From a virus (lineage: Duplodnaviria > Caudoviricetes), in IMG/VR virus record IMGVR_UViG_3300025296_003000, positions 1 through 53,374 of that record: a DNA stretch of 53,374 bases. The stretch is one strand, 5' to 3'. This document shows, piece by piece, positions 1 to 53,374 of the stretch. The position numbers and the translations under genes are program-made. The notes beneath the pieces were generated by a model that saw only the letters and a program-made list of their open reading frames with translations, had not been told where the DNA came from and did not search any database. Each line of letters begins with the position of its first letter. Within the stretch, counting starts at the first letter, position 1.

Positions 1-1152
1 TTATTCTTTGACCTTGGCGGCGGCTGCCTGGCCAAAATCCATGCTGGCAACGGCCTTAGTCCAGACAATCTGATCGCCTTCCAGGTAGTGATCAGTCATG
101 CTGGCTTTTGCATGGCCGTACAGGTTCTGGATGAATTCTGGCGGCATACCCATCGCTTCATACAGTCGGCCACCCAGCGAGCGGACTTCGTGAAGAGTGG
201 GGCGCTGTTCTGGCTCAAGATGGTCATACAGACCGCAGCTGTTCACAGCCTTTGTAAAGGCACCTGACAGCATTCTGACCAGCACCTGTGTATGGTGCTT
301 TTTGTGCTGGCTTTGCGCGCGGCTGGCGTAGTTGATCACGAATGGGCTGCCGTACTTCATGGCAGTGACACGGCAGCGGTGCAATACCTTGCGCAGCTCG
401 TCGCCGATCTCGATCTCGATATATGCCCGATCTGTCTTATTGGCCGTTTTCTGCCGTATCACCCTGAGTGTGTCGCCGTTGATGTCCTTCAGCTGCATAT
501 TGCACAGCTCCCGCCGCGCCTGAAGCGTTATCAAGGAAATATCCATGGCGTCCTGAACAAAGGGCAGGGCATGGGCCCGGATCGTTTGGAAGTCGGCATA
601 GTTGGCAATGCGATGCCGGACCCGTTCTGCCTTTGGTATCTCCAGCACCTGCTCAGCCACATTGTTGCCTTTGTGTAGCCCCTTGCCAATGGCAAAGCGG
701 TACAGGTGGATCAGCACGTTTCTGGCAAGGCGCCGGCCGTCTCCAGAGAATTGCCCATCGATCAGTTCGTTGAGTGCCAGCACGTCCAGATCCTGAAACG
801 GATCCTCGCCAACGGCTGCCACCATCGTGTTTAGGCGATTCAGGTTCTCTTTGCGGTAGGTAGGGGACCAGCTCAGGCTGGGAACGCGCTCTTTGATGAA
901 TCTGGCCACAACAATTGAGAATGTGGTTTCAGTGGGCTCCAGGATCCGGCGCACAACCTCTGCCTGGCTCGATAGCCTGGCGTTGACGATACGGGCAACC
1001 TCATTGGCAGCTGCAACGTCCTTACCAAAGGTCTGAGGCTTATCCATCAACGGATGCTTGTAGCTGATATAACCACGGCTATCGCGCTTCACATAGCGCT
1101 CAAGATCCCGATTCTTGGCCTGGCGAGTGCGTCCCACGTTGTTTTTATCCAT
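1..1152 (-). CDS. int: Lambda-type tyrosine integrase with N-terminal arm-binding domain (start ATG 1152 or GTG 1137)
   Basis: N-term GRTRQAKNRDL..Y..GY.SYKHP resembles lambda Int; catalytic motifs QKT, PTLHEVRSL, LYGH, MTDHY. Confidence 0.93.
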   Translation of the reverse strand: MDKNNVGRTRQAKNRDLERYVKRDSRGYISYKHPLMDKPQTFGKDVAAANEVARIVNARLSSQAEVVRRILEPTETTFSIVVARFIKERVPSLSWSPTYRKENLNRLNTMVAAVGEDPFQDLDVLALNELIDGQFSGDGRRLARNVLIHLYRFAIGKGLHKGNNVAEQVLEIPKAERVRHRIANYADFQTIRAHALPFVQDAMDISLITLQARRELCNMQLKDINGDTLRVIRQKTANKTDRAYIEIEIGDELRKVLHRCRVTAMKYGSPFVINYASRAQSQHKKHHTQVLVRMLSGAFTKAVNSCGLYDHLEPEQRPTLHEVRSLGGRLYEAMGMPPEFIQNLYGHAKASMTDHYLEGDQIVWTKAVASMDFGQAAAAKVKE

Positions 1153-1372
1153 GTCCGATGCTCCGCAGGATACTATCAGCAACCTCATTCCCCGTGGAAG
1201 GGGATTCCTTTTGCTTCCTTGCGACGCTTACTGACTCATCGATGTACCAACACCCGCCGATCAGCTCCCCGTAGTAGATGCCCGATTTTATCCAACCAAT
1301 GACAGTTTTCGCGTCCGGGCGGCTGCCTGGCGCGAATTTTCGCTCTGTCCATTTGCTGATTTTTTCGAGCAT
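1145..1372 (-). CDS. xis: Excisionase (winged-helix)
   Basis: 75 aa directly upstream of and overlapping int; P..KTVIGWIKSG.....IGG.WYID pattern. Confidence 0.8.
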   Translation of the reverse strand: MLEKISKWTERKFAPGSRPDAKTVIGWIKSGIYYGELIGGCWYIDESVSVARKQKESPSTGNEVADSILRSIGHG

Positions 1373-1378
1373 GTCGGT

Positions 1379-1570
1379 TCACTCAACCTTGAATACTTGC
1401 CAGTTGTGCTGGGGCACTGGCCTACTCATTTCATAACGTATTGCCGCATAGACTGCCGCCTCTCGTAGCTCTGAGGGCGTAAACTGGGCCCTCACGATCG
1501 CATCGTACATACTGTCAACGAGTCGCTTGAATTCAATATCATTGAAATAACGCTGCTCTGCCGTTTGCAT
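1379..1570 (-). CDS. Hypothetical phage protein
   Basis: 63 aa, TAATG overlap with upstream gene. Confidence 0.7.
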   Translation of the reverse strand: MQTAEQRYFNDIEFKRLVDSMYDAIVRAQFTPSELREAAVYAAIRYEMSRPVPQHNWQVFKVE

Positions 1571-1881
1571 TACTTCACCCCCAGTAGCTTAAATGCCACC
1601 TTCCGTAGATCCTCAATGTGCGCATCCCGAGCTTTCTCCGGCAATGCCTGTTCCTGGCTTGGTCGCAGCCCGATTCGGTAAAGCTCATCAAATAGCACCT
1701 GGGCGGTCTCGTGATCGATTTCAAGAAACGGCGGCACGAACACGCCGGGATCTACGTCGCTCACGGCAACCGGCTGAAACGCCGCATACCCACCTGATGG
1801 CTTTTCAACGCCGCCAATCAGCATGATCTGGCGGGACATTGTGAAGTCTCTTCTGGCCTGAATAATCACGCGGTTTCTCAT
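1570..1881 (-). CDS. Hypothetical phage protein
   Basis: 103 aa, ATG with GGGG SD-like sequence, coupled to next gene. Confidence 0.7.
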   Translation of the reverse strand: MRNRVIIQARRDFTMSRQIMLIGGVEKPSGGYAAFQPVAVSDVDPGVFVPPFLEIDHETAQVLFDELYRIGLRPSQEQALPEKARDAHIEDLRKVAFKLLGVK

Positions 1882-1917
1882 GTCGATACCCCATTATCTT
1901 TGCTGATCCACTCTGAT

Positions 1918-2220
1918 TTACTGCTCACTGCGAATCACCTCAATAGCCCGCTCAATACTCATAGTCCGCATCCCGGTCAGCCACACCCGCATGCGCAGTA
2001 GTCGCATAGCTCGGGTCTCTTTCCAGGCATCCTCGCCAATCTTTTGGGCCTCACTGGCTATTACCATTTTCCTGGCGTCGGGAAAATGCTCCCCTTGTGC
2101 AGCCTGATCGGAAATTGCGCTAAAGAACCTCAGCACCTCCTCAGGTGACATGACCTTGCCGGGATTGCGTGTCGTGCTGCCCGCCCTGATGGTTTTTAAG
2201 TGCTGTATATTGCTACTCAT
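1918..2220 (-). CDS. Hypothetical phage protein
   Basis: 100 aa, GGAGG SD, ATGA overlap. Confidence 0.65.
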   Translation of the reverse strand: MSSNIQHLKTIRAGSTTRNPGKVMSPEEVLRFFSAISDQAAQGEHFPDARKMVIASEAQKIGEDAWKETRAMRLLRMRVWLTGMRTMSIERAIEVIRSEQ

Positions 2221-2417
2221 TGATTATTCCTCCGCGCCGTTGGCGACGCACTCCGAACCAATATATTCAGCGCCTCTTTGTGCTGGGCCAGCTCGTCTAT
2301 TAACGCCGCAGTCTGCCGCTCTAACTGAGCGCGCTGGTCAGTTAGTTCATGCAGTTCCTCATTGATACTTTCGATGCGTTTTCGCAGCAGTGTTGTGGCT
2401 TTGATGGTGCTGCTCAT
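2217..2417 (-). CDS. Small coiled-coil protein (66 aa)
   Basis: MSSTIKATT start in TGATG overlap with ASCH gene, GGAGG SD; heptad pattern. Confidence 0.65.
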   Translation of the reverse strand: MSSTIKATTLLRKRIESINEELHELTDQRAQLERQTAALIDELAQHKEALNILVRSASPTARRNNQ

Positions 2418-2869
2418 CACTCCTCCCGCGCCTGGGCGCTGGCGCCCAAAATCAATTCCTCTGGAAAATCCCATAACCCCTGAGCGCCCGTGTAGGGGAT
2501 CGGCTCGATCGCTTTCACGTCTGCCAGCACCCAACACCAAGGGCCTTCTGTGTGGTTGTGAGTGGCTAGCCATCGGTATTTGTCCGGATAGCGCCCATGA
2601 ACGATCGCCTCAATGTTGAGACACGCCACCAGGTTGGCTGTTGCGACCACGGCACCAAACGCCATATCCGCCACCCGAATGTCATATTCCTCATCGATGC
2701 TTTTATCAGCGCTTAGGTCCAGCCAGCTCCGGCTTTTACCTGCATGGATTGCGATCGGGCCTCTGTATCGAGTCGCCCAGGTGCGGTTCTCGACGCGTTT
2801 GTGGCGCGGGTCGGCTTCCGGCAGGCAGATCAGGTGTGCGTATGGCTGGCATATTGTCAGTGCTTTCAC
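2417..2869 (-). CDS. ASCH (ASC-1 homology) domain protein
   Basis: MKALTICQPYA.LI....KRVENR.W.T.YRGPIAIHAG and GAQGLWD motifs. Confidence 0.9.
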   Translation of the reverse strand: MKALTICQPYAHLICLPEADPRHKRVENRTWATRYRGPIAIHAGKSRSWLDLSADKSIDEEYDIRVADMAFGAVVATANLVACLNIEAIVHGRYPDKYRWLATHNHTEGPWCWVLADVKAIEPIPYTGAQGLWDFPEELILGASAQAREE

Positions 2870-3801
2870 TGCTCACCCCCTTGCTGTGCTGCTGCGAGCT
2901 GGCATTCTTTAACGAGATGAGAATACATGCGCTTAAATATGTCCTTGCAGATATCCCAAGGAACAACGTGTTGAGCCACATAGTCATGCACAATGCCGTT
3001 TTCGTCGTAGTAGGGTGCCTCCTCTTTCCATGAAAACTCACCGATGCAATCGATCTTCATTTCTGTTGTTACAGTCGGCTCAACCGGCACCAGCACATAC
3101 CCGTCCGGCACCGCCCGTCTCTCAGTTATCTCCCCGGTCGCAACATTGCGTACTCGCGTGACGCCATCGGGCAGGGTTGAGCGTGTGTGTTTCGCTGGAT
3201 GTGCTGTTGCGAGCATTGCGGAAAGCCATTTCTCAACCGGACCAAGATCATTCATAATCCGTTGATCGTATTCACTCCACTCAGGCTCAGGGCAGCCGCA
3301 GCATTCTGACCCAGCTCTCCCGCAGCAAACCGCCCCCGCTGAGTTGTAGGCTCTTTCCAGTACGCCACGGACTGCTTGCAGGGCATTTTCTGCGCCATCC
3401 GGCACCGCATGGATCAATGTACGAAGCTGATCGGCTCGAATAACAACGGTCAGGGAATTTGCCATGCTATCCGGGTAATCTTCCCCGTCGCCTTGCCATA
3501 TCCAGACGGGAGATTCTTCTGGGCTCTGCAGATAGTCTTTGTAGTCAGAGGCCTTCTGCAGCAGCTCACGCAGACGCTCGATTTTGCGCTCTTGAATCTC
3601 AAGTGATTCGCGCAGTCTGCTGATCAGCTTCTGAGAATCCGGCGCCGCGTCAGCTGGCGCTTCACTCACTTCTTCGATTTTCGCCAGAGAAACCATTTCT
3701 CCGTCAGGGTGTTTAAAAAACAGCCAGCCATGCCACGGACTATCTCTGTCATCCTCCAGCGCGAGTGTTGGTGCATATCCGCCGTTATAAATGGTTCTCA
3801 C
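2866..3801 (-). CDS. Ea22/Ead-like modular accessory protein (311 aa)
   Basis: GTGA overlap at 3798-3801; AVPDGYVLVPVEPT motif typical of lambdoid modular accessory proteins; Cys cluster CCG..G.ECCG.P. Confidence 0.6.
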   Translation of the reverse strand: MRTIYNGGYAPTLALEDDRDSPWHGWLFFKHPDGEMVSLAKIEEVSEAPADAAPDSQKLISRLRESLEIQERKIERLRELLQKASDYKDYLQSPEESPVWIWQGDGEDYPDSMANSLTVVIRADQLRTLIHAVPDGAENALQAVRGVLERAYNSAGAVCCGRAGSECCGCPEPEWSEYDQRIMNDLGPVEKWLSAMLATAHPAKHTRSTLPDGVTRVRNVATGEITERRAVPDGYVLVPVEPTVTTEMKIDCIGEFSWKEEAPYYDENGIVHDYVAQHVVPWDICKDIFKRMYSHLVKECQLAAAQQGGEQ

Positions 3802-3831
3802 CGGACACCCCCTTGCTGTGCTGCTGTGAGC
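2874..3831. repeat. Direct repeat CACCCCCTTGCTGTGCTGCTG(C/T)GAGC at 2874-2899 and 3806-3831 (25/26 identical)
   Basis: Read directly; encodes the C-termini L(A/T)AAQQGG of two adjacent genes plus the SD of the next gene. Confidence 0.9.
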
Positions 3832-4484
3832 ATGGCTTCGCGGCACGCGTTCCAGCCTTGCGCCCAACGCTCAGCGTTGGTAAATGTTGGCGGCATAAGG
3901 CCTGCCTCTTTCCGTTCTTGGCAAAGAGACGAAAACAAAGATTCAGCATCCACCGCATCCGGCACCGCAGGGGGTTGCTCATCTAACATTTGCAGAAGGC
4001 TGGCAATACCATCCAGCAAACTACCCTCAGCCGCTGCAGGGCGATTCGATTTCCTTCGCTTCTCGTTCCATTGTTCGATTAGCGTGATAGCTTCACCGCA
4101 TAGCCATGCTTCATCGCACTGTCTTGGTGAATCGTTGTGTTTAGGGCAACAGGTTGATACCAAGGCGGCACCGCTTGCTGGCTCAGGGTTTTCACAACAA
4201 CAATCGTTAGGCACCGCAGGGGGCTGGGGTGTGGTGTAGAGCGGCACCGTAAACCCAGGCTCCATATCCGGCGCAACCTCTGCGCGCTCACCCACTGATG
4301 CAATCATCGTCGCTCGAATGTCCTCTGGTCGTGCCCAGACAATTGGCAATTCTCTTCCCATTAACTGCAGGGCTTCGATAGCTTCGTCTATAACCTCAAA
4401 GGTGTGAGGAAGGGAGCCGGTATTTGCTACGTGCATTTCTTTCGACAGCCTAAGCGCTTCAATCGCTTTCTGTATCGGTGTCAT
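3798..4484 (-). CDS. Ea22/Ead-like modular accessory protein (228 aa)
   Basis: VPLYTTPQPPAVP, QPPAVPDA and AQGWNACREAML motifs. Confidence 0.65.
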   Translation of the reverse strand: MTPIQKAIEALRLSKEMHVANTGSLPHTFEVIDEAIEALQLMGRELPIVWARPEDIRATMIASVGERAEVAPDMEPGFTVPLYTTPQPPAVPNDCCCENPEPASGAALVSTCCPKHNDSPRQCDEAWLCGEAITLIEQWNEKRRKSNRPAAAEGSLLDGIASLLQMLDEQPPAVPDAVDAESLFSSLCQERKEAGLMPPTFTNAERWAQGWNACREAMLTAAQQGGVR

Positions 4485-4678
4485 TCCTCACTCTCCATAA
4501 ACTCTTCCGCGCCACGCCATCCAGACTGAACGGCAGCATCAATGTATCGGTAGCCATCTGCCAGCATGTCTTTGAAACGCTGGTAATCATCGTCAATGCC
4601 TGGGTAGTAGCAATCAATGCACCACCGACTGTTATCTCCTGCCAGCGGTTCGTTGCAGCGTTTGCAGGTATCGCTCAT
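4481..4678 (-). CDS. Small Zn-finger protein (65 aa)
   Basis: CKRC...CIDC; ATGA overlaps at both ends. Confidence 0.65.
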   Translation of the reverse strand: MSDTCKRCNEPLAGDNSRWCIDCYYPGIDDDYQRFKDMLADGYRYIDAAVQSGWRGAEEFMESEE

Positions 4679-4878
4679 GGCTTCCAAACCCTCATGGTGT
4701 CAATTCGATCTTTTATTGATTCCAGTTCTTCTGGGCCGAGTTTGTTCATGCTGACGACTATGGCCCCGAGCATATTGCCAACAAGCTCTGTCCGGTTTCT
4801 GGCATGCCCTATAGCAAGGGAGAATCGCTGCACGTCCTCTACATAGCCGTGGTGGTCGGGCTTGACGTGCTTGGTCAT
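4675..4878 (-). CDS. Hypothetical phage protein
   Basis: 67 aa, ATGA overlaps. Confidence 0.6.
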   Translation of the reverse strand: MTKHVKPDHHGYVEDVQRFSLAIGHARNRTELVGNMLGAIVVSMNKLGPEELESIKDRIDTMRVWKP

Positions 4879-5201
4879 TTGTCCTGCTCCTGATCATCTG
4901 GAGTCACCTGACCCAGTTGAATGCTGTAATCCGTGTACCGCTCGATCTTCGCCATTTTCCTGGTGATTGCTTCAACGTCAGGCTTCAGATCAATGCCGCG
5001 CTTTGCCAGTACCTCAAGGGCGCCTAGCAAGTCATTCCATTCAGCACTGATCCGCATCCGGTTCGTTGTAGGGAGGTCACGACTTTCATCTATGCCAAAG
5101 CGTATGGCTTTTGAAACTTGGTTCTGCAGCTTCAATAGCTCGGTAGCCACTTCTGCCAGTTCCTCAGAAAAAATCAGCAGGGCGTTTTGATCTTCAGTCA
5201 T
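4875..5201 (-). CDS. MazG-like all-alpha NTP pyrophosphohydrolase
   Basis: EELAEV...SKAIRFG...AEWNDL acidic motif spacing; GGAGG SD. Confidence 0.6.
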   Translation of the reverse strand: MTEDQNALLIFSEELAEVATELLKLQNQVSKAIRFGIDESRDLPTTNRMRISAEWNDLLGALEVLAKRGIDLKPDVEAITRKMAKIERYTDYSIQLGQVTPDDQEQDK

Positions 5202-5232
5202 GCGGCCTCCGGAGTGAAATACTGGTCGAGTT

Positions 5233-5838
5233 TCACAGTGCTATTTCTCCAATCTTGATAGCCGCATCAATTCGATCCATTTCGGCCCGCTTTGCCTTGA
5301 GCTTTTCGCCGTAAGGGGACCACGCAAAAGCCCCTTCATGGGGTCGCACGTCAACACCACGTTTCCTCAATGCGCGCGCCCTGCGCTTGCTCACTCTCTT
5401 TACCGGATACCAGTAGCGATTGCGTTCCCGATACTTGTCATAATTAACGCTGGCTCTGTTGCAACTCAGCCACTCTGACAACAGCTTTTTGCTTACGTGG
5501 CAAGACTGAAAAACATAGCAGGACTTCAGTTTCTCGATTGTAGCTACACCTACTTGCACCACCGGCTCTGTCCCTTCAGGCGGACCTACCGCCCATACCT
5601 GGCCCTCGGCCTTAAACACCGATCCATCATCAAGCTTGATGTCGAATGATCGACCAGCGAACGCGTCTCCCTTACCAGATCTGCCTTGCAGGAAGTCATA
5701 GAACCCGCTATCGATCGAAGTGAATCGATCGCCGTCGCGCTTGTAGATTTCTTCAGGCATGCGGTCGACAACAACTAAAAACTGTCGCCCGTACATTGTC
5801 TTATGGCATATCACGTCGAGGATCTGGATATGGCTCAC
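5233..5838 (-). CDS. Hypothetical phage protein
   Basis: 201 aa, GTGA overlap, GGAGG SD. Confidence 0.7.
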   Translation of the reverse strand: MSHIQILDVICHKTMYGRQFLVVVDRMPEEIYKRDGDRFTSIDSGFYDFLQGRSGKGDAFAGRSFDIKLDDGSVFKAEGQVWAVGPPEGTEPVVQVGVATIEKLKSCYVFQSCHVSKKLLSEWLSCNRASVNYDKYRERNRYWYPVKRVSKRRARALRKRGVDVRPHEGAFAWSPYGEKLKAKRAEMDRIDAAIKIGEIAL

Positions 5839-6449
5839 GACAATGCCTCCTGAGCCTGCTCCTGCGCCTTGAATTGATCAATAGCTTTGAGCGCCTCCCA
5901 CTCCTTGACCTCGGTCAATTCACTGGGTGGAATCCACATCAGGTGTTCCATTTGTGAGCTATAACAATTGCCATTGGCGCTGTAGGCCCGATACTTCTCA
6001 AGCTCTTCAGGGTCGACATCCTTCCATGGAACAGCCACGAACATCGGCCCATCCAGATAGCCATACAAACTGCAGGCGTAACCATTTCTGTTGTCAAAAA
6101 GCACCGGAAGCCTGCCCAGGCCTATAACCCGAAGCGCATCCTGCACCGGTTCAACTTTTGGCAAATTTCCTATGCGTTTCATCATGGCTTTTCCTACGCG
6201 CGTGATTTTGCGCGGAACATAGAAGTCACCACCTTTGCGTCTTCGCCACACCTGATCATCAGGACGCTCATCAAACTTGAATCCCATGATGTCGCCGGAA
6301 AAGGTGCTGAAATAAGTACCGCTTGCGCCAATCTCTTTCTCGAACTGTTTCACAGTCTCAGATGCAGCTTTTCGAGAATCACGAATTCTGGTTATTTCAT
6401 CAGCCAGCTTTCCCGACCCTACTTTGAAATGTCGTTTGTAGATGCTCAT
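5835..6449 (-). CDS. Hypothetical protein, loosely Eac-like
   Basis: 204 aa from ATG 6449 with GGAG SD; family resemblance weak. Confidence 0.55.
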   Translation of the reverse strand: MSIYKRHFKVGSGKLADEITRIRDSRKAASETVKQFEKEIGASGTYFSTFSGDIMGFKFDERPDDQVWRRRKGGDFYVPRKITRVGKAMMKRIGNLPKVEPVQDALRVIGLGRLPVLFDNRNGYACSLYGYLDGPMFVAVPWKDVDPEELEKYRAYSANGNCYSSQMEHLMWIPPSELTEVKEWEALKAIDQFKAQEQAQEALS

Positions 6450-6487
6450 ACCCACTCCCCACACCGACCACCCGGCCGGAATTAAAT

Positions 6488-6736
6488 TTAATGGTCTAGC
6501 GGAAACGCTTCCGCTTCATCAGATACCAGGTACTCTTCCGGCGCCTCGGCTTTCTCGTTCAGGTGCTCGAAATAACCGAGCATTCGCTGCGCCACAGGGG
6601 TCCGCATTCTGCGTATTTTTTCCATGGCACGGCGCTCAATGTCACCAACGGTTGCTCTGGACACGCCGAGAATTTGGCCTATCTCTTCGTGTGACATTGA
6701 GGTGTCCACCAGGTTGTTTGCGCTGCGACTTGCCAT
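6488..6736 (-). CDS. Stand-alone sigma-70 region 4 HTH protein
   Basis: MSHEEIGQILGVSRATVGDIERRAMEKIR matches sigma4 T.EEIG..L.VSRERV.QIE.KAL.KLR. Confidence 0.8.
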   Translation of the reverse strand: MASRSANNLVDTSMSHEEIGQILGVSRATVGDIERRAMEKIRRMRTPVAQRMLGYFEHLNEKAEAPEEYLVSDEAEAFPLDH

Positions 6737-6820
6737 GATCTTCCTCTCAGTTAATTTCGTGCGCCCCAGCGGTAGCGCACTGGCACGGCTTCCCGTCTGT
6801 TCCGGGCCGTCATGGGGACG

Positions 6821-7642
6821 CTACTTCGTATCTATTGTGCCAATAACAATGTTTGTTTCAGGTGGCAGCTTTTCCTTGAGGATTTCGCAGAAATCATTGC
6901 CGATCTCTTCTGAGTCGACGCCCTCCTGAATACGAAACGCACCAAAACTCACCTTCTCGCCACCTGTGCGGATGCTGATTCGGAACCGAAAATCGCGCGT
7001 CGACAGACCATGGAACGGCTCTGCCCTGAAAATCAGCACTGAGGGCAATTCTCCAGCTTCGCTTCGCGCCGTGATCGACTCTAGGGTGCTTCGGCTGCTT
7101 GAAAAGTTTTCTTCCGAGCTGTCAGACTTTCTGACGCCTTCAATCGTCACTTTTCGGACTGTATTGATGGTTTGCTTTACATCAATATAGGAACCGTCTG
7201 ACCCAACTGCCGAAATGTATTCGCGCCAATCTTCCAGCCATTCCGCCAGTTTCCGCTGATCAATGTCTGAGCGGCTGAATAGTGACTCAAACGCTACAAA
7301 CGCAGCCGTTTTCTTCAGTGCAAGCTCTGCAGTATTTCGGCAGTGGCCAGGTTCACTAGAACTACCAAGGTCAAAAATCACCTTGGCAGTGGCTCTTTCT
7401 GGGTCCACAAACACAGGGCTGATTGTTGCTGTCGGATTGCCGTGATAGCTCACGAAACTGTGGATCAGGTGCGTAACAAAACGGGCTCTGAACCCGGTTC
7501 GGAATTCTTCATACTGCTCAAGATCAACAACCTTGAAGTGTTCAGGCATCGCAGCTACAGGGCTGAATGTTTCGTTTACCCTTTGCGCAAGTTCAATTGC
7601 TGCCGCGTTATCTGTGATCTGCTTAATCGCTGTGCCATCCAT
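6821..7642 (-). CDS. yfdQ: YfdQ / DUF2303 family protein
   Basis: DLEQY...R..FR, PGHC.NTA.L.LKKT, Q..LAEWLEDW, PF.GL motifs. Confidence 0.85.
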   Translation of the reverse strand: MDGTAIKQITDNAAAIELAQRVNETFSPVAAMPEHFKVVDLEQYEEFRTGFRARFVTHLIHSFVSYHGNPTATISPVFVDPERATAKVIFDLGSSSEPGHCRNTAELALKKTAAFVAFESLFSRSDIDQRKLAEWLEDWREYISAVGSDGSYIDVKQTINTVRKVTIEGVRKSDSSEENFSSSRSTLESITARSEAGELPSVLIFRAEPFHGLSTRDFRFRISIRTGGEKVSFGAFRIQEGVDSEEIGNDFCEILKEKLPPETNIVIGTIDTK

Positions 7643-7674
7643 ATTTTTGTCCTATTTATAATGGAAAAAGGTGT

Positions 7675-8016
7675 TTATTTAGCTTCGCCCTGGGGCTGGC
7701 CTGTTTTGTTGAACATCTGGAACTGGTTTTCTGGGAACAGGGAGAGGGCACCATGTTTACCAACGTGCATTGGTGTTTGTGTGGTTTCCTCTTCTGTCAG
7801 CTTGCCCTTGCGGGTTGGCTTGGTGTATTTCAGCTTGTGAGAAATAGCCACCTGATAACTGGTGCCAATTCTCTTCATGTCCAGCTGAATTGTGATATTG
7901 CCTACCTTGTCATGATCAATGACGCCTGCAGCGACGTCAGAAAGAATCTTGCCGAGCTTTTCGGCAAACACTCCTGCATCCAGATCATCAATAAACTGCG
8001 CGGTATTTGTACTCAT
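7675..8016 (-). CDS. YfdP-like conserved prophage protein
   Basis: T...FI.DLDAGVF..K....HKL.Y..PT..GK..EE....TPMHV; usual partner of yfdQ; GGAG SD. Confidence 0.75.
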   Translation of the reverse strand: MSTNTAQFIDDLDAGVFAEKLGKILSDVAAGVIDHDKVGNITIQLDMKRIGTSYQVAISHKLKYTKPTRKGKLTEEETTQTPMHVGKHGALSLFPENQFQMFNKTGQPQGEAK

Positions 8017-8090
8017 GCGAATCACTCCTATCGGTTGTTGAAAATTTCAGTTTCTTTCCAAAATTATTCCCAGAATTATTCCTGGGTTCC

Positions 8091-8597
8091 TCAGCGACGC
8101 TTCATTGATTCACTGTTGTCGATCAACATCTGGCAAATCTGACCCGCCTTGTCGCAGCGCTCCAGATCAAACCAGCCCCAGTGGCACTCAGCCGGCGGAA
8201 TGCCTAGCTCATGAGCCAGTGTTTCGTAAGCGCTCGTGCGTGACATTCCTAACCGCTTCATCATCGAGTGGAAAACAGCCTTATTCGTTTTCCTGGCCTC
8301 ACGCAGAGCTCTGTTTGCCAGCGTTCCAACTGGCAGATCAGTGCCTGGATGCAGCCCCACGTATGAATCGCAATTCGCACACAGGTAGGCGTATGGCCAA
8401 TCCCCGTACTCGCGGCCGTAGATCTCTTCGTTATTCACCAGCGACACAGGAAATTCTGGCCCGCAGTAGCGGCAGGTCTCCGGCGCTGGCAGCGGATCCT
8501 TGACCCGCTTCAACGCCCTCCGACTGATATAAGGCAGCGGATACCAGGGCGCTTGGGGTAGCGAGATCTTCTCGGGGCTGTTTGCGCGTGGATCCAC
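8091..8597 (-). CDS. DUF3268-type zinc-finger protein
   Basis: CRYCG...IYG...YLC..CDSYVGLHPGTD.P.GTLA...LR.AR; probable GTG start at 8597. Confidence 0.8.
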   Translation of the reverse strand: MDPRANSPEKISLPQAPWYPLPYISRRALKRVKDPLPAPETCRYCGPEFPVSLVNNEEIYGREYGDWPYAYLCANCDSYVGLHPGTDLPVGTLANRALREARKTNKAVFHSMMKRLGMSRTSAYETLAHELGIPPAECHWGWFDLERCDKAGQICQMLIDNSESMKRR

Positions 8598-8598
8598 G

Positions 8599-10254
8599 TT
8601 AGAAGTTCCCTGCCAACTTTCGGCTCGCTCGGTCCAGATCGATATCACCAAGCCACTCGATCACCTTGAATTCATGCACACGGAAGTGCAGCGCCAGAAC
8701 CTCAATAATGTCGTCGTCACTCGGTCGCTTATTGGCCGACTCTGGAATGCTCCTGGAGGTTTGCGGGAATTCGATAGCAGGCTTTGGCGCTTCCGTAACT
8801 GGTTCAGGGTCGGCAGGCTTACGCTCAGCTGTTCCGGGCAAACTGGTCTGCGCTACAGCGTCAGCCTGGCGCTGCTGCTCACGCTCTTGGGCGGCTTTAC
8901 GATCAGCTTCTTCCTGCTCCTTGCGGCGTTGCTCAGCGGCTTTACGTTCGGCCAGCTCATCAATGCGCTTTTGCTCTGCAGCCTTGTGATCGTCTACGCG
9001 TTTATCGACCAGCAACTGCAGGTGATCGTGCGGCTTGTCCACCAGCTGCTGCTTGTCTGCGAACAGAAACTGATAATCCGGTCCGTAGTCATTGATGATC
9101 TTCAGCGACTCGCGGATATGGTCACGCTTTTCATTGAGAGCAATCTTGGCCTTGGCCAGCTCGTCATCGACGGCACCGCGCAGGCTTTCCAATGTTCGCT
9201 TATTCTTGATTGCTGCAGAGAAGTCAGGCGCCGCCACTTCGATGCGGACCGGATGGAATTCCTTGTTCGCCTCATTGAGCGCTGCCTGGTAGGCGTTGCG
9301 GCCCTTTGTCACCAGATCAGCACGAATCTGATCTTTACGTTCAGTGACGAGCTTGTTCAGCGCCAGACGCTTTTTGCGCATGGCTTCCTTGATGTCATCC
9401 AGCGACCGGAACAGCTCTTCGATGCTTGATGTCTGAGCAAGAGCGGCCTTTTTCACGACCTCGATTTCTTTCTCGGTTTTGTCGCAAAACTTGACGGCTT
9501 CCTCAGCGTTGGCGAAATCCTGATCGGTTTGCAGATCAGTGTTGATACCGTTGATGAAGTCCAGGGCTGCCGAGCGGAATACTGGCAGGTTGGATGATTG
9601 AACCTCTCCGACCAGACTGACGCGTAGGGCAGGGAATGAGTCAATCGGTTCTGCTTCAGGCTTGGCCGGGATCACTTCATGCTCGTAGCTCTCCAGGTCC
9701 TTTTCAAACTGCGCCCAGCCATTGATCAGATCGCGGCCCCTGCCTTCCACTGGCCGGTACTCCATGATCTCGCGCTTTTCACGCGTACCATCGGAAACTA
9801 CAAAGTAGATGAATTCGATATCGGGATTGACCAGTAATTGATGCTCAAGCTGCCAGTAATACTCAGGTGGCAATTCCTTTTGGCGCACAGCTTCAGCAAG
9901 CTGCTCGTTCCACAGCTTGTGCTCGAATCCGATATTCTCCAGCATGGTCAGACCATCGTAAGAGGCGGCGTAGTGGCCGCAATCAGATACACCTGATACT
10001 GGGTACATCTCTTCGCCAATATCTTCTTCGAGCAACGAGCGCGCCTGGGCCTCGGTTTCATGGCCTTTGTCAAAAAGCCGCTGAACAAAATCGCTGTATT
10101 CTCGATCGCCATAACCAGCCTTTGCCGCGAGCAATTCATTGCGGCGCATCTTGCTGCTGGCAGCCATCATGACAGGCGCCTCAGAGGCGTTAAAACGCAG
10201 CCGACGATTCGCCAGCCACTCGTCAGAACCTTGCAAAAAATTGGTGTGTTTCAT
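8599..10254 (-). CDS. YqaJ-like viral recombinase exonuclease with long coiled-coil C-terminus
   Basis: QGSDEWL..R...FNASEA, GH..E, ASYDG, FEHK, YYWQ..HQL. Confidence 0.92.
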   Translation of the reverse strand: MKHTNFLQGSDEWLANRRLRFNASEAPVMMAASSKMRRNELLAAKAGYGDREYSDFVQRLFDKGHETEAQARSLLEEDIGEEMYPVSGVSDCGHYAASYDGLTMLENIGFEHKLWNEQLAEAVRQKELPPEYYWQLEHQLLVNPDIEFIYFVVSDGTREKREIMEYRPVEGRGRDLINGWAQFEKDLESYEHEVIPAKPEAEPIDSFPALRVSLVGEVQSSNLPVFRSAALDFINGINTDLQTDQDFANAEEAVKFCDKTEKEIEVVKKAALAQTSSIEELFRSLDDIKEAMRKKRLALNKLVTERKDQIRADLVTKGRNAYQAALNEANKEFHPVRIEVAAPDFSAAIKNKRTLESLRGAVDDELAKAKIALNEKRDHIRESLKIINDYGPDYQFLFADKQQLVDKPHDHLQLLVDKRVDDHKAAEQKRIDELAERKAAEQRRKEQEEADRKAAQEREQQRQADAVAQTSLPGTAERKPADPEPVTEAPKPAIEFPQTSRSIPESANKRPSDDDIIEVLALHFRVHEFKVIEWLGDIDLDRASRKLAGNF

Positions 10255-11030
10255 TACGCTTGCGCTCCTTCAGTTTCGCCTACAGGGGTGAGGTCAAGAA
10301 TTGCCTGGCGCTGCCCTTCAGTCAGCACAGCCTTGCTGCTGATCGTGTCGATGATCTGCTGTGGTGATTTTTTGCCTGCCTCGATGTACTTCTGCCAAAC
10401 GGGGAAGTTCTTGTCGAAATCCTCGTCAGCATATAGCGGTAACTCGGTGCCTTTTTTCCCGCTCTGTTGCTGGCTTGAAGATTCGCGCGGGTTAAGTTCA
10501 ACCTCGTTTATGTCCATTATTTCCTCGACCATCTGCATGCCTCGCAGAACGTCCGTGAACAGGTCGCGCAAAAGGAATGCGCGGGCGCGCATTTGTCGCA
10601 TGCGCTTTTTGTACTGGGTCCATGGGCCTTGTTTTCCCAGCAGACCGGCTTCCTTTGCATCATCCATGCTGAACGTGCGCACTTCTTCCGGCTGGCCTTT
10701 GCGCTTGCCGCGAATCGTAGCTGTATGGCCGTCATCGGTTTCGGTGATGTACTCACACAGGGGAGAGGCGCGCACAAGAGCCATCAATGCGTCGCCCCAC
10801 ATAGCCGGACGACCGTTAATTACAGCAATATTCTGCAGCGATTGAAGTGGCTGCAAACCAACCTCATGCCCCCACTGAATCGCAATAAGGCAGTTGCCAG
10901 GCTTGCCTTTGTAGTCCTTGGGCACCAAGTCGGAATCAGCAAGCATTTCCGCGAAACGGACAGCTTGCTCGAAGTTTTGCGGGGCCAGTGAAAAACTCTC
11001 TTTCACTGCTACGTCGGTTTTATCGCTCAT
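10254..11030 (-). CDS. recT: RecT-like ssDNA annealing protein
   Basis: S.LVPK.Y.GKP.N...AIQWG.E.GL.P.Q..Q.IAVINGRP, W..Y..RM...RA; adjacent to YqaJ. Confidence 0.85.
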   Translation of the reverse strand: MSDKTDVAVKESFSLAPQNFEQAVRFAEMLADSDLVPKDYKGKPGNCLIAIQWGHEVGLQPLQSLQNIAVINGRPAMWGDALMALVRASPLCEYITETDDGHTATIRGKRKGQPEEVRTFSMDDAKEAGLLGKQGPWTQYKKRMRQMRARAFLLRDLFTDVLRGMQMVEEIMDINEVELNPRESSSQQQSGKKGTELPLYADEDFDKNFPVWQKYIEAGKKSPQQIIDTISSKAVLTEGQRQAILDLTPVGETEGAQA

Positions 11031-11053
11031 ACATTGATCCCTCATCATCGTGG

Positions 11054-11272
11054 TTAAACTATCGGTTTAAAGTCGCCGTCTGGCGCTGTTGCTTCTTTCA
11101 GGGTGCGATGCGCTACCGTCCCGGGCGGGAAGTAGTCGCGTCGGCGTGATCGATCAATGCGAGCTTGCTCGGCATCGATATCTGCCTGCAGCTGCCTCGC
11201 CATTGGATCTCTGTCATCGATCAGGTTCTGGTCAGTCCCAAAGATCGATTTGAATGCCTCATTCAGTCTCAT
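11054..11272 (-). CDS. Hypothetical protein (72 aa)
   Basis: ATG 11272 with GAGG SD. Confidence 0.6.
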   Translation of the reverse strand: MRLNEAFKSIFGTDQNLIDDRDPMARQLQADIDAEQARIDRSRRRDYFPPGTVAHRTLKEATAPDGDFKPIV

Positions 11273-11420
11273 GCTCGTTTCCCTCGGTGCCTGGGCAATC
11301 GCCTGGGTAATCTGGATCCTGCGGGTTCGGGTGTGCCAGAAATTTGCTGAGCCACTGGCTTTTGCGTCTGCGCTCAACAATTAGCTCTTCGTAGTCTGGG
11401 CAGTCAGTCGGATCAAACAT
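11259..11420 (-). CDS. Small protein not in the ORF track (53 aa, MFDPTDCPDYEEL...LAHPNPQDPDYPGDCP...)
   Basis: Manual translation; GGAGG SD; overlaps both neighbours and fills the operon gap. Confidence 0.65.
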   Translation of the reverse strand: MFDPTDCPDYEELIVERRRKSQWLSKFLAHPNPQDPDYPGDCPGTEGNEHETE

Positions 11421-11658
11421 GCTCAGAAACCTCCGGCAGCTCAGCCGGGCTCACTATCTGCTCGATCGCATCGATGGCCTCGCTCAACTCGGAGGCTTGG
11501 TAGCTATTCGCGGCCACGTGATTCGATACGCGCTTGAGTGCAGCCAGGGCAGGCTCCAGCGCCTCGATTACCTCATCCCGCTTAAAGATGTTCCCGTCTG
11601 CAGCTTCAACAAGCTGGCCAGGGGCATACATCGGGGTATGGATGCGGTATCGGTTCAT
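11413..11658 (-). CDS. Hypothetical protein (81 aa)
   Basis: ATGA-coupled start at 11658. Confidence 0.6.
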   Translation of the reverse strand: MNRYRIHTPMYAPGQLVEAADGNIFKRDEVIEALEPALAALKRVSNHVAANSYQASELSEAIDAIEQIVSPAELPEVSEHV

Positions 11659-11768
11659 GACACCCACCAGATACCGAGCGCCACACCAATCAGGATGCAA
11701 AGCAGATCCCCCAGGGTTCGATTGAGGGCTTTTTGTGCGGGTGAAGGCTCTTGGTTTCTGTTGATCAT
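11655..11768 (-). CDS. 37-aa single-transmembrane peptide, first gene after PL (not in ORF track)
   Basis: MINRNQEPSPAQKALNRTLGDLLCILIGVALGIWWVS; AGGT SD; ATGA overlap with next gene. Confidence 0.65.
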   Translation of the reverse strand: MINRNQEPSPAQKALNRTLGDLLCILIGVALGIWWVS

Positions 11769-11852
11769 TTCGGCTTACCTAATCAATCATCGATGGCGAA
11801 AGATTAGGCCAACCTAATTTAACTGTCAACAAAAAAATTAGGCATAGCTAAT
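11768..11852 (-). promoter_or_regulatory. PL promoter with three OL operators
   Basis: -35 TTGACA (11829-11824), 17 bp, -10 TAATCT (11806-11801); operators TTTCGGCTTACCTAAT 11768-83, ATTAGGCCAACCTAAT 11803-18, ATTAGGCATAGCTAAT 11837-52. Confidence 0.88.
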
Positions 11853-11879
11853 ATTGTTTTATTTGAGGGGATTTTGGGC

Positions 11880-11905
11880 AAAAAAAGCCCGGCTTGAGCC
11901 GGGCT
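11880..11905 (-). terminator. Intrinsic terminator downstream of cI
   Basis: Minus strand AGCCCGGC-TCAA-GCCGGGCT followed by a T run. Confidence 0.85.
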
Positions 11906-12002
11906 ATAAATATCGCTTCCTGCTGGTGTTTTAATGGTTATAGCAGATGGCTGAATGACTTGCTGCAGGGGAGGGTATCTAACGTGTATATAACCGGCAC
12001 GC

Positions 12003-12659
12003 TTATTCGGGGAGGAAGGAGCCGAATACCGGCCCGATAATCTGCACTCCATCGTCTACGTCGATTTTGTCAAACATGGGGTTGATCGGCTTGAGATATT
12101 TGCGGCCGCTATCCTCAACATATTGTTTGAACGTGCATTCACCCCTGACAAGAGCCACGACTCGACCGCCGTTTTTAAGGGGTCTATCCGGGTCAACGTA
12201 GATGATAGTGCCCACCGGATAGGATCGCTGGCCGGGGTAGGAGGCAACCATAGACTCATTGTTTACGCGCAATGCGAACGCATCAAGGCCTACCTCGCCG
12301 ACTGGCGGCATCCAAAGCTCGACCTCTTCTGGATCGATGGTTCTTGTGCCAGAAAAGTAGCTCGCGGCTCCTGACCAGGAAAAAAGTGGGATCTTTCTGA
12401 TGTACGTTCCCGGCTGGGCGATCGTTTCCCGCACCCCACTGACGGGACGCATATCACCAAGTCCGGTAAGAAGCCAGGTTGTGTTGATACCCAAGTGTCG
12501 GCACAGTTTTTCGGCATTATTCGCACTGATAGTTGCGATATTTCCCTTCGTCCAGTCCGTTACGGTGGGTGCGGATACCCCAATACGCTTTGCCAGCGCT
12601 GCTTTCGTCAGCCCGGACTCTTTGAGCGCTATATTCAGCCGTTCATGCCATGTTTTCAT
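12003..12659 (-). CDS. cI: CI repressor (HTH + S24 peptidase), 218 aa
   Basis: N-term HTH; FALRV..ESM (catalytic Ser), TFKQY (Lys), LKPINP; divergent from cro; the 298-aa track ORF is over-extended. Confidence 0.93.
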   Translation of the reverse strand: MKTWHERLNIALKESGLTKAALAKRIGVSAPTVTDWTKGNIATISANNAEKLCRHLGINTTWLLTGLGDMRPVSGVRETIAQPGTYIRKIPLFSWSGAASYFSGTRTIDPEEVELWMPPVGEVGLDAFALRVNNESMVASYPGQRSYPVGTIIYVDPDRPLKNGGRVVALVRGECTFKQYVEDSGRKYLKPINPMFDKIDVDDGVQIIGPVFGSFLPE

Positions 12660-12725
12660 ATTAGGCAATCCTAACAGTTTATTTGTTAGGCCAGCCTTGA
12701 CATGAAAATTAGGTCCGCCTAATAT
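12660..12725. promoter_or_regulatory. OR operators, PR and probable PRM
   Basis: ATTAGGCAATCCTAAC 12660-75, GTTAGGCCAGCCTTGA 12685-700, ATTAGGTCCGCCTAAT 12708-23; PR TTGACA 12697-702 + 17 bp + TAATAT 12720-25; minus-strand extended -10 TGTTAGGAT 8 nt before the cI ATG. Confidence 0.88.
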
Positions 12726-12750
12726 CGCGGAAACATTAGGAGTTCTACAC

Positions 12751-12957
12751 ATGACTGATTCTGAAGCTATAGACGCTCTGGGCGGTACAACCTTTGTGGC
12801 TGAGGTACTCAAGATTAAGCCGCCCTCCGTTTCGGGCTGGCGGGAGAACGGCATCCCCACTGGACGAAAACAGACGCTGGCATTGTTGTTCCCCGACAAA
12901 GTTCCTCAGAGCTGGAAAGAGCTGTTGCCTACTGACCCCAAGCCAGTAGCCGCTTGA
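12751..12957 (+). CDS. cro: Cro-like repressor
   Basis: IDALGG...VA..L.I.PPSVSGWR..GIP; AGGAG SD; divergent from cI. Confidence 0.85.
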   Translation: MTDSEAIDALGGTTFVAEVLKIKPPSVSGWRENGIPTGRKQTLALLFPDKVPQSWKELLPTDPKPVAA

Positions 12958-13021
12958 TACCAGTAAACCCTGTTGGGCGCTATCGGACAACAAATCCACG
13001 AAGGAACGCGAGGGAAAGAGT

Positions 13022-13435
13022 ATGCAGACAGATTTCAAAAGCCGGGCGATCGCATCACTTGAGTGCTTCCGCGAGGAATTCACAACCAAGGAATTGGCGC
13101 TTGAGTTGTATTCGATTTACGGGCTTGGAAGCCCGGTGCAGACCTGGATTGCCCATATCGCTGCGTGTTTTAACCCCAATAAGCCCGAGTTTTTTACATG
13201 GTGCGATATTGTGAATCTTTGTCGGATCACAGGTAGGTGGGAACCAATAAATTTCACCTGCGACGAGCTTGGACTGGTACATCCCACGCCGATCGATAAC
13301 ACCGCAAAAATTGCCCAGCTTCAAGCCCACCTGAAACACCTTCATAGCGAAAGACAGAGAACTGAGCAGGAGCTGGACCGGCTCTTGACGGGCGAGCAGC
13401 AGGATCAGGGCGCTCGTTTCATAAGAAGCGTTTAA
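13022..13435 (+). CDS. CII-like regulatory protein
   Basis: Position after cro; FNPNKPEFF...IV.L...TG pattern; C-terminal coiled coil. Confidence 0.55.
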   Translation: MQTDFKSRAIASLECFREEFTTKELALELYSIYGLGSPVQTWIAHIAACFNPNKPEFFTWCDIVNLCRITGRWEPINFTCDELGLVHPTPIDNTAKIAQLQAHLKHLHSERQRTEQELDRLLTGEQQDQGARFIRSV

Positions 13436-13445
13436 CGGAGGACGT

Positions 13446-13622
13446 ATGCGAGTAGAGCAACAGGTAAAACCGATTCAAACGGCCATACACACTCATGATT
13501 TATGTGAGCGCTGCGCACGCGAGATTCCATCAGCCTTCCAGATCGCCCACCCAGGCACTGATATTTGCGACTACTGCGCGGCGATTCATATCGGCGCTGA
13601 CTTCGACGAGGAAGAGCGGTAG
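13446..13622 (+). CDS. TraR/DksA-type C4 zinc-finger protein (58 aa; not in ORF track)
   Basis: CERC.REIP......PG...CDYC; GGAGG SD. Confidence 0.7.
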   Translation: MRVEQQVKPIQTAIHTHDLCERCAREIPSAFQIAHPGTDICDYCAAIHIGADFDEEER

Positions 13623-14590
13623 TGCATTACTACAACCGTAATCTGGGTGACTACGCCAAAAAAGCTGGGCGACTGTCCATGTTACAGCACGGTGCGTACA
13701 CGCTCCTGCTAGATGCGTGCTACGACCGTGAACGATTCCCCACGGAAAGTGAAGCTATCGAATGGACGTGGGCCAGCACCCCAGAAGAAGAGCAGGCTGT
13801 CAGATTTGTATTGAGCAGGTTTTTCGAGAAGCAAACTGACGGAACCTACGTGCAATCGCGGGTTGCGGATGAATTATTCCTGTTCAAGATCGGCGGCATT
13901 CAGAACCGACTAATCGCCCTCGCACGAGAAGCAAGGAAGCAAAAGCGTGATGAGCATGCGAAAGAGTGCGACCAACTGCGTGAGCAAATCAAGCACGACC
14001 CGTTTACAAAAACGCACGAAGCGTGGTCTAGCGTGGTCGATGCGTTGATAGAAACGCACGAACGTACACCTAACCAAGAACCAATAACCAATAACCAAGA
14101 ACCAAGAACCAATAGTAATAATACTAATGGTTCATCCGGCAAGCCGGACAAACCACCATCGAAACTCGAAAAGCAATTCGAGGCTATCTGGCAAGCCTAC
14201 CCAAAACGGGAAGGCTCCAACCCTAAGAACAAAGCATTTTCCGCATTCAAAGCCCGCGTTGCTGAAGGCGTGGATCCTGCTGCAATGGCTGCAGGCTTGG
14301 ATCGCTATCTGCGTTACTGCCAAGCGCGTGGATCCATTGGTACTGAATTTGTCATGCAGGCAGTGAGATTTTTCGGGAAAAGCAAAGAGTTTGAAAACGA
14401 CTGGATGATTACGGAGAAAGACCATGCGAACAGCAGCAGACCTGGTAACGCCGATACGCGAAGCGTCACAGAGCAATCGACCGTTGGCAGGGCTCACGCA
14501 GCTTCAGAGCGTAGACGCCAGGACATCCTCGAAAAGTACAGCCATGGAGCAGGAACTGGCCATGGTGGACCTATGGGACCGCATGGGTGA
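13622..14590 (+). CDS. Replication initiator (O-like, YdaU/DUF1376 N-terminus)
   Basis: MHYY..N.GDY.....LS.LQHGAY.LLLD.CY; F..IW.AYPKR C-terminal domain; internal repeats. Confidence 0.85.
   Translation: MHYYNRNLGDYAKKAGRLSMLQHGAYTLLLDACYDRERFPTESEAIEWTWASTPEEEQAVRFVLSRFFEKQTDGTYVQSRVADELFLFKIGGIQNRLIALAREARKQKRDEHAKECDQLREQIKHDPFTKTHEAWSSVVDALIETHERTPNQEPITNNQEPRTNSNNTNGSSGKPDKPPSKLEKQFEAIWQAYPKREGSNPKNKAFSAFKARVAEGVDPAAMAAGLDRYLRYCQARGSIGTEFVMQAVRFFGKSKEFENDWMITEKDHANSSRPGNADTRSVTEQSTVGRAHAASERRRQDILEKYSHGAGTGHGGPMGPHG
14010..14113. repeat. Probable replication origin: two AAACGCACGAA repeats and six tandem AACCAA(G/T) 7-mers
   Basis: 14010-20 and 14052-62; 7-mers span 14072-14113; inside the initiator gene as in lambdoid origins. 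Confidence 0.7.
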
Positions 14591-15110
14591 ACTGTTTGGA
14601 GCGAAATGGCTGAAGCAATTCGGCGACACGGATAGTCCAGCATTCGATACATGGTCCCGGTTCCTGAGTGACCTGAGCGCAGAGCAGATCAAGCGCGGGT
14701 TCGTAAACATGCTGCGATCGTTTCAGGAGGGTAAGCCGCGGTACTTGCCTGACGCGACCGAATTCAGAGATTTTTGCATTGACCTTCGATCGTATGGTTT
14801 ACCCGCAGTAAACGCCGCCTACCGGGAGGCCTGCTTAGCACCATCGCCAAAGCATAAACACAAGTGGAGTCATCCAGCCGTGTTTCATGCAGGCGTAGCA
14901 ACAGGCTGGTTTGAACTACATTCTTTCCCGACTGATCAGATTTTCCCAGTGTTTGAGCGGAACTATTCGGAGCTTTGCCGGCGCGTACTGTCTGGTGAGG
15001 ACATAACTGTGCCAGTGCCGAAAGCGCTGCCAGAGACTGTCAGTGTGGTTTTAACACCAGAACAGAACCAAGAGCGCATGGCATCACTACGGGAGAGCTT
15101 GGGGGTATGA
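14424..15110 (+). CDS. Replication protein P-like (helicase loader)
   Basis: LP....AY.EAC....WSHPAV..A...TGWFEL, F..NY..LC.R...GE; follows O; start uncertain. Confidence 0.75.
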   Translation: MRTAADLVTPIREASQSNRPLAGLTQLQSVDARTSSKSTAMEQELAMVDLWDRMGELFGAKWLKQFGDTDSPAFDTWSRFLSDLSAEQIKRGFVNMLRSFQEGKPRYLPDATEFRDFCIDLRSYGLPAVNAAYREACLAPSPKHKHKWSHPAVFHAGVATGWFELHSFPTDQIFPVFERNYSELCRRVLSGEDITVPVPKALPETVSVVLTPEQNQERMASLRESLGV

Positions 15111-15274
15111 CAATTCAGGAAGTAACCAATCGAGCAATCCAGCGCTGGGAGTCTGAAAAACGGATTCCGTTGCCGGAAGTAGAGCTGATCAGCGCCGACC
15201 GCCTGGATACACCGCCCACTGGTGAGCGCGTCGCCGATCGCTGGAATATCAACCATGGAGGCATTGCTGGCTGA
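15107..15274 (+). CDS. Small hypothetical protein (55 aa; not in ORF track)
   Basis: ATGA and TGATG overlaps with both neighbours. Confidence 0.55.
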   Translation: MTIQEVTNRAIQRWESEKRIPLPEVELISADRLDTPPTGERVADRWNINHGGIAG

Positions 15275-16227
15275 TGGATTACGAATTGCACATAGGCGAC
15301 TGCATTGAGTCCATGAAAAAAATGGATGATCAATCTGTCCATTGCTGTGTAACTTCGCCGCCGTACTTCGGGTTGCGTGATTACGGAGTGGATGGCCAGA
15401 TCGGTCTTGAGACAACGCCTGACGAATTTGTGCAGGCGCTCATGGCCGTTTTTCGCGAGGTGCGGCGAGTGCTTCGCGATGACGGGACGCTTTGGCTGAA
15501 TCTGGGGGATAGCTACGCCAGGACTGGCGGAACGGACCGCAAGGTATCAGCCACTGCCGCCGTGGGCAGCACCCGCCGCACCATACAGCAAATGAGTGAC
15601 CGGACCCGTCGAGCACCTAGCGGTCTGAAGGATAAAGACCTGATCGGCATCCCATGGCGCGTCGCCTTCGCGTTGCAGGCAGACGGCTGGTATCTACGCC
15701 AGGACATCATCTGGAATAAACCAAACCCGATGCCTGAGAGCGTTCGTGACCGCTGCACCAAATCCCATGAGTATATTTTTTTACTGAGCAAGAGCGCCCA
15801 ATACTACTACGACATTGAGGCTGTGAAAGAGCCTGTTGCCCCCAGCACCGTCGACAGGCTAGCTCAGCCCAATTACGAGAGCCAGATTGGTAGCTCTCGT
15901 GTGCCAGGTAAAACCAATGGAAACATGAAGGCGGTCGGAGGCGCAGAGAACCGTAATCGCCGAAGTGTCTGGACCATCCCTACGCGACCATACAAGGGCT
16001 CTCACTTTGCCACGTTCCCCCCTAATCTGATAGAGCCGTGCATATTGGCTGGATGCCCAATTGGTGGAACCGTCCTCGACCCGTTTGGTGGTAGTGGAAC
16101 AACTGCAGGCGTCGCTATATCGCTCGGGCGAAAAGCTGTGTTGTGTGAATTGAACCCTGAATACGCAAGGCTCACAAAAGATCGAGTGGCAGATATCGCA
16201 GGTTCTTCTTTGAGGTTGGCGATCTGA
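15274..16227 (+). CDS. Orphan beta-class DNA amino-methyltransferase (probably N4-cytosine)
   Basis: TSPPY before DPFGGSGTT; IIW.KPNPMPES, HFATFP. Confidence 0.93.
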   Translation: MDYELHIGDCIESMKKMDDQSVHCCVTSPPYFGLRDYGVDGQIGLETTPDEFVQALMAVFREVRRVLRDDGTLWLNLGDSYARTGGTDRKVSATAAVGSTRRTIQQMSDRTRRAPSGLKDKDLIGIPWRVAFALQADGWYLRQDIIWNKPNPMPESVRDRCTKSHEYIFLLSKSAQYYYDIEAVKEPVAPSTVDRLAQPNYESQIGSSRVPGKTNGNMKAVGGAENRNRRSVWTIPTRPYKGSHFATFPPNLIEPCILAGCPIGGTVLDPFGGSGTTAGVAISLGRKAVLCELNPEYARLTKDRVADIAGSSLRLAI

Positions 16228-16712
16228 TGGCCGAAATGCTGCTCAAAAAGTGCGGCGGGATGTACGCGCCCTACGGTGACAAATCCAAGCAGGCATTCAG
16301 GAAAGTGCCGCTCGGTCAGGTCATGCGCTGCGAAGTCAAAGCAGAGGCAACTGGCACCGTACCAATGCTTCGTACATGGCGTGGCTGGATGAATGAGACT
16401 GCCAGGCACATGGCCCACATGGGATGCACGATGCCGCTTTACATCGATAGCCAGGGCAACCCTCGCGGCAGTCGGCCCTTTAACGCTGACGACGCACATG
16501 AGCTTTTCACGATCAAGTGGCTCGGTGTTGATGAGGATGGCCGGCGCTACAGCTGGTCAATAAGTCAAAACCCCGACGTTACCCTCGCGCCGAAATCGAA
16601 ACGGCTTTACGCAATGGATAAGCACGCGCAGTGGTGCGCGGAGCGGGGAATCAAGATCACCATCCCCCGCACTGGTGAATACGCTGATGGCATGCGGGAG
16701 CAGGAGCAGTAA
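16227..16712 (+). CDS. NinB/YbcN-like recombination accessory protein
   Basis: nin position; W.GWM..., HE.F...WLG, W..ERGI.I.IP..GEY. Confidence 0.55.
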   Translation: MAEMLLKKCGGMYAPYGDKSKQAFRKVPLGQVMRCEVKAEATGTVPMLRTWRGWMNETARHMAHMGCTMPLYIDSQGNPRGSRPFNADDAHELFTIKWLGVDEDGRRYSWSISQNPDVTLAPKSKRLYAMDKHAQWCAERGIKITIPRTGEYADGMREQEQ

Positions 16713-16981
16713 TGCAGAGCAAAAACAAACCAGCACCCACCATGGCCGAGCGCGACCACATTGAACGGGTCAAGAATCTTCCCTGCAGCGTATGCGACGC
16801 GGCTGGGCCCAGTGAGTGCCATGAAATCAAGCAGGGACAGTGGTTCACCAGTATTGCGCTTTGCGGCAGCTGCCACCGGGATTCATTCAATGGACTGCAC
16901 GGGCAGATGCGGATGTGGAAGATCATGAAAATGGATGAGTTGGATGCTTTGGCGGTAACAATCGAGAGGCTCGTGGCATGA
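16712..16981 (+). CDS. Ref/DUF968-like small HNH-type zinc protein
   Basis: V..LPC.VC.....ECHEI....IALC..CH....GLH. Confidence 0.65.
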   Translation: MQSKNKPAPTMAERDHIERVKNLPCSVCDAAGPSECHEIKQGQWFTSIALCGSCHRDSFNGLHGQMRMWKIMKMDELDALAVTIERLVA

Positions 16982-17400
16982 AGGCTGTATACAAAGACTG
17001 TTTCAACCTTTTGTGCGGCAAGATGTTGGGCTCCGGAATTCATAGAGACGTGTTCGAGTGCAAGCTGCGCCCCGATCTGGTGGTTAAAGTCGAAAAGTCT
17101 GATCACCGCTACTTTGCCAACGTGATGGAAATGTTCTTTTGGGATGAGCATCACTATCGGGAAAGTGTTGCCACCTGGCTTGCCCCTTGCGAATACCTTT
17201 CACCTGATGGGCGGATTCTATTGCAGCGCAGGGCGCAGCCGATTGCCGACGAGTCTCAATTGCCGAAGCAACTACCATCGTTTTTGGCGGACCTAAAAAT
17301 GAGCAACTTCGGGATGCTGGATGGACGCGTGGTATGCGTGGATTACGCATTAAATATAACCAACGCCTCAACCCGGATGAGAAAAGCTGAATGGCGCTGA
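16978..17400 (+). CDS. Minimal protein-kinase-like protein (140 aa)
   Basis: LGSG..R.VF (Gly loop), VVK, N..E, DLK.SNFG, V..DY. Confidence 0.7.
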   Translation: MKAVYKDCFNLLCGKMLGSGIHRDVFECKLRPDLVVKVEKSDHRYFANVMEMFFWDEHHYRESVATWLAPCEYLSPDGRILLQRRAQPIADESQLPKQLPSFLADLKMSNFGMLDGRVVCVDYALNITNASTRMRKAEWR

Positions 17401-17432
17401 GAGGGTAGTTTAATGGGATTCATTCAGATCGT

Positions 17433-17672
17433 ATGAGCTGGAAAAAGCTCACACCCAGCCTGGTAGAGCATGCGAACGGGAACTGGGTCTGGAAGGTAGG
17501 TGAAAGGTTTGAGGTTTGGCTCAGGATCAATGGTTATTTGCGGTACGCAGGGATAACGGATAGCAAAGAAGTGGCCGCCCGGGTAGCAGGCGAGAACATG
17601 CTACAGATATTCAGCAGCGGAGTGGTATTTCAGAGTTTGGACGAATGGTTGGCGAAGCATGAGAGTCAGTGA
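17433..17672 (+). CDS. Hypothetical protein
   Basis: 79 aa, overlaps next gene. Confidence 0.55.
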   Translation: MSWKKLTPSLVEHANGNWVWKVGERFEVWLRINGYLRYAGITDSKEVAARVAGENMLQIFSSGVVFQSLDEWLAKHESQ

Positions 17673-18066
17673 GGAATGGTTCAAGGAGAAATTCGGGACG
17701 CTGCCAGAGCGCGGTAAGGTGTTCCGGCCTGAACGCGCCCCCAAGAAAAACAAGTACGGAGCTGAAAAGTCCGGCGGCTATGACTCCAAGCGGGAACACA
17801 GGCGCGCAAACGATCTGAAGTGTATGGAAAAGGCCGGCCTGATCAGCAAACTCAGGGAGCAGGTGGTTTATGACCTGATTCCAGCGCAGCGAGATTCCAA
17901 CGGGAAGCTACTGGAGCGAAAAGTCTATTACAAAGCCGACTTCGTTTACGTCGACAAAGATGGGAATGAAATCGTCGAAGATACCAAGGGTAAGCGAACA
18001 GCGGAATACATCATAAAGCGAAAGCTGATGTTGTGGATACATGGAATCAAGGTGGTGGAAGTATGA
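17659..18066 (+). CDS. DUF1064 PD-(D/E)xK endonuclease (putative resolvase)
   Basis: NKYGA....YDSKRE, Y.ADFVY, VEDTKG..T.EY.IKRKL. Confidence 0.88.
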   Translation: MRVSEEWFKEKFGTLPERGKVFRPERAPKKNKYGAEKSGGYDSKREHRRANDLKCMEKAGLISKLREQVVYDLIPAQRDSNGKLLERKVYYKADFVYVDKDGNEIVEDTKGKRTAEYIIKRKLMLWIHGIKVVEV

Positions 18067-18527
18067 CGAAAGAAGAAAAATTAGAGATCGATCGCCTGGT
18101 ATCCATCTACCTCAATGGCCTGATGAGCGTCACCAATGATGCTGGATGGGAAGGCATGGGCCTGCTGGATCGGCTGATTACATTCAAAGGCCAGCCGCCG
18201 CCCCCGACCGGGAACGACCAGAGCAATTTGTCCATGATCATTGCTGTCAGGCTCCTGCGCGAACAGCATGCAGAGTTTCCCCTGGTGGCCGCTGCCATGC
18301 GAGTGCTGCAGAAACGAGTCTGGGACCAGGCAATCGCCTTGTGTGCCCGCAACTACTACCTCGGATTCTGCGACTGGGCGGGAAAGACCTACACCGACGA
18401 GCATCGTGCTGAAGAGATCGGCATGGATATAAACCTGTATCGGTACAACCTTCAGAAAGGCTATCACAGCATGCAGTCGGAGCTGGAGATTGCTAGGATG
18501 TACCGCCAGATGTTTGACGCGGCCTAA
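18063..18527 (+). CDS. Putative late antiterminator (Q-like)
   Basis: Last early gene before a strong promoter/terminator pair; C-terminal HTH-like segment; call mostly positional. Confidence 0.5.
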   Translation: MTKEEKLEIDRLVSIYLNGLMSVTNDAGWEGMGLLDRLITFKGQPPPPTGNDQSNLSMIIAVRLLREQHAEFPLVAAAMRVLQKRVWDQAIALCARNYYLGFCDWAGKTYTDEHRAEEIGMDINLYRYNLQKGYHSMQSELEIARMYRQMFDAA

Positions 18528-18541
18528 CTGCAAAAAATGGT

Positions 18542-18570
18542 TTGACAAGATTCTTCTCATAAAATAACCT
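18542..18570 (+). promoter_or_regulatory. PR'-like sigma70 promoter
   Basis: TTGACA + 17 bp + TAACCT immediately after the Q-like gene. Confidence 0.75.
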
Positions 18571-18591
18571 GTAACCCTACCTTGGAAAATA

Positions 18592-19086
18592 ATGTCTCTC
18601 TTCCAAATACCTGTTCACTCCCATAAGTCATATGTTTATGCGGTTGTCTGTCAAGACAACTCAAGTGACCCAATTTACGTCAAATTTGGGCGCTCTGTTA
18701 ACATATACAAAAGACTTCTGCAGGTATGCAATTCGTGTCCGATACCCGCAAGATATTTCGCCGTTCTTGAAGTATTAAACGATGACAAGATGGTTGAGGT
18801 TGAAAAGGCACTTCACGCCAAATTTGATGAACACAGGACGTCCGGAGAATGGTTTAGGTTTGCCAACGATAAATACGGGAAAGAGCTATTCAACTCTGGA
18901 TGCAAAGAGGTTTTCAGCGCCATATTAAGGATTGGCAGCCAGTCTTGGTGGGAAAAAATACCGGCGCAAGCAATAATTGAGTACAGCAAACGACGCAAGA
19001 AGGCGTTTATAAAATCAAAACAAGGCAAGCGTCATCTTGCCAAAAAAGAATTCAACAGAAAGTTGGTGCCAAAATCTGAACGATAG
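18592..19086 (+). CDS. GIY-YIG superfamily (T5orf172/MUG113-like) nuclease
   Basis: YVY...YVKFGRS.N...RL.Q, EK.LH..F...R..GEWF; visibly AT-richer than flanks. Confidence 0.8.
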   Translation: MSLFQIPVHSHKSYVYAVVCQDNSSDPIYVKFGRSVNIYKRLLQVCNSCPIPARYFAVLEVLNDDKMVEVEKALHAKFDEHRTSGEWFRFANDKYGKELFNSGCKEVFSAILRIGSQSWWEKIPAQAIIEYSKRRKKAFIKSKQGKRHLAKKEFNRKLVPKSER

Positions 19087-19107
19087 ATTTTGAGATAACT
19101 CCCCCTT

Positions 19108-19131
19108 AAACCGCCTCCGGGCGGTTTTTTT
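19108..19131 (+). terminator. Intrinsic terminator (tR'-like) before the lysis genes
   Basis: AAACCGCC-TCCG-GGCGGTTT followed by T run. Confidence 0.88.
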
Positions 19132-19150
19132 ATGCCCAAAGGAAATTTGA

Positions 19151-19411
19151 ATGGAGCTTGATCCCCAGCACGTCATTAACCTTTTGTTCACTGCTGTTGG
19201 GGCGCTTGGCGGCTGGGTGCTGAACAATCTTCGGCAGTCCATTAACAACCTACTGGCCCAGGACGCTGCCCTTACCGAAAAAGTGCAGAAAATCGAGGTA
19301 TTGGTCGTGGGCGATTACGTTAAGCGGACAGAAATGGACAGCCTCGGCGCTGCCATATTTGCCAAACTAGACCGGATCGAGAATAAGCTCGACAAGAAGG
19401 CGGACAAGTGA
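19151..19411 (+). CDS. Putative holin-like membrane protein
   Basis: One N-terminal TM helix, charged coiled-coil tail (LDRIENKLDKK); first gene of lysis cassette. Confidence 0.6.
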   Translation: MELDPQHVINLLFTAVGALGGWVLNNLRQSINNLLAQDAALTEKVQKIEVLVVGDYVKRTEMDSLGAAIFAKLDRIENKLDKKADK

Positions 19412-19887
19412 GCCCGGTCCGTGCAATAGACATACTGATCGCAGCTTTGACGATATACGGCGAAGCGCGCGGTTGTTCGCAGCATGGCCGCCTGGCCGTG
19501 GCCCACACAATTATCAACCGCGCCAAGGAAAGAAAATACTGGGGGATGGCCAGAAGCACTGGGCACCCAGATCACAGCTTGGCAGCAGTGTGTCTGCGCG
19601 CCTGGCAGTACAGTGTTTGGAATGAGTCTGACCCGAACAGGCTGAAACTGGAAGCTCTCCGGGAAGAATATGAGCGAGCAATCGAAGATATTCATTGCCG
19701 TAACTCCCTGAAGGCACTTATAGACGCGCTGGATGGGCATGAGCCGGATCCGACTGATGGCGCCACACATTACCTGACGCAACAAGCACACGAAAAAGCG
19801 CTCAGATCAGACCGCGATCACTGGTCAAAAGGCCGCGACTACCACCTGCAAATCGGAAGTCATCGGTTTTTCAAGGGCGTTGCGTAA
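19408..19887 (+). CDS. Endolysin, SleB/Hydrolase_2 family
   Basis: TIYGEARG, AVAH.I.NR, QYS.WN..DPN, DPTDGATHY, IG.HRFF. Confidence 0.9.
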   Translation: MSPVRAIDILIAALTIYGEARGCSQHGRLAVAHTIINRAKERKYWGMARSTGHPDHSLAAVCLRAWQYSVWNESDPNRLKLEALREEYERAIEDIHCRNSLKALIDALDGHEPDPTDGATHYLTQQAHEKALRSDRDHWSKGRDYHLQIGSHRFFKGVA

Positions 19888-20603
19888 TGCCCAACTTCCG
19901 TATGCTGATCGACATCGCCACGCTCTGTAGGGATGTTTACCAGCATACGCCCCTGACCGATGAGCTTGGCATCATCGGCATGCACGACTTCAGCAACGGT
20001 CACGATTACGGATGTGCCTACATATCTGATGACACGATCTACTTTGTTGTCCGGGGCACAGACGATCGGCACGACTGGCGCAGCAACTTCAAGTTTGTGA
20101 AGCGAAAAGAGTGGTACGGGATCAAGGCTCATCGTGGTTTTGTCCAGGGCGCGCAGAGCATGCAGGAAGATATGCTCGAAGTGCTGGAGAAGTACCCAGA
20201 GCTCAATGTGGTATTCGCCGGCCATAGCAGAGGCGGTGCCATCGCTTTGCTGCTGGCAATCGCGGCTGAGTATCACTTCCCGCGCCGCATATCCAGGGTA
20301 ATCACCTACGGGCAGCCCAGAGTCAGCACCAGGGCGCAGATCCGGCAGGCTTATCACGGCCCGTACCTGCGAGTGGAGAACGGCAGCGACATCGTGTGCC
20401 GCTATCCCAAGATTGGTTACAACCACGGCGGCACGCTGCTCTACATCACCAACAGAGGTTATTTCAAAACTAATCCCGGCCCGCTGACAAGGTTCGGCGA
20501 TCGGTTATTCACATTCCGTCAGCGCAAAAGCGATCACGACCTGACGGACTATATTCAGGAGCTTGCCCTATGCGAACTCGCGCAGCTGTCATTGTCGCCC
20601 TGA
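19887..20603 (+). CDS. Class 3 lipase (alpha/beta hydrolase)
   Basis: VRGT, HRGF, GHSRGG nucleophile elbow, TYGQPRV, N..DIV..YP, C-terminal DH...Y. Confidence 0.92.
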   Translation: MPNFRMLIDIATLCRDVYQHTPLTDELGIIGMHDFSNGHDYGCAYISDDTIYFVVRGTDDRHDWRSNFKFVKRKEWYGIKAHRGFVQGAQSMQEDMLEVLEKYPELNVVFAGHSRGGAIALLLAIAAEYHFPRRISRVITYGQPRVSTRAQIRQAYHGPYLRVENGSDIVCRYPKIGYNHGGTLLYITNRGYFKTNPGPLTRFGDRLFTFRQRKSDHDLTDYIQELALCELAQLSLSP

Positions 20604-20890
20604 TCCTGTTCCTCACAGGATGCTCAGCACTTCAATCAACCAATGTGCCCGAGACAATCGCAGTCGGCTACCTGACCATCGAAACGATTGCGGACACGGC
20701 CGCTGACTCTGACATGAACCAAGAGCGCCGGGACCGGCTCAGAAAGGTGCTGCAGCAGGCAAAGGATGCTCTAGACGATGCAACAGAGGTTTATGCGGCA
20801 GGATTTGAAGGTCAGGCCCGATCAATCCTCAGCAGGGTAACAGAGCTATTACAAACGGCACAGGAGATCGTAAGCGATGGACGCAATTAA
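20570..20890 (+). CDS. Lipoprotein in lysis cassette
   Basis: Signal peptide with LTGC lipobox, +2 Ser; helical mature part; AGGAG SD. Confidence 0.8.
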   Translation: MRTRAAVIVALILFLTGCSALQSTNVPETIAVGYLTIETIADTAADSDMNQERRDRLRKVLQQAKDALDDATEVYAAGFEGQARSILSRVTELLQTAQEIVSDGRN

Positions 20891-21059
20891 GATCATTCAG
20901 CTGATCAACCTGGCACTGGATCTGGCAGCCGATGCCCATGTAAACATTCAGAAGCTGCAGGCGCTGAGAGCAAAGGCCAAGGCAGAGCAGCGAGAAATCA
21001 CATCCGACGAATTGCGATCCCTGGCAGATGATGCCCAGGAAGCAATCGACAGACTTTGA
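20877..21059 (+). CDS. Small amphipathic helical protein
   Basis: 60 aa, AGGAG SD. Confidence 0.7.
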   Translation: MDAIKIIQLINLALDLAADAHVNIQKLQALRAKAKAEQREITSDELRSLADDAQEAIDRL

Positions 21060-21727
21060 CGCAGGGTAGATCAGTGGTAGATCGCAGGACTCATAATCCA
21101 GAGGTCGCCGGTTCGAGTCCGGCCCCTGCAACCAAACAAAAACGCACCGGATTGACACCGGCAAAAGAGATATTCTGCCAGCAGGTTGTCCTCAATGGAT
21201 GGGACCAAAGCGCAGCATATCGTGTCGCTTATCCTAACTCTCAGAAATGGAAGGATAATTCGGTTCACGTCAAAGCCAGCCAGCTTATGAAAACCGATAA
21301 GGTCCGGATAAGGGTCGAAGAGCTGAAGGCCAAAGTGGCAGAGCTGGCTGAAAAGAAGTTCGAGATCGATGCTGATTACGTCCTGCGCCGGCACCATGAG
21401 ATCGACGCTATGGACGTTGCAGACATCATGGATGACGACGGCAACATCAAGCCGATCAAGGAATGGCCGAAGCCATGGCGCCAAAGCATATCCGGCATTG
21501 AGGTTACAGAGCTGACAGCAGGGAAGAGCGATCAGAAAACACTGATTGGCGTCCTGAAGAAGATCAAGTTCCCCGACAAGATTCGCAATCTGGAGCTGTT
21601 GGGCAAACACATCTACGTCAATGCGTACCGCGAGCAGGTAGGTGTTACTGGCGCCAACGGGGAGCCTATCAGGGCGACGTGGGAGCTGGTCACAGTAGCG
21701 GCAGGCGCGCGTGAAAGTACGGGTTGA
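21056..21727 (+). CDS. terS: Terminase small subunit (start uncertain: TTG 21056, GTG 21074 or TTG 21152)
   Basis: LTPAKE.FC......DQSAAYR.AY, AS.L....V..R..EL, KIKFPDK..NLELLGKH; precedes terL. Confidence 0.9.
   Translation: MTQGRSVVDRRTHNPEVAGSSPAPATKQKRTGLTPAKEIFCQQVVLNGWDQSAAYRVAYPNSQKWKDNSVHVKASQLMKTDKVRIRVEELKAKVAELAEKKFEIDADYVLRRHHEIDAMDVADIMDDDGNIKPIKEWPKPWRQSISGIEVTELTAGKSDQKTLIGVLKKIKFPDKIRNLELLGKHIYVNAYREQVGVTGANGEPIRATWELVTVAAGARESTG
21060..21134 (+). tRNA. tRNA-Met(CAT), initiator (fMet)-type
   Basis: Full cloverleaf: C-GCAGGG/CCCTGC-A acceptor with C1xA72 mismatch, GATC/GATC D-stem (A11:U24), CTCATAA loop, GCCGG-TTCGAGT-CCGGC T-arm, encoded ACCA. Confidence 0.92.
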
Positions 21728-23174
21728 GATCCCTGAAAAGCTACAGCCGTTATTTCTGAAGCCCAAGCGCTTCAAGGTGGCGGTAGGCGGTCGAGCTGGA
21801 GGGAAGTCGATAGCGTTCGGTGATGCGTTTCTGCGTTGCTGTGATGCAGGAGAGAGACTTTGTTGCGGCCGGGAGTTTCAAAACTCCATCGAGGACTCGG
21901 TTCACTCGCAGCTGAGAAGCCGGATCGATGAGCTTGGCGTTACTGATTACCTTCACGCCGAAGCGACCAAGATCAAATCACGATCGGGCGGCGAAATCTT
22001 CTATCGCGGCCTGAGCAGGAACGTCACAGCATTCAAGTCCACATTCGGTATCAAGAAGCTGTGGATTGAAGAGGCGCAAACCCTTTCCCGGGAAACGATT
22101 GAGATTGTCTTGCCGACAATTCGATCAGTACCAGGCAAAGGCGATGATCCGGATCCACCTGAGATCTGGATGAGCGCCAACCGTGGCAGCAGTCAGGATC
22201 CTTTTAGTCTGGCTTTTCTGCAGCCGTATGAGGGTGCGCTGGAGAAGTACGGCTACTACGAAGATGACGACATCATCGTGGTGGAGATCAACTGGCGCGA
22301 TAACCCATTCTTTCCCCCGGAAATGGAACAGCAGCGCCTGCGTGACAAGCGAGTCATGCCCAGGGCGCGCTATGACCACATCTGGGAAGGTAAATACAGC
22401 GATACCGTGGAAAACGCGATCATTCGTCCTGAGTGGTTTGATGCTTGCATCGATGCCCACATCAAACTTGGCTGGAAACCGCTTGGCCGCGAATCGATCG
22501 TGCATGATCCGTCCGATGGCGTGGATCCCGCGGCATACATCTATCGCAAAGGCAGTGTAATCCTTGCAGCTGATGAGTGCGCGGAAGGCACCGAGATCAA
22601 CGACGCAATGGATTGGGCGACAACAGCCGCCGAAGAGATCCGCGCCGATATGTTTATCTGGGATGGTGACGGAATGGGTGCAGGCCTTCGCGCCCAGGCC
22701 AAGAAGTCGCTGACCGGGAAACAATGTCAGCTGAGCATGTTCAAAGGCTCCCTGAGCCCCATGAGCCCGAATCAGGTATATCAGCCCATCGATGGTGAGC
22801 TGAAGAAGGCGGCAACCAATGCCAACACCTTCGCCAACCAGCGGGCACAGTTCTACTGGCTACTCAGGGACAGGATGTTTAAGACCTACCTGGCAGTAGA
22901 GCGCGGCGAGTACCAGAACCCCGAGGAAATGATCAGCTTTTCCTCAAGGATCTCGTTGATAGGGAAGATGCGGGCAGAGCTTTGCCGGATTCCGAGACTG
23001 CCAGGCGGCCGGATCCAGCTAATGAGCAAGCCCGACATGAAAACCAAGCTGAAACTCAAGAGCCCTAACCTTGCCGACTGCGTGATGATGTCCGAGTCGG
23101 CGGATTATGTGGCGGTAAAAGAATCGTATGGCGCTGGCAGTGGTCAGCGCTCCAATCCAGCAGGGTGGACCTGA
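21711..23174 (+). CDS. terL: Terminase large subunit
   Basis: Walker A GGRAGGKS, REFQNSI..S, Walker B WIEEAQ, N..DNPFFP, SPNLAD. Confidence 0.95.
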   Translation: MKVRVEIPEKLQPLFLKPKRFKVAVGGRAGGKSIAFGDAFLRCCDAGERLCCGREFQNSIEDSVHSQLRSRIDELGVTDYLHAEATKIKSRSGGEIFYRGLSRNVTAFKSTFGIKKLWIEEAQTLSRETIEIVLPTIRSVPGKGDDPDPPEIWMSANRGSSQDPFSLAFLQPYEGALEKYGYYEDDDIIVVEINWRDNPFFPPEMEQQRLRDKRVMPRARYDHIWEGKYSDTVENAIIRPEWFDACIDAHIKLGWKPLGRESIVHDPSDGVDPAAYIYRKGSVILAADECAEGTEINDAMDWATTAAEEIRADMFIWDGDGMGAGLRAQAKKSLTGKQCQLSMFKGSLSPMSPNQVYQPIDGELKKAATNANTFANQRAQFYWLLRDRMFKTYLAVERGEYQNPEEMISFSSRISLIGKMRAELCRIPRLPGGRIQLMSKPDMKTKLKLKSPNLADCVMMSESADYVAVKESYGAGSGQRSNPAGWT

Positions 23175-23175
23175 T

Positions 23176-23544
23176 ATGAGCGTAGATCTGCGCAAGATGG
23201 ACAGAGCCAGCAGGCAGTGGTTTCAGTACCTGGCTGATGCTGTGGAGCCGTTTAAGGCTGGTGCCATGCCAAAGCCAAACCCGGCAAACAAGTCCGAGGT
23301 TCGCATTAACGGCTGCCTGATTGCACTCGGCCGCGGTAAAGACGCAGGCAAGGTCCGTTTCGGCTTTCTGGCCAAGGGTGACAACGTGGTCACAGTGGAC
23401 ATTGTGGTGCGCGACATGCTCGCGGATCCGAAAGAATACATCGGCAACATGCTCGAGGCGATTAACCAAGGCCTTCAGCAGATGAAAGACGATATTCGCA
23501 TCGTCGTGCCGACCTCCAAAACGATCAATAAGGTTATTCATTGA
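23176..23544 (+). CDS. Hypothetical protein
   Basis: 122 aa between terL and portal, TGATG-coupled to portal. Confidence 0.65.
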   Translation: MSVDLRKMDRASRQWFQYLADAVEPFKAGAMPKPNPANKSEVRINGCLIALGRGKDAGKVRFGFLAKGDNVVTVDIVVRDMLADPKEYIGNMLEAINQGLQQMKDDIRIVVPTSKTINKVIH

Positions 23545-25547
23545 TGTTAGTTGCTATCAAGACGCCACAGCAGGTCACGCAGGATCGGGAAGCCGAACAG
23601 CGCGCGCGTCTTGAAAAAGAGCGCTCCGTTCAGAGCCAGAATCAGGTTGTCAGTCACCTGGCCGGCCATGTTCGCAAATGCTGGCAGATTGCCAAGCACG
23701 ACCGCTCCAGAATCAATGCCAGGCTGCTGAACTGCCTGCGCCGCCGTAAGGGCGAGTACAGCCCGGAGAAATTGGAGGCGATCAAAGCGCAGGGCGGTTC
23801 AGACATCTACATGATGATTACTGGCAGCAAGTGCCGCACAGCAAAGTCATGGCTGTCTGACCTGTATTCGCCAGTGGGCGATCGACCTTTCACCCTGGAG
23901 CCGTCGCCAGTACCGGACCTGCCGCCTCAAGTCATGCAGGCGCTCGTAGCTGAAGCTGTAGCGGCCGCTCAGGAATACGGTCTCGATGAAAAGACCATGC
24001 GCGAGTTGCTACACAAGCACCGCGATCGATTGCTTTCTGAATTGCACCAGGATGGTGAGGACCGGGCAGAGAAGATGGCCGATGCCGTCGAGGACATGCT
24101 GCTTGATGCCGGGTGGCGCGAATCGTTTGATGAGTTTCTGGACGATCTGGTGACATACCCCGCCGCGATCATGAAGGGGCTGGAGTTTCGCAAGGTAAAG
24201 ACCTTGCAGTGGCTGCAGGGGCAGGACGGACAGTTTCAGCCGGCGCCTGGCCACAAGATATGCGCGAAGGTCCGCCGCGTTTCCCCGTTCCGTGTTTATC
24301 CATCACCCAGCGCAGGCTCTGACATCGAAGGGCACTGGATGATCGAACACCACACGCTCACGCGCAGCGATCTGTCTGCCATGCGCACAGCGCCGGGCTA
24401 CAACGCTGAAGGCATTGCCATGGCATTGTCCCACTATGCAACGGGTGGCCTGCGTGAATGGATGTGGAGCGAGACAGAGCGCGCAACACTCGAAGGTCGC
24501 AGCCTGGTGCACAACACCGAGGACATTGACGCACTCGAGCTGTCTGGATCCTTGCGCGGCCAGACGCTGCTTGACTGGGGTATGAGTGAGAAGAAGATCA
24601 CCGATCCCAACGAAGAGTACGCTGTCTCGGTCATGATCATCGGCAACTATGTCATCCGAGCGCTGATCAATCCGGACCCGGCCGGCAAGAGCGATTATTT
24701 CAAAGTCAGCTGGCAGGGTGTGCCCGGTTCATTCTGGGGCGAGGCGCTGCCGGAGATCCTGGCTGATTGTCAGGACACCTGTAACGCGGCCGCACGAGCG
24801 CTGATCAACAACATGGGTTTTGCCTCTGGTCCGATGGTCTGGGTGGAGGATGACCGACTGGCGCCAAACCAGAACGTCAATGAAATGTATCCGTGGAAAG
24901 TGTTTCGGAGCAACAGCTCTCCGAATGGTGGCGCTGGCCAGGGTATCGGTTTCTTCCAGCCGCAAAGCAATGCTTCTGAGCTGATGACGATCTACGAGCG
25001 GTTTAATCGATACGCCGACGACATTACCGGGCTGCCTTCCTACGCGCACGGCTCTGATCAAGGCGCAGGCGCTGCAAAGACTGCCAGCGGCCTGTCCATG
25101 CTGCTCAACGCGTCCAGCAAGGGTATCAAGATGCTGATCCGGTCGATTGACATCTACCTGATCGAGCGCCTGGTAGCGAAGTGCTACAACCACCTGATGC
25201 TTTACAGCGATAACCCGGACATCAAGGGCGATCTGAGACCCAAGGCCCGCGGTAGTGAGTCGCTGGTCCACAAAGAGCAAGCACAGCTGCGTCAACAGGA
25301 GCTGCTGCAGATCACTGGCAATCCGATCGACATGCAGATCCTGGGGCTGGAAGGTCGCCGGGAAATGCTGGGCGAGGTATTGAAAACCGGATCTTTGCCG
25401 GTAGACAGAATGCTCCCCTCTGCTGAAGAGCTGCGCGAACGCCAGGCGGCCGAAGCGAAGAAGATGCTGCAGGCAGAGCAGGACAAATTAAACGCTCAGA
25501 ATCAGCCAAAGGTGCCAGATGCTCCAGCGATACAAGCTACTGCATGA
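23544..25547 (+). CDS. Portal protein
   Basis: 667 aa after terL; V.PF..YP.P, SFWG....IL.D.Q...NA..R.L..N, TASGLSML. Confidence 0.88.
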   Translation: MLVAIKTPQQVTQDREAEQRARLEKERSVQSQNQVVSHLAGHVRKCWQIAKHDRSRINARLLNCLRRRKGEYSPEKLEAIKAQGGSDIYMMITGSKCRTAKSWLSDLYSPVGDRPFTLEPSPVPDLPPQVMQALVAEAVAAAQEYGLDEKTMRELLHKHRDRLLSELHQDGEDRAEKMADAVEDMLLDAGWRESFDEFLDDLVTYPAAIMKGLEFRKVKTLQWLQGQDGQFQPAPGHKICAKVRRVSPFRVYPSPSAGSDIEGHWMIEHHTLTRSDLSAMRTAPGYNAEGIAMALSHYATGGLREWMWSETERATLEGRSLVHNTEDIDALELSGSLRGQTLLDWGMSEKKITDPNEEYAVSVMIIGNYVIRALINPDPAGKSDYFKVSWQGVPGSFWGEALPEILADCQDTCNAAARALINNMGFASGPMVWVEDDRLAPNQNVNEMYPWKVFRSNSSPNGGAGQGIGFFQPQSNASELMTIYERFNRYADDITGLPSYAHGSDQGAGAAKTASGLSMLLNASSKGIKMLIRSIDIYLIERLVAKCYNHLMLYSDNPDIKGDLRPKARGSESLVHKEQAQLRQQELLQITGNPIDMQILGLEGRREMLGEVLKTGSLPVDRMLPSAEELRERQAAEAKKMLQAEQDKLNAQNQPKVPDAPAIQATA

Positions 25548-25800
25548 TGATCGCAAGCGACTGCAGTTTTTGCAGGCGCTGGCAAGGCTGAAGCAAACAG
25601 ACGATTTTCAGCTGCTGGTCGATGTACTGAAACAGGCGCAAGCCAATATCGACCGCAACAACCGAAAAGCCGCCGCCCCTGATTTCCAATGGAACCAGGG
25701 CGCGTCGCAATTCCTCGATGAACTGCTATCAACCATCGGCGATGCCGAACAATTCAGCAGGGACTTAAGGAAGCAAATCGAGAGACAAGAAACACCGTAG
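25519..25800 (+). CDS. Small head-region protein
   Basis: Helical ~90 aa with QGA motif between portal and scaffold. Confidence 0.65.
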   Translation: MLQRYKLLHDDRKRLQFLQALARLKQTDDFQLLVDVLKQAQANIDRNNRKAAAPDFQWNQGASQFLDELLSTIGDAEQFSRDLRKQIERQETP

Positions 25801-25908
25801 GTCAACGGCTTCTAAGCTCTCTCACAAACCACCAACCGAAGAATACCAGCACAGGGCAACTCACTCTGGGGTGAACACTGCGTACCTGACTGGCTCAGAG
25901 GAAATTTT

Positions 25909-26910
25909 ATGTCGTCTCGTAAACCCGAATCAGTAAGAAAACAAGCAGAGGCAGCCAACGCCGCGATTAAAGAGTTTAGCAACACTGCGCAAGGCTCTGA
26001 CCAGCCCATCGACGCAACTGCTACTCCCGATGATCAGGCAAAGCGGCCAGCAGAAACACCGGAAACGGCTTCTGCCAGCGATCAACCAAAGCCCGATGAC
26101 AAAAAGCTCGATAAGCCACTCGGCAACGAGGGGGACCCCTGGGAACAGCGGTACAAGATCCTGCAAGGCAAGTACAACAAAGAAGTGCCCGCCCTGCACG
26201 ACAAAGTACGTCAGCTCGAACAGGAAGCCACTCGATTGCGTGAGGCTGGCTCATCGGTCGATAGCCAGGAACTGACCCGGCTGCGTGAGGAAAACGCCGA
26301 ACTGAAGCGAAAGGCTGAAGCGGCGCCTGATACCTCACACGCCAATCCCGATCTGGACGCACTGCGCGAGCAGTATCCGCCAGATCTGGTGGACGGCATT
26401 CTGTCCGTCGTCAAAGGCATGGTTGCACCACTACAGCAACGCGTCGATAGCGTTGATAAGACAGTCTCTCAAACCAGCAAGACCACCAACGTGGACCGGC
26501 TGAGGAACAAGCTCAAGGAACATAACATCGACTTTGATCAGGTAAACACTGATCCGATCTTTGTTCAGGACTTCCTGGGCGAATTGGCTCCCTATTCGTC
26601 GCAGACGAAAGGCAGGCTGCTGCAGGAAGCATTTGAGAGCGGTGATATAGATCGCGCTGCAAAATTCTTCATTGACTACTCGGGAAAGCGGGAGAGTGCT
26701 TCTGGCGCTCGCGACTCGCAGAACAGGATCGATGAGCACGTCAGTGTGCACAACACTGGCCAAGGCGGTACGCCGTCAACAGCCGGCAGAGTGTGGACTG
26801 AACAATCTATCGCTCAATTCTACGACGATAAACGACGGGGCAAATACACCCCGGAGGAAGCGAAAGCGCTGGAGGCTGATCTATTCGCCTCCGTGAACCG
26901 GGGAGGGTAA
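25909..26910 (+). CDS. Capsid scaffolding protein
   Basis: Acidic disordered N-term, WEQRYK.LQGKY coiled coil; directly before the capsid gene. Confidence 0.8.
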   Translation: MSSRKPESVRKQAEAANAAIKEFSNTAQGSDQPIDATATPDDQAKRPAETPETASASDQPKPDDKKLDKPLGNEGDPWEQRYKILQGKYNKEVPALHDKVRQLEQEATRLREAGSSVDSQELTRLREENAELKRKAEAAPDTSHANPDLDALREQYPPDLVDGILSVVKGMVAPLQQRVDSVDKTVSQTSKTTNVDRLRNKLKEHNIDFDQVNTDPIFVQDFLGELAPYSSQTKGRLLQEAFESGDIDRAAKFFIDYSGKRESASGARDSQNRIDEHVSVHNTGQGGTPSTAGRVWTEQSIAQFYDDKRRGKYTPEEAKALEADLFASVNRGG

Positions 26911-26958
26911 TCCCGCCCGGCACTCATGCAGGCCCATTAAAATTTTAAGGAGCCAATC

Positions 26959-27888
26959 ATGGGTTTTCCAGTCGATACCGGAGTAGCCAACTACTCATCC
27001 ACTGGTGCAAGCAACACCAGTAAATTCATCCCTCAAATCTGGTCCGGCAAGCTCGTTGAGAGCCTGTACGACGCCACTGTGTTTGGTGAAATTGCCAACA
27101 CTGACTACGAGGGTGAGATCAAGGCGCATGGTGATGAGGTCATCATCCGTACCGTGCCTGCGATCACCATCCGGAACTATGTCAAAGGCCAGACACTGAC
27201 CTACGAACAGCCGGAGTCACCGAACGTCAGCCTGAAGATCGACCAGGGCAAATACTTTGCCTTCAAGGTCAACTCAGTCGATAAGTACCAGTCAGATCTG
27301 AATCTGATGGACGACTGGGCAACTGACGGCGGTGAGCGCATGAAGATTGCCGTGGATACCGACATCCTGGGCACTATCTACACCGATGCGCATGCCAGCA
27401 ACGCTGGTGCAACTGCTGGTCGCAAGTCGGCCAACATCAACCTGGGCGTTACAGCTACGCCTCTGGCGCTGACCAAGGCCAATGTCATCGATGCGATCGT
27501 TGACTACAACACTGTTCTGGATGAGCAGAACGTGGCCGAGACTGGCCGCTGGTGTGTAATTCCTGCTCGCATGGCTGGCCTGATCAAAAAGTCAGACCTG
27601 AAAGATGCCAGCATGACAGGTGATGACAAGTCGATCCTGCGAAACGGCCGGATCGGTATGATCGATCGCATGACCATGTATATCAGCAACAACCTGGCTG
27701 TTGCTGCTGGTAAGTGGAACGTCGTTTTTGGCCATAAAGCTGGCCTGACCTTCGCGGGTCAGATCACTGAAATGGATGAAATCGACAACCCCAATGACTT
27801 TGGTCGCCTGATCCGTTCACTTTTCGTGTACGGCTTTGAAGTGATCAAGCCTGAGTGCATTGGTCACTCCGTGGTCACCTTGTCGTAA
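26959..27888 (+). CDS. Major capsid protein (P22-coat-like)
   Basis: FIPQIWSGKL, NTDYEGEI...GD.V.I, L.IDQ.KYF.F, LRNG.IG.I, R.L.VYG..V..P; AAGGAG SD. Confidence 0.92.
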   Translation: MGFPVDTGVANYSSTGASNTSKFIPQIWSGKLVESLYDATVFGEIANTDYEGEIKAHGDEVIIRTVPAITIRNYVKGQTLTYEQPESPNVSLKIDQGKYFAFKVNSVDKYQSDLNLMDDWATDGGERMKIAVDTDILGTIYTDAHASNAGATAGRKSANINLGVTATPLALTKANVIDAIVDYNTVLDEQNVAETGRWCVIPARMAGLIKKSDLKDASMTGDDKSILRNGRIGMIDRMTMYISNNLAVAAGKWNVVFGHKAGLTFAGQITEMDEIDNPNDFGRLIRSLFVYGFEVIKPECIGHSVVTLS

Positions 27889-27902
27889 GTGCAAGGCAGT
27901 TG

Positions 27903-27929
27903 AGGGGCGGGGAGACTCGCCCCTTTTTT
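27903..27929 (+). terminator. Intrinsic terminator after the capsid gene
   Basis: AGGGGCGGG-GAGA-CTCGCCCCT followed by T run. Confidence 0.85.
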
Positions 27930-27956
27930 AATTTCACTCCATAAGAGGAAATCGCT

Positions 27957-28472
27957 GTGAGCAAAAAAACAACGGGCAAGCCGTCTGCTGCTGCCGCTGC
28001 AAAAGCTGCTCAGCAAGCTGAAGCTCAATCTACTGAATCAGCAAAAAAATCCGAGCAGGCGTCTGCGAAAGCGGTAGAAACGATGCAGGGTAATACCACG
28101 CCTGAAGCATCACAAGGCGCTGGCGAAGCGATCAAGGATGTAGCTGATCAGGAAGCCCTGAATTCTACCAATGAACAGGCAACGAATACTGAAAGTGAGG
28201 TCGCTCAGACTTCCGAGTTTCGAAATACCTACCATGAGTCTGAAGCGGCCCAGGATCCTGAGCCCGAAACGCCGCCTGTCCCGCCTGTCACAGTCGCTGC
28301 CAAGGCGCAATCACAGACCCAGCCTGACCCGGAGCCGCAAAACTTCGAGCCAGTGACAGTCGAGAACTGCACCCATTTTGAAAGCAAGAATGGTCGTGTG
28401 TTCCCGGCAACTGAAGTCCTGCGTCGTCTCGCTCGTCGCCAGGATCTCAAACCTGTCAATCTCGCAGAGTAA
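27957..28472 (+). CDS. Low-complexity hypothetical protein
   Basis: Ala/Glu/Pro-rich with small folded C-terminus; GAGG SD. Confidence 0.65.
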   Translation: MSKKTTGKPSAAAAAKAAQQAEAQSTESAKKSEQASAKAVETMQGNTTPEASQGAGEAIKDVADQEALNSTNEQATNTESEVAQTSEFRNTYHESEAAQDPEPETPPVPPVTVAAKAQSQTQPDPEPQNFEPVTVENCTHFESKNGRVFPATEVLRRLARRQDLKPVNLAE

Positions 28473-28485
28473 GAGATAAACGATC

Positions 28486-29172
28486 ATGGGCACAGTCAAG
28501 GTAACGGAGGTTGTCGGCCAGGCAGCATACATGCTGACCGATGAGGGCAACGTCCGATGGACAAAGCAAAATCTGCTGACGTGGTTCAACGAAGCGCAGC
28601 GCGCTCTGGTGTCACGTCGCCCGGATACCCTGGCTGTCAATGAATCGTTCAAATGCGCAGCAGGCGTGAAGCAGCGGATCCCTGATATCGGGGTACAGCT
28701 CATCGACATCGAACGCAACACGAATGGCAAAAACATAACGCAAGTCGAAAAGCGCCTGCTCGATAACCACGTACCGGACTGGGCTGCAGAAGATCAGAGC
28801 GTCACTGCTCAGCACTTTATGTTTGATCCTCGCTACCCAAAGATTTTCTATCTCTACCCGCCTGCAAAAGCGGAGATAGAGGCAGCCGGCGAAACTCCGG
28901 CTGTGCCAGGCACTGAGCTGGAAATCGTCTATACCAAATGCCCGGATACGGTTGCGATCACCGATGAGCAATGGAATGCGGACAACACAACCATCGAGGT
29001 TGATGACGTTTGGGCGAACGCTCTGCAGGAGTACATTCTCCACCGAGCATGGGCGAAGGATTCAGAGAGCGCAGGCAACCAGGCAAGGTCCAGCGGTCAC
29101 TTCCAGACCTTCCGGATGATGATCGGTGACATAACTGAGGCGGATGCCGCAATAACGGCGGACGAAAAATGA
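28486..29172 (+). CDS. Head-tail adaptor (DUF6682-like)
   Basis: L.D....RW....LL.W.NEAQ......RPD, F.LYPP, AL..YIL.RA..KD.E. Confidence 0.8.
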   Translation: MGTVKVTEVVGQAAYMLTDEGNVRWTKQNLLTWFNEAQRALVSRRPDTLAVNESFKCAAGVKQRIPDIGVQLIDIERNTNGKNITQVEKRLLDNHVPDWAAEDQSVTAQHFMFDPRYPKIFYLYPPAKAEIEAAGETPAVPGTELEIVYTKCPDTVAITDEQWNADNTTIEVDDVWANALQEYILHRAWAKDSESAGNQARSSGHFQTFRMMIGDITEADAAITADEK

Positions 29173-29783
29173 ATCTTGATCAGCTGATACCCCAGCTCAA
29201 AACGTATGTCAGCGGATGCCCGCAACCGATCATGCGCGAAGAATTGCGTCGCTCTGCTCGTCGCTTCTTTGAGCGAAGCACAGCCTGGCGGGTTGATGTC
29301 TATGTCGGCATTGGCGCCGGGATGGATTACGCCAATCTGAAGCTGCCAGCGGCCACCATGCAGGTTTCGATTATCCGCGCTCAACTGACCGACGATAAAG
29401 ACCCGCTTAGCCCGGCACCTGCTGGGCTTAACTGGGCATCGACTGAGCGTGGCAAGCCGAAATTCTATAGCGCTGACCGGCCCGGGAAGATCGGCTTTTT
29501 CCCGCTTCCCAACGACACGCACAGCTGCAAAGTCAGAGTGGCGGTAAAGCCTGAGCTTGGATCCCCCATCATTCCCGACGAACTGGGCGATATGTACGGG
29601 GAGCTGATCGCTGAAGGCGCTGCAGCCAGCATCCTGAGCATGCCGGATTCCGACTGGTACAACCCAAAACAGTCCGATTTTCATAGAGCAAACGCCGATC
29701 GCGGCATCGTTGAAGCACGCACCAAAGTCGACATGGGTTACAGCAACACTGGCGGCCGTGTTTACGGCGGACAATTCATCTGA
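29169..29783 (+). CDS. Head-tail connector-like virion protein
   Basis: V.GCP.......LR..A..F...S..WR, I..GA...L..MP...W.NP. Confidence 0.7.
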   Translation: MNLDQLIPQLKTYVSGCPQPIMREELRRSARRFFERSTAWRVDVYVGIGAGMDYANLKLPAATMQVSIIRAQLTDDKDPLSPAPAGLNWASTERGKPKFYSADRPGKIGFFPLPNDTHSCKVRVAVKPELGSPIIPDELGDMYGELIAEGAAASILSMPDSDWYNPKQSDFHRANADRGIVEARTKVDMGYSNTGGRVYGGQFI

Positions 29784-29794
29784 GGTAACCAAGA

Positions 29795-30151
29795 ATGCCT
29801 ACCGCACTGACGTTGCCGGACATTGAGCGCGGCGACACGATTCCGTTCACCTTCAATTTTGATGATGGCGCGGCCGCACTGGATATGCGCGGCAAGACGC
29901 TGATCTTCTCCATGAAGCTGGGCGCCGCCATGGATGATTCGAGCGCCGCCCTTACCAAATCAGTGTTGCACCCGCTCAGCACTCCAGACGAACAGAAGGG
30001 GACGATCACTTTCCAGCTTGAGAAAAGCGAAACCGCCAAGCTGATCCCGTTCGCTGACTACGATTTTTCCGTGCGAATCATGACACCTGGCTCCCCGGAA
30101 GATATTGAGACCACCTATTTCAACGGCACTGTGCCGGTAAAGGACTCCTGA
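29795..30151 (+). CDS. BppU-like Ig-fold fibre attachment protein
   Basis: I.RGDT....F, G.I.F.L...ET..L....YD. Confidence 0.6.
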   Translation: MPTALTLPDIERGDTIPFTFNFDDGAAALDMRGKTLIFSMKLGAAMDDSSAALTKSVLHPLSTPDEQKGTITFQLEKSETAKLIPFADYDFSVRIMTPGSPEDIETTYFNGTVPVKDS

Positions 30152-30975
30152 TGCCTACGATTAACGTCACCGTCGATGCTGGCGGCAATGTCGTCAATGT
30201 CGCTATGCCCACTGGTTCGGCACTTCTCGACTCACTGACCGCGCAAGCAACGGCAGCGAAGAATCTCGCGGAAGGTTATGCGGCCGACGCAGGCAATCAC
30301 GCAGCAACAGCCGAGACTCACAAAAACGCCGCCCAGACAGCTGACACGTCATCTGCGAACAACGCTGCCCTGGCACTGGCCCGTCAGCAAGCTGCTGAGA
30401 CGGCCGCAGCTACAGCTACCACTAAGGCGAATGAAGCGGCAAGCGATCGCGCCCTGGCACAGACAGCTGCAAACACGGCCACGCAGAAGGCTCAGGAAGC
30501 TACTGACGAGCGAATCCTCGCTGGCCAGGCGGCAACATCCGCTGCCAATGACGCGCAAGCGACCGCTGCTGACAGAGTGCAAACCGGGCAGGATCTGGCG
30601 GCAACCACTGCAGCGAAAAACACTGCCGAGACCGCTGCAGGCACAGCCACAACCAAGGCTGGCGAAGCCGCTGATTCCGCTACCGCTGCAGCAACGAGTA
30701 AGACGCAAACAGAGACCCTGACGGCTCAGGCGCTCACTCACAAGAATGATGCTCAGCAAGCGGCATCTGATGCTGAAGGCTTCAAAGATGAGGCCGTAAC
30801 TCAGTTTACTGCGCTCAAGAATCAGATGGTCAGCGAGTCGGAAGCAATCAAGACCGACACTACGACGATACTGAATCAGACAATCGCCGTGCGCGATGAG
30901 GTGGATGTCTTTCTGATGTCCCAGGCCTCCGCGATCATCACTCTTCAGAACTACCATGCACAGGAGCTGCTGTAA
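30151..30975 (+). CDS. Ala/Thr-rich coiled-coil fibre shaft
   Basis: TATTKA.EA repeats, TAADRVQTG.D. Confidence 0.75.
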   Translation: MPTINVTVDAGGNVVNVAMPTGSALLDSLTAQATAAKNLAEGYAADAGNHAATAETHKNAAQTADTSSANNAALALARQQAAETAAATATTKANEAASDRALAQTAANTATQKAQEATDERILAGQAATSAANDAQATAADRVQTGQDLAATTAAKNTAETAAGTATTKAGEAADSATAAATSKTQTETLTAQALTHKNDAQQAASDAEGFKDEAVTQFTALKNQMVSESEAIKTDTTTILNQTIAVRDEVDVFLMSQASAIITLQNYHAQELL

Positions 30976-33164
30976 TGAGCACAACTGCAGATACTCTCGC
31001 CCAGCTGGTCAATAATACTGACCAGTTGCTGCAAACCGTTACACAGGTCAAGCAGACTTTTGAGCAAAGCAAGGCTGATGCTGAAGCGGCTGCAGCTACC
31101 TCAACCACCCAGGCCGGCATATCTACGGCGCAAGCAACTGAGTCCAGCAATCAGCGCCTACTCGCTCAGCAGGCCAAAGACCAGACAGATGCGATTAAGT
31201 CAGCTGTAGAAACACTGAAGGATCAGACGCAAGCGATCGCATTGTCTGGCGACGTATCGTATGACCCTGCAGCAAATCAGGCTCCACTGGCCCGCAGTAA
31301 CGGCAAGATCGACCCTCAGTGGATTCAGGGCGCCGCATATCCCGGTAACGCTGTTGACACCTCTGGCGCTGTCACAGGTGCTCTGATTCCTGACAACACG
31401 CAGTATGCATTCACGCCAGCCATGGCTCGCCTGTTCGACGTGTTCATCCCTGAGACTCTGACACGCGAGATCATTGTTTATGAGGACGGCGTTCAAGGTA
31501 TCTACATCACCACTGACCGCAAGATTCGCCTGAACTGCTACGGCGTTTATGAGACAACGGCCCGCCTGCCGGTTTACGGCGACTACGTGACCATCCAGCT
31601 CGACCGCAATGACAACCAAGCCGATACCGTGACTGTGTTTTTCATGGTCAACGGCCTACTATTCGACACTGTGAAAGTAAGCGCATTCAGTGACCTATAT
31701 GTGCGCAACCTGCTCAATTCGACAAGCGGCTTTCTGCTGCTGGTATCCCCTGGCCATTCGACACTGACCAATGCGGGTGTGGCCAAGGTAGAAAACCCCG
31801 GCGATGCGATTGGTTTGCTGCGTGACCTTGGGCCGAACGGTATCAACGCAGCTCAGGCGACTGCGACTGCACGGCCTTTGTTGGGGCGGGTGCCTGTGGG
31901 TGGGCGGAGGAATTTGTGGACTTACACTGAAGATTTAACAAATTCCGTTTGGGAAAAAACTGGAGTAACAGTCGATCCTGAGCCTGTACTTGCCTACGAC
32001 GGAACTAAGACTGCATGGGTTGTGCGCGAGGATACAAGCACTGGTCCGCATCGAATTGCGCGCAGCGGAACGACTGGAAACACCCGATCTACTGTCGAGG
32101 TAAAAGCATTTGGACGAACAGAGTTCGACCTTAGCTTTTATTGGAACAACGGCCCACTTGTCGGGAGTTTTGTAGTAAACCTGACTGACGGCACTGTCAT
32201 CAGCAACTCATCCAACTCGTTCCCTGTCGTAGAACCTCTGCCCGATGGATGGTTAAGAATCGGCACAGGCCGAGACGGCATGAATGGTGGAAACACCACG
32301 ATATATTTTGAAATGAGTAATGCTGGAAACCAAAGCTACACGGGCGATGGAAAAAGCGGACTACTGATACGACACCCGCAGTACGAGCTAAATGCGCATA
32401 CTGACTACCAACGCGTAGGCGCAACCGCCCGCGACGTAACAGAACCCGGCGTCCAAGACTGCTACTACGCATACTTCGACGGCTCCGACGACATTCTGCC
32501 ATTCACCGTCCCTGCTATCACTGACGGCACAATCATTCTGGCCGGTACAAAAGGCATCTGGATCGACTCGCTGACTGTGAGTGCTGGCACGTTTAACTTG
32601 GGGCCGAAAACGTACACAGGCGGGCCTGGTGGGATACTTGCGCTGGTGGGTGATGTGATCGGCATGTTCATCATTGGGCGTGCTATCACGGCAGGGGAGC
32701 AGACTGCGCTGATCAACTACTTCAAGGGCAAAGGTGCGCCGGGGTATTTTGAGTTTGACGCAAATCTGGCTACTAACGGTACGTTTGATGCTGACACAAA
32801 CTGGGATGATGTTGATGTAGGAACAGGTACTTCTCAAATTAGCGGGGGAGTTCTTTCTGTAACAGGTACTGACACTTCAAACCGTGGCATCCGAAGACAG
32901 GCCATTGCCACTGTAGCGAATGAGTTCTACTTCATGGAAGTTGAGTCGAGCATTTCGTCTGGGACTCTCGCTATGTTAGCCAACGCTACATCCACATTTG
33001 CCAATAGCATCCTGGGGTCTACTTCCGCTGCTATTAGCCCTGCTGCGTTCGCGTTCAAAGCAGTAGGCACTACTACTTACGCTTTCCTTTACGCATCCGG
33101 CGCAGGCGACGGCGATTTCGACAATTTCACATTCCGCAAAATCACCCTCAACACAGGAGCATAA
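30975..33164 (+). CDS. Fibre / receptor-binding protein with LamG- and CBM-like modules
   Basis: Coiled N-term, PLA...GKID..W, RD..PNG..A.QAT...RP, RRNL..YTE, FDG.DD, NL..NGTFD. Confidence 0.75.
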   Translation: MSTTADTLAQLVNNTDQLLQTVTQVKQTFEQSKADAEAAAATSTTQAGISTAQATESSNQRLLAQQAKDQTDAIKSAVETLKDQTQAIALSGDVSYDPAANQAPLARSNGKIDPQWIQGAAYPGNAVDTSGAVTGALIPDNTQYAFTPAMARLFDVFIPETLTREIIVYEDGVQGIYITTDRKIRLNCYGVYETTARLPVYGDYVTIQLDRNDNQADTVTVFFMVNGLLFDTVKVSAFSDLYVRNLLNSTSGFLLLVSPGHSTLTNAGVAKVENPGDAIGLLRDLGPNGINAAQATATARPLLGRVPVGGRRNLWTYTEDLTNSVWEKTGVTVDPEPVLAYDGTKTAWVVREDTSTGPHRIARSGTTGNTRSTVEVKAFGRTEFDLSFYWNNGPLVGSFVVNLTDGTVISNSSNSFPVVEPLPDGWLRIGTGRDGMNGGNTTIYFEMSNAGNQSYTGDGKSGLLIRHPQYELNAHTDYQRVGATARDVTEPGVQDCYYAYFDGSDDILPFTVPAITDGTIILAGTKGIWIDSLTVSAGTFNLGPKTYTGGPGGILALVGDVIGMFIIGRAITAGEQTALINYFKGKGAPGYFEFDANLATNGTFDADTNWDDVDVGTGTSQISGGVLSVTGTDTSNRGIRRQAIATVANEFYFMEVESSISSGTLAMLANATSTFANSILGSTSAAISPAAFAFKAVGTTTYAFLYASGAGDGDFDNFTFRKITLNTGA

Positions 33165-33166
33165 CC

Positions 33167-33550
33167 ATGGACACATTTCGCACTATGATTGTCTCCGCTG
33201 CCATTGCTCCGGCAGTACGCGCACTGGCTGCAACGTGGCCAGGTGGTGCAGGCATGTTTGAGGTTCCGCTTTACACCGGATCAGATGCCACACACTACAT
33301 AAGCACCGGCATGATCAACGGCACGATTGCCGATCAGCTCCCGTACACCGATTACTCAGGCGACGAGCCAGTGATCCATGACGGCGATCTGGAGGCGCTG
33401 GTCGAGGCGATCAATACTGATAATCCAGAAGCGGGTGCCACAGTTGAGCAGATTGAGTCGCTGCTGGCGGGTGCTGATATTTCAACTCAAGACTGGCGTG
33501 ACGCTGTAGAGCGTTTGGGCCTGAAAACCGAACCGCAGGAGGCTGAATAA
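33167..33550 (+). CDS. Acidic protein, possible fibre chaperone
   Basis: 127 aa, AGGAG SD, follows the fibre gene. Confidence 0.6.
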   Translation: MDTFRTMIVSAAIAPAVRALAATWPGGAGMFEVPLYTGSDATHYISTGMINGTIADQLPYTDYSGDEPVIHDGDLEALVEAINTDNPEAGATVEQIESLLAGADISTQDWRDAVERLGLKTEPQEAE

Positions 33551-34572
33551 TGGCTTATTTACTCGGTAGCGCATCACAGAATTCGCCAGGTCGGATGGGT
33601 CGTTTTCGTGCGGTGAATCGCTCTATGACGCAGGCTGAAGCGGCTCTGTATTTTAAGGAAGGCCCGGTTGAGACGGATCGGAACGCGAGTCAGACGCCAT
33701 TCTACACAAGCAACTTTGGAGGCGGGTCAGATAACTGGGTAAACGCCGAAAACGCTACGGTAACAGGAAACATAGATGGTCCCGGTGGTCAGAACGACTG
33801 GCTTGAGATCAAGTCATCTATCAGCACAAACGGGCAGCACCGTGCCAGGGGAGGGATTTATCTGCCTGCTGGTAAGCGTACAAAAATACCCCTCACATAT
33901 TTCATTCCGAACACCAATTCTGCATGCGACGGGTTAAGATTCTACTTGTCAGATGTAGGCTCACAGGCTGTCGGGGATATTCAGGCAGTCGTGAACCAAG
34001 TCACGACTATTCAGTTGGACGTCATACCGGGGGTGTCTAGTCGCCTATTTTTGGTGATGGTTGATGGAACTTCAAATTCATTTGCGGCACTCGATGATGT
34101 GGTCTATATCAAAGGGATTGACTTCGTAAATATCGGAGAAACAGTCAACCTCGCCCCTGCTGCTGTTCAGCTCACCCCCGGCCAGTGGCTTGAGTCCGTA
34201 AACAAGGCTCACGTATTCCTACCCAATGGTGCTCGAGCGCAGGAGCGGAAGCAAAGTGGCATGCTGTACGGCATAAACACGTTTGCATCGTCTGCCGTTG
34301 GTCAGCCTCTGCAGAATGTGGACTGGCATATCGTTCCCGCTGATGCGGGGGTAACTCTTCGCATGAAGGCGACAGTACCAGCCACGTTTAATGTCGGAGA
34401 CGGTGTGGACGTTGACCGCTATGCAGCAGCCGTGACCATTGGCACAGACTGGACCAATATCACCATTGCCAATCCCGCGAGCGACGGCACAAACCGGAAG
34501 ATCGTCATTACACCTACGGCCAGTTATAGCGGCACGGTTACGACTGCTGCTCGTGTGGATTTGCTGAGCTGA
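33550..34572 (+). CDS. Beta-rich virion protein (CBM-like)
   Basis: 340 aa, beta-strand rich; begins with a LamG C-terminal-like segment. Confidence 0.6.
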   Translation: MAYLLGSASQNSPGRMGRFRAVNRSMTQAEAALYFKEGPVETDRNASQTPFYTSNFGGGSDNWVNAENATVTGNIDGPGGQNDWLEIKSSISTNGQHRARGGIYLPAGKRTKIPLTYFIPNTNSACDGLRFYLSDVGSQAVGDIQAVVNQVTTIQLDVIPGVSSRLFLVMVDGTSNSFAALDDVVYIKGIDFVNIGETVNLAPAAVQLTPGQWLESVNKAHVFLPNGARAQERKQSGMLYGINTFASSAVGQPLQNVDWHIVPADAGVTLRMKATVPATFNVGDGVDVDRYAAAVTIGTDWTNITIANPASDGTNRKIVITPTASYSGTVTTAARVDLLS

Positions 34573-34577
34573 TATAA

Positions 34578-36227
34578 ATGCCCCTAGTTATTGACGTAAG
34601 CACCTTCATCGGAATGGTGCCAGGCCTCGCTGTGCGCAAATTACCATCTGAGGCGTCTGCGCTTGCCGAGAATATCCGCATCCAGAGCGGTGATCTTGAA
34701 GCCTGGTACGGCATGGGAAATGTGGCCGCCACGCTTTCTGGCGGCATCGTCCGTGCGATATTCCTCTATGACGGCCAGCACTGGTTCAGCCGCAATGTCA
34801 GCGCGAGCTTCATTGGCTCTCCCGCAGCACAAGATCCGTATGATCGTGTTTACTTCACTGAAGCTGGCGGATACCCGAAGGTTACTTCTAACCTGATTGC
34901 CACTGGCGGGGATCCAAAGCCATTTGCGTCATATCGTCTTGGTGTTCCAGCTCCGGCGAGCGCAGTAACAGCTGTTGTCAATGTTGACGGCGCTGCAGAT
35001 CCCGACAACTTCAGCGACGACGATACCCGGTTCTACGTGATGACGTTTGTAACCGAGTATGGCGAAGAGGGACCGCCTGGGCCGGTAAGCGCAGCAGTGG
35101 AGCTCAATTCGCCATCGACTGAAACTGTCACTCTGACACTGCCAGGGCTGGCCGCTAATCCGTACAACGTCAACCGCAAGCGAGTGTATCGCACGATCAC
35201 CACTGGCGCAGGCACTGACTATTTCCTTGTGGGCGAAGTGACGCTTGCGACAACCACACTTGTCGATTCATTCGGCGTAGCGGAGGGCGACCAGCTGCCG
35301 GCCGGTATTGGAAAGCGACTGGATACCGTCAACTTCGACATGCCTGATGAGGACATGCAGGGGCTGGTGATGGGTATCAACGGCATGGCTGCCGGGTTTT
35401 CTGGCAACGAGCTGGCGATCAGTGAGGCGTATCTGCCGCATGCGTGGCCGCTGGATTACCGGCGCGCAACCGAGCATGAGATTGTAGGTATCGTTGCGAC
35501 TTCCACAGGCTTTGTTGTGGGCACGAAAGGTTACCCCTATGTCTTGACCGGCATTGCCCCCGATTCGATGAGCAGCGAGAAGCTGGACACAATGCTGGCG
35601 TGTGTATCGGGCGCCTCTATGGTGGATATGGGCGAGTATGCCTTGTACGCCTGTCCGAACGGCCTTGTCGCTGCCGGATCTGGCCGCGCAGAGCTGATCA
35701 CTGACAAGATCATTACCCGGCGCGAGTGGGCTACTTACGACCCGGCGACAATCCACGCCTATCGTTACCAGGGCAAGTACATTGCATTTTATGGAGACGT
35801 AGCTGGTGATGGAAACGGCACTGGCGGTTTTGTGTACGACCCGCGCACCAACACGCTATTCGATCTGGATTTCTATGCGACCGCTGGATACAACGACATC
35901 GAGAACGACGATCTGTATCTGGTAATCGGTGGCCAGCTCAAGCGCTGGGATGCAGACGATGAAAACCCTATTGCCTTTACCTGGAAGTCAAAGGTGTTCA
36001 AAGGCGCTCCGATCTCATTGTCGGCCGCGAAGGTTTACACGGACGCACCAGCAAACGCGGGGATCAAGATTTGGGCAGATGGCCAGCTGATCCTGACTCA
36101 TCCAGCGCTGCCCTCTGAATCTTTCCGGCTGCCGGCCGTGCGCGCTACTGAGTGGCAGTTTGAGGTAACCGGCACAGCATCTATCCAGCGCGTTTCCCTC
36201 GGAACAGCAATGAGTGATTTTGAATGA
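34578..36227 (+). CDS. Tail hub/nozzle-like stabilisation protein
   Basis: F.G..P.....LP...A..AEN, LGVPAP, YV.T.V...GEEGPP, SE.Y.PHAWP, WKSK.F. Confidence 0.75.
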   Translation: MPLVIDVSTFIGMVPGLAVRKLPSEASALAENIRIQSGDLEAWYGMGNVAATLSGGIVRAIFLYDGQHWFSRNVSASFIGSPAAQDPYDRVYFTEAGGYPKVTSNLIATGGDPKPFASYRLGVPAPASAVTAVVNVDGAADPDNFSDDDTRFYVMTFVTEYGEEGPPGPVSAAVELNSPSTETVTLTLPGLAANPYNVNRKRVYRTITTGAGTDYFLVGEVTLATTTLVDSFGVAEGDQLPAGIGKRLDTVNFDMPDEDMQGLVMGINGMAAGFSGNELAISEAYLPHAWPLDYRRATEHEIVGIVATSTGFVVGTKGYPYVLTGIAPDSMSSEKLDTMLACVSGASMVDMGEYALYACPNGLVAAGSGRAELITDKIITRREWATYDPATIHAYRYQGKYIAFYGDVAGDGNGTGGFVYDPRTNTLFDLDFYATAGYNDIENDDLYLVIGGQLKRWDADDENPIAFTWKSKVFKGAPISLSAAKVYTDAPANAGIKIWADGQLILTHPALPSESFRLPAVRATEWQFEVTGTASIQRVSLGTAMSDFE

Positions 36228-37876
36228 CAGGAGGCAAAAAAGCCTACTATCGATCAATTCCTCGCTCCAAAGATCTTGCCCAATCACTGCCAGCATTAAC
36301 TGAAAACATCGAGATCCTGACCGGCGCTCGCGGCAATGGTCTGGACAAGGCGGTTACCCGGCGCGAATTGTTGGCGTCAGGAGCCTTTCGTTTTCAGCCT
36401 GCAAGCGGCGGAACAATTGGAGGCTCTGGCGGCAACTTAATCCCTGTTGCGCCAGATACTGATGGCCGGATTGACTATCCCAATGCTCCAGAGGGATTGC
36501 AGGTTACGGGTGGATTCACGTTCATCATGGTCGAGTGGGATGCGCCTACCTTCGCTGGTTTCGCCTACGCAGAGATATGGCGCGCGGCCGCTGATCTCAG
36601 CCCTGGCGCTACCCCGGCTGAGTTTGGTTCTGCCGTTCGGGTTGCTACCACTCAGGCAACTGTTTACATCGACCCTGTTGAACTTGAGTCAGCTTATTAC
36701 TATTGGATTCGTTTCGTAAACCGCAATGATGAGGCGGGCCCCATCAACGCGACTGCTGGGACGCTGGGCCAGACTGCTCGTGACATCAATAAAATCCAGG
36801 CTGCGCTTGAGAGCGCGATTACTGAAAACCAGTTTGCCGCAGCTCTTAACAGCCGAATTGAGTTGATCGACGGCGGCGAGCTGCTACCGGGCAGCGTGAA
36901 TGCTCGAATACTATCGGAAGCTCAGGCGCGGGAAGATGGTGACAACACCATCGCAGAATACGTCGACGTCCTTCAACTGACAGTAAACGGCAACACCTCC
37001 AGCATAGCTACCCTGCAAACCCTGACTGATGGCCTCTCTGCTCAGTACATGGTCAAGCTGGACGTGAATGGCTATGTGACTGGCTTTGGCCTTTTCAACG
37101 AAGGTCCGGGCGCAAGCGGATTCCTGATCCATACCGACTTTTTCGCAGTCGGCAAACCAGGGCAGACAACAAAATATCCGTTCATCATCGGCACCGTAAA
37201 TGGCCTAACCACCATCGTGCTGGACGCGGCGACATTCATTGCTGACGCGACAATCACAACGGCCAAGATTCGGGATCTGGCTGTTGATTTCGCCAAGATA
37301 GCGGACCTGGCAGTCGGTTCAGCAAAGATCGCAAACTTGGCGGTCACAACTGCGAAGATCGAGGATCTGGCGGTCACGGCCGCCAAGATTGGATATCTGG
37401 CTGTAGGGACCGCTCAGATAAACGATGCTGCAATCACTGCAGCGAAGATCGGTAACGCGGAAGTCGGAACGCTCAAGATTGCCAACGAAGCGGTTACCGT
37501 CCCGGCTGGCTCATCAATCTACTACGGCGGATTCATACCGAACAGCTGGATCACGATCGACTACGTTGATGTGAACTGGGGGGGCAATCCACCAGCTGCC
37601 GTGATGGTATCGGCTTTCTGCAACTACGAACCTCAATCTGGCGACAGTTTGAGTGTGGCCTTGCGAGTAGCCGTGTCGATTAACGGCGGCGCTGACATAA
37701 CGGCCGGCGACGTTGGTCTCTCTGCCGTCAATGGATACTCGGTGATTGCCAACACAAGCTGGCGATTCACCGGGCAGAGTGGCAGCTGCCGGTACAAGAT
37801 CCAGGTATTTGCCAGCACTGGCGGAAAGTACAAGGCTGGTGGGTGCGGTATCACAGTGCTTGGGGTGCGCCGATGA
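36224..37876 (+). CDS. Tail tip/fibre protein (FN3 + DUF1983/TipJ-like + decapeptide repeats)
   Basis: AEIWRA, YYWIRFVN, AQY.VK.DVNGYV.GFGL, AKI.DLAV repeats. Confidence 0.75.
   Translation: MTGGKKAYYRSIPRSKDLAQSLPALTENIEILTGARGNGLDKAVTRRELLASGAFRFQPASGGTIGGSGGNLIPVAPDTDGRIDYPNAPEGLQVTGGFTFIMVEWDAPTFAGFAYAEIWRAAADLSPGATPAEFGSAVRVATTQATVYIDPVELESAYYYWIRFVNRNDEAGPINATAGTLGQTARDINKIQAALESAITENQFAAALNSRIELIDGGELLPGSVNARILSEAQAREDGDNTIAEYVDVLQLTVNGNTSSIATLQTLTDGLSAQYMVKLDVNGYVTGFGLFNEGPGASGFLIHTDFFAVGKPGQTTKYPFIIGTVNGLTTIVLDAATFIADATITTAKIRDLAVDFAKIADLAVGSAKIANLAVTTAKIEDLAVTAAKIGYLAVGTAQINDAAITAAKIGNAEVGTLKIANEAVTVPAGSSIYYGGFIPNSWITIDYVDVNWGGNPPAAVMVSAFCNYEPQSGDSLSVALRVAVSINGGADITAGDVGLSAVNGYSVIANTSWRFTGQSGSCRYKIQVFASTGGKYKAGGCGITVLGVRR
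37244..37497 (+). repeat. About eight degenerate 30-nt (10-aa) repeats
   Basis: ATITTAKIRD-LAVDFAKIAD-LAVGSAKIAN-LAVTTAKIED-LAVTAAKIGY... Confidence 0.8.
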
Positions 37877-38277
37877 TTGATGTGGTTTATTACGAGCCGA
37901 ACGGCAGAATCACTGGCTGCAAAACCATTCAGGCAGGCATGGAAGAGCAAAATTGCCCTGCCGGTAGCAGCTGGTATGTCACGACCGCGCCAGTATGCGC
38001 AACACGCCAGCGCATTATTGTCGGCACAGAAGGCCCGGAGCCATTCGCAAGACCGCCGATGCCGATCACCCATACACCGCTCACGATCACGACTGAGGAA
38101 GATGTGACGATTACCGGGATACCAGTCGGCGCCGTGCTTTCGCATCCTGATGGTGAGGATGTGATTGACGATGGCGATGTGTCCTGGGGCTCAGCAGTGC
38201 CAGGCGTCTTTATTCTGACCATCGAAAAATTCCCCTACCTTGGAGTAAACCTGCGTGTCGAAGTCAATCCGGCATGA
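37873..38277 (+). CDS. Tail-associated hypothetical protein
   Basis: 134 aa, ATGA-coupled. Confidence 0.65.
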   Translation: MIDVVYYEPNGRITGCKTIQAGMEEQNCPAGSSWYVTTAPVCATRQRIIVGTEGPEPFARPPMPITHTPLTITTEEDVTITGIPVGAVLSHPDGEDVIDDGDVSWGSAVPGVFILTIEKFPYLGVNLRVEVNPA

Positions 38278-38473
38278 TCCGCGCGCCAAGCTGCCAGAAA
38301 AGCAGCGTCAACGGCTGCAGGCTATGGACCATGACCTGTTGCGTATGTCGCCTGATGAGGCGGCGCAGTGGGTGGAGAGTAACGTGAAGAATCTCCCTCA
38401 AGTCAAAGCGCTTGTTGTGGATCTGGTCAAAGCAGTGAACGCACTGGCACATGAGGTCCGAAGGCCAAAATGA
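38255..38473 (+). CDS. Hypothetical protein
   Basis: 72 aa, GGAG SD, overlaps both neighbours. Confidence 0.6.
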   Translation: MSKSIRHDPRAKLPEKQRQRLQAMDHDLLRMSPDEAAQWVESNVKNLPQVKALVVDLVKAVNALAHEVRRPK

Positions 38474-38865
38474 TTCATCCAGTTCTGACGAACATTGATC
38501 AGGTTATAGGCCAGATTGGGCCGCAGATTGAAGTGATTGGCGAGCGATCGAGCAGGGCGAATCTACTGCGTGACATCGTAGAGGCCTGCAGAAACAAAAA
38601 GGCGTTTCTGTTCACGATCATTGGCGATGACTCGTTCGCGGTACTTCGCCCCATGCCTCAGCGTGTGGTGCAAGTGTGGGTGGCATACAGCCGGGCAGGT
38701 AACGCAACAGAGCAGTACCTGCCTGCAATCAAAGAGCTTTGCCGGAGCGTAGGGGCAACACAAATTGAGTTTGAAACAGCGCTGGAGTCAGTCGAACGGC
38801 TGATGCCGCGCTTTGGCTGGAAGAAGGCATACACGGTCTGGAGGTTGAAAATCGATGAGACATAA
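38470..38865 (+). CDS. GNAT-fold protein (P22 gp14-like position)
   Basis: F.VL.P.....VWVAYS, GA..I.F.T, ...FGW; precedes ejection genes. Confidence 0.6.
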   Translation: MIHPVLTNIDQVIGQIGPQIEVIGERSSRANLLRDIVEACRNKKAFLFTIIGDDSFAVLRPMPQRVVQVWVAYSRAGNATEQYLPAIKELCRSVGATQIEFETALESVERLMPRFGWKKAYTVWRLKIDET

Positions 38866-39460
38866 TCGCGGGCGTTTTTACAGGCCGCTGTACTTCAAAG
38901 GCGGGAGCAACCGCATTGAAGAAACGGCGGACCAGAAAGAGTTTGCCCGGATCGCTGCAGAGCGCTGGGGTAACTACCAAGCCACGTTTGTGCCGGCAGA
39001 AAACAAGTACATTGAGGAAATGACGGATTATGACAATCCGGCGCGCATGGAAGGTGCGACACGTTCAGCCAGGGCAGCAGTGCAGGACAGTGCAGCAGAC
39101 GCATGGCAGGAGCGCTCGTCACAAATGACGCGACAGGCGATCGATCCATCATCGGGCCGATTCGGTGCCGCTGTGATCGATCATGCCGCTCGAACGGCCG
39201 GCATCGAAACGGATGTGGTCAACCGCACTCAGCAGGCTGTTCAGGATCAACGCGTCCAGGGCATGAAGAATATCGTGGCCATGGGTAACGGTCAGTCAGC
39301 CGAAGCCCTACAGGGCATGGGTGATGTTGCCAGTCGAAGCGCTGCTGAAGCGGCAGACTCCGCGCTCAGAAAGGAGAATCGGCGCTCATCTACGAACCAG
39401 GCCATCGGCACGGTAGCAGGCGCTGGAACCCGCGCCGCCATTGAGTACGGAGGCCGATAA
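38855..39460 (+). CDS. Ejection/pilot protein (P22 gp7-like)
   Basis: Short leader then KGG; Ala/Gln-rich helical; DPSSGRF; Gly-rich C-terminus. Confidence 0.65.
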   Translation: MRHNRGRFYRPLYFKGGSNRIEETADQKEFARIAAERWGNYQATFVPAENKYIEEMTDYDNPARMEGATRSARAAVQDSAADAWQERSSQMTRQAIDPSSGRFGAAVIDHAARTAGIETDVVNRTQQAVQDQRVQGMKNIVAMGNGQSAEALQGMGDVASRSAAEAADSALRKENRRSSTNQAIGTVAGAGTRAAIEYGGR

Positions 39461-39461
39461 C

Positions 39462-39932
39462 ATGCCTTACAACTACCCCTACGACGAGACCGATAGAACC
39501 GGCAATTTTACCGGCACTCGCGCCACGGCTTTGCCTGTCCCGCGCCCTGGGAGTGACACCTACGCACAGGATATGAACGCGTATATCGCCCGGCAGCAGT
39601 GGGAGGATTACCAGCGAAGATTCCAGCCGGTTGAGCGACAACTGATCGATGAGACGATGGGCAGGGAGCTTCTGGATAAACGGCTTTCCTCGATATCTGC
39701 GATCACTGACACATCGTTCGATTCAGCGCTACGCAATGCCCGTATGACCCGTGAAATGTATGGCGCGGGCCAGACGAATCAGCAGCGCCAGTACGAGGAT
39801 CGCCGCATGGACCTTGGGCGAAGCACCGCTATCGCTGACGCGAGAAACAGCACGCGAACACGCATCCACGATCGCAATATGGACACGCTCGCAGGCGGAT
39901 CCAGCGCGGTTAATCAGGCTATCAGGGGGTAA
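39462..39932 (+). CDS. Putative ejection protein
   Basis: 156 aa from ATG 39462 (GGAGG SD); W.DY..RF.PVE motif echoes the preceding gene. Confidence 0.6.
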   Translation: MPYNYPYDETDRTGNFTGTRATALPVPRPGSDTYAQDMNAYIARQQWEDYQRRFQPVERQLIDETMGRELLDKRLSSISAITDTSFDSALRNARMTREMYGAGQTNQQRQYEDRRMDLGRSTAIADARNSTRTRIHDRNMDTLAGGSSAVNQAIRG

Positions 39933-39934
39933 TC

Positions 39935-40378
39935 ATGTCCTACAGTATTCTGGACTCAGGCAATTTCCAGAAGCGCCAGGCTATCGGGGCTTTTGACCTC
40001 CTGGCCGATCAGGAGAGTGTGCGCAACCAGACCAACAGAGCAATCGCCGATGCAGAGGATGCGAGCCGGGATTCTGCCCTGGGTACAACGGCCGGCGCCG
40101 CGATCAGCTATGGGGTAAAACAGGCCGCAACCAACGCCGCAGTTAATGCGGCAGTACCAACAGCAGTGACTGCCACTGGCGGAGCCATATCAGGTGCTGC
40201 AGGCAATGCAGGCGTGGCCGCCCTTGGGCTGACACCAGCAGCAAGCACAACAGCGGCTACGGCAGCTACGGGCGCTGCAGGAGCATCAACAGCAGGCAGC
40301 ACCGGACTGATGGCAGCAATGGGCCCGGCAGGTTGGGCAATGGCAGCCGGACTACTCGCATTTTCATTGTTTTCGTGA
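39935..40378 (+). CDS. Putative membrane-inserting ejection protein
   Basis: Gly/Ala-rich with hydrophobic MGPAGWAMAAGLLAFSLF C-terminus. Confidence 0.6.
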   Translation: MSYSILDSGNFQKRQAIGAFDLLADQESVRNQTNRAIADAEDASRDSALGTTAGAAISYGVKQAATNAAVNAAVPTAVTATGGAISGAAGNAGVAALGLTPAASTTAATAATGAAGASTAGSTGLMAAMGPAGWAMAAGLLAFSLFS

Positions 40379-40387
40379 GGCACTGAC

Positions 40388-41893
40388 ATGGCAGCAGCAG
40401 ACTTTGTTCAGGGGGCTCTGACGGGCTACCAATTCGTTGATGGTCAGATTCGCCAAAACGAGTACGACAATCAGCGCAAAATGGCGATTCAGACGGAGGA
40501 TCAGCGCTATCAGGAAGGAAAGGCGCGGCAGGCCCGCCTCGATGCCGAGAATGCGAACGATCGCGCCTTTACCCGGCAGCGGCTTGAAAGCATGGATGCA
40601 ATTGCGGCAGAGGATCGGCAATTCAATCGCGATCGCTTGCGCAGCCAGGACGCATTCGCCGCGCAGCAGCAGGCTTTAAATCTACAGGACCGTGAGCGGG
40701 CTGAGCGTGACCGATTCCGACAGGAACTGAAGGAAGCTGCCATCTTCGAGGCGCAGCGCGCCATGGCAGGCGGCTCTCCGTTCTCCAAAGAGCGGCACGA
40801 TCAGCTGGAACAGGAGGGCATGGGGTGGCTGTCCTTCTACCATGCTGTTGAGCATCCAGAGACCCACGACTCAGCACTCCGCCTTCGTCCGATTCTGGAG
40901 CAGCTGGGATCTGGCGACACCAGCGTGGTCAATTCTGAGGAAGCGCTGCAGATATTCAATGACATCTACGGCGACGAGATACAGCAGGGCATAGGTGAAT
41001 TCAATTCAGCGCGGAATGCCCGTGTTGTTGAGAAGCGTATTGCCGGATTTGAGCCTGGGCCCAATGGCCGGCTTGCCGCCATGATCGAAGTGACCCTGGA
41101 CAACGGCGAAACGTACATTGCTCCACGCACTCGAAACGGCAGTACGTCGCCTGATGACCCCGTTGTACTGATCGACCCGGGAACCGCAATGGATGACCTG
41201 ATGGGCCGGTATCGGCTGGCAGTTGAAGCAGAGGATCGGCGCGAGGACATCGAAAACCAGTACCGAGCGGTTTATGGCGCTCTGCCGGGTGAGCAGCGCA
41301 GGGAACCGAAGCTGGAGAAGGTCACCGACGCATTCGGAAACACATCATTCTTCACGTGGGACGGGGAAAGCCTGCGCGCTATTCAGCCTGAAAACGCTGA
41401 TTCTGGCTCTGCCATACCCCGCGCCGCGGTTGACGACCTGTTGAGCGATCCATCCCCGGAAGCTATAGCGGAATTCGATGAGGTATTTGGAGAAGGATCT
41501 GCCCGTGCGTTTATTGATCGAAGCCGAACAGGTGAGCAGCGATTCCAGTTTGATCGGTCGGGACTTGATCAGCCAGCACAGCAGCCCCCAGAGCGGCAAC
41601 CATCCCCCGATCAGCAGACACGCAGCGACATTCCCGCCGTCAATGCCGAATCCCTGACGCCGGAGCAGATCGACCAGCTCAGGCAGAGAGTTTCAGAGGT
41701 ATCCGGTGCGCGTGCCGCTGGTCAGCGCGTAGGCGAGGATATGCGCTTTGTTGTCGATTCCCAGGGAAGGATTGTTAAGGCAACGGCCGAAATGCTGTCA
41801 GCCCCGACTCGATACGGTATTCGCCTGATTACTGGCGCTGTTAAAGGCGTTGGCAACTTCCTGTACGGGATCTACGAGGGCGATCAGCAGTAA
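40388..41893 (+). CDS. Putative ejection protein (501 aa)
   Basis: FVQG...GY N-term, coiled coil, Y.AP.T.N.S..PDDPV; position before giant gene. Confidence 0.65.
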   Translation: MAAADFVQGALTGYQFVDGQIRQNEYDNQRKMAIQTEDQRYQEGKARQARLDAENANDRAFTRQRLESMDAIAAEDRQFNRDRLRSQDAFAAQQQALNLQDRERAERDRFRQELKEAAIFEAQRAMAGGSPFSKERHDQLEQEGMGWLSFYHAVEHPETHDSALRLRPILEQLGSGDTSVVNSEEALQIFNDIYGDEIQQGIGEFNSARNARVVEKRIAGFEPGPNGRLAAMIEVTLDNGETYIAPRTRNGSTSPDDPVVLIDPGTAMDDLMGRYRLAVEAEDRREDIENQYRAVYGALPGEQRREPKLEKVTDAFGNTSFFTWDGESLRAIQPENADSGSAIPRAAVDDLLSDPSPEAIAEFDEVFGEGSARAFIDRSRTGEQRFQFDRSGLDQPAQQPPERQPSPDQQTRSDIPAVNAESLTPEQIDQLRQRVSEVSGARAAGQRVGEDMRFVVDSQGRIVKATAEMLSAPTRYGIRLITGAVKGVGNFLYGIYEGDQQ

Positions 41894-42156
41894 TTGAGGT
41901 ATTTGGCGAAGCGATTGGTGGCCAGCTGCTCGAGCCGCTTTTCCTCGCTTACCGCGACGCAGGACTGCGACTGAGCGCCAGACTCAGGAAATTGCAATCG
42001 ACATGCCTGGTGAACCAGCTGGGCAGCAGCATCTGAATCGACTCCCCCAATGTTTTCAAGAATGCACTCGTCATAGCTTGCTACCGTCTTTTCTGGGGCG
42101 CACCCAGTCGAGAGAGTCACGGCGCTTGCCAGCAAGACGATCACCAGAGTTTTCAT
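41884..42156 (-). CDS. 90-aa Cys-rich lipoprotein, antisense to the late operon; candidate superinfection exclusion protein
   Basis: MKTLVIVLLASAVTLSTG-C signal/lipobox; AAGG SD; YDECILEN..G..SD.AA..V..AC (reminiscent of VF_A0006-type four-Cys proteins); C-terminal NRFAKYL. Confidence 0.8.
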   Translation of the reverse strand: MKTLVIVLLASAVTLSTGCAPEKTVASYDECILENIGGVDSDAAAQLVHQACRLQFPESGAQSQSCVAVSEEKRLEQLATNRFAKYLNYC

Positions 42157-42181
42157 AACATAAACCTTTGCAGGTAAAAAA

Positions 42182-45100
42182 ATGGCCAATCGGTTTTCAA
42201 AGTATGTCGCGCCCACCGAAAACGAACCGCAGAGCAACAGTAACAGATTCGCAAAGTATCTGCCCCAACAACAGCCCGTCCGCGAGGAATCGCAAGGCAG
42301 GGGTATTACGGGCGTTGCCAAGGATCTCGGTGTGTCAGCTGCAGGTGGTGCGGCCAACGTGGTTAAAGCGGCCGGTGATATCTATGGCGTTGTAACAGGC
42401 GACTACGATAACGCGGCTTCACGCGCTGGGACGGCTGGCCGGGAATATTTCAACGAGCGTAAATCGCCGGAACTGCAGGCGCTTGAGCAAGCCAGACAGG
42501 AAAAAATCGAAGCGGCCGAAACCGAGCTTGGCAAAGCAGGCGTTGCCCTTTGGGAAACGATTAAATCACCGTCATTGTGGTCATCATTCCTCGCAGAGCA
42601 GGCACCAATGCTACTTCCCGTTGGTGCTGCAGGTCGCGCAACTGGATCTGTTGCTGGCCGCATTGCCTCCAATCAGATAGCAGGGCGCGCAGCCGCCCGA
42701 GGCATGAGTGAAGAGGCAACCGAAAGAGCCGTCAACCGATTCGCCGGCCAGACCGCGAGCAGAGCAGGCACAGCTGGTGCCGTGGCCACTGGCGCAGCAA
42801 TGCACGGCTCAGAATCTGGATCCTCGACATACGATGAGCTTCTGGATTTGCCCGATGAAATCTGGCAAGAAAACGATGATCTTCAGCGCCTGATGGCTGA
42901 TGGCCTGCCCTTTGAAGATGCCAAGGTCGCACTGGCTGAGCGCTATTCCAGACAGGCGGCATTTGGTGCCGGCGCTGTTTCCGTCCTCACAAATATGCTG
43001 CCTGGTGCCAGAATCCTCGAAAGCCGATTGGCTGGCAATCGATTGACCGGATCAACTACCGGCAATGTCGTTCGCGGCTTCCTTGGTGAAACCGCTCAGG
43101 AAGGCTTGGAAGAAGGCACAGGCACAGTTTCCACGAACCTTGCTGTTGGTAACGTCGATCCTGATCGCGAATGGCAGGAAGGCGTTGGCGAAGCCGTAGG
43201 CATGGGCGCGGCCGCTGGCCCGTTCGGTGCTGTTGCTGGTGCTACCAACAGACGGCCACAGCCCGCTCCGTCCGCTATTCGCGTCCAGAACAACCCAGAG
43301 CCAGAACCTTCAGAGGAAGTCGATTCGCAGCCTGACTCCCCGAATCAGGACGGCAGCATCGATATGATCACGCCAGCTGAATATGATCCAGCGCCTGACA
43401 TGATCGAGCCTGCGCCGTACCGTCCGCTTCGCGCCGTTATGAATCCACAGGAGCAAGAGGCTTTCGACCTGTTGGAGCGTGAGCGTCAGGAGCAGATGGA
43501 GCGCGATTACGAAGCGGCACTGCAGCAGCGATCTGAGCAAGAAATCACTCGCGCCAATGAGGAAACCGCGAAACAGGAGATCATTCAGCGCTACACACCC
43601 GAAGCCGCGCCAACGAATCCAGCCATGGCCAACGCACTGCTTGGCGCCTATATCCGAAACACACCTACCGCGATCGATACCGGCGAGACTGATATCGAGG
43701 CGTCAAACAACGAATTCCAGCAGCGCTCGAATCAGTCTGCCGTTCGTCCCGCCCCAAGCACTCCGGACCCGGCCGTCGATCGCGCCCCTATGGACCCGCG
43801 AATCCAGCGCCTCCAGGCTATCCGCAAAGAGTATGAATCAGCCTACGATCGTGGCTCACTGAATGACACACTGGCTGCCGTGGAGAAGGCAAACGCTGAG
43901 ATTGATGCCTTTGCCAAAGAGTCTGTTGAGGCGGGTACGGCGCCATTCTATCGAAGCACTGCCGGTGATATGTATTTCAGTGTCACGCCGTCAACCCGGC
44001 AACCAGGCAAATACCAGATCACCACATTCAACGATACCGGCGCCCTGGGCGATACGGTCGTCAACTCGCTGGATGAGGTTCACAAGGAAATCAACGGCGC
44101 TCACGCTGACCCTGTTCCTGCAGCTGAAGCGGAGCAGATCATGGCGCGTCTGGCCAAAGCAGAGGCTGAGTATCAGCAGCGAAGAGCAGCATTTGAGCAG
44201 GCACAGCAGGCACCTGCAGCTGAAACTGCCCCGCAACCTGCGCGCGCATTAATCGCCGCTGATCAGGCTGACATTGAGCGCAGAGCAGTCGAAGCAGAGC
44301 GACAGGCCAAACTCGCAAAACGACGCCGCGTGGATACCGAAAACGACACAATCGTGCGCGCGGCCATTAAACTCGGGGGCATTAAGCCCCAGTGGAAAGA
44401 GGATATTACCGGCGACACCAAAGGCAACACGAATGTGCCTGGCGTTGGCTTCCTGTTTACCGATCGCGGCACCAGCATCGATGATATGGCCACCAAACTG
44501 CACGAGGCCGGGTATATCCCTGACTCGGAAATGCAGAATCTCGGTGGTGTGCCCTGGTTGAACGAGCGCCTTGGCAATGAGCTGGCCGGTCGCGGTAAAA
44601 CATACTCGCTTTCATCCAGCAAAGCCGTGGATGAGATTCTGGCCGCGCGTGATGAGCAGATGGAAATCGAGCGCGAAATGCTGGCCAGCCAGCGCGAGGC
44701 GGAGTATGCTGCAATCGAGGCGGAATACGGTCCAGAAGCAGCTGAACTGGCTCGTCAATATGACGAGGACATGGACAATATCAACGAGGATCTGTCCTCA
44801 GAGGCCGATTACTATGAGCAACAACTCCAGCAGCGGGAAGAAACCGCACAAGCCCGGCTCGATGAATCACTCACAGATGCCGAAGCAGCCGCCCGTGATG
44901 AGCAGCTACGGCAAGCTGATGACCAAGAAAGTCGACAACCTGCAGAAGCTGGTCGACGTGCGCAAGCAGCGCCTGAACCAGACCAGCTAACCCTCGTCCA
45001 GCAATCAGAGTCTGAGCGCGCTCAGGCCGAATCCCAGACAAAAGCCCGCCAACAGGCAGAAGATCAGAAACGCGCTCAGGACCGCGCCAAAGCGGAAGCA

Positions 45101-48100
45101 GACGCAGAGCGTGATGACTTCCGCCTCTCCGGATCAAAAGCACCCGCCGATACCGCAAATTCGTATGGCCAGAACGATATGTTCACGGCTACGCGAGGCA
45201 GCCAGAAAGCGCAAAAAGCGGTGGTCGTTACTCCCTCCGAAGGCTGGACCGATAGCCTTCAGGAAACCCGGAAGCTGGCGAATCAGTTGATCGAGGCCGG
45301 AGTCCTTACACGCTCTGAATTGGATCCAATCTGGGGAGAGAAAGGGCCGCTTGCCGCCCGCACCCTAAAGGCACTGCAGGACTACCGGAAGGCTGAAAAC
45401 AAAACGCCGGGTGATGCCGTGGCTGCAGCCGCAGCAGAAGTCGATACCGATCCGACCGAGGCCCAGAAAGAAGCTGGCAACTATCGCAAAGGGCACGTCA
45501 GCATCCAGGGGCTCAATATCAGCATCGAGAATCCGCGCGGATCCACTCGGTCCGGCACTGACCCCCAGGGCAAGCGCTGGGAAAATACCATGGCGCACCA
45601 CTATGGCTACATCAAGCGCACCGAAGGCGCCGATGGTGAGCAGGTGGACGTGTTCATCGGCGAAACCCCAGATAGCGAGCAGGTTTTTGTCATCGACCAG
45701 ATCAATCCTGACAATACGTTCGATGAACACAAGGTCATGATTGGTTTTGAGTCGCAGGCGGATGCTGTTGCAGGGTACAAGTCAAACTACAGCCGAGGCT
45801 GGAAGGTGGGCCCAGTGTCCTCAATCACCATGGCTGAATTCAAAGCCTGGCTCGCAGATGGTAACAACGCAAAGCCATTTAGCAACAAGGTGATCGCTAA
45901 GAATAAGCGGCCGGAAAAGCCGAAGAAAGCACCCCAGCCAGCGGCCTCACAAGAGGCCGTTTCTGTTTCTGAGGAACCAAAATCAGCCGTTGATCAGCAC
46001 CTGGCGTTCGTCGGAAAGATGAGTGATGGGGAAGTCACACAGAAAGAGTACATCGAAGCGTTTGATAGCCTTGTCGCCGCCCGGGAAACGGTAATCAATG
46101 AGCTGTCCAGCAAAACCAAGGATGTACTGCTCAAAATGCTCCCGCCGATGAAGGCTATTCGCTATAAGTCTGAGAAAAAAGACTCAGTGGTTACGTCCAC
46201 TTATACGGATATGCTTGATGATTTTATGCCACCCACATCAAAGGGCGGCATGTTCAGCTACACGCCAAAGTTCGGCGGCGATTACATCCAGAACCACATT
46301 GATGCCATACGTCCAAAAATTGAGCAGGTGACTCAGCAAGACCTGGACGACTATGCCAAACGGGTTTCAGATGCCCGGCAGAAGCGCGCAAAGGCGAAGC
46401 GTGAGGCACTGGCCGGCATGGAGAATCCTCAGACCCTTGATGACTTTGTGAACATCATCAGGCACAAAAATCAGGAAGAGGGGATGAGCATTAAGGATGC
46501 AAGGCTCAGCCTCACGCCAGATCAACGGGCTCGTTTTGATGAGCTGTACGCCCAGCACAATCGCAGCCAGCGAAACTACCGTACAGATCAGGCGCGCACA
46601 GCAGTGCCGGAAAATACCGTAAAGACCGGTGCCGAAATCATCGCAACCAAGCATACCCGCGACAACTACGACTTGTTTGTTGTCCAGGCAGCCGACAGGG
46701 TTGCACGTGAAACATACCTGCAGTGGCTATCGGCCGCCAAAAAGCTCGGTGGTTGGTACTCAAAATTCAAAGGCAATGGCGCCGTACCTGGCTTCCAGTT
46801 CAAAACGCGAGAAGCGGCTGAAGCGTTCCAGCAATATGTCAGCGAAGGCGATTCCGCCTCAATCCGCGATCAGGCCCAAGTGAAGCGCGATGCCCTCAAG
46901 GACGACCGTAGCCAGAGCGCGGTGCAGCGACTCCGTGAAATGGGTGGAAATCTCAATGCGCGCGCTGAAGCGGCATTGAATCAGGACAGGAAAACCAACA
47001 CAGCGCGTAGAGCTGGCATGGCAGCCAGGGCTGAGCGAGCAGCAGAAGCTGACAAAGCAACCGCTGCAACCATGCTCAAAATTGCCGATGCTATCGAAGC
47101 TGGCGAGGCTCAGTTCCTGGATAGTGTCAGAACGAAAGCCCAGGTCGACATGCTGGAAACCATGATCAGCGTCGCTCACTCTGAGCAGATGCGCCAGAAG
47201 TATCCAAGCTATTCTGAGCGCGAAAAGCACAACGATGAGCGGCCTGATATTGAGACGGCCGATTTTGCCGAATATCCGTCTTTCACATTGTACCGCTCAG
47301 ATTGGGCAAAGCTCGGCCGCCAGCTTTCTGAGACTGAAGGCGGTAAAACTCTCGGCAAGAAAATACTGAGTGTTGCCGACGATGTGACAAAAGCCTATCT
47401 CAAGTTTGCCAATGACAACCTCACTGACGTGACCGCTTTCCGCAAGGCAGACGGATCACTGCCGGCATTCAAGTCGAAGGCAGACGCTGAAGAATCAATA
47501 CGCAGATCCGGATACCGCGGCAAGGCTATTGTCCTCCCGGTGAAGCGCGGCGAAAACTTGATCGTGCTGAGCCCGTCTGAAGCGCAAAAGCGCGGTATTT
47601 GGGCCGGTGACAATGATGCCCGCATAACTCTTCGCAGGGAATTCGTTGACGAGATACTTGGGAAGATGCGCCAAAAGGGTATAGACGTGCCCTGGCAGCT
47701 GGAAACAGCAAACGAAAAGCTGAAGCGCCTTTCCTCAATGGGTATCGAGTCAGCTCCAGAATTCAGAGCTGCGCTGCGTGAGTTCATTGCGCTGCAGGAA
47801 GTCCCGAAGGCTCCGGACAGGATCAAGGAAATGGAACGGGCGATGATCGGCCGCAAGAAGGACGGCCTTGATTTCTTCCCGACACCCGCGTCAATTGCCG
47901 ACGAAATGGTAGAGACGGCCGGAATTGAGGATGGAATGACTGTGCTTGAGCCATCGGCGGGCATGGGTCATATCGCTGAACGCATCCGTGAGGCAGGCGT
48001 AGAACCTGATGTGGTCGAGTTTTCTGCAGACCGGCGCGAGTTGCTGGAGGCCAAAGGATTCAATGTCGTTGGCAATGACTTCCTTGAAGTCGACGGAAAA

Positions 48101-51100
48101 TACGATCGGATCATCATGAATCCGCCATTCAGCAATCGAAGGGACGCGGAACACGTTAAACACGCTTACAGCCTGCTCAATCCTGGCGGCAAGATCGTTG
48201 CCATCATGGGTGAGGGCGTTTTCTTTGGAAGTGACAAGACGGCCAACGAGTTCCGTGGCTGGCTTGAGAGCGTAGGTGGCACAGACGAGAAACTTCCAGA
48301 GGGCGCATTCATGGATGCGAGCCTGCCAGTGAATACTGGCGTCAATGCCCGCATGGTTGTGATCGAAAAGTCAGAATCACAGGAAGATGTGCGCTTCTCC
48401 CGTTCCCCCAGCCCAGAAACTCAGGCGTTTAAGCGCTGGTTTGCTGACAGCAAGGTGGTAGACGCCCAGGGCAATCCACTTGTGGTTTACCACGGATCTC
48501 CTGATGCCAGATTCGTTAATCAAGATGGCATTTTCAAGGGAGAATTTGAACGGTACGGAATGGGCGAGAAGGGCGGCGCTTTCTGGTTCGCCAAAGATCG
48601 TGCGACAGCCGCAACCTATGCGGATGACCGCAGAGCATTCGACTACCAGAATGCTGAGGCTGGCGTCGTATCGGCGTACTTGAGCCTGCAAAACCCATTG
48701 GTAATTGACGGCCTCGGCAAGACATGGAGAGAAGCCCAGCAGCGCGGGAAAACGAGCGATGTAATTCAGCAAGCCAGGGAAGAAGGGCATGATGGCGTCA
48801 TTATCAAAAACGTGCTGGACAACTACAGCAATTTTGAAGGCAACAGAAAAGGCAGGACAACCGACACATACGTGGTTTTCAGCTCGACCCAGATCAAGTC
48901 AGTAGATAATTCTGGCGCCTTTGATCCAGAGAATCCTGATATTCGGATGTCTCGCACCAGCGATGGCGTCTCAATCCCGGCCACTAAAGCCAAAGCCCTT
49001 GTTTCTGCCATCACCAGCCGCTTCCAGAACGCCCCTGACGTGATTGTCGTCCAGTCCATGCAAGACCAGCAGGTGCCAGAGGCTGTGCGCCGTGAGGATG
49101 CCAAGCAGCGATCGCAGGGCGCTTCGGGAGACCCGGAAGGCTTCTACTACCAGGGCAAGGCTTACATTGTGCTGGACGGCCTGACAAAGCGTTCAGGCGA
49201 ATCAGATGCCGAGGCGCTATTCCGTGTATTCGCCCATGAGGTGCTGGGGCATGCAGGCCTGCGCGGGCTGTTCCGCTCGGATCTGGCCAAAGTGCTGAAC
49301 GAGGTAGCCATAAAGCGCCGTGATGACATGCGCCGCAAGGCCAATGAGTATGGTCTCAAGCTGTCCGATCAGAACGACCGGATGATTGCGGCCGAAGAGA
49401 TATTGGCTGAAATGGCTCAGACCAATCCGACAAATAGCCTTGTGGTTCGAGCTGTTGAGGCCATCCGTCAGGCGCTTCGCAAACTGTTTTCGTTGCTGCC
49501 GCGCAGCGTTCAGGATTCTCTTGGCAACAACGCGTTTGCCGATTGGATTACTGGCATGAGTGATGCCGAGATTATCAATCGATTTATTGTCCCCGCGCGT
49601 GAGTATATCCGTGGTGGCCAGGCGGATCCGGCCAGCGACGCAGTTCCTGCGTTCCAGCGCGCATACCATGGCACTCCGTATCGATTCGATCGATTCAGCC
49701 TGGACGCCATTGGAACCGGAGAAGGGGCACAGGCCTACGGCTGGGGGCTCTATTTTGCTGGTAAACGCGAAGTCGCTGAGTTTTACCGGGATATGGTTGT
49801 AGGCAACAACAACGACCTTTTCGATCACTATGATCAGCTTTCACCAGAGGCACTGGCCGTCTACGATGAATATTCTGCGCGTCTGGAAGATGACCCGGAC
49901 CTGGCCAACGAATTCCGCGAAAAAATGGAGGAAGTTGGGTACACGTTTGATACCAATATGTATGGGGAGCCGACTGGCCTGCGAAAAATAGGCGACGGCA
50001 ACGTATATCAGGCTGACATTCCGGACGATTCTGAGTTGCTGGATTGGGATAAACCGCTCAATGAGCAATCAGAGACGGTCCGCGAGCGACTTGGCCTGAA
50101 CGATGATGCCGCCGATTTCTTCAAATGGTACGAGGAAAGCGTAGTTTCCAAAGTCGGAAATGATTATCGCTGGGACAATTTGACCACGACACAAAGACTT
50201 AAACAGGTTGCTCGCTTCGAGAAAGAAACGGGGAACAAAGCGCCTCGATCAATCACTCTGCTTCAACCGGGGAAGGTTACTGGCGAAGATTTCTATTTGA
50301 ACTTAGCTCTTGATGATGAAGTAGGTGGCTCATATCGTGACGCATCCCTGTATCTGGACTCACTTGGCATCCCAGGGCTCAGGTATTTGGACGGAGATAG
50401 CCGATACTCTTCCGGAGGCGAGATAATCGCCATTTGGCAGGGGGACCAGAAAAACATCGCGGATAAACCAACAGGCAAATGGTTCGCAAGAGTTCGCCGC
50501 GATTCTGACGGATCCAAGACCAGTATGCCGCTGTCCTCAAAGGCCGAGGCTGAAGCATGGGCCAATAATGAAATCAATGGTGGAAGCTATAACTACGTCA
50601 TCTGGGACGAAAGCCGGGTAACAGTTGAAGCTGTGAACGATGAGCTTCTGCAGGCTGAGGCCGCTGCTTCTGATGACACTGCTGCCTTTAGTCGCGCCGC
50701 CACCATGGACCTGCCCAGGGCTGAGCGCCAGTCTGAGTGGGCCCAAGAGAATCGCCGGCTGCGCGAACAGGACACAGCGCTATGGCAGAAAGCCAAGACC
50801 CTGCTGCGTAAATACTTTGCCCCAGGCGGGCTGCTTCCTGAGTCAGTATTCAACGAGAAAATCGCGCGGGACGGTAAGCTGGGTGTTGTCGAAATTACGG
50901 TTCAGGATCTGGTCCGTTCGCTCGAAGATGCCATCCAGAAGGACTACGGGCTGAAGGCCAACCGGATGACCGAAAACCAGATGCGCAAGATATCTGATGC
51001 GCTGGCCGGCAAGGTTACCGATCAGATCCGCGACAACACGCGCACCGCGATCGTTGCGATGCGTCAGTACATGGATCACTTGTCAGGCCAGTATGCTCAA

Positions 51101-53374
51101 ATGCTCTGGCAACAGGTTCAGGACATGCAGGCCCAAGGCGTGAGCGATGATGTGCTGGCGGCCAAGGTGGACTTGTTGAATACGATCATGACCAATCAGG
51201 GCGAGTATGTTCATCGTTCATATCAGGTATTTGACGACCCCGATTGGTACAAGAATGTCGATGAGTCAGTGGTCGACAATGCCCGCCAATATCTGATTCG
51301 ACGCTATCAGGAGGCCAACCCCGGCGCCCGACGATCTGACGCTCAAGCGCGAGCTGAGGTTATTCTCAGCGACATTCTGAAGAACGATACCGCGTATGAC
51401 TCCATGGAGTCGTTCATCAAGGAATCGAAGCTGGGTGCCAAGGATCTGAGCATCCTCAAACGACGCAAGGATATAGCGCCTGAGATCCGGGCACTGATGG
51501 GCGAGTATATCGACCCGCGCATCAACTTCGCCAAGTCTGCTACGAAAATGGGACGGCTGATCTTCAATCAGAAGTTTCTGGATAAGGTGCGCGAGCAGGG
51601 CATGGGAGTATTCCTGTTTAACGAGGCAACCCGACCGCCAGGCACCGAGCAAATCGCTGCAGACGGATCTGAAGTGTATGCCCCGCTGAATGGGCTCTAC
51701 ACGTACAAAGAAGTCGCTCAGGCAATGAAGGACGCGCTTGGCCGTGAGCAAATGTCTGGATGGTACAAGGCAATTGTTCAGGTCAACGGCATGGTGAAGG
51801 GTGGTAAAACGATCCTGTCACCAACCACGTCAGCGCGTAACTTCCAGTCAGCGATGTTCTTTTCGATCGCCAATGGCCATTTTGATCTGACCCAGGCTCG
51901 AAAGTCGCTGGCCTTGATCAACAAGTTCAGCAATCAGGAAAAGCTGGCCTACGTGAAGAAAATGAAGGAGCTGGGCGTTATTTATGACAACCCATACGCC
52001 GAGGAAATGATGGATCTGCTGCGCGAAAGCCGGGCAGATTCATTCTTCAGCGACAACAGGACCGCCGAGGCCATTCGCGCATCATGGGAGTTTGCGCGCG
52101 ACGTGTACTCGTTTGGTGACGACTTCTGGAAGGTGATCGGTTTTGAGAACGAGAAAGCCATGCTCCTGAAGCACACCAGAATGACTGTTGAGCAGGCTGA
52201 GGCGGCCGCTGCTGACCGTATCCGCAACAACTACCCGACATACTCGATGGTCGGTAAAGCGATCCAGTGGCTGCGACGCTTCCCGCTGGTGGGCACGTTC
52301 GTCAGCTTCCCGGCCGAAATCATCCGCACCACGTTCAATATGGTTAAAACGGTTCGACAAGACTGGAATACGCCGGGCATGCGGCCAATTGCAGCCCGCC
52401 GAGCGCTTGGCATGAGCATGGTGGCTGGCTTCGCGTATGCTGCCCAGGAAATCGCCAAGGCCATGTTCGATGTGGATGACGATGATGAAGAGGCTATCCG
52501 CATTCAGGCCGCACCCTGGCAGCGCAACTCCAATATCGTGGTTACCGGGCGTGATGATGATGGAAACTTGAGATACGTGGATATCAGCTTCCTCGACCCG
52601 TACAACTACTTTAAGCGGCCAATCACGGCGATCATGCGCGACCAGCCGCTTCAGGATTCGCTGGTATCCGCTGCCGCCGATATGCTGTCACCATTTTTCG
52701 GCACTGACATTGCTGCCGGCGCATTGATGGAAATCTATGCCAACAAAACCTCGACCGGCGCCGCGGTATTCAAGGTGAGTGATTCAGTCGATCAACAGCT
52801 GATGGATATTGCGGATCACCTTCGTAAAGCTGTCCAGCCTGGCATTGCATCGAACCTTGAGCGCACCTACAAAGCGATGAGTGGGGAGCGATCGCCGAGC
52901 GGCCGTCAGTACAACATGGTCGATGAGGGGCTTGGATGGGTAGGCTGGCGAGTTTCTACTCTGGATCCAAAGTCGGCGCTTTACTATCGCTCGTTTGAGT
53001 TTGCAGATGCGAAGGCAGAGGCGACCCAGACGCTATCGCGTGTACTCAATGATCCGAATCGGGTTACTGATCAGGAAATTGCCAACGCATACCAGCGATC
53101 GATGAGAATGCGTCAGCAGGCCTACGACAACATGATCAAACTGATAAACGCCAGCCGTAAGAGCGGGCTCAGCGATCAGGACATTCGCGACGTTCTGAGG
53201 GCCAGCTCGGTATCGAATGCGGACGCCTTCAATCTGCTACTCGGCAGAATGACGCCATGGCAGCCGACACGACAAGCGGAAGCCTATGCGTATCGGCGGG
53301 CCCAGGCGCTGATTGGTGTGGAGCAGGCTGAAATCATCCGAGGCCGATACCAGCAGGCAAGGACACTCAACTGA
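42182..53374 (+). CDS. Giant polyvalent (probably injected) protein, 3730 aa
   Basis: Gly/Ala hydrophobic N-term; iPPase-like domain (EAGNY.KGH, HYGYI..T.G.DG..VDVFIG, FDEHKVM.GF) ~45458-45880; N6A MTase (FFPTP, LEPSAG.G, MNPPF) ~47870-48370; ART-like (FK.WF..SK.VD..G.PLVVYHGS, GHDGVI, QIKS) ~48410-48955; zincin HEVLGH 49235-52; second ART-like (YHGTP..FD.F....IGTGEGAQAYGWGLYF) ~49661-50630. Confidence 0.9.
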   Translation: MANRFSKYVAPTENEPQSNSNRFAKYLPQQQPVREESQGRGITGVAKDLGVSAAGGAANVVKAAGDIYGVVTGDYDNAASRAGTAGREYFNERKSPELQALEQARQEKIEAAETELGKAGVALWETIKSPSLWSSFLAEQAPMLLPVGAAGRATGSVAGRIASNQIAGRAAARGMSEEATERAVNRFAGQTASRAGTAGAVATGAAMHGSESGSSTYDELLDLPDEIWQENDDLQRLMADGLPFEDAKVALAERYSRQAAFGAGAVSVLTNMLPGARILESRLAGNRLTGSTTGNVVRGFLGETAQEGLEEGTGTVSTNLAVGNVDPDREWQEGVGEAVGMGAAAGPFGAVAGATNRRPQPAPSAIRVQNNPEPEPSEEVDSQPDSPNQDGSIDMITPAEYDPAPDMIEPAPYRPLRAVMNPQEQEAFDLLERERQEQMERDYEAALQQRSEQEITRANEETAKQEIIQRYTPEAAPTNPAMANALLGAYIRNTPTAIDTGETDIEASNNEFQQRSNQSAVRPAPSTPDPAVDRAPMDPRIQRLQAIRKEYESAYDRGSLNDTLAAVEKANAEIDAFAKESVEAGTAPFYRSTAGDMYFSVTPSTRQPGKYQITTFNDTGALGDTVVNSLDEVHKEINGAHADPVPAAEAEQIMARLAKAEAEYQQRRAAFEQAQQAPAAETAPQPARALIAADQADIERRAVEAERQAKLAKRRRVDTENDTIVRAAIKLGGIKPQWKEDITGDTKGNTNVPGVGFLFTDRGTSIDDMATKLHEAGYIPDSEMQNLGGVPWLNERLGNELAGRGKTYSLSSSKAVDEILAARDEQMEIEREMLASQREAEYAAIEAEYGPEAAELARQYDEDMDNINEDLSSEADYYEQQLQQREETAQARLDESLTDAEAAARDEQLRQADDQESRQPAEAGRRAQAAPEPDQLTLVQQSESERAQAESQTKARQQAEDQKRAQDRAKAEADAERDDFRLSGSKAPADTANSYGQNDMFTATRGSQKAQKAVVVTPSEGWTDSLQETRKLANQLIEAGVLTRSELDPIWGEKGPLAARTLKALQDYRKAENKTPGDAVAAAAAEVDTDPTEAQKEAGNYRKGHVSIQGLNISIENPRGSTRSGTDPQGKRWENTMAHHYGYIKRTEGADGEQVDVFIGETPDSEQVFVIDQINPDNTFDEHKVMIGFESQADAVAGYKSNYSRGWKVGPVSSITMAEFKAWLADGNNAKPFSNKVIAKNKRPEKPKKAPQPAASQEAVSVSEEPKSAVDQHLAFVGKMSDGEVTQKEYIEAFDSLVAARETVINELSSKTKDVLLKMLPPMKAIRYKSEKKDSVVTSTYTDMLDDFMPPTSKGGMFSYTPKFGGDYIQNHIDAIRPKIEQVTQQDLDDYAKRVSDARQKRAKAKREALAGMENPQTLDDFVNIIRHKNQEEGMSIKDARLSLTPDQRARFDELYAQHNRSQRNYRTDQARTAVPENTVKTGAEIIATKHTRDNYDLFVVQAADRVARETYLQWLSAAKKLGGWYSKFKGNGAVPGFQFKTREAAEAFQQYVSEGDSASIRDQAQVKRDALKDDRSQSAVQRLREMGGNLNARAEAALNQDRKTNTARRAGMAARAERAAEADKATAATMLKIADAIEAGEAQFLDSVRTKAQVDMLETMISVAHSEQMRQKYPSYSEREKHNDERPDIETADFAEYPSFTLYRSDWAKLGRQLSETEGGKTLGKKILSVADDVTKAYLKFANDNLTDVTAFRKADGSLPAFKSKADAEESIRRSGYRGKAIVLPVKRGENLIVLSPSEAQKRGIWAGDNDARITLRREFVDEILGKMRQKGIDVPWQLETANEKLKRLSSMGIESAPEFRAALREFIALQEVPKAPDRIKEMERAMIGRKKDGLDFFPTPASIADEMVETAGIEDGMTVLEPSAGMGHIAERIREAGVEPDVVEFSADRRELLEAKGFNVVGNDFLEVDGKYDRIIMNPPFSNRRDAEHVKHAYSLLNPGGKIVAIMGEGVFFGSDKTANEFRGWLESVGGTDEKLPEGAFMDASLPVNTGVNARMVVIEKSESQEDVRFSRSPSPETQAFKRWFADSKVVDAQGNPLVVYHGSPDARFVNQDGIFKGEFERYGMGEKGGAFWFAKDRATAATYADDRRAFDYQNAEAGVVSAYLSLQNPLVIDGLGKTWREAQQRGKTSDVIQQAREEGHDGVIIKNVLDNYSNFEGNRKGRTTDTYVVFSSTQIKSVDNSGAFDPENPDIRMSRTSDGVSIPATKAKALVSAITSRFQNAPDVIVVQSMQDQQVPEAVRREDAKQRSQGASGDPEGFYYQGKAYIVLDGLTKRSGESDAEALFRVFAHEVLGHAGLRGLFRSDLAKVLNEVAIKRRDDMRRKANEYGLKLSDQNDRMIAAEEILAEMAQTNPTNSLVVRAVEAIRQALRKLFSLLPRSVQDSLGNNAFADWITGMSDAEIINRFIVPAREYIRGGQADPASDAVPAFQRAYHGTPYRFDRFSLDAIGTGEGAQAYGWGLYFAGKREVAEFYRDMVVGNNNDLFDHYDQLSPEALAVYDEYSARLEDDPDLANEFREKMEEVGYTFDTNMYGEPTGLRKIGDGNVYQADIPDDSELLDWDKPLNEQSETVRERLGLNDDAADFFKWYEESVVSKVGNDYRWDNLTTTQRLKQVARFEKETGNKAPRSITLLQPGKVTGEDFYLNLALDDEVGGSYRDASLYLDSLGIPGLRYLDGDSRYSSGGEIIAIWQGDQKNIADKPTGKWFARVRRDSDGSKTSMPLSSKAEAEAWANNEINGGSYNYVIWDESRVTVEAVNDELLQAEAAASDDTAAFSRAATMDLPRAERQSEWAQENRRLREQDTALWQKAKTLLRKYFAPGGLLPESVFNEKIARDGKLGVVEITVQDLVRSLEDAIQKDYGLKANRMTENQMRKISDALAGKVTDQIRDNTRTAIVAMRQYMDHLSGQYAQMLWQQVQDMQAQGVSDDVLAAKVDLLNTIMTNQGEYVHRSYQVFDDPDWYKNVDESVVDNARQYLIRRYQEANPGARRSDAQARAEVILSDILKNDTAYDSMESFIKESKLGAKDLSILKRRKDIAPEIRALMGEYIDPRINFAKSATKMGRLIFNQKFLDKVREQGMGVFLFNEATRPPGTEQIAADGSEVYAPLNGLYTYKEVAQAMKDALGREQMSGWYKAIVQVNGMVKGGKTILSPTTSARNFQSAMFFSIANGHFDLTQARKSLALINKFSNQEKLAYVKKMKELGVIYDNPYAEEMMDLLRESRADSFFSDNRTAEAIRASWEFARDVYSFGDDFWKVIGFENEKAMLLKHTRMTVEQAEAAAADRIRNNYPTYSMVGKAIQWLRRFPLVGTFVSFPAEIIRTTFNMVKTVRQDWNTPGMRPIAARRALGMSMVAGFAYAAQEIAKAMFDVDDDDEEAIRIQAAPWQRNSNIVVTGRDDDGNLRYVDISFLDPYNYFKRPITAIMRDQPLQDSLVSAAADMLSPFFGTDIAAGALMEIYANKTSTGAAVFKVSDSVDQQLMDIADHLRKAVQPGIASNLERTYKAMSGERSPSGRQYNMVDEGLGWVGWRVSTLDPKSALYYRSFEFADAKAEATQTLSRVLNDPNRVTDQEIANAYQRSMRMRQQAYDNMIKLINASRKSGLSDQDIRDVLRASSVSNADAFNLLLGRMTPWQPTRQAEAYAYRRAQALIGVEQAEIIRGRYQQARTLN

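Follow-up and report, generated by a model that had tools for sequence, protein, structure and literature searches.

P22 SieA is described as blocking entry via gp16 and gp20, two ejection proteins (Leavitt et al. 2024, PMC10883804). It is expressed from the prophage, stops DNA injection by related phages, and targets the ejection-protein conduit, and the escape mutations described in that report lie in the C-terminal regions of gp16 and gp20 and not in an N-terminal tag (PMC10883804). The first three features may also apply to a small lipoprotein encoded in the window (the whole 53,374-base stretch of DNA that was analysed), which belongs to a podovirus-like temperate prophage whose host is a marine gammaproteobacterium. 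The C-terminus of this lipoprotein carries a peptide that recurs in N-terminal tags of the giant polyvalent protein encoded beside it. No sequence relation to SieA was found, and searches of Pfam and PHROG gave no match to the lipoprotein. Ltp of Streptococcus thermophilus phage TP-J34 is also a prophage-encoded surface lipoprotein and is described as blocking DNA injection (PMC3952083). Its proposed target is a protein that leaves the virion first, but its host is Gram-positive, its phage is a siphovirus, and it has another fold and belongs to another family. We know of no report that Ltp has a peptide in common with its target. The genes for T5 Llp and phi80/T1 Cor sit beside the receptor-binding protein gene, the virion gene that they counteract. 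Both are small outer-membrane lipoproteins giving superinfection exclusion, but they are described as binding the receptor FhuA and blocking adsorption or triggering (PMC9586334; bioRxiv 10.64898/2026.03.26.714494). They are not known to mimic a phage peptide and have no sequence relation to the window lipoprotein.

TrbK (RP4) and EexN (IncN) are small periplasm-facing lipoproteins with which a mobile element excludes the DNA of a like element, and polyvalent proteins are also found on conjugative plasmids (Iyer et al. 2017, PMC5512222). The NCBIfam models for EexN (E 0.005, 16.7 bits, cut-off 33) and TrbK (E 0.042, 13.8 bits, cut-off 23) matched the window lipoprotein below their cut-offs, and these matches probably reflect the signal peptide. 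HXS defence also has a periplasmic effector that halts phage DNA entry, but this effector is described as host-encoded, matured by rSAM enzymes, and proposed to bind DNA electrostatically, without peptide mimicry in the account given (Li et al. 2026, PMC13128918). On the side of the giant protein, the N-terminal part of T7 gp16, the largest ejection protein, is described as remaining in the periplasm after ejection, where it binds a co-ejected protein by taping the gp15 tunnel, but it is a folded 228-residue domain with transglycosylase and not a tandem 7-residue tag (PMC8954989). The tags could have a similar docking role in the periplasm, for which gp16 is a precedent. We know of no decoy of gp16. 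In colicins, translocation domains are disordered N-termini of imported proteins with short peptides (TolB box, TonB box) that dock on periplasmic host proteins, but colicins are bacteriocins and not phage proteins, the motifs are different, and to our knowledge colicin immunity is never achieved by copying the box.

The locus in the window contains the following features.
40388-41893, plus strand: upstream virion-module gene, 501 aa, phrog_601 (ORF, PHROG)
41884-42156 (stop codon included), minus strand: lipoprotein moron gene, 90 aa (ORF, ATG 42156-42154)
41887-41961, minus strand: C-terminal module Cys66-Cys90 bearing the tag copy (AF2; both Cys also in homologue P0022)
41896-41916, minus strand: NRFAKYL, the tag copy of the lipoprotein (unchanged in sister prophage L043)
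41971-42087, minus strand: conserved two-cysteine helical-hairpin core, residues 24-62, with Cys31 and Cys52 (HMMER relatives, alignment A3, AF2)
42100-42156, minus strand: signal peptide and lipobox, residues 1-19, ...LSTG-Cys19, with Ala at +2 (translation)
42157-42181, no strand: divergent intergenic spacer, 25 bp (sequence)
42182-53374, plus strand: gene of the giant polyvalent protein, 3730 codons or more, truncated where the record ends (ORF, Pfam)
42182-42298, plus strand: disordered N-terminal extension with both tags, residues 1-39 (AF2 with alignment A2)
42188-42208, plus strand: tag copy 1, NRFSKYV (sequence, six-frame scan)
42242-42262, plus strand: tag copy 2, NRFAKYL (sequence, six-frame scan)
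42299-43180, plus strand: conserved all-helical Gly/Ala-rich N-terminal domain, residues 40-333 (alignments, AF2)
41863-42214, no strand: metatranscriptome contig, 353 nt, from a single library (depth 32.8)

The lipoprotein gene and the plus-strand gene upstream have 10 nt in common at their 3' ends. Its product has an N-terminal signal sequence, with residues 3-17 forming a helix in the AF2 model, a stretch up to Cys19 that we take to be a lipobox by a PROSITE-type rule, and the C-terminus ...ATNRFAKYLNYC. In this model (mean pLDDT, 79.7) the core forms two helices (28-36 and 42-55, pLDDT >90), and the C-terminal module forms two short helices (71-80 and 82-86) with a bridge between residues 67 and 89. 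Cys66 and Cys90 are both present in P0022, a homologue with 41% identity. The gene is intact in L043 (92% amino acid identity), from which it differs by 8 synonymous and 7 nonsynonymous changes, a pN/pS of 0.27 that comes from only 15 substitutions and is about equalled in two other frames. In the original prediction, no other minus-strand gene of the right arm was convincing, which agrees with the finding that the two other long minus-strand ORFs there, at 29100-29792 and 21074-21775, have no PHROG match and overlap plus-strand ORFs that match a virion structural protein and terS.

The giant gene directly adjoins its upstream gene in 41 out of 41 relatives, with gaps of -4 to 148 bp, and the neighbor at that position is an ORF on the plus strand with a length of 70 aa or more. 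In the window, the gap is 288 bp and is occupied by the antisense lipoprotein gene. Since this gene is missing here in all 41 relatives, gene order marks the antisense ORF as a genuine moron, inserted at the junction of two virion-module genes that are otherwise direct neighbors. HMMER searches found 122 relatives of the lipoprotein, which share signal sequences and a conserved cysteine core; most were matched over residues 24-62, and alignment A3 shows no variation at C31, A45, and C52. Most family members have no tag-like tail and lie in nonphage contexts, and the family also includes free-standing members with tag-like tails; no member of the family was found in the plasmid collection. The core of the lipoprotein resembles NF041602, the four-cysteine VF_A0006 family (E 2.8e-6, 27 bits, cut-off 65), and in six of six members tested it matched one half of the 89-position model (E 8e-4 to 2.5e-10). 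However, the member scores of 19 to 40 bits are below the curated cut-off of 65, and the tag-bearing tail lies outside the model. P0001, which is 92% identical to the window lipoprotein, carries the precomputed Pfam label PF28034.1.

The giant protein has Pfam matches to InPase (E 1.5e-55) and ART-PolyVal (E 6e-20), and its N-terminal domain has 20 relatives. In the AF2 model made with alignment A2, residues 1-39 have pLDDT values of <50 and no secondary structure, and helices begin at residue 42 and continue to residue 323 (mean pLDDT, 59.8). The original prediction that the lipoprotein tail and the giant N-terminus match was borne out, as NRF[AS]KY occurs three times within 370 bp, once at the lipoprotein C-terminus and twice in tandem in the first 39 giant residues, and nowhere else in six frames of the 53,374 bases. 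The match was also predicted to be at the peptide level, and six of the seven codons do differ between the lipoprotein (aat cgc ttc gcc aaa tac ctc) and the giant (aac aga ttc gca aag tat ctg). The 7 nucleotide changes in 21 positions are synonymous throughout, and NRFAKY is retained in the diverged homologues P0022 (41% identity) and P0052 (34% identity), which indicates that the NRFAKYL peptide is under selection. An exact 7-mer common to any two proteins of such a window occurred in 31% of 200 shuffles (mean, 0.39), and thus there is a real look-elsewhere effect. For these positions, however, the trio is far beyond chance. When the mature lipoprotein was shuffled, a 7-mer shared with giant residues 1-40 occurred in 0 out of 20,000 shuffles and a 6-mer in 1 out of 20,000, and a 7-mer shared with the whole 3,730-aa giant occurred in 2 out of 2,000. 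In the 3.6-Mb genome with the sister prophage, the NRFxKY DNA pattern occurs five times, three of which are the tag trio within 360 bp, and the reversed control pattern does not occur.

The original prediction proposed covariation of the two motifs across related prophages as a test, and covariation was found once, in the unrelated phage L047 (L046 is identical), where the small-protein tail and the giant N-terminal repeats share GAFDDIF instead of NRFAKYL. The L047 small protein is a homologue of 80 aa, predicted to be secreted and 29% identical to the window lipoprotein, and its gene diverges from that of a polyvalent giant (at least 1,955 aa) and converges with the gene before it. The tail of the small protein reads ...GAFDDIFFPKD, and the giant starts with DFDDIF followed by GAFDDIF; four of the seven GAFDDIF codons differ, with synonymous changes throughout, and shuffling gave the shared peptide in 0 out of 20,000 cases. 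The GAFDDIF pattern was found in 50 IMG/VR stretches, and two matches on opposite strands about 400 bp apart occur only in L046 and L047. The giants of L047 and the window phage are alike in one internal domain only, and their upstream genes are unalike. Matches between unlinked tails and giants were also found: GNPFDQFD in the tail of P0078 equals the repeat of giant P0007, and the tails of P0034 and L050 (KPWERDW) match giant P0002 (NPWERDW). In a test of unlinked tails against tags, the N-terminal bin contained one 7-mer match and the seven control bins none, and the six 6-mer matches were not clearly higher than the 1 to 6 in controls. The pairing of small protein and giant is rare, being found in two independent lineages (the window with L043, and L046/L047), in 0 out of 41 giant-gene relatives and 0 out of 120 NPFDQFD loci, and in no record of the isolated-phage or plasmid collections. 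This rarity corrects the original prediction.

As judged from sequence, tandem tags at the N-terminus are a widespread feature of phage proteins, including at least one ejection protein, a homologue of P22 gp16 whose tag is part of an N-terminal extension. Of 120 ORFs with NPFDQFD, 117 have it in the first 60 residues and 94 in the first 10; 89 of the 120 contain two or more relaxed copies, and there are 113 distinct N-termini. In 9 of 12 cases, [KN]PWERDW occupies residues 2-7. A literature search found no paper on such tags. Specificity set by the motif, as first proposed, would be class-wide and not strain-specific, since the NPFDQFD and [KN]PWERDW classes are common to many phages; conserved classes fit a conserved partner and weaken a private, coevolving lock-and-key.

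Mimicry of the tag in the periplasm, jamming ejectosome docking and leading to superinfection exclusion, is our tentative preference. The small protein is argued to be periplasmic from its signal or lipobox sequence and cysteine pairs. It would be exported and held by a lipid anchor, probably at the outer membrane on its periplasmic side, with a two-cysteine helical hairpin corresponding to one unit of the VF_A0006-like family and a C-terminal loop, probably closed by a disulfide, displaying NRFAKYL. The giant protein would presumably be packed in the head and ejected together with the DNA, and its N-terminal tags may dock in the periplasm on a partner required for the DNA-entry conduit, either a tunnel protein that is ejected with it (compare T7 gp15, which gp16-N tapes) or a host envelope protein. 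The resident prophage lipoprotein, presenting the same tag, would compete for this partner, so that incoming phages of the same tag class would fail to deliver DNA. The decoy interpretation first put forward is partly supported: the peptide-level match, the selection on it, the moron insertion, one covarying independent phage, and the motif in diverged homologues all stand, but the private motifs do not.

The same mimicry may instead be used in the phage's own lytic cycle, which is somewhat unlikely. It would prevent new virions from spending their contents on debris or on cells already infected, an effect that T5 Llp has at the receptor level, or would occupy the tag partner to time a step of an envelope program. 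Morons expressed from prophages typically lie antisense inside a late operon, as this gene does, which argues against lytic use, but its position within the late virion module also means that late transcripts must cross it in antisense, which is consistent with lytic use. T5 Llp itself is described as being made early during lytic infection (bioRxiv 10.64898/2026.03.26.714494). The 25-bp spacer requires the lipoprotein promoter to sit in the 5' end of the giant gene. A scan of 41600-42600 gave no sigma-70 consensus site. Neither a promoter consensus nor a terminator was found for the lipoprotein gene, the only -10-like hexamers were weak, and no lysogeny-specific promoter was identified. Also against lytic use, the contig, which covers just the lipoprotein gene and has no difference listed in NRFAKYL, has a depth of 32.8 versus 5.9 for the neighboring late-gene contig (41688-41838), about 5.6-fold, and no contig of the library lies on 42215-43000 in the giant gene. 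These contigs carry no strand, ends, or level, and this one contig from one library, with DNA carry-over possible, is a weak hint that the gene is expressed. Lytic use and lysogen protection would share the same putative competition step.

It is unlikely that the small-protein core instead captures the incoming giant's tag directly at the membrane, with its own tail as a built-in pseudo-ligand closing the site. Core and tail always occur in one polypeptide, in the AF2 model the C-terminal module turns back to lie next to the core, and Ltp of TP-J34 is said, in work by Bebeacua et al. from 2013, to act on the tape measure protein of the incoming phage. However, the core is conserved among members whose tails differ completely or are missing and thus lacks the covariation with the tag that a binding site should show.

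Similarly improbable is that the tags work in the cytoplasm, directing proteins to the procapsid or portal, and that the small protein has the same peptide through an unrelated cause, for example because a short inverted duplication of the giant gene's 5' end was caught at moron insertion, without periplasmic function. The T4 capsid targeting sequence is such an N-terminal targeting peptide of head-packaged proteins, the tagged protein L171 matches a major-head-protein PHROG, and an inverted copy on the opposite strand would yield the same peptide. If the tags act in the cytoplasm, a periplasmic copy would have no obvious target, which would count against mimicry. However, a neutral relic would not gather only synonymous changes (7 of 7 here, 4 of 4 in L047), retain NRFAKY in homologues of 34 to 41% identity, or arise in two unrelated phages with a different peptide in each, and the family has free-standing members with tag-like tails. 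Chance resemblance or a noncoding ORF, to which the 7-mer sharing in 31% of shuffles, the lack of Pfam and PHROG matches, and the weak pN/pS test would point, is already very unlikely given the position-specific odds (the trio in 370 bp, 0 out of 20,000 shuffles, three of five genome hits), the 122 relatives with cysteine core and signal sequences, and the second case in L047.

If true, periplasmic mimicry of an ejection tag would be a new means by which a resident phage prevents related phages from entering.

The right arm of the IMG/VR provirus record, which comprises 53374 bases and is estimated to be 92% complete, is a plus-strand virion module. The features considered here are as follows.

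Features of the right arm, the lipoprotein gene and the giant gene
Right arm, plus strand: terS, portal-like and major head genes (PHROG matches)
Right arm, plus strand: internal virion protein, tail fibre and five small or medium virion-module genes (Pfam/PHROG matches)
40388-41893, plus strand: gene of 501 aa (ORF)
42156 (ATG) to 41884 (stop), minus strand: lipoprotein ORF, 90 residues, between the 501-aa gene and the giant gene
Lipoprotein, minus strand: predicted signal sequence and lipobox ending at Cys19
Lipoprotein, minus strand: core with Cys31 and Cys52
Lipoprotein, minus strand: C-terminal module from Cys66 to Cys90, the last residue
41896-41916, minus strand: NRFAKYL in the lipoprotein, with NRFAKY at residues 81-86 (six-frame scan)
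Giant residues 3-9 and 21-27, plus strand: two NRF[AS]KY copies (six-frame scan)
From 42182, off the record end after 3730 codons, plus strand: giant ORF

The giant protein contains InPase (187 bits) and ART-PolyVal (72.9 bits) domains. Such a combination of several effector domains of the polyvalent set in a single very long chain, specified by a virion-module gene, makes it a polyvalent protein as defined by Iyer et al. 2017 (PMC5512222). The giant gene is truncated at the record end (position 53374), which indicates that the provirus boundary call truncates the phage and that the giant protein is longer than 3730 aa. The alignment with the sister prophage locus L043 stops at position 52647 of the window, where the retrieved DNA ends. 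Two long minus-strand ORFs in the virion module, 29100-29792 and 21074-21775, had no PHROG match, while the plus-strand genes overlapping them matched a virion structural protein and terS; both were therefore rejected as shadow ORFs.

The lipoprotein and the giant N-terminus were originally noted to share the peptide NRFAKYL, and six-frame translation of the whole window confirmed this, revealing three NRF[AS]KY sites. As also noted, the two exact NRFAKYL copies are encoded differently, at 6 of 7 codons, through 7 nucleotide changes that are all synonymous. Selection keeps the lipoprotein and giant peptides identical. A bare 7-mer match is not remarkable, since an exact 7-mer common to some protein pair was seen in 31% of shuffled windows. 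Between the 71-residue mature lipoprotein and the first 40 residues of the giant, a common 7-mer occurred in 0 of 20000 shuffles and a common 6-mer in 1 of 20000. Across the 3.6-Mb MAG containing the sister prophage, the NRFxKY DNA pattern had five matches, of which this trio made up three; the reversed control gave none.

The sister prophage L043 resides in a marine gammaproteobacterial MAG and shares 93.6% nucleotide identity with the window over 8.2 kb. Its lipoprotein ORF is intact and has the same motifs. The two ORFs differ at 8 synonymous and 7 non-synonymous sites; the resulting pN/pS of 0.27 is weak support for coding, because values of 0.04-0.09 are seen in neighbouring genes and two alternative frames reach nearly the same value as the lipoprotein ORF. 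Stronger support for a real gene comes from the relatives found with HMMER. With the shuffles and these relatives weighed against the frequency of bare 7-mers and the pN/pS, there is very little probability that the resemblance arose by chance or that the ORF is a non-gene. The stop codon lies in a 10-nt overlap with the end of the 501-aa gene, and the start codon is 25 bp from that of the giant. In all 41 loci that encode relatives of the giant N-terminal domain, the gap between the upstream gene and the giant gene is -4 to 148 bp; in the window it is 288 bp and holds the antisense gene, which indicates that the lipoprotein gene is a moron inserted between otherwise adjacent genes. A consensus promoter or terminator for the gene was not found on the minus strand. 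One metatranscriptome library contained a 353-nt contig on 41863-42214 at a depth of 32.8 and another contig on 41688-41838 at a depth of 5.9, with none on 42215-43000. Since such contigs give no strand, ends or level and come from one library, the former is only a hint of expression. In the DNA runs X3-X5, only identical short contigs were present.

Bacterial lipoproteins have an N-terminal basic residue, a hydrophobic stretch and a lipobox with an invariant Cys. The window protein follows the signal peptidase II pattern, with M-K, 13 hydrophobic or small residues and L-S-T-G-C19, as do the copy in L043 and P0001, a relative with 92% identity. Lipidation and export of the small protein are predicted from this pattern. 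An HMMER scan of 1.84 billion representatives retrieved 122 relatives, small proteins that bear a signal peptide, a lipobox or an N-terminal anchor and share a conserved core with two cysteines, equivalent to residues 24-62. NF041602, the two-unit model of the four-cysteine VF_A0006 family, matched the core at positions 8-45 of 89 with 27 bits, compared with a curated cut-off of 65 bits, and such matches were consistent but sub-threshold. The lipoprotein core appears to be one unit of a fold related to VF_A0006; being a single unit at 27 bits, the protein does not belong to that family by the curated rule. The precomputed label of P0001 is PF28034.1.

Every sequence test for membership in known exclusion or defence families was negative for the lipoprotein. 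No Pfam or PHROG family was matched at an E value of ≤0.01, which gives no support for membership in Cor/Llp, and tblastn against 50,697 phage records gave no match at an E value of ≤10. The NCBIfam models for EexN (16.7 bits, cut-off 33) and TrbK (13.8 bits, cut-off 23) were also below threshold. These matches (E values of 0.005 and 0.042, respectively, for 41887-42156 on the minus strand) are thematically suggestive and are probably driven by the signal peptide. PADLOC models identified no family at an E value of ≤1 for the window lipoprotein, its counterpart in L047 (a second phage, described below) or the relatives P0078, P0024 and P0054; the only match for P0022, at 0.033, did not place it in a PADLOC defence family. 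Foldseek comparison of the lipoprotein model with the PDB returned nothing at an E value of ≤0.001, and the best Protein Atlas score (0.83, no named family) was uninformative. A complex prediction with giant residues 1-333 and lipoprotein residues 20-90 scored 0.00, which speaks neither for nor against binding.

The N-terminal domain of the giant has 20 protein relatives and 41 viral loci, which share a helical Gly/Ala-rich domain. Ahead of this domain, many giants have two to five copies of a short peptide of their own, including RDLLA (five copies), D.DPF (three copies), and NPFLARR, NPFSDPEFG, PWE.DW, NRFGG and IVDPFK (two copies each). In the window giant, the tag region, comprising the first 39 residues, is predicted to be disordered. 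Several of the small proteins end in peptides of this type. NRFAKY is present in the tails of P0022 (41% identical overall to the lipoprotein) and P0052 (34%), and other members have NPFAKY, NRFSSF, NPFDKFD, NPFDQFD, NFFDQFD or PWERDW. Two of these peptides equal the repeats of independently found giants: the tail of P0078 matches the repeat of P0007, and those of P0034 and L050 match that of P0002. The contigs of P0001, P0022, P0052, P0056, P0067, P0071, P0078, P0080 and P0034 are 579-9688 bp long and mostly from ENA/Logan.

The expected covariation of the lipoprotein tail with the N-terminal motif of the giant was observed in one independent lineage. A family-alignment scan of IMG/VR identified L047, to which L046 is identical over 7.2 kb. 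Its small-family member has 80 aa, is 29% identical to the window lipoprotein, and is encoded tail-to-tail with the preceding gene and divergently from a polyvalent giant, which has at least 1955 aa and contains ART-PolyVal, LPD23 and metallopeptidase domains. The small-protein tail holds GAFDDIF, and the giant starts with DFDDIF followed by GAFDDIF. The GAFDDIF copies differ at 4 of 7 codons, all synonymously, and the match between tail and giant start was reproduced in 0 of 20000 shuffles. Among the 50 stretches with a GAFDDIF pattern in all IMG/VR, only L046 and L047 have two matches on opposite strands about 400 bp apart. The giants of the window phage and L047 share one internal domain and their upstream genes are unlike; the two phages are otherwise unrelated. 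Covariation is further supported by conservation of the motif within each lineage, in P0022 and P0052 for the window and, for L047, in P0132, which is 61% identical to the L047 protein and keeps FDDIFF. In these data, the pairing of tail tag and giant tag occurs in two lineages only.

The tags themselves are far more widespread. The NPFDQFD DNA pattern was found in at least 120 stretches of viral contigs. Among the 120 ORFs listed, which have 113 distinct N-termini, the peptide is found among the first 60 residues in 117 cases and among the first 10 in 94, and 89 have two or more relaxed copies; the complete ORFs among the matches listed range from 71 to 3640 residues (median, 682). When ten of these proteins were compared with PHROGs, no family was matched by seven; of the other three, one matched families of unknown function, one a major head protein family and one a "DNA transfer protein." By tblastn, the last is homologous to the ejection protein gp16 of P22, and its tag lies in an extension at the N-terminus outside the matched region. 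A tagged 582-aa protein occurs in L171 (5547-7292, minus strand) and L181, and its C-terminal half matches the major head protein family phrog_21712 (E value, 1.8e-38), which indicates that the tag is not limited to classical ejection proteins. In four other loci (L143, L148, L159 and L165), a conserved protein of some 250 aa begins MSSNNPFDQFD...; NPFDQFD occurs in it only once, and a domain without repeats comes next. It may represent another class of tagged virion protein. [KN]PWERDW occupies residues 2-7 in 9 of 12 matches, and a second copy follows in 7 of these 9.

More distant relatives of the giant (L013, L039, L040 and P0020/P0021; L008, L010, L014 and L022) are without 7-residue tags. 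Their N-termini contain duplicated units of about 20 residues (...NY.GAN.ATK.AI... twice) or paired "TY.I..PDG"-like units, and in these lineages a small repeated fold may make up the extension. No tandem tag is evident in the DarB-like giant of Erwinia phage Pavtok, which is distantly related to the N-terminal domain, and tblastn with the NPFDQFD-tagged protein of L111 found no isolated phage. Words of five residues shared by giant N-termini with their own loci numbered 2.4 per locus, hardly more than the 1.5 per pair in the cross-locus control. Longer shared words outside the window were rejected as Gly/Ala/Pro-rich or as lying in stop-containing frames, and one 7-mer in L019 because it is internal to the giant protein.

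The small-protein family was absent from the 120 NPFDQFD loci listed and the 41 giant loci. Searches of isolated-phage and plasmid collections with the small proteins gave no match, and no cultured phage or host with the pair was found; scans of viral contigs with the lipoprotein or the giant N-terminus as a single query gave no relatives. A DNA pattern for the core motif matched seven stretches of viral contigs, one of which was a family member, the known L045. A metagenome scan yielded 53 loci, almost all of which encode longer, non-phage members and lie on short contigs; a giant gene adjoins none of them. Among 401 genomes of the class to which the sister-prophage host belongs, 13, one of which is flagged as unpublished, have family members; those examined are chromosomal, mostly with two core units, and lack tag tails. 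Many non-phage members (L049-L101, e.g., L057, L089 and L053) consist of the core and a longer, strand-rich-looking C-terminal region with the recurring stretch "...GRA..S.GNYYSGNIYNGN...," and in others two to six core units follow one another. This core is a widespread, predicted periplasmic module. A 143-aa member in L050 (2953-3384, plus strand) and L051 (2272-2700) has KPWERDWS and an NPFD.F-like motif in its tail and adjoins recombinase-like ORFs, with no giant gene. This protein could be a decoy with more than one tag that lies apart from any prophage virion module, and the presence of two tag classes without a phage giant nearby hints that decoys perhaps also exist outside prophages.

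Ltp, Llp and Cor are examples of prophage lipoproteins that confer superinfection exclusion. The prophage membrane protein SieA of P22 blocks DNA entry via the ejection proteins (PMC10883804), and in T7 the N-terminal part of gp16 remains in the periplasm after ejection and tapes the gp15 tunnel together (PMC8954989). In the window phage, the disordered tag sits at the N-terminus of the largest protein, which is presumably ejected, and a small protein with the same peptide is predicted to be directed to the periplasm. In the periplasm, the giant tag may dock on a partner that is either ejected with it or part of the envelope, and the lipoprotein would compete for this partner, so that phages of the same tag class would be unable to complete their conduit. 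This is the reading favored here, although it is held at somewhat less than an even chance. The original prediction was that the motif sets specificity; as the tag classes are conserved in many phages, the partner is more likely a conserved one, and specificity would be shared by a whole class and not private to a strain. The same competition might serve the lytic cycle, which is unlikely but deserves consideration. It is improbable that the core captures the tag and that the lipoprotein tail is a pseudo-ligand. Equally doubtful is the explanation that the tag is a cytoplasmic packaging signal, which the tagged major head protein might suit, and that the lipoprotein copy, whose peptide selection keeps, is functionless.

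Beyond competition between the lipoprotein and the giant tag, a broader scheme can be put forward tentatively, with doubt outweighing conviction. Tailed phages may mark the proteins they eject with N-terminal tandem "address tags" drawn from a small alphabet (NPFDQFD, [KN]PWERDW, NRF[AS]KY, [AD]FDDIF and others). As the phage DNA enters, these tags would dock on a conserved partner in the envelope or ejectosome. Prophages would exploit this with modular periplasmic decoys, as perhaps would hosts and other mobile elements; each decoy would consist of a VF_A0006-like anchor and one or more copied tags, which would amount to programmable entry exclusion by peptide mimicry. The tag alphabet appears to be undescribed. 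No paper with NPFDQFD, NPFDQF or NRFAKY was found, the sole match for PFDQFD being an unrelated paper on mouse skin. The main text of Iyer et al. 2017 contains neither "lipoprotein" nor "transmembrane"; the accessible parts of the ejection-protein review PMC8954989 do not mention a tandem N-terminal motif, and those of the literature on ejection proteins and superinfection exclusion yielded no periplasmic mimic of this kind.

The lipoprotein would be a prophage-encoded block to DNA entry, set apart by peptide mimicry. The finding bears on the placement of ejected proteins of short-tailed phages in the cell envelope and on the blockage of this step by resident prophages. It provides two handles: a widespread set of tandem peptides at the N-termini of phage proteins, including at least one ejection protein, and a putative natural competitor with the same peptide in the periplasm. 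Even if the exclusion reading fails, an identical peptide selected in a periplasmic and a capsid-borne protein needs explaining. If the mimic works as proposed, the tag would be bait for the long-sought docking partner, exclusion specificity would be predictable from seven residues, and swapping tags or decoys could alter which phages a strain admits, which would be useful for studies of phage host range and prophage-mediated immunity in natural communities.
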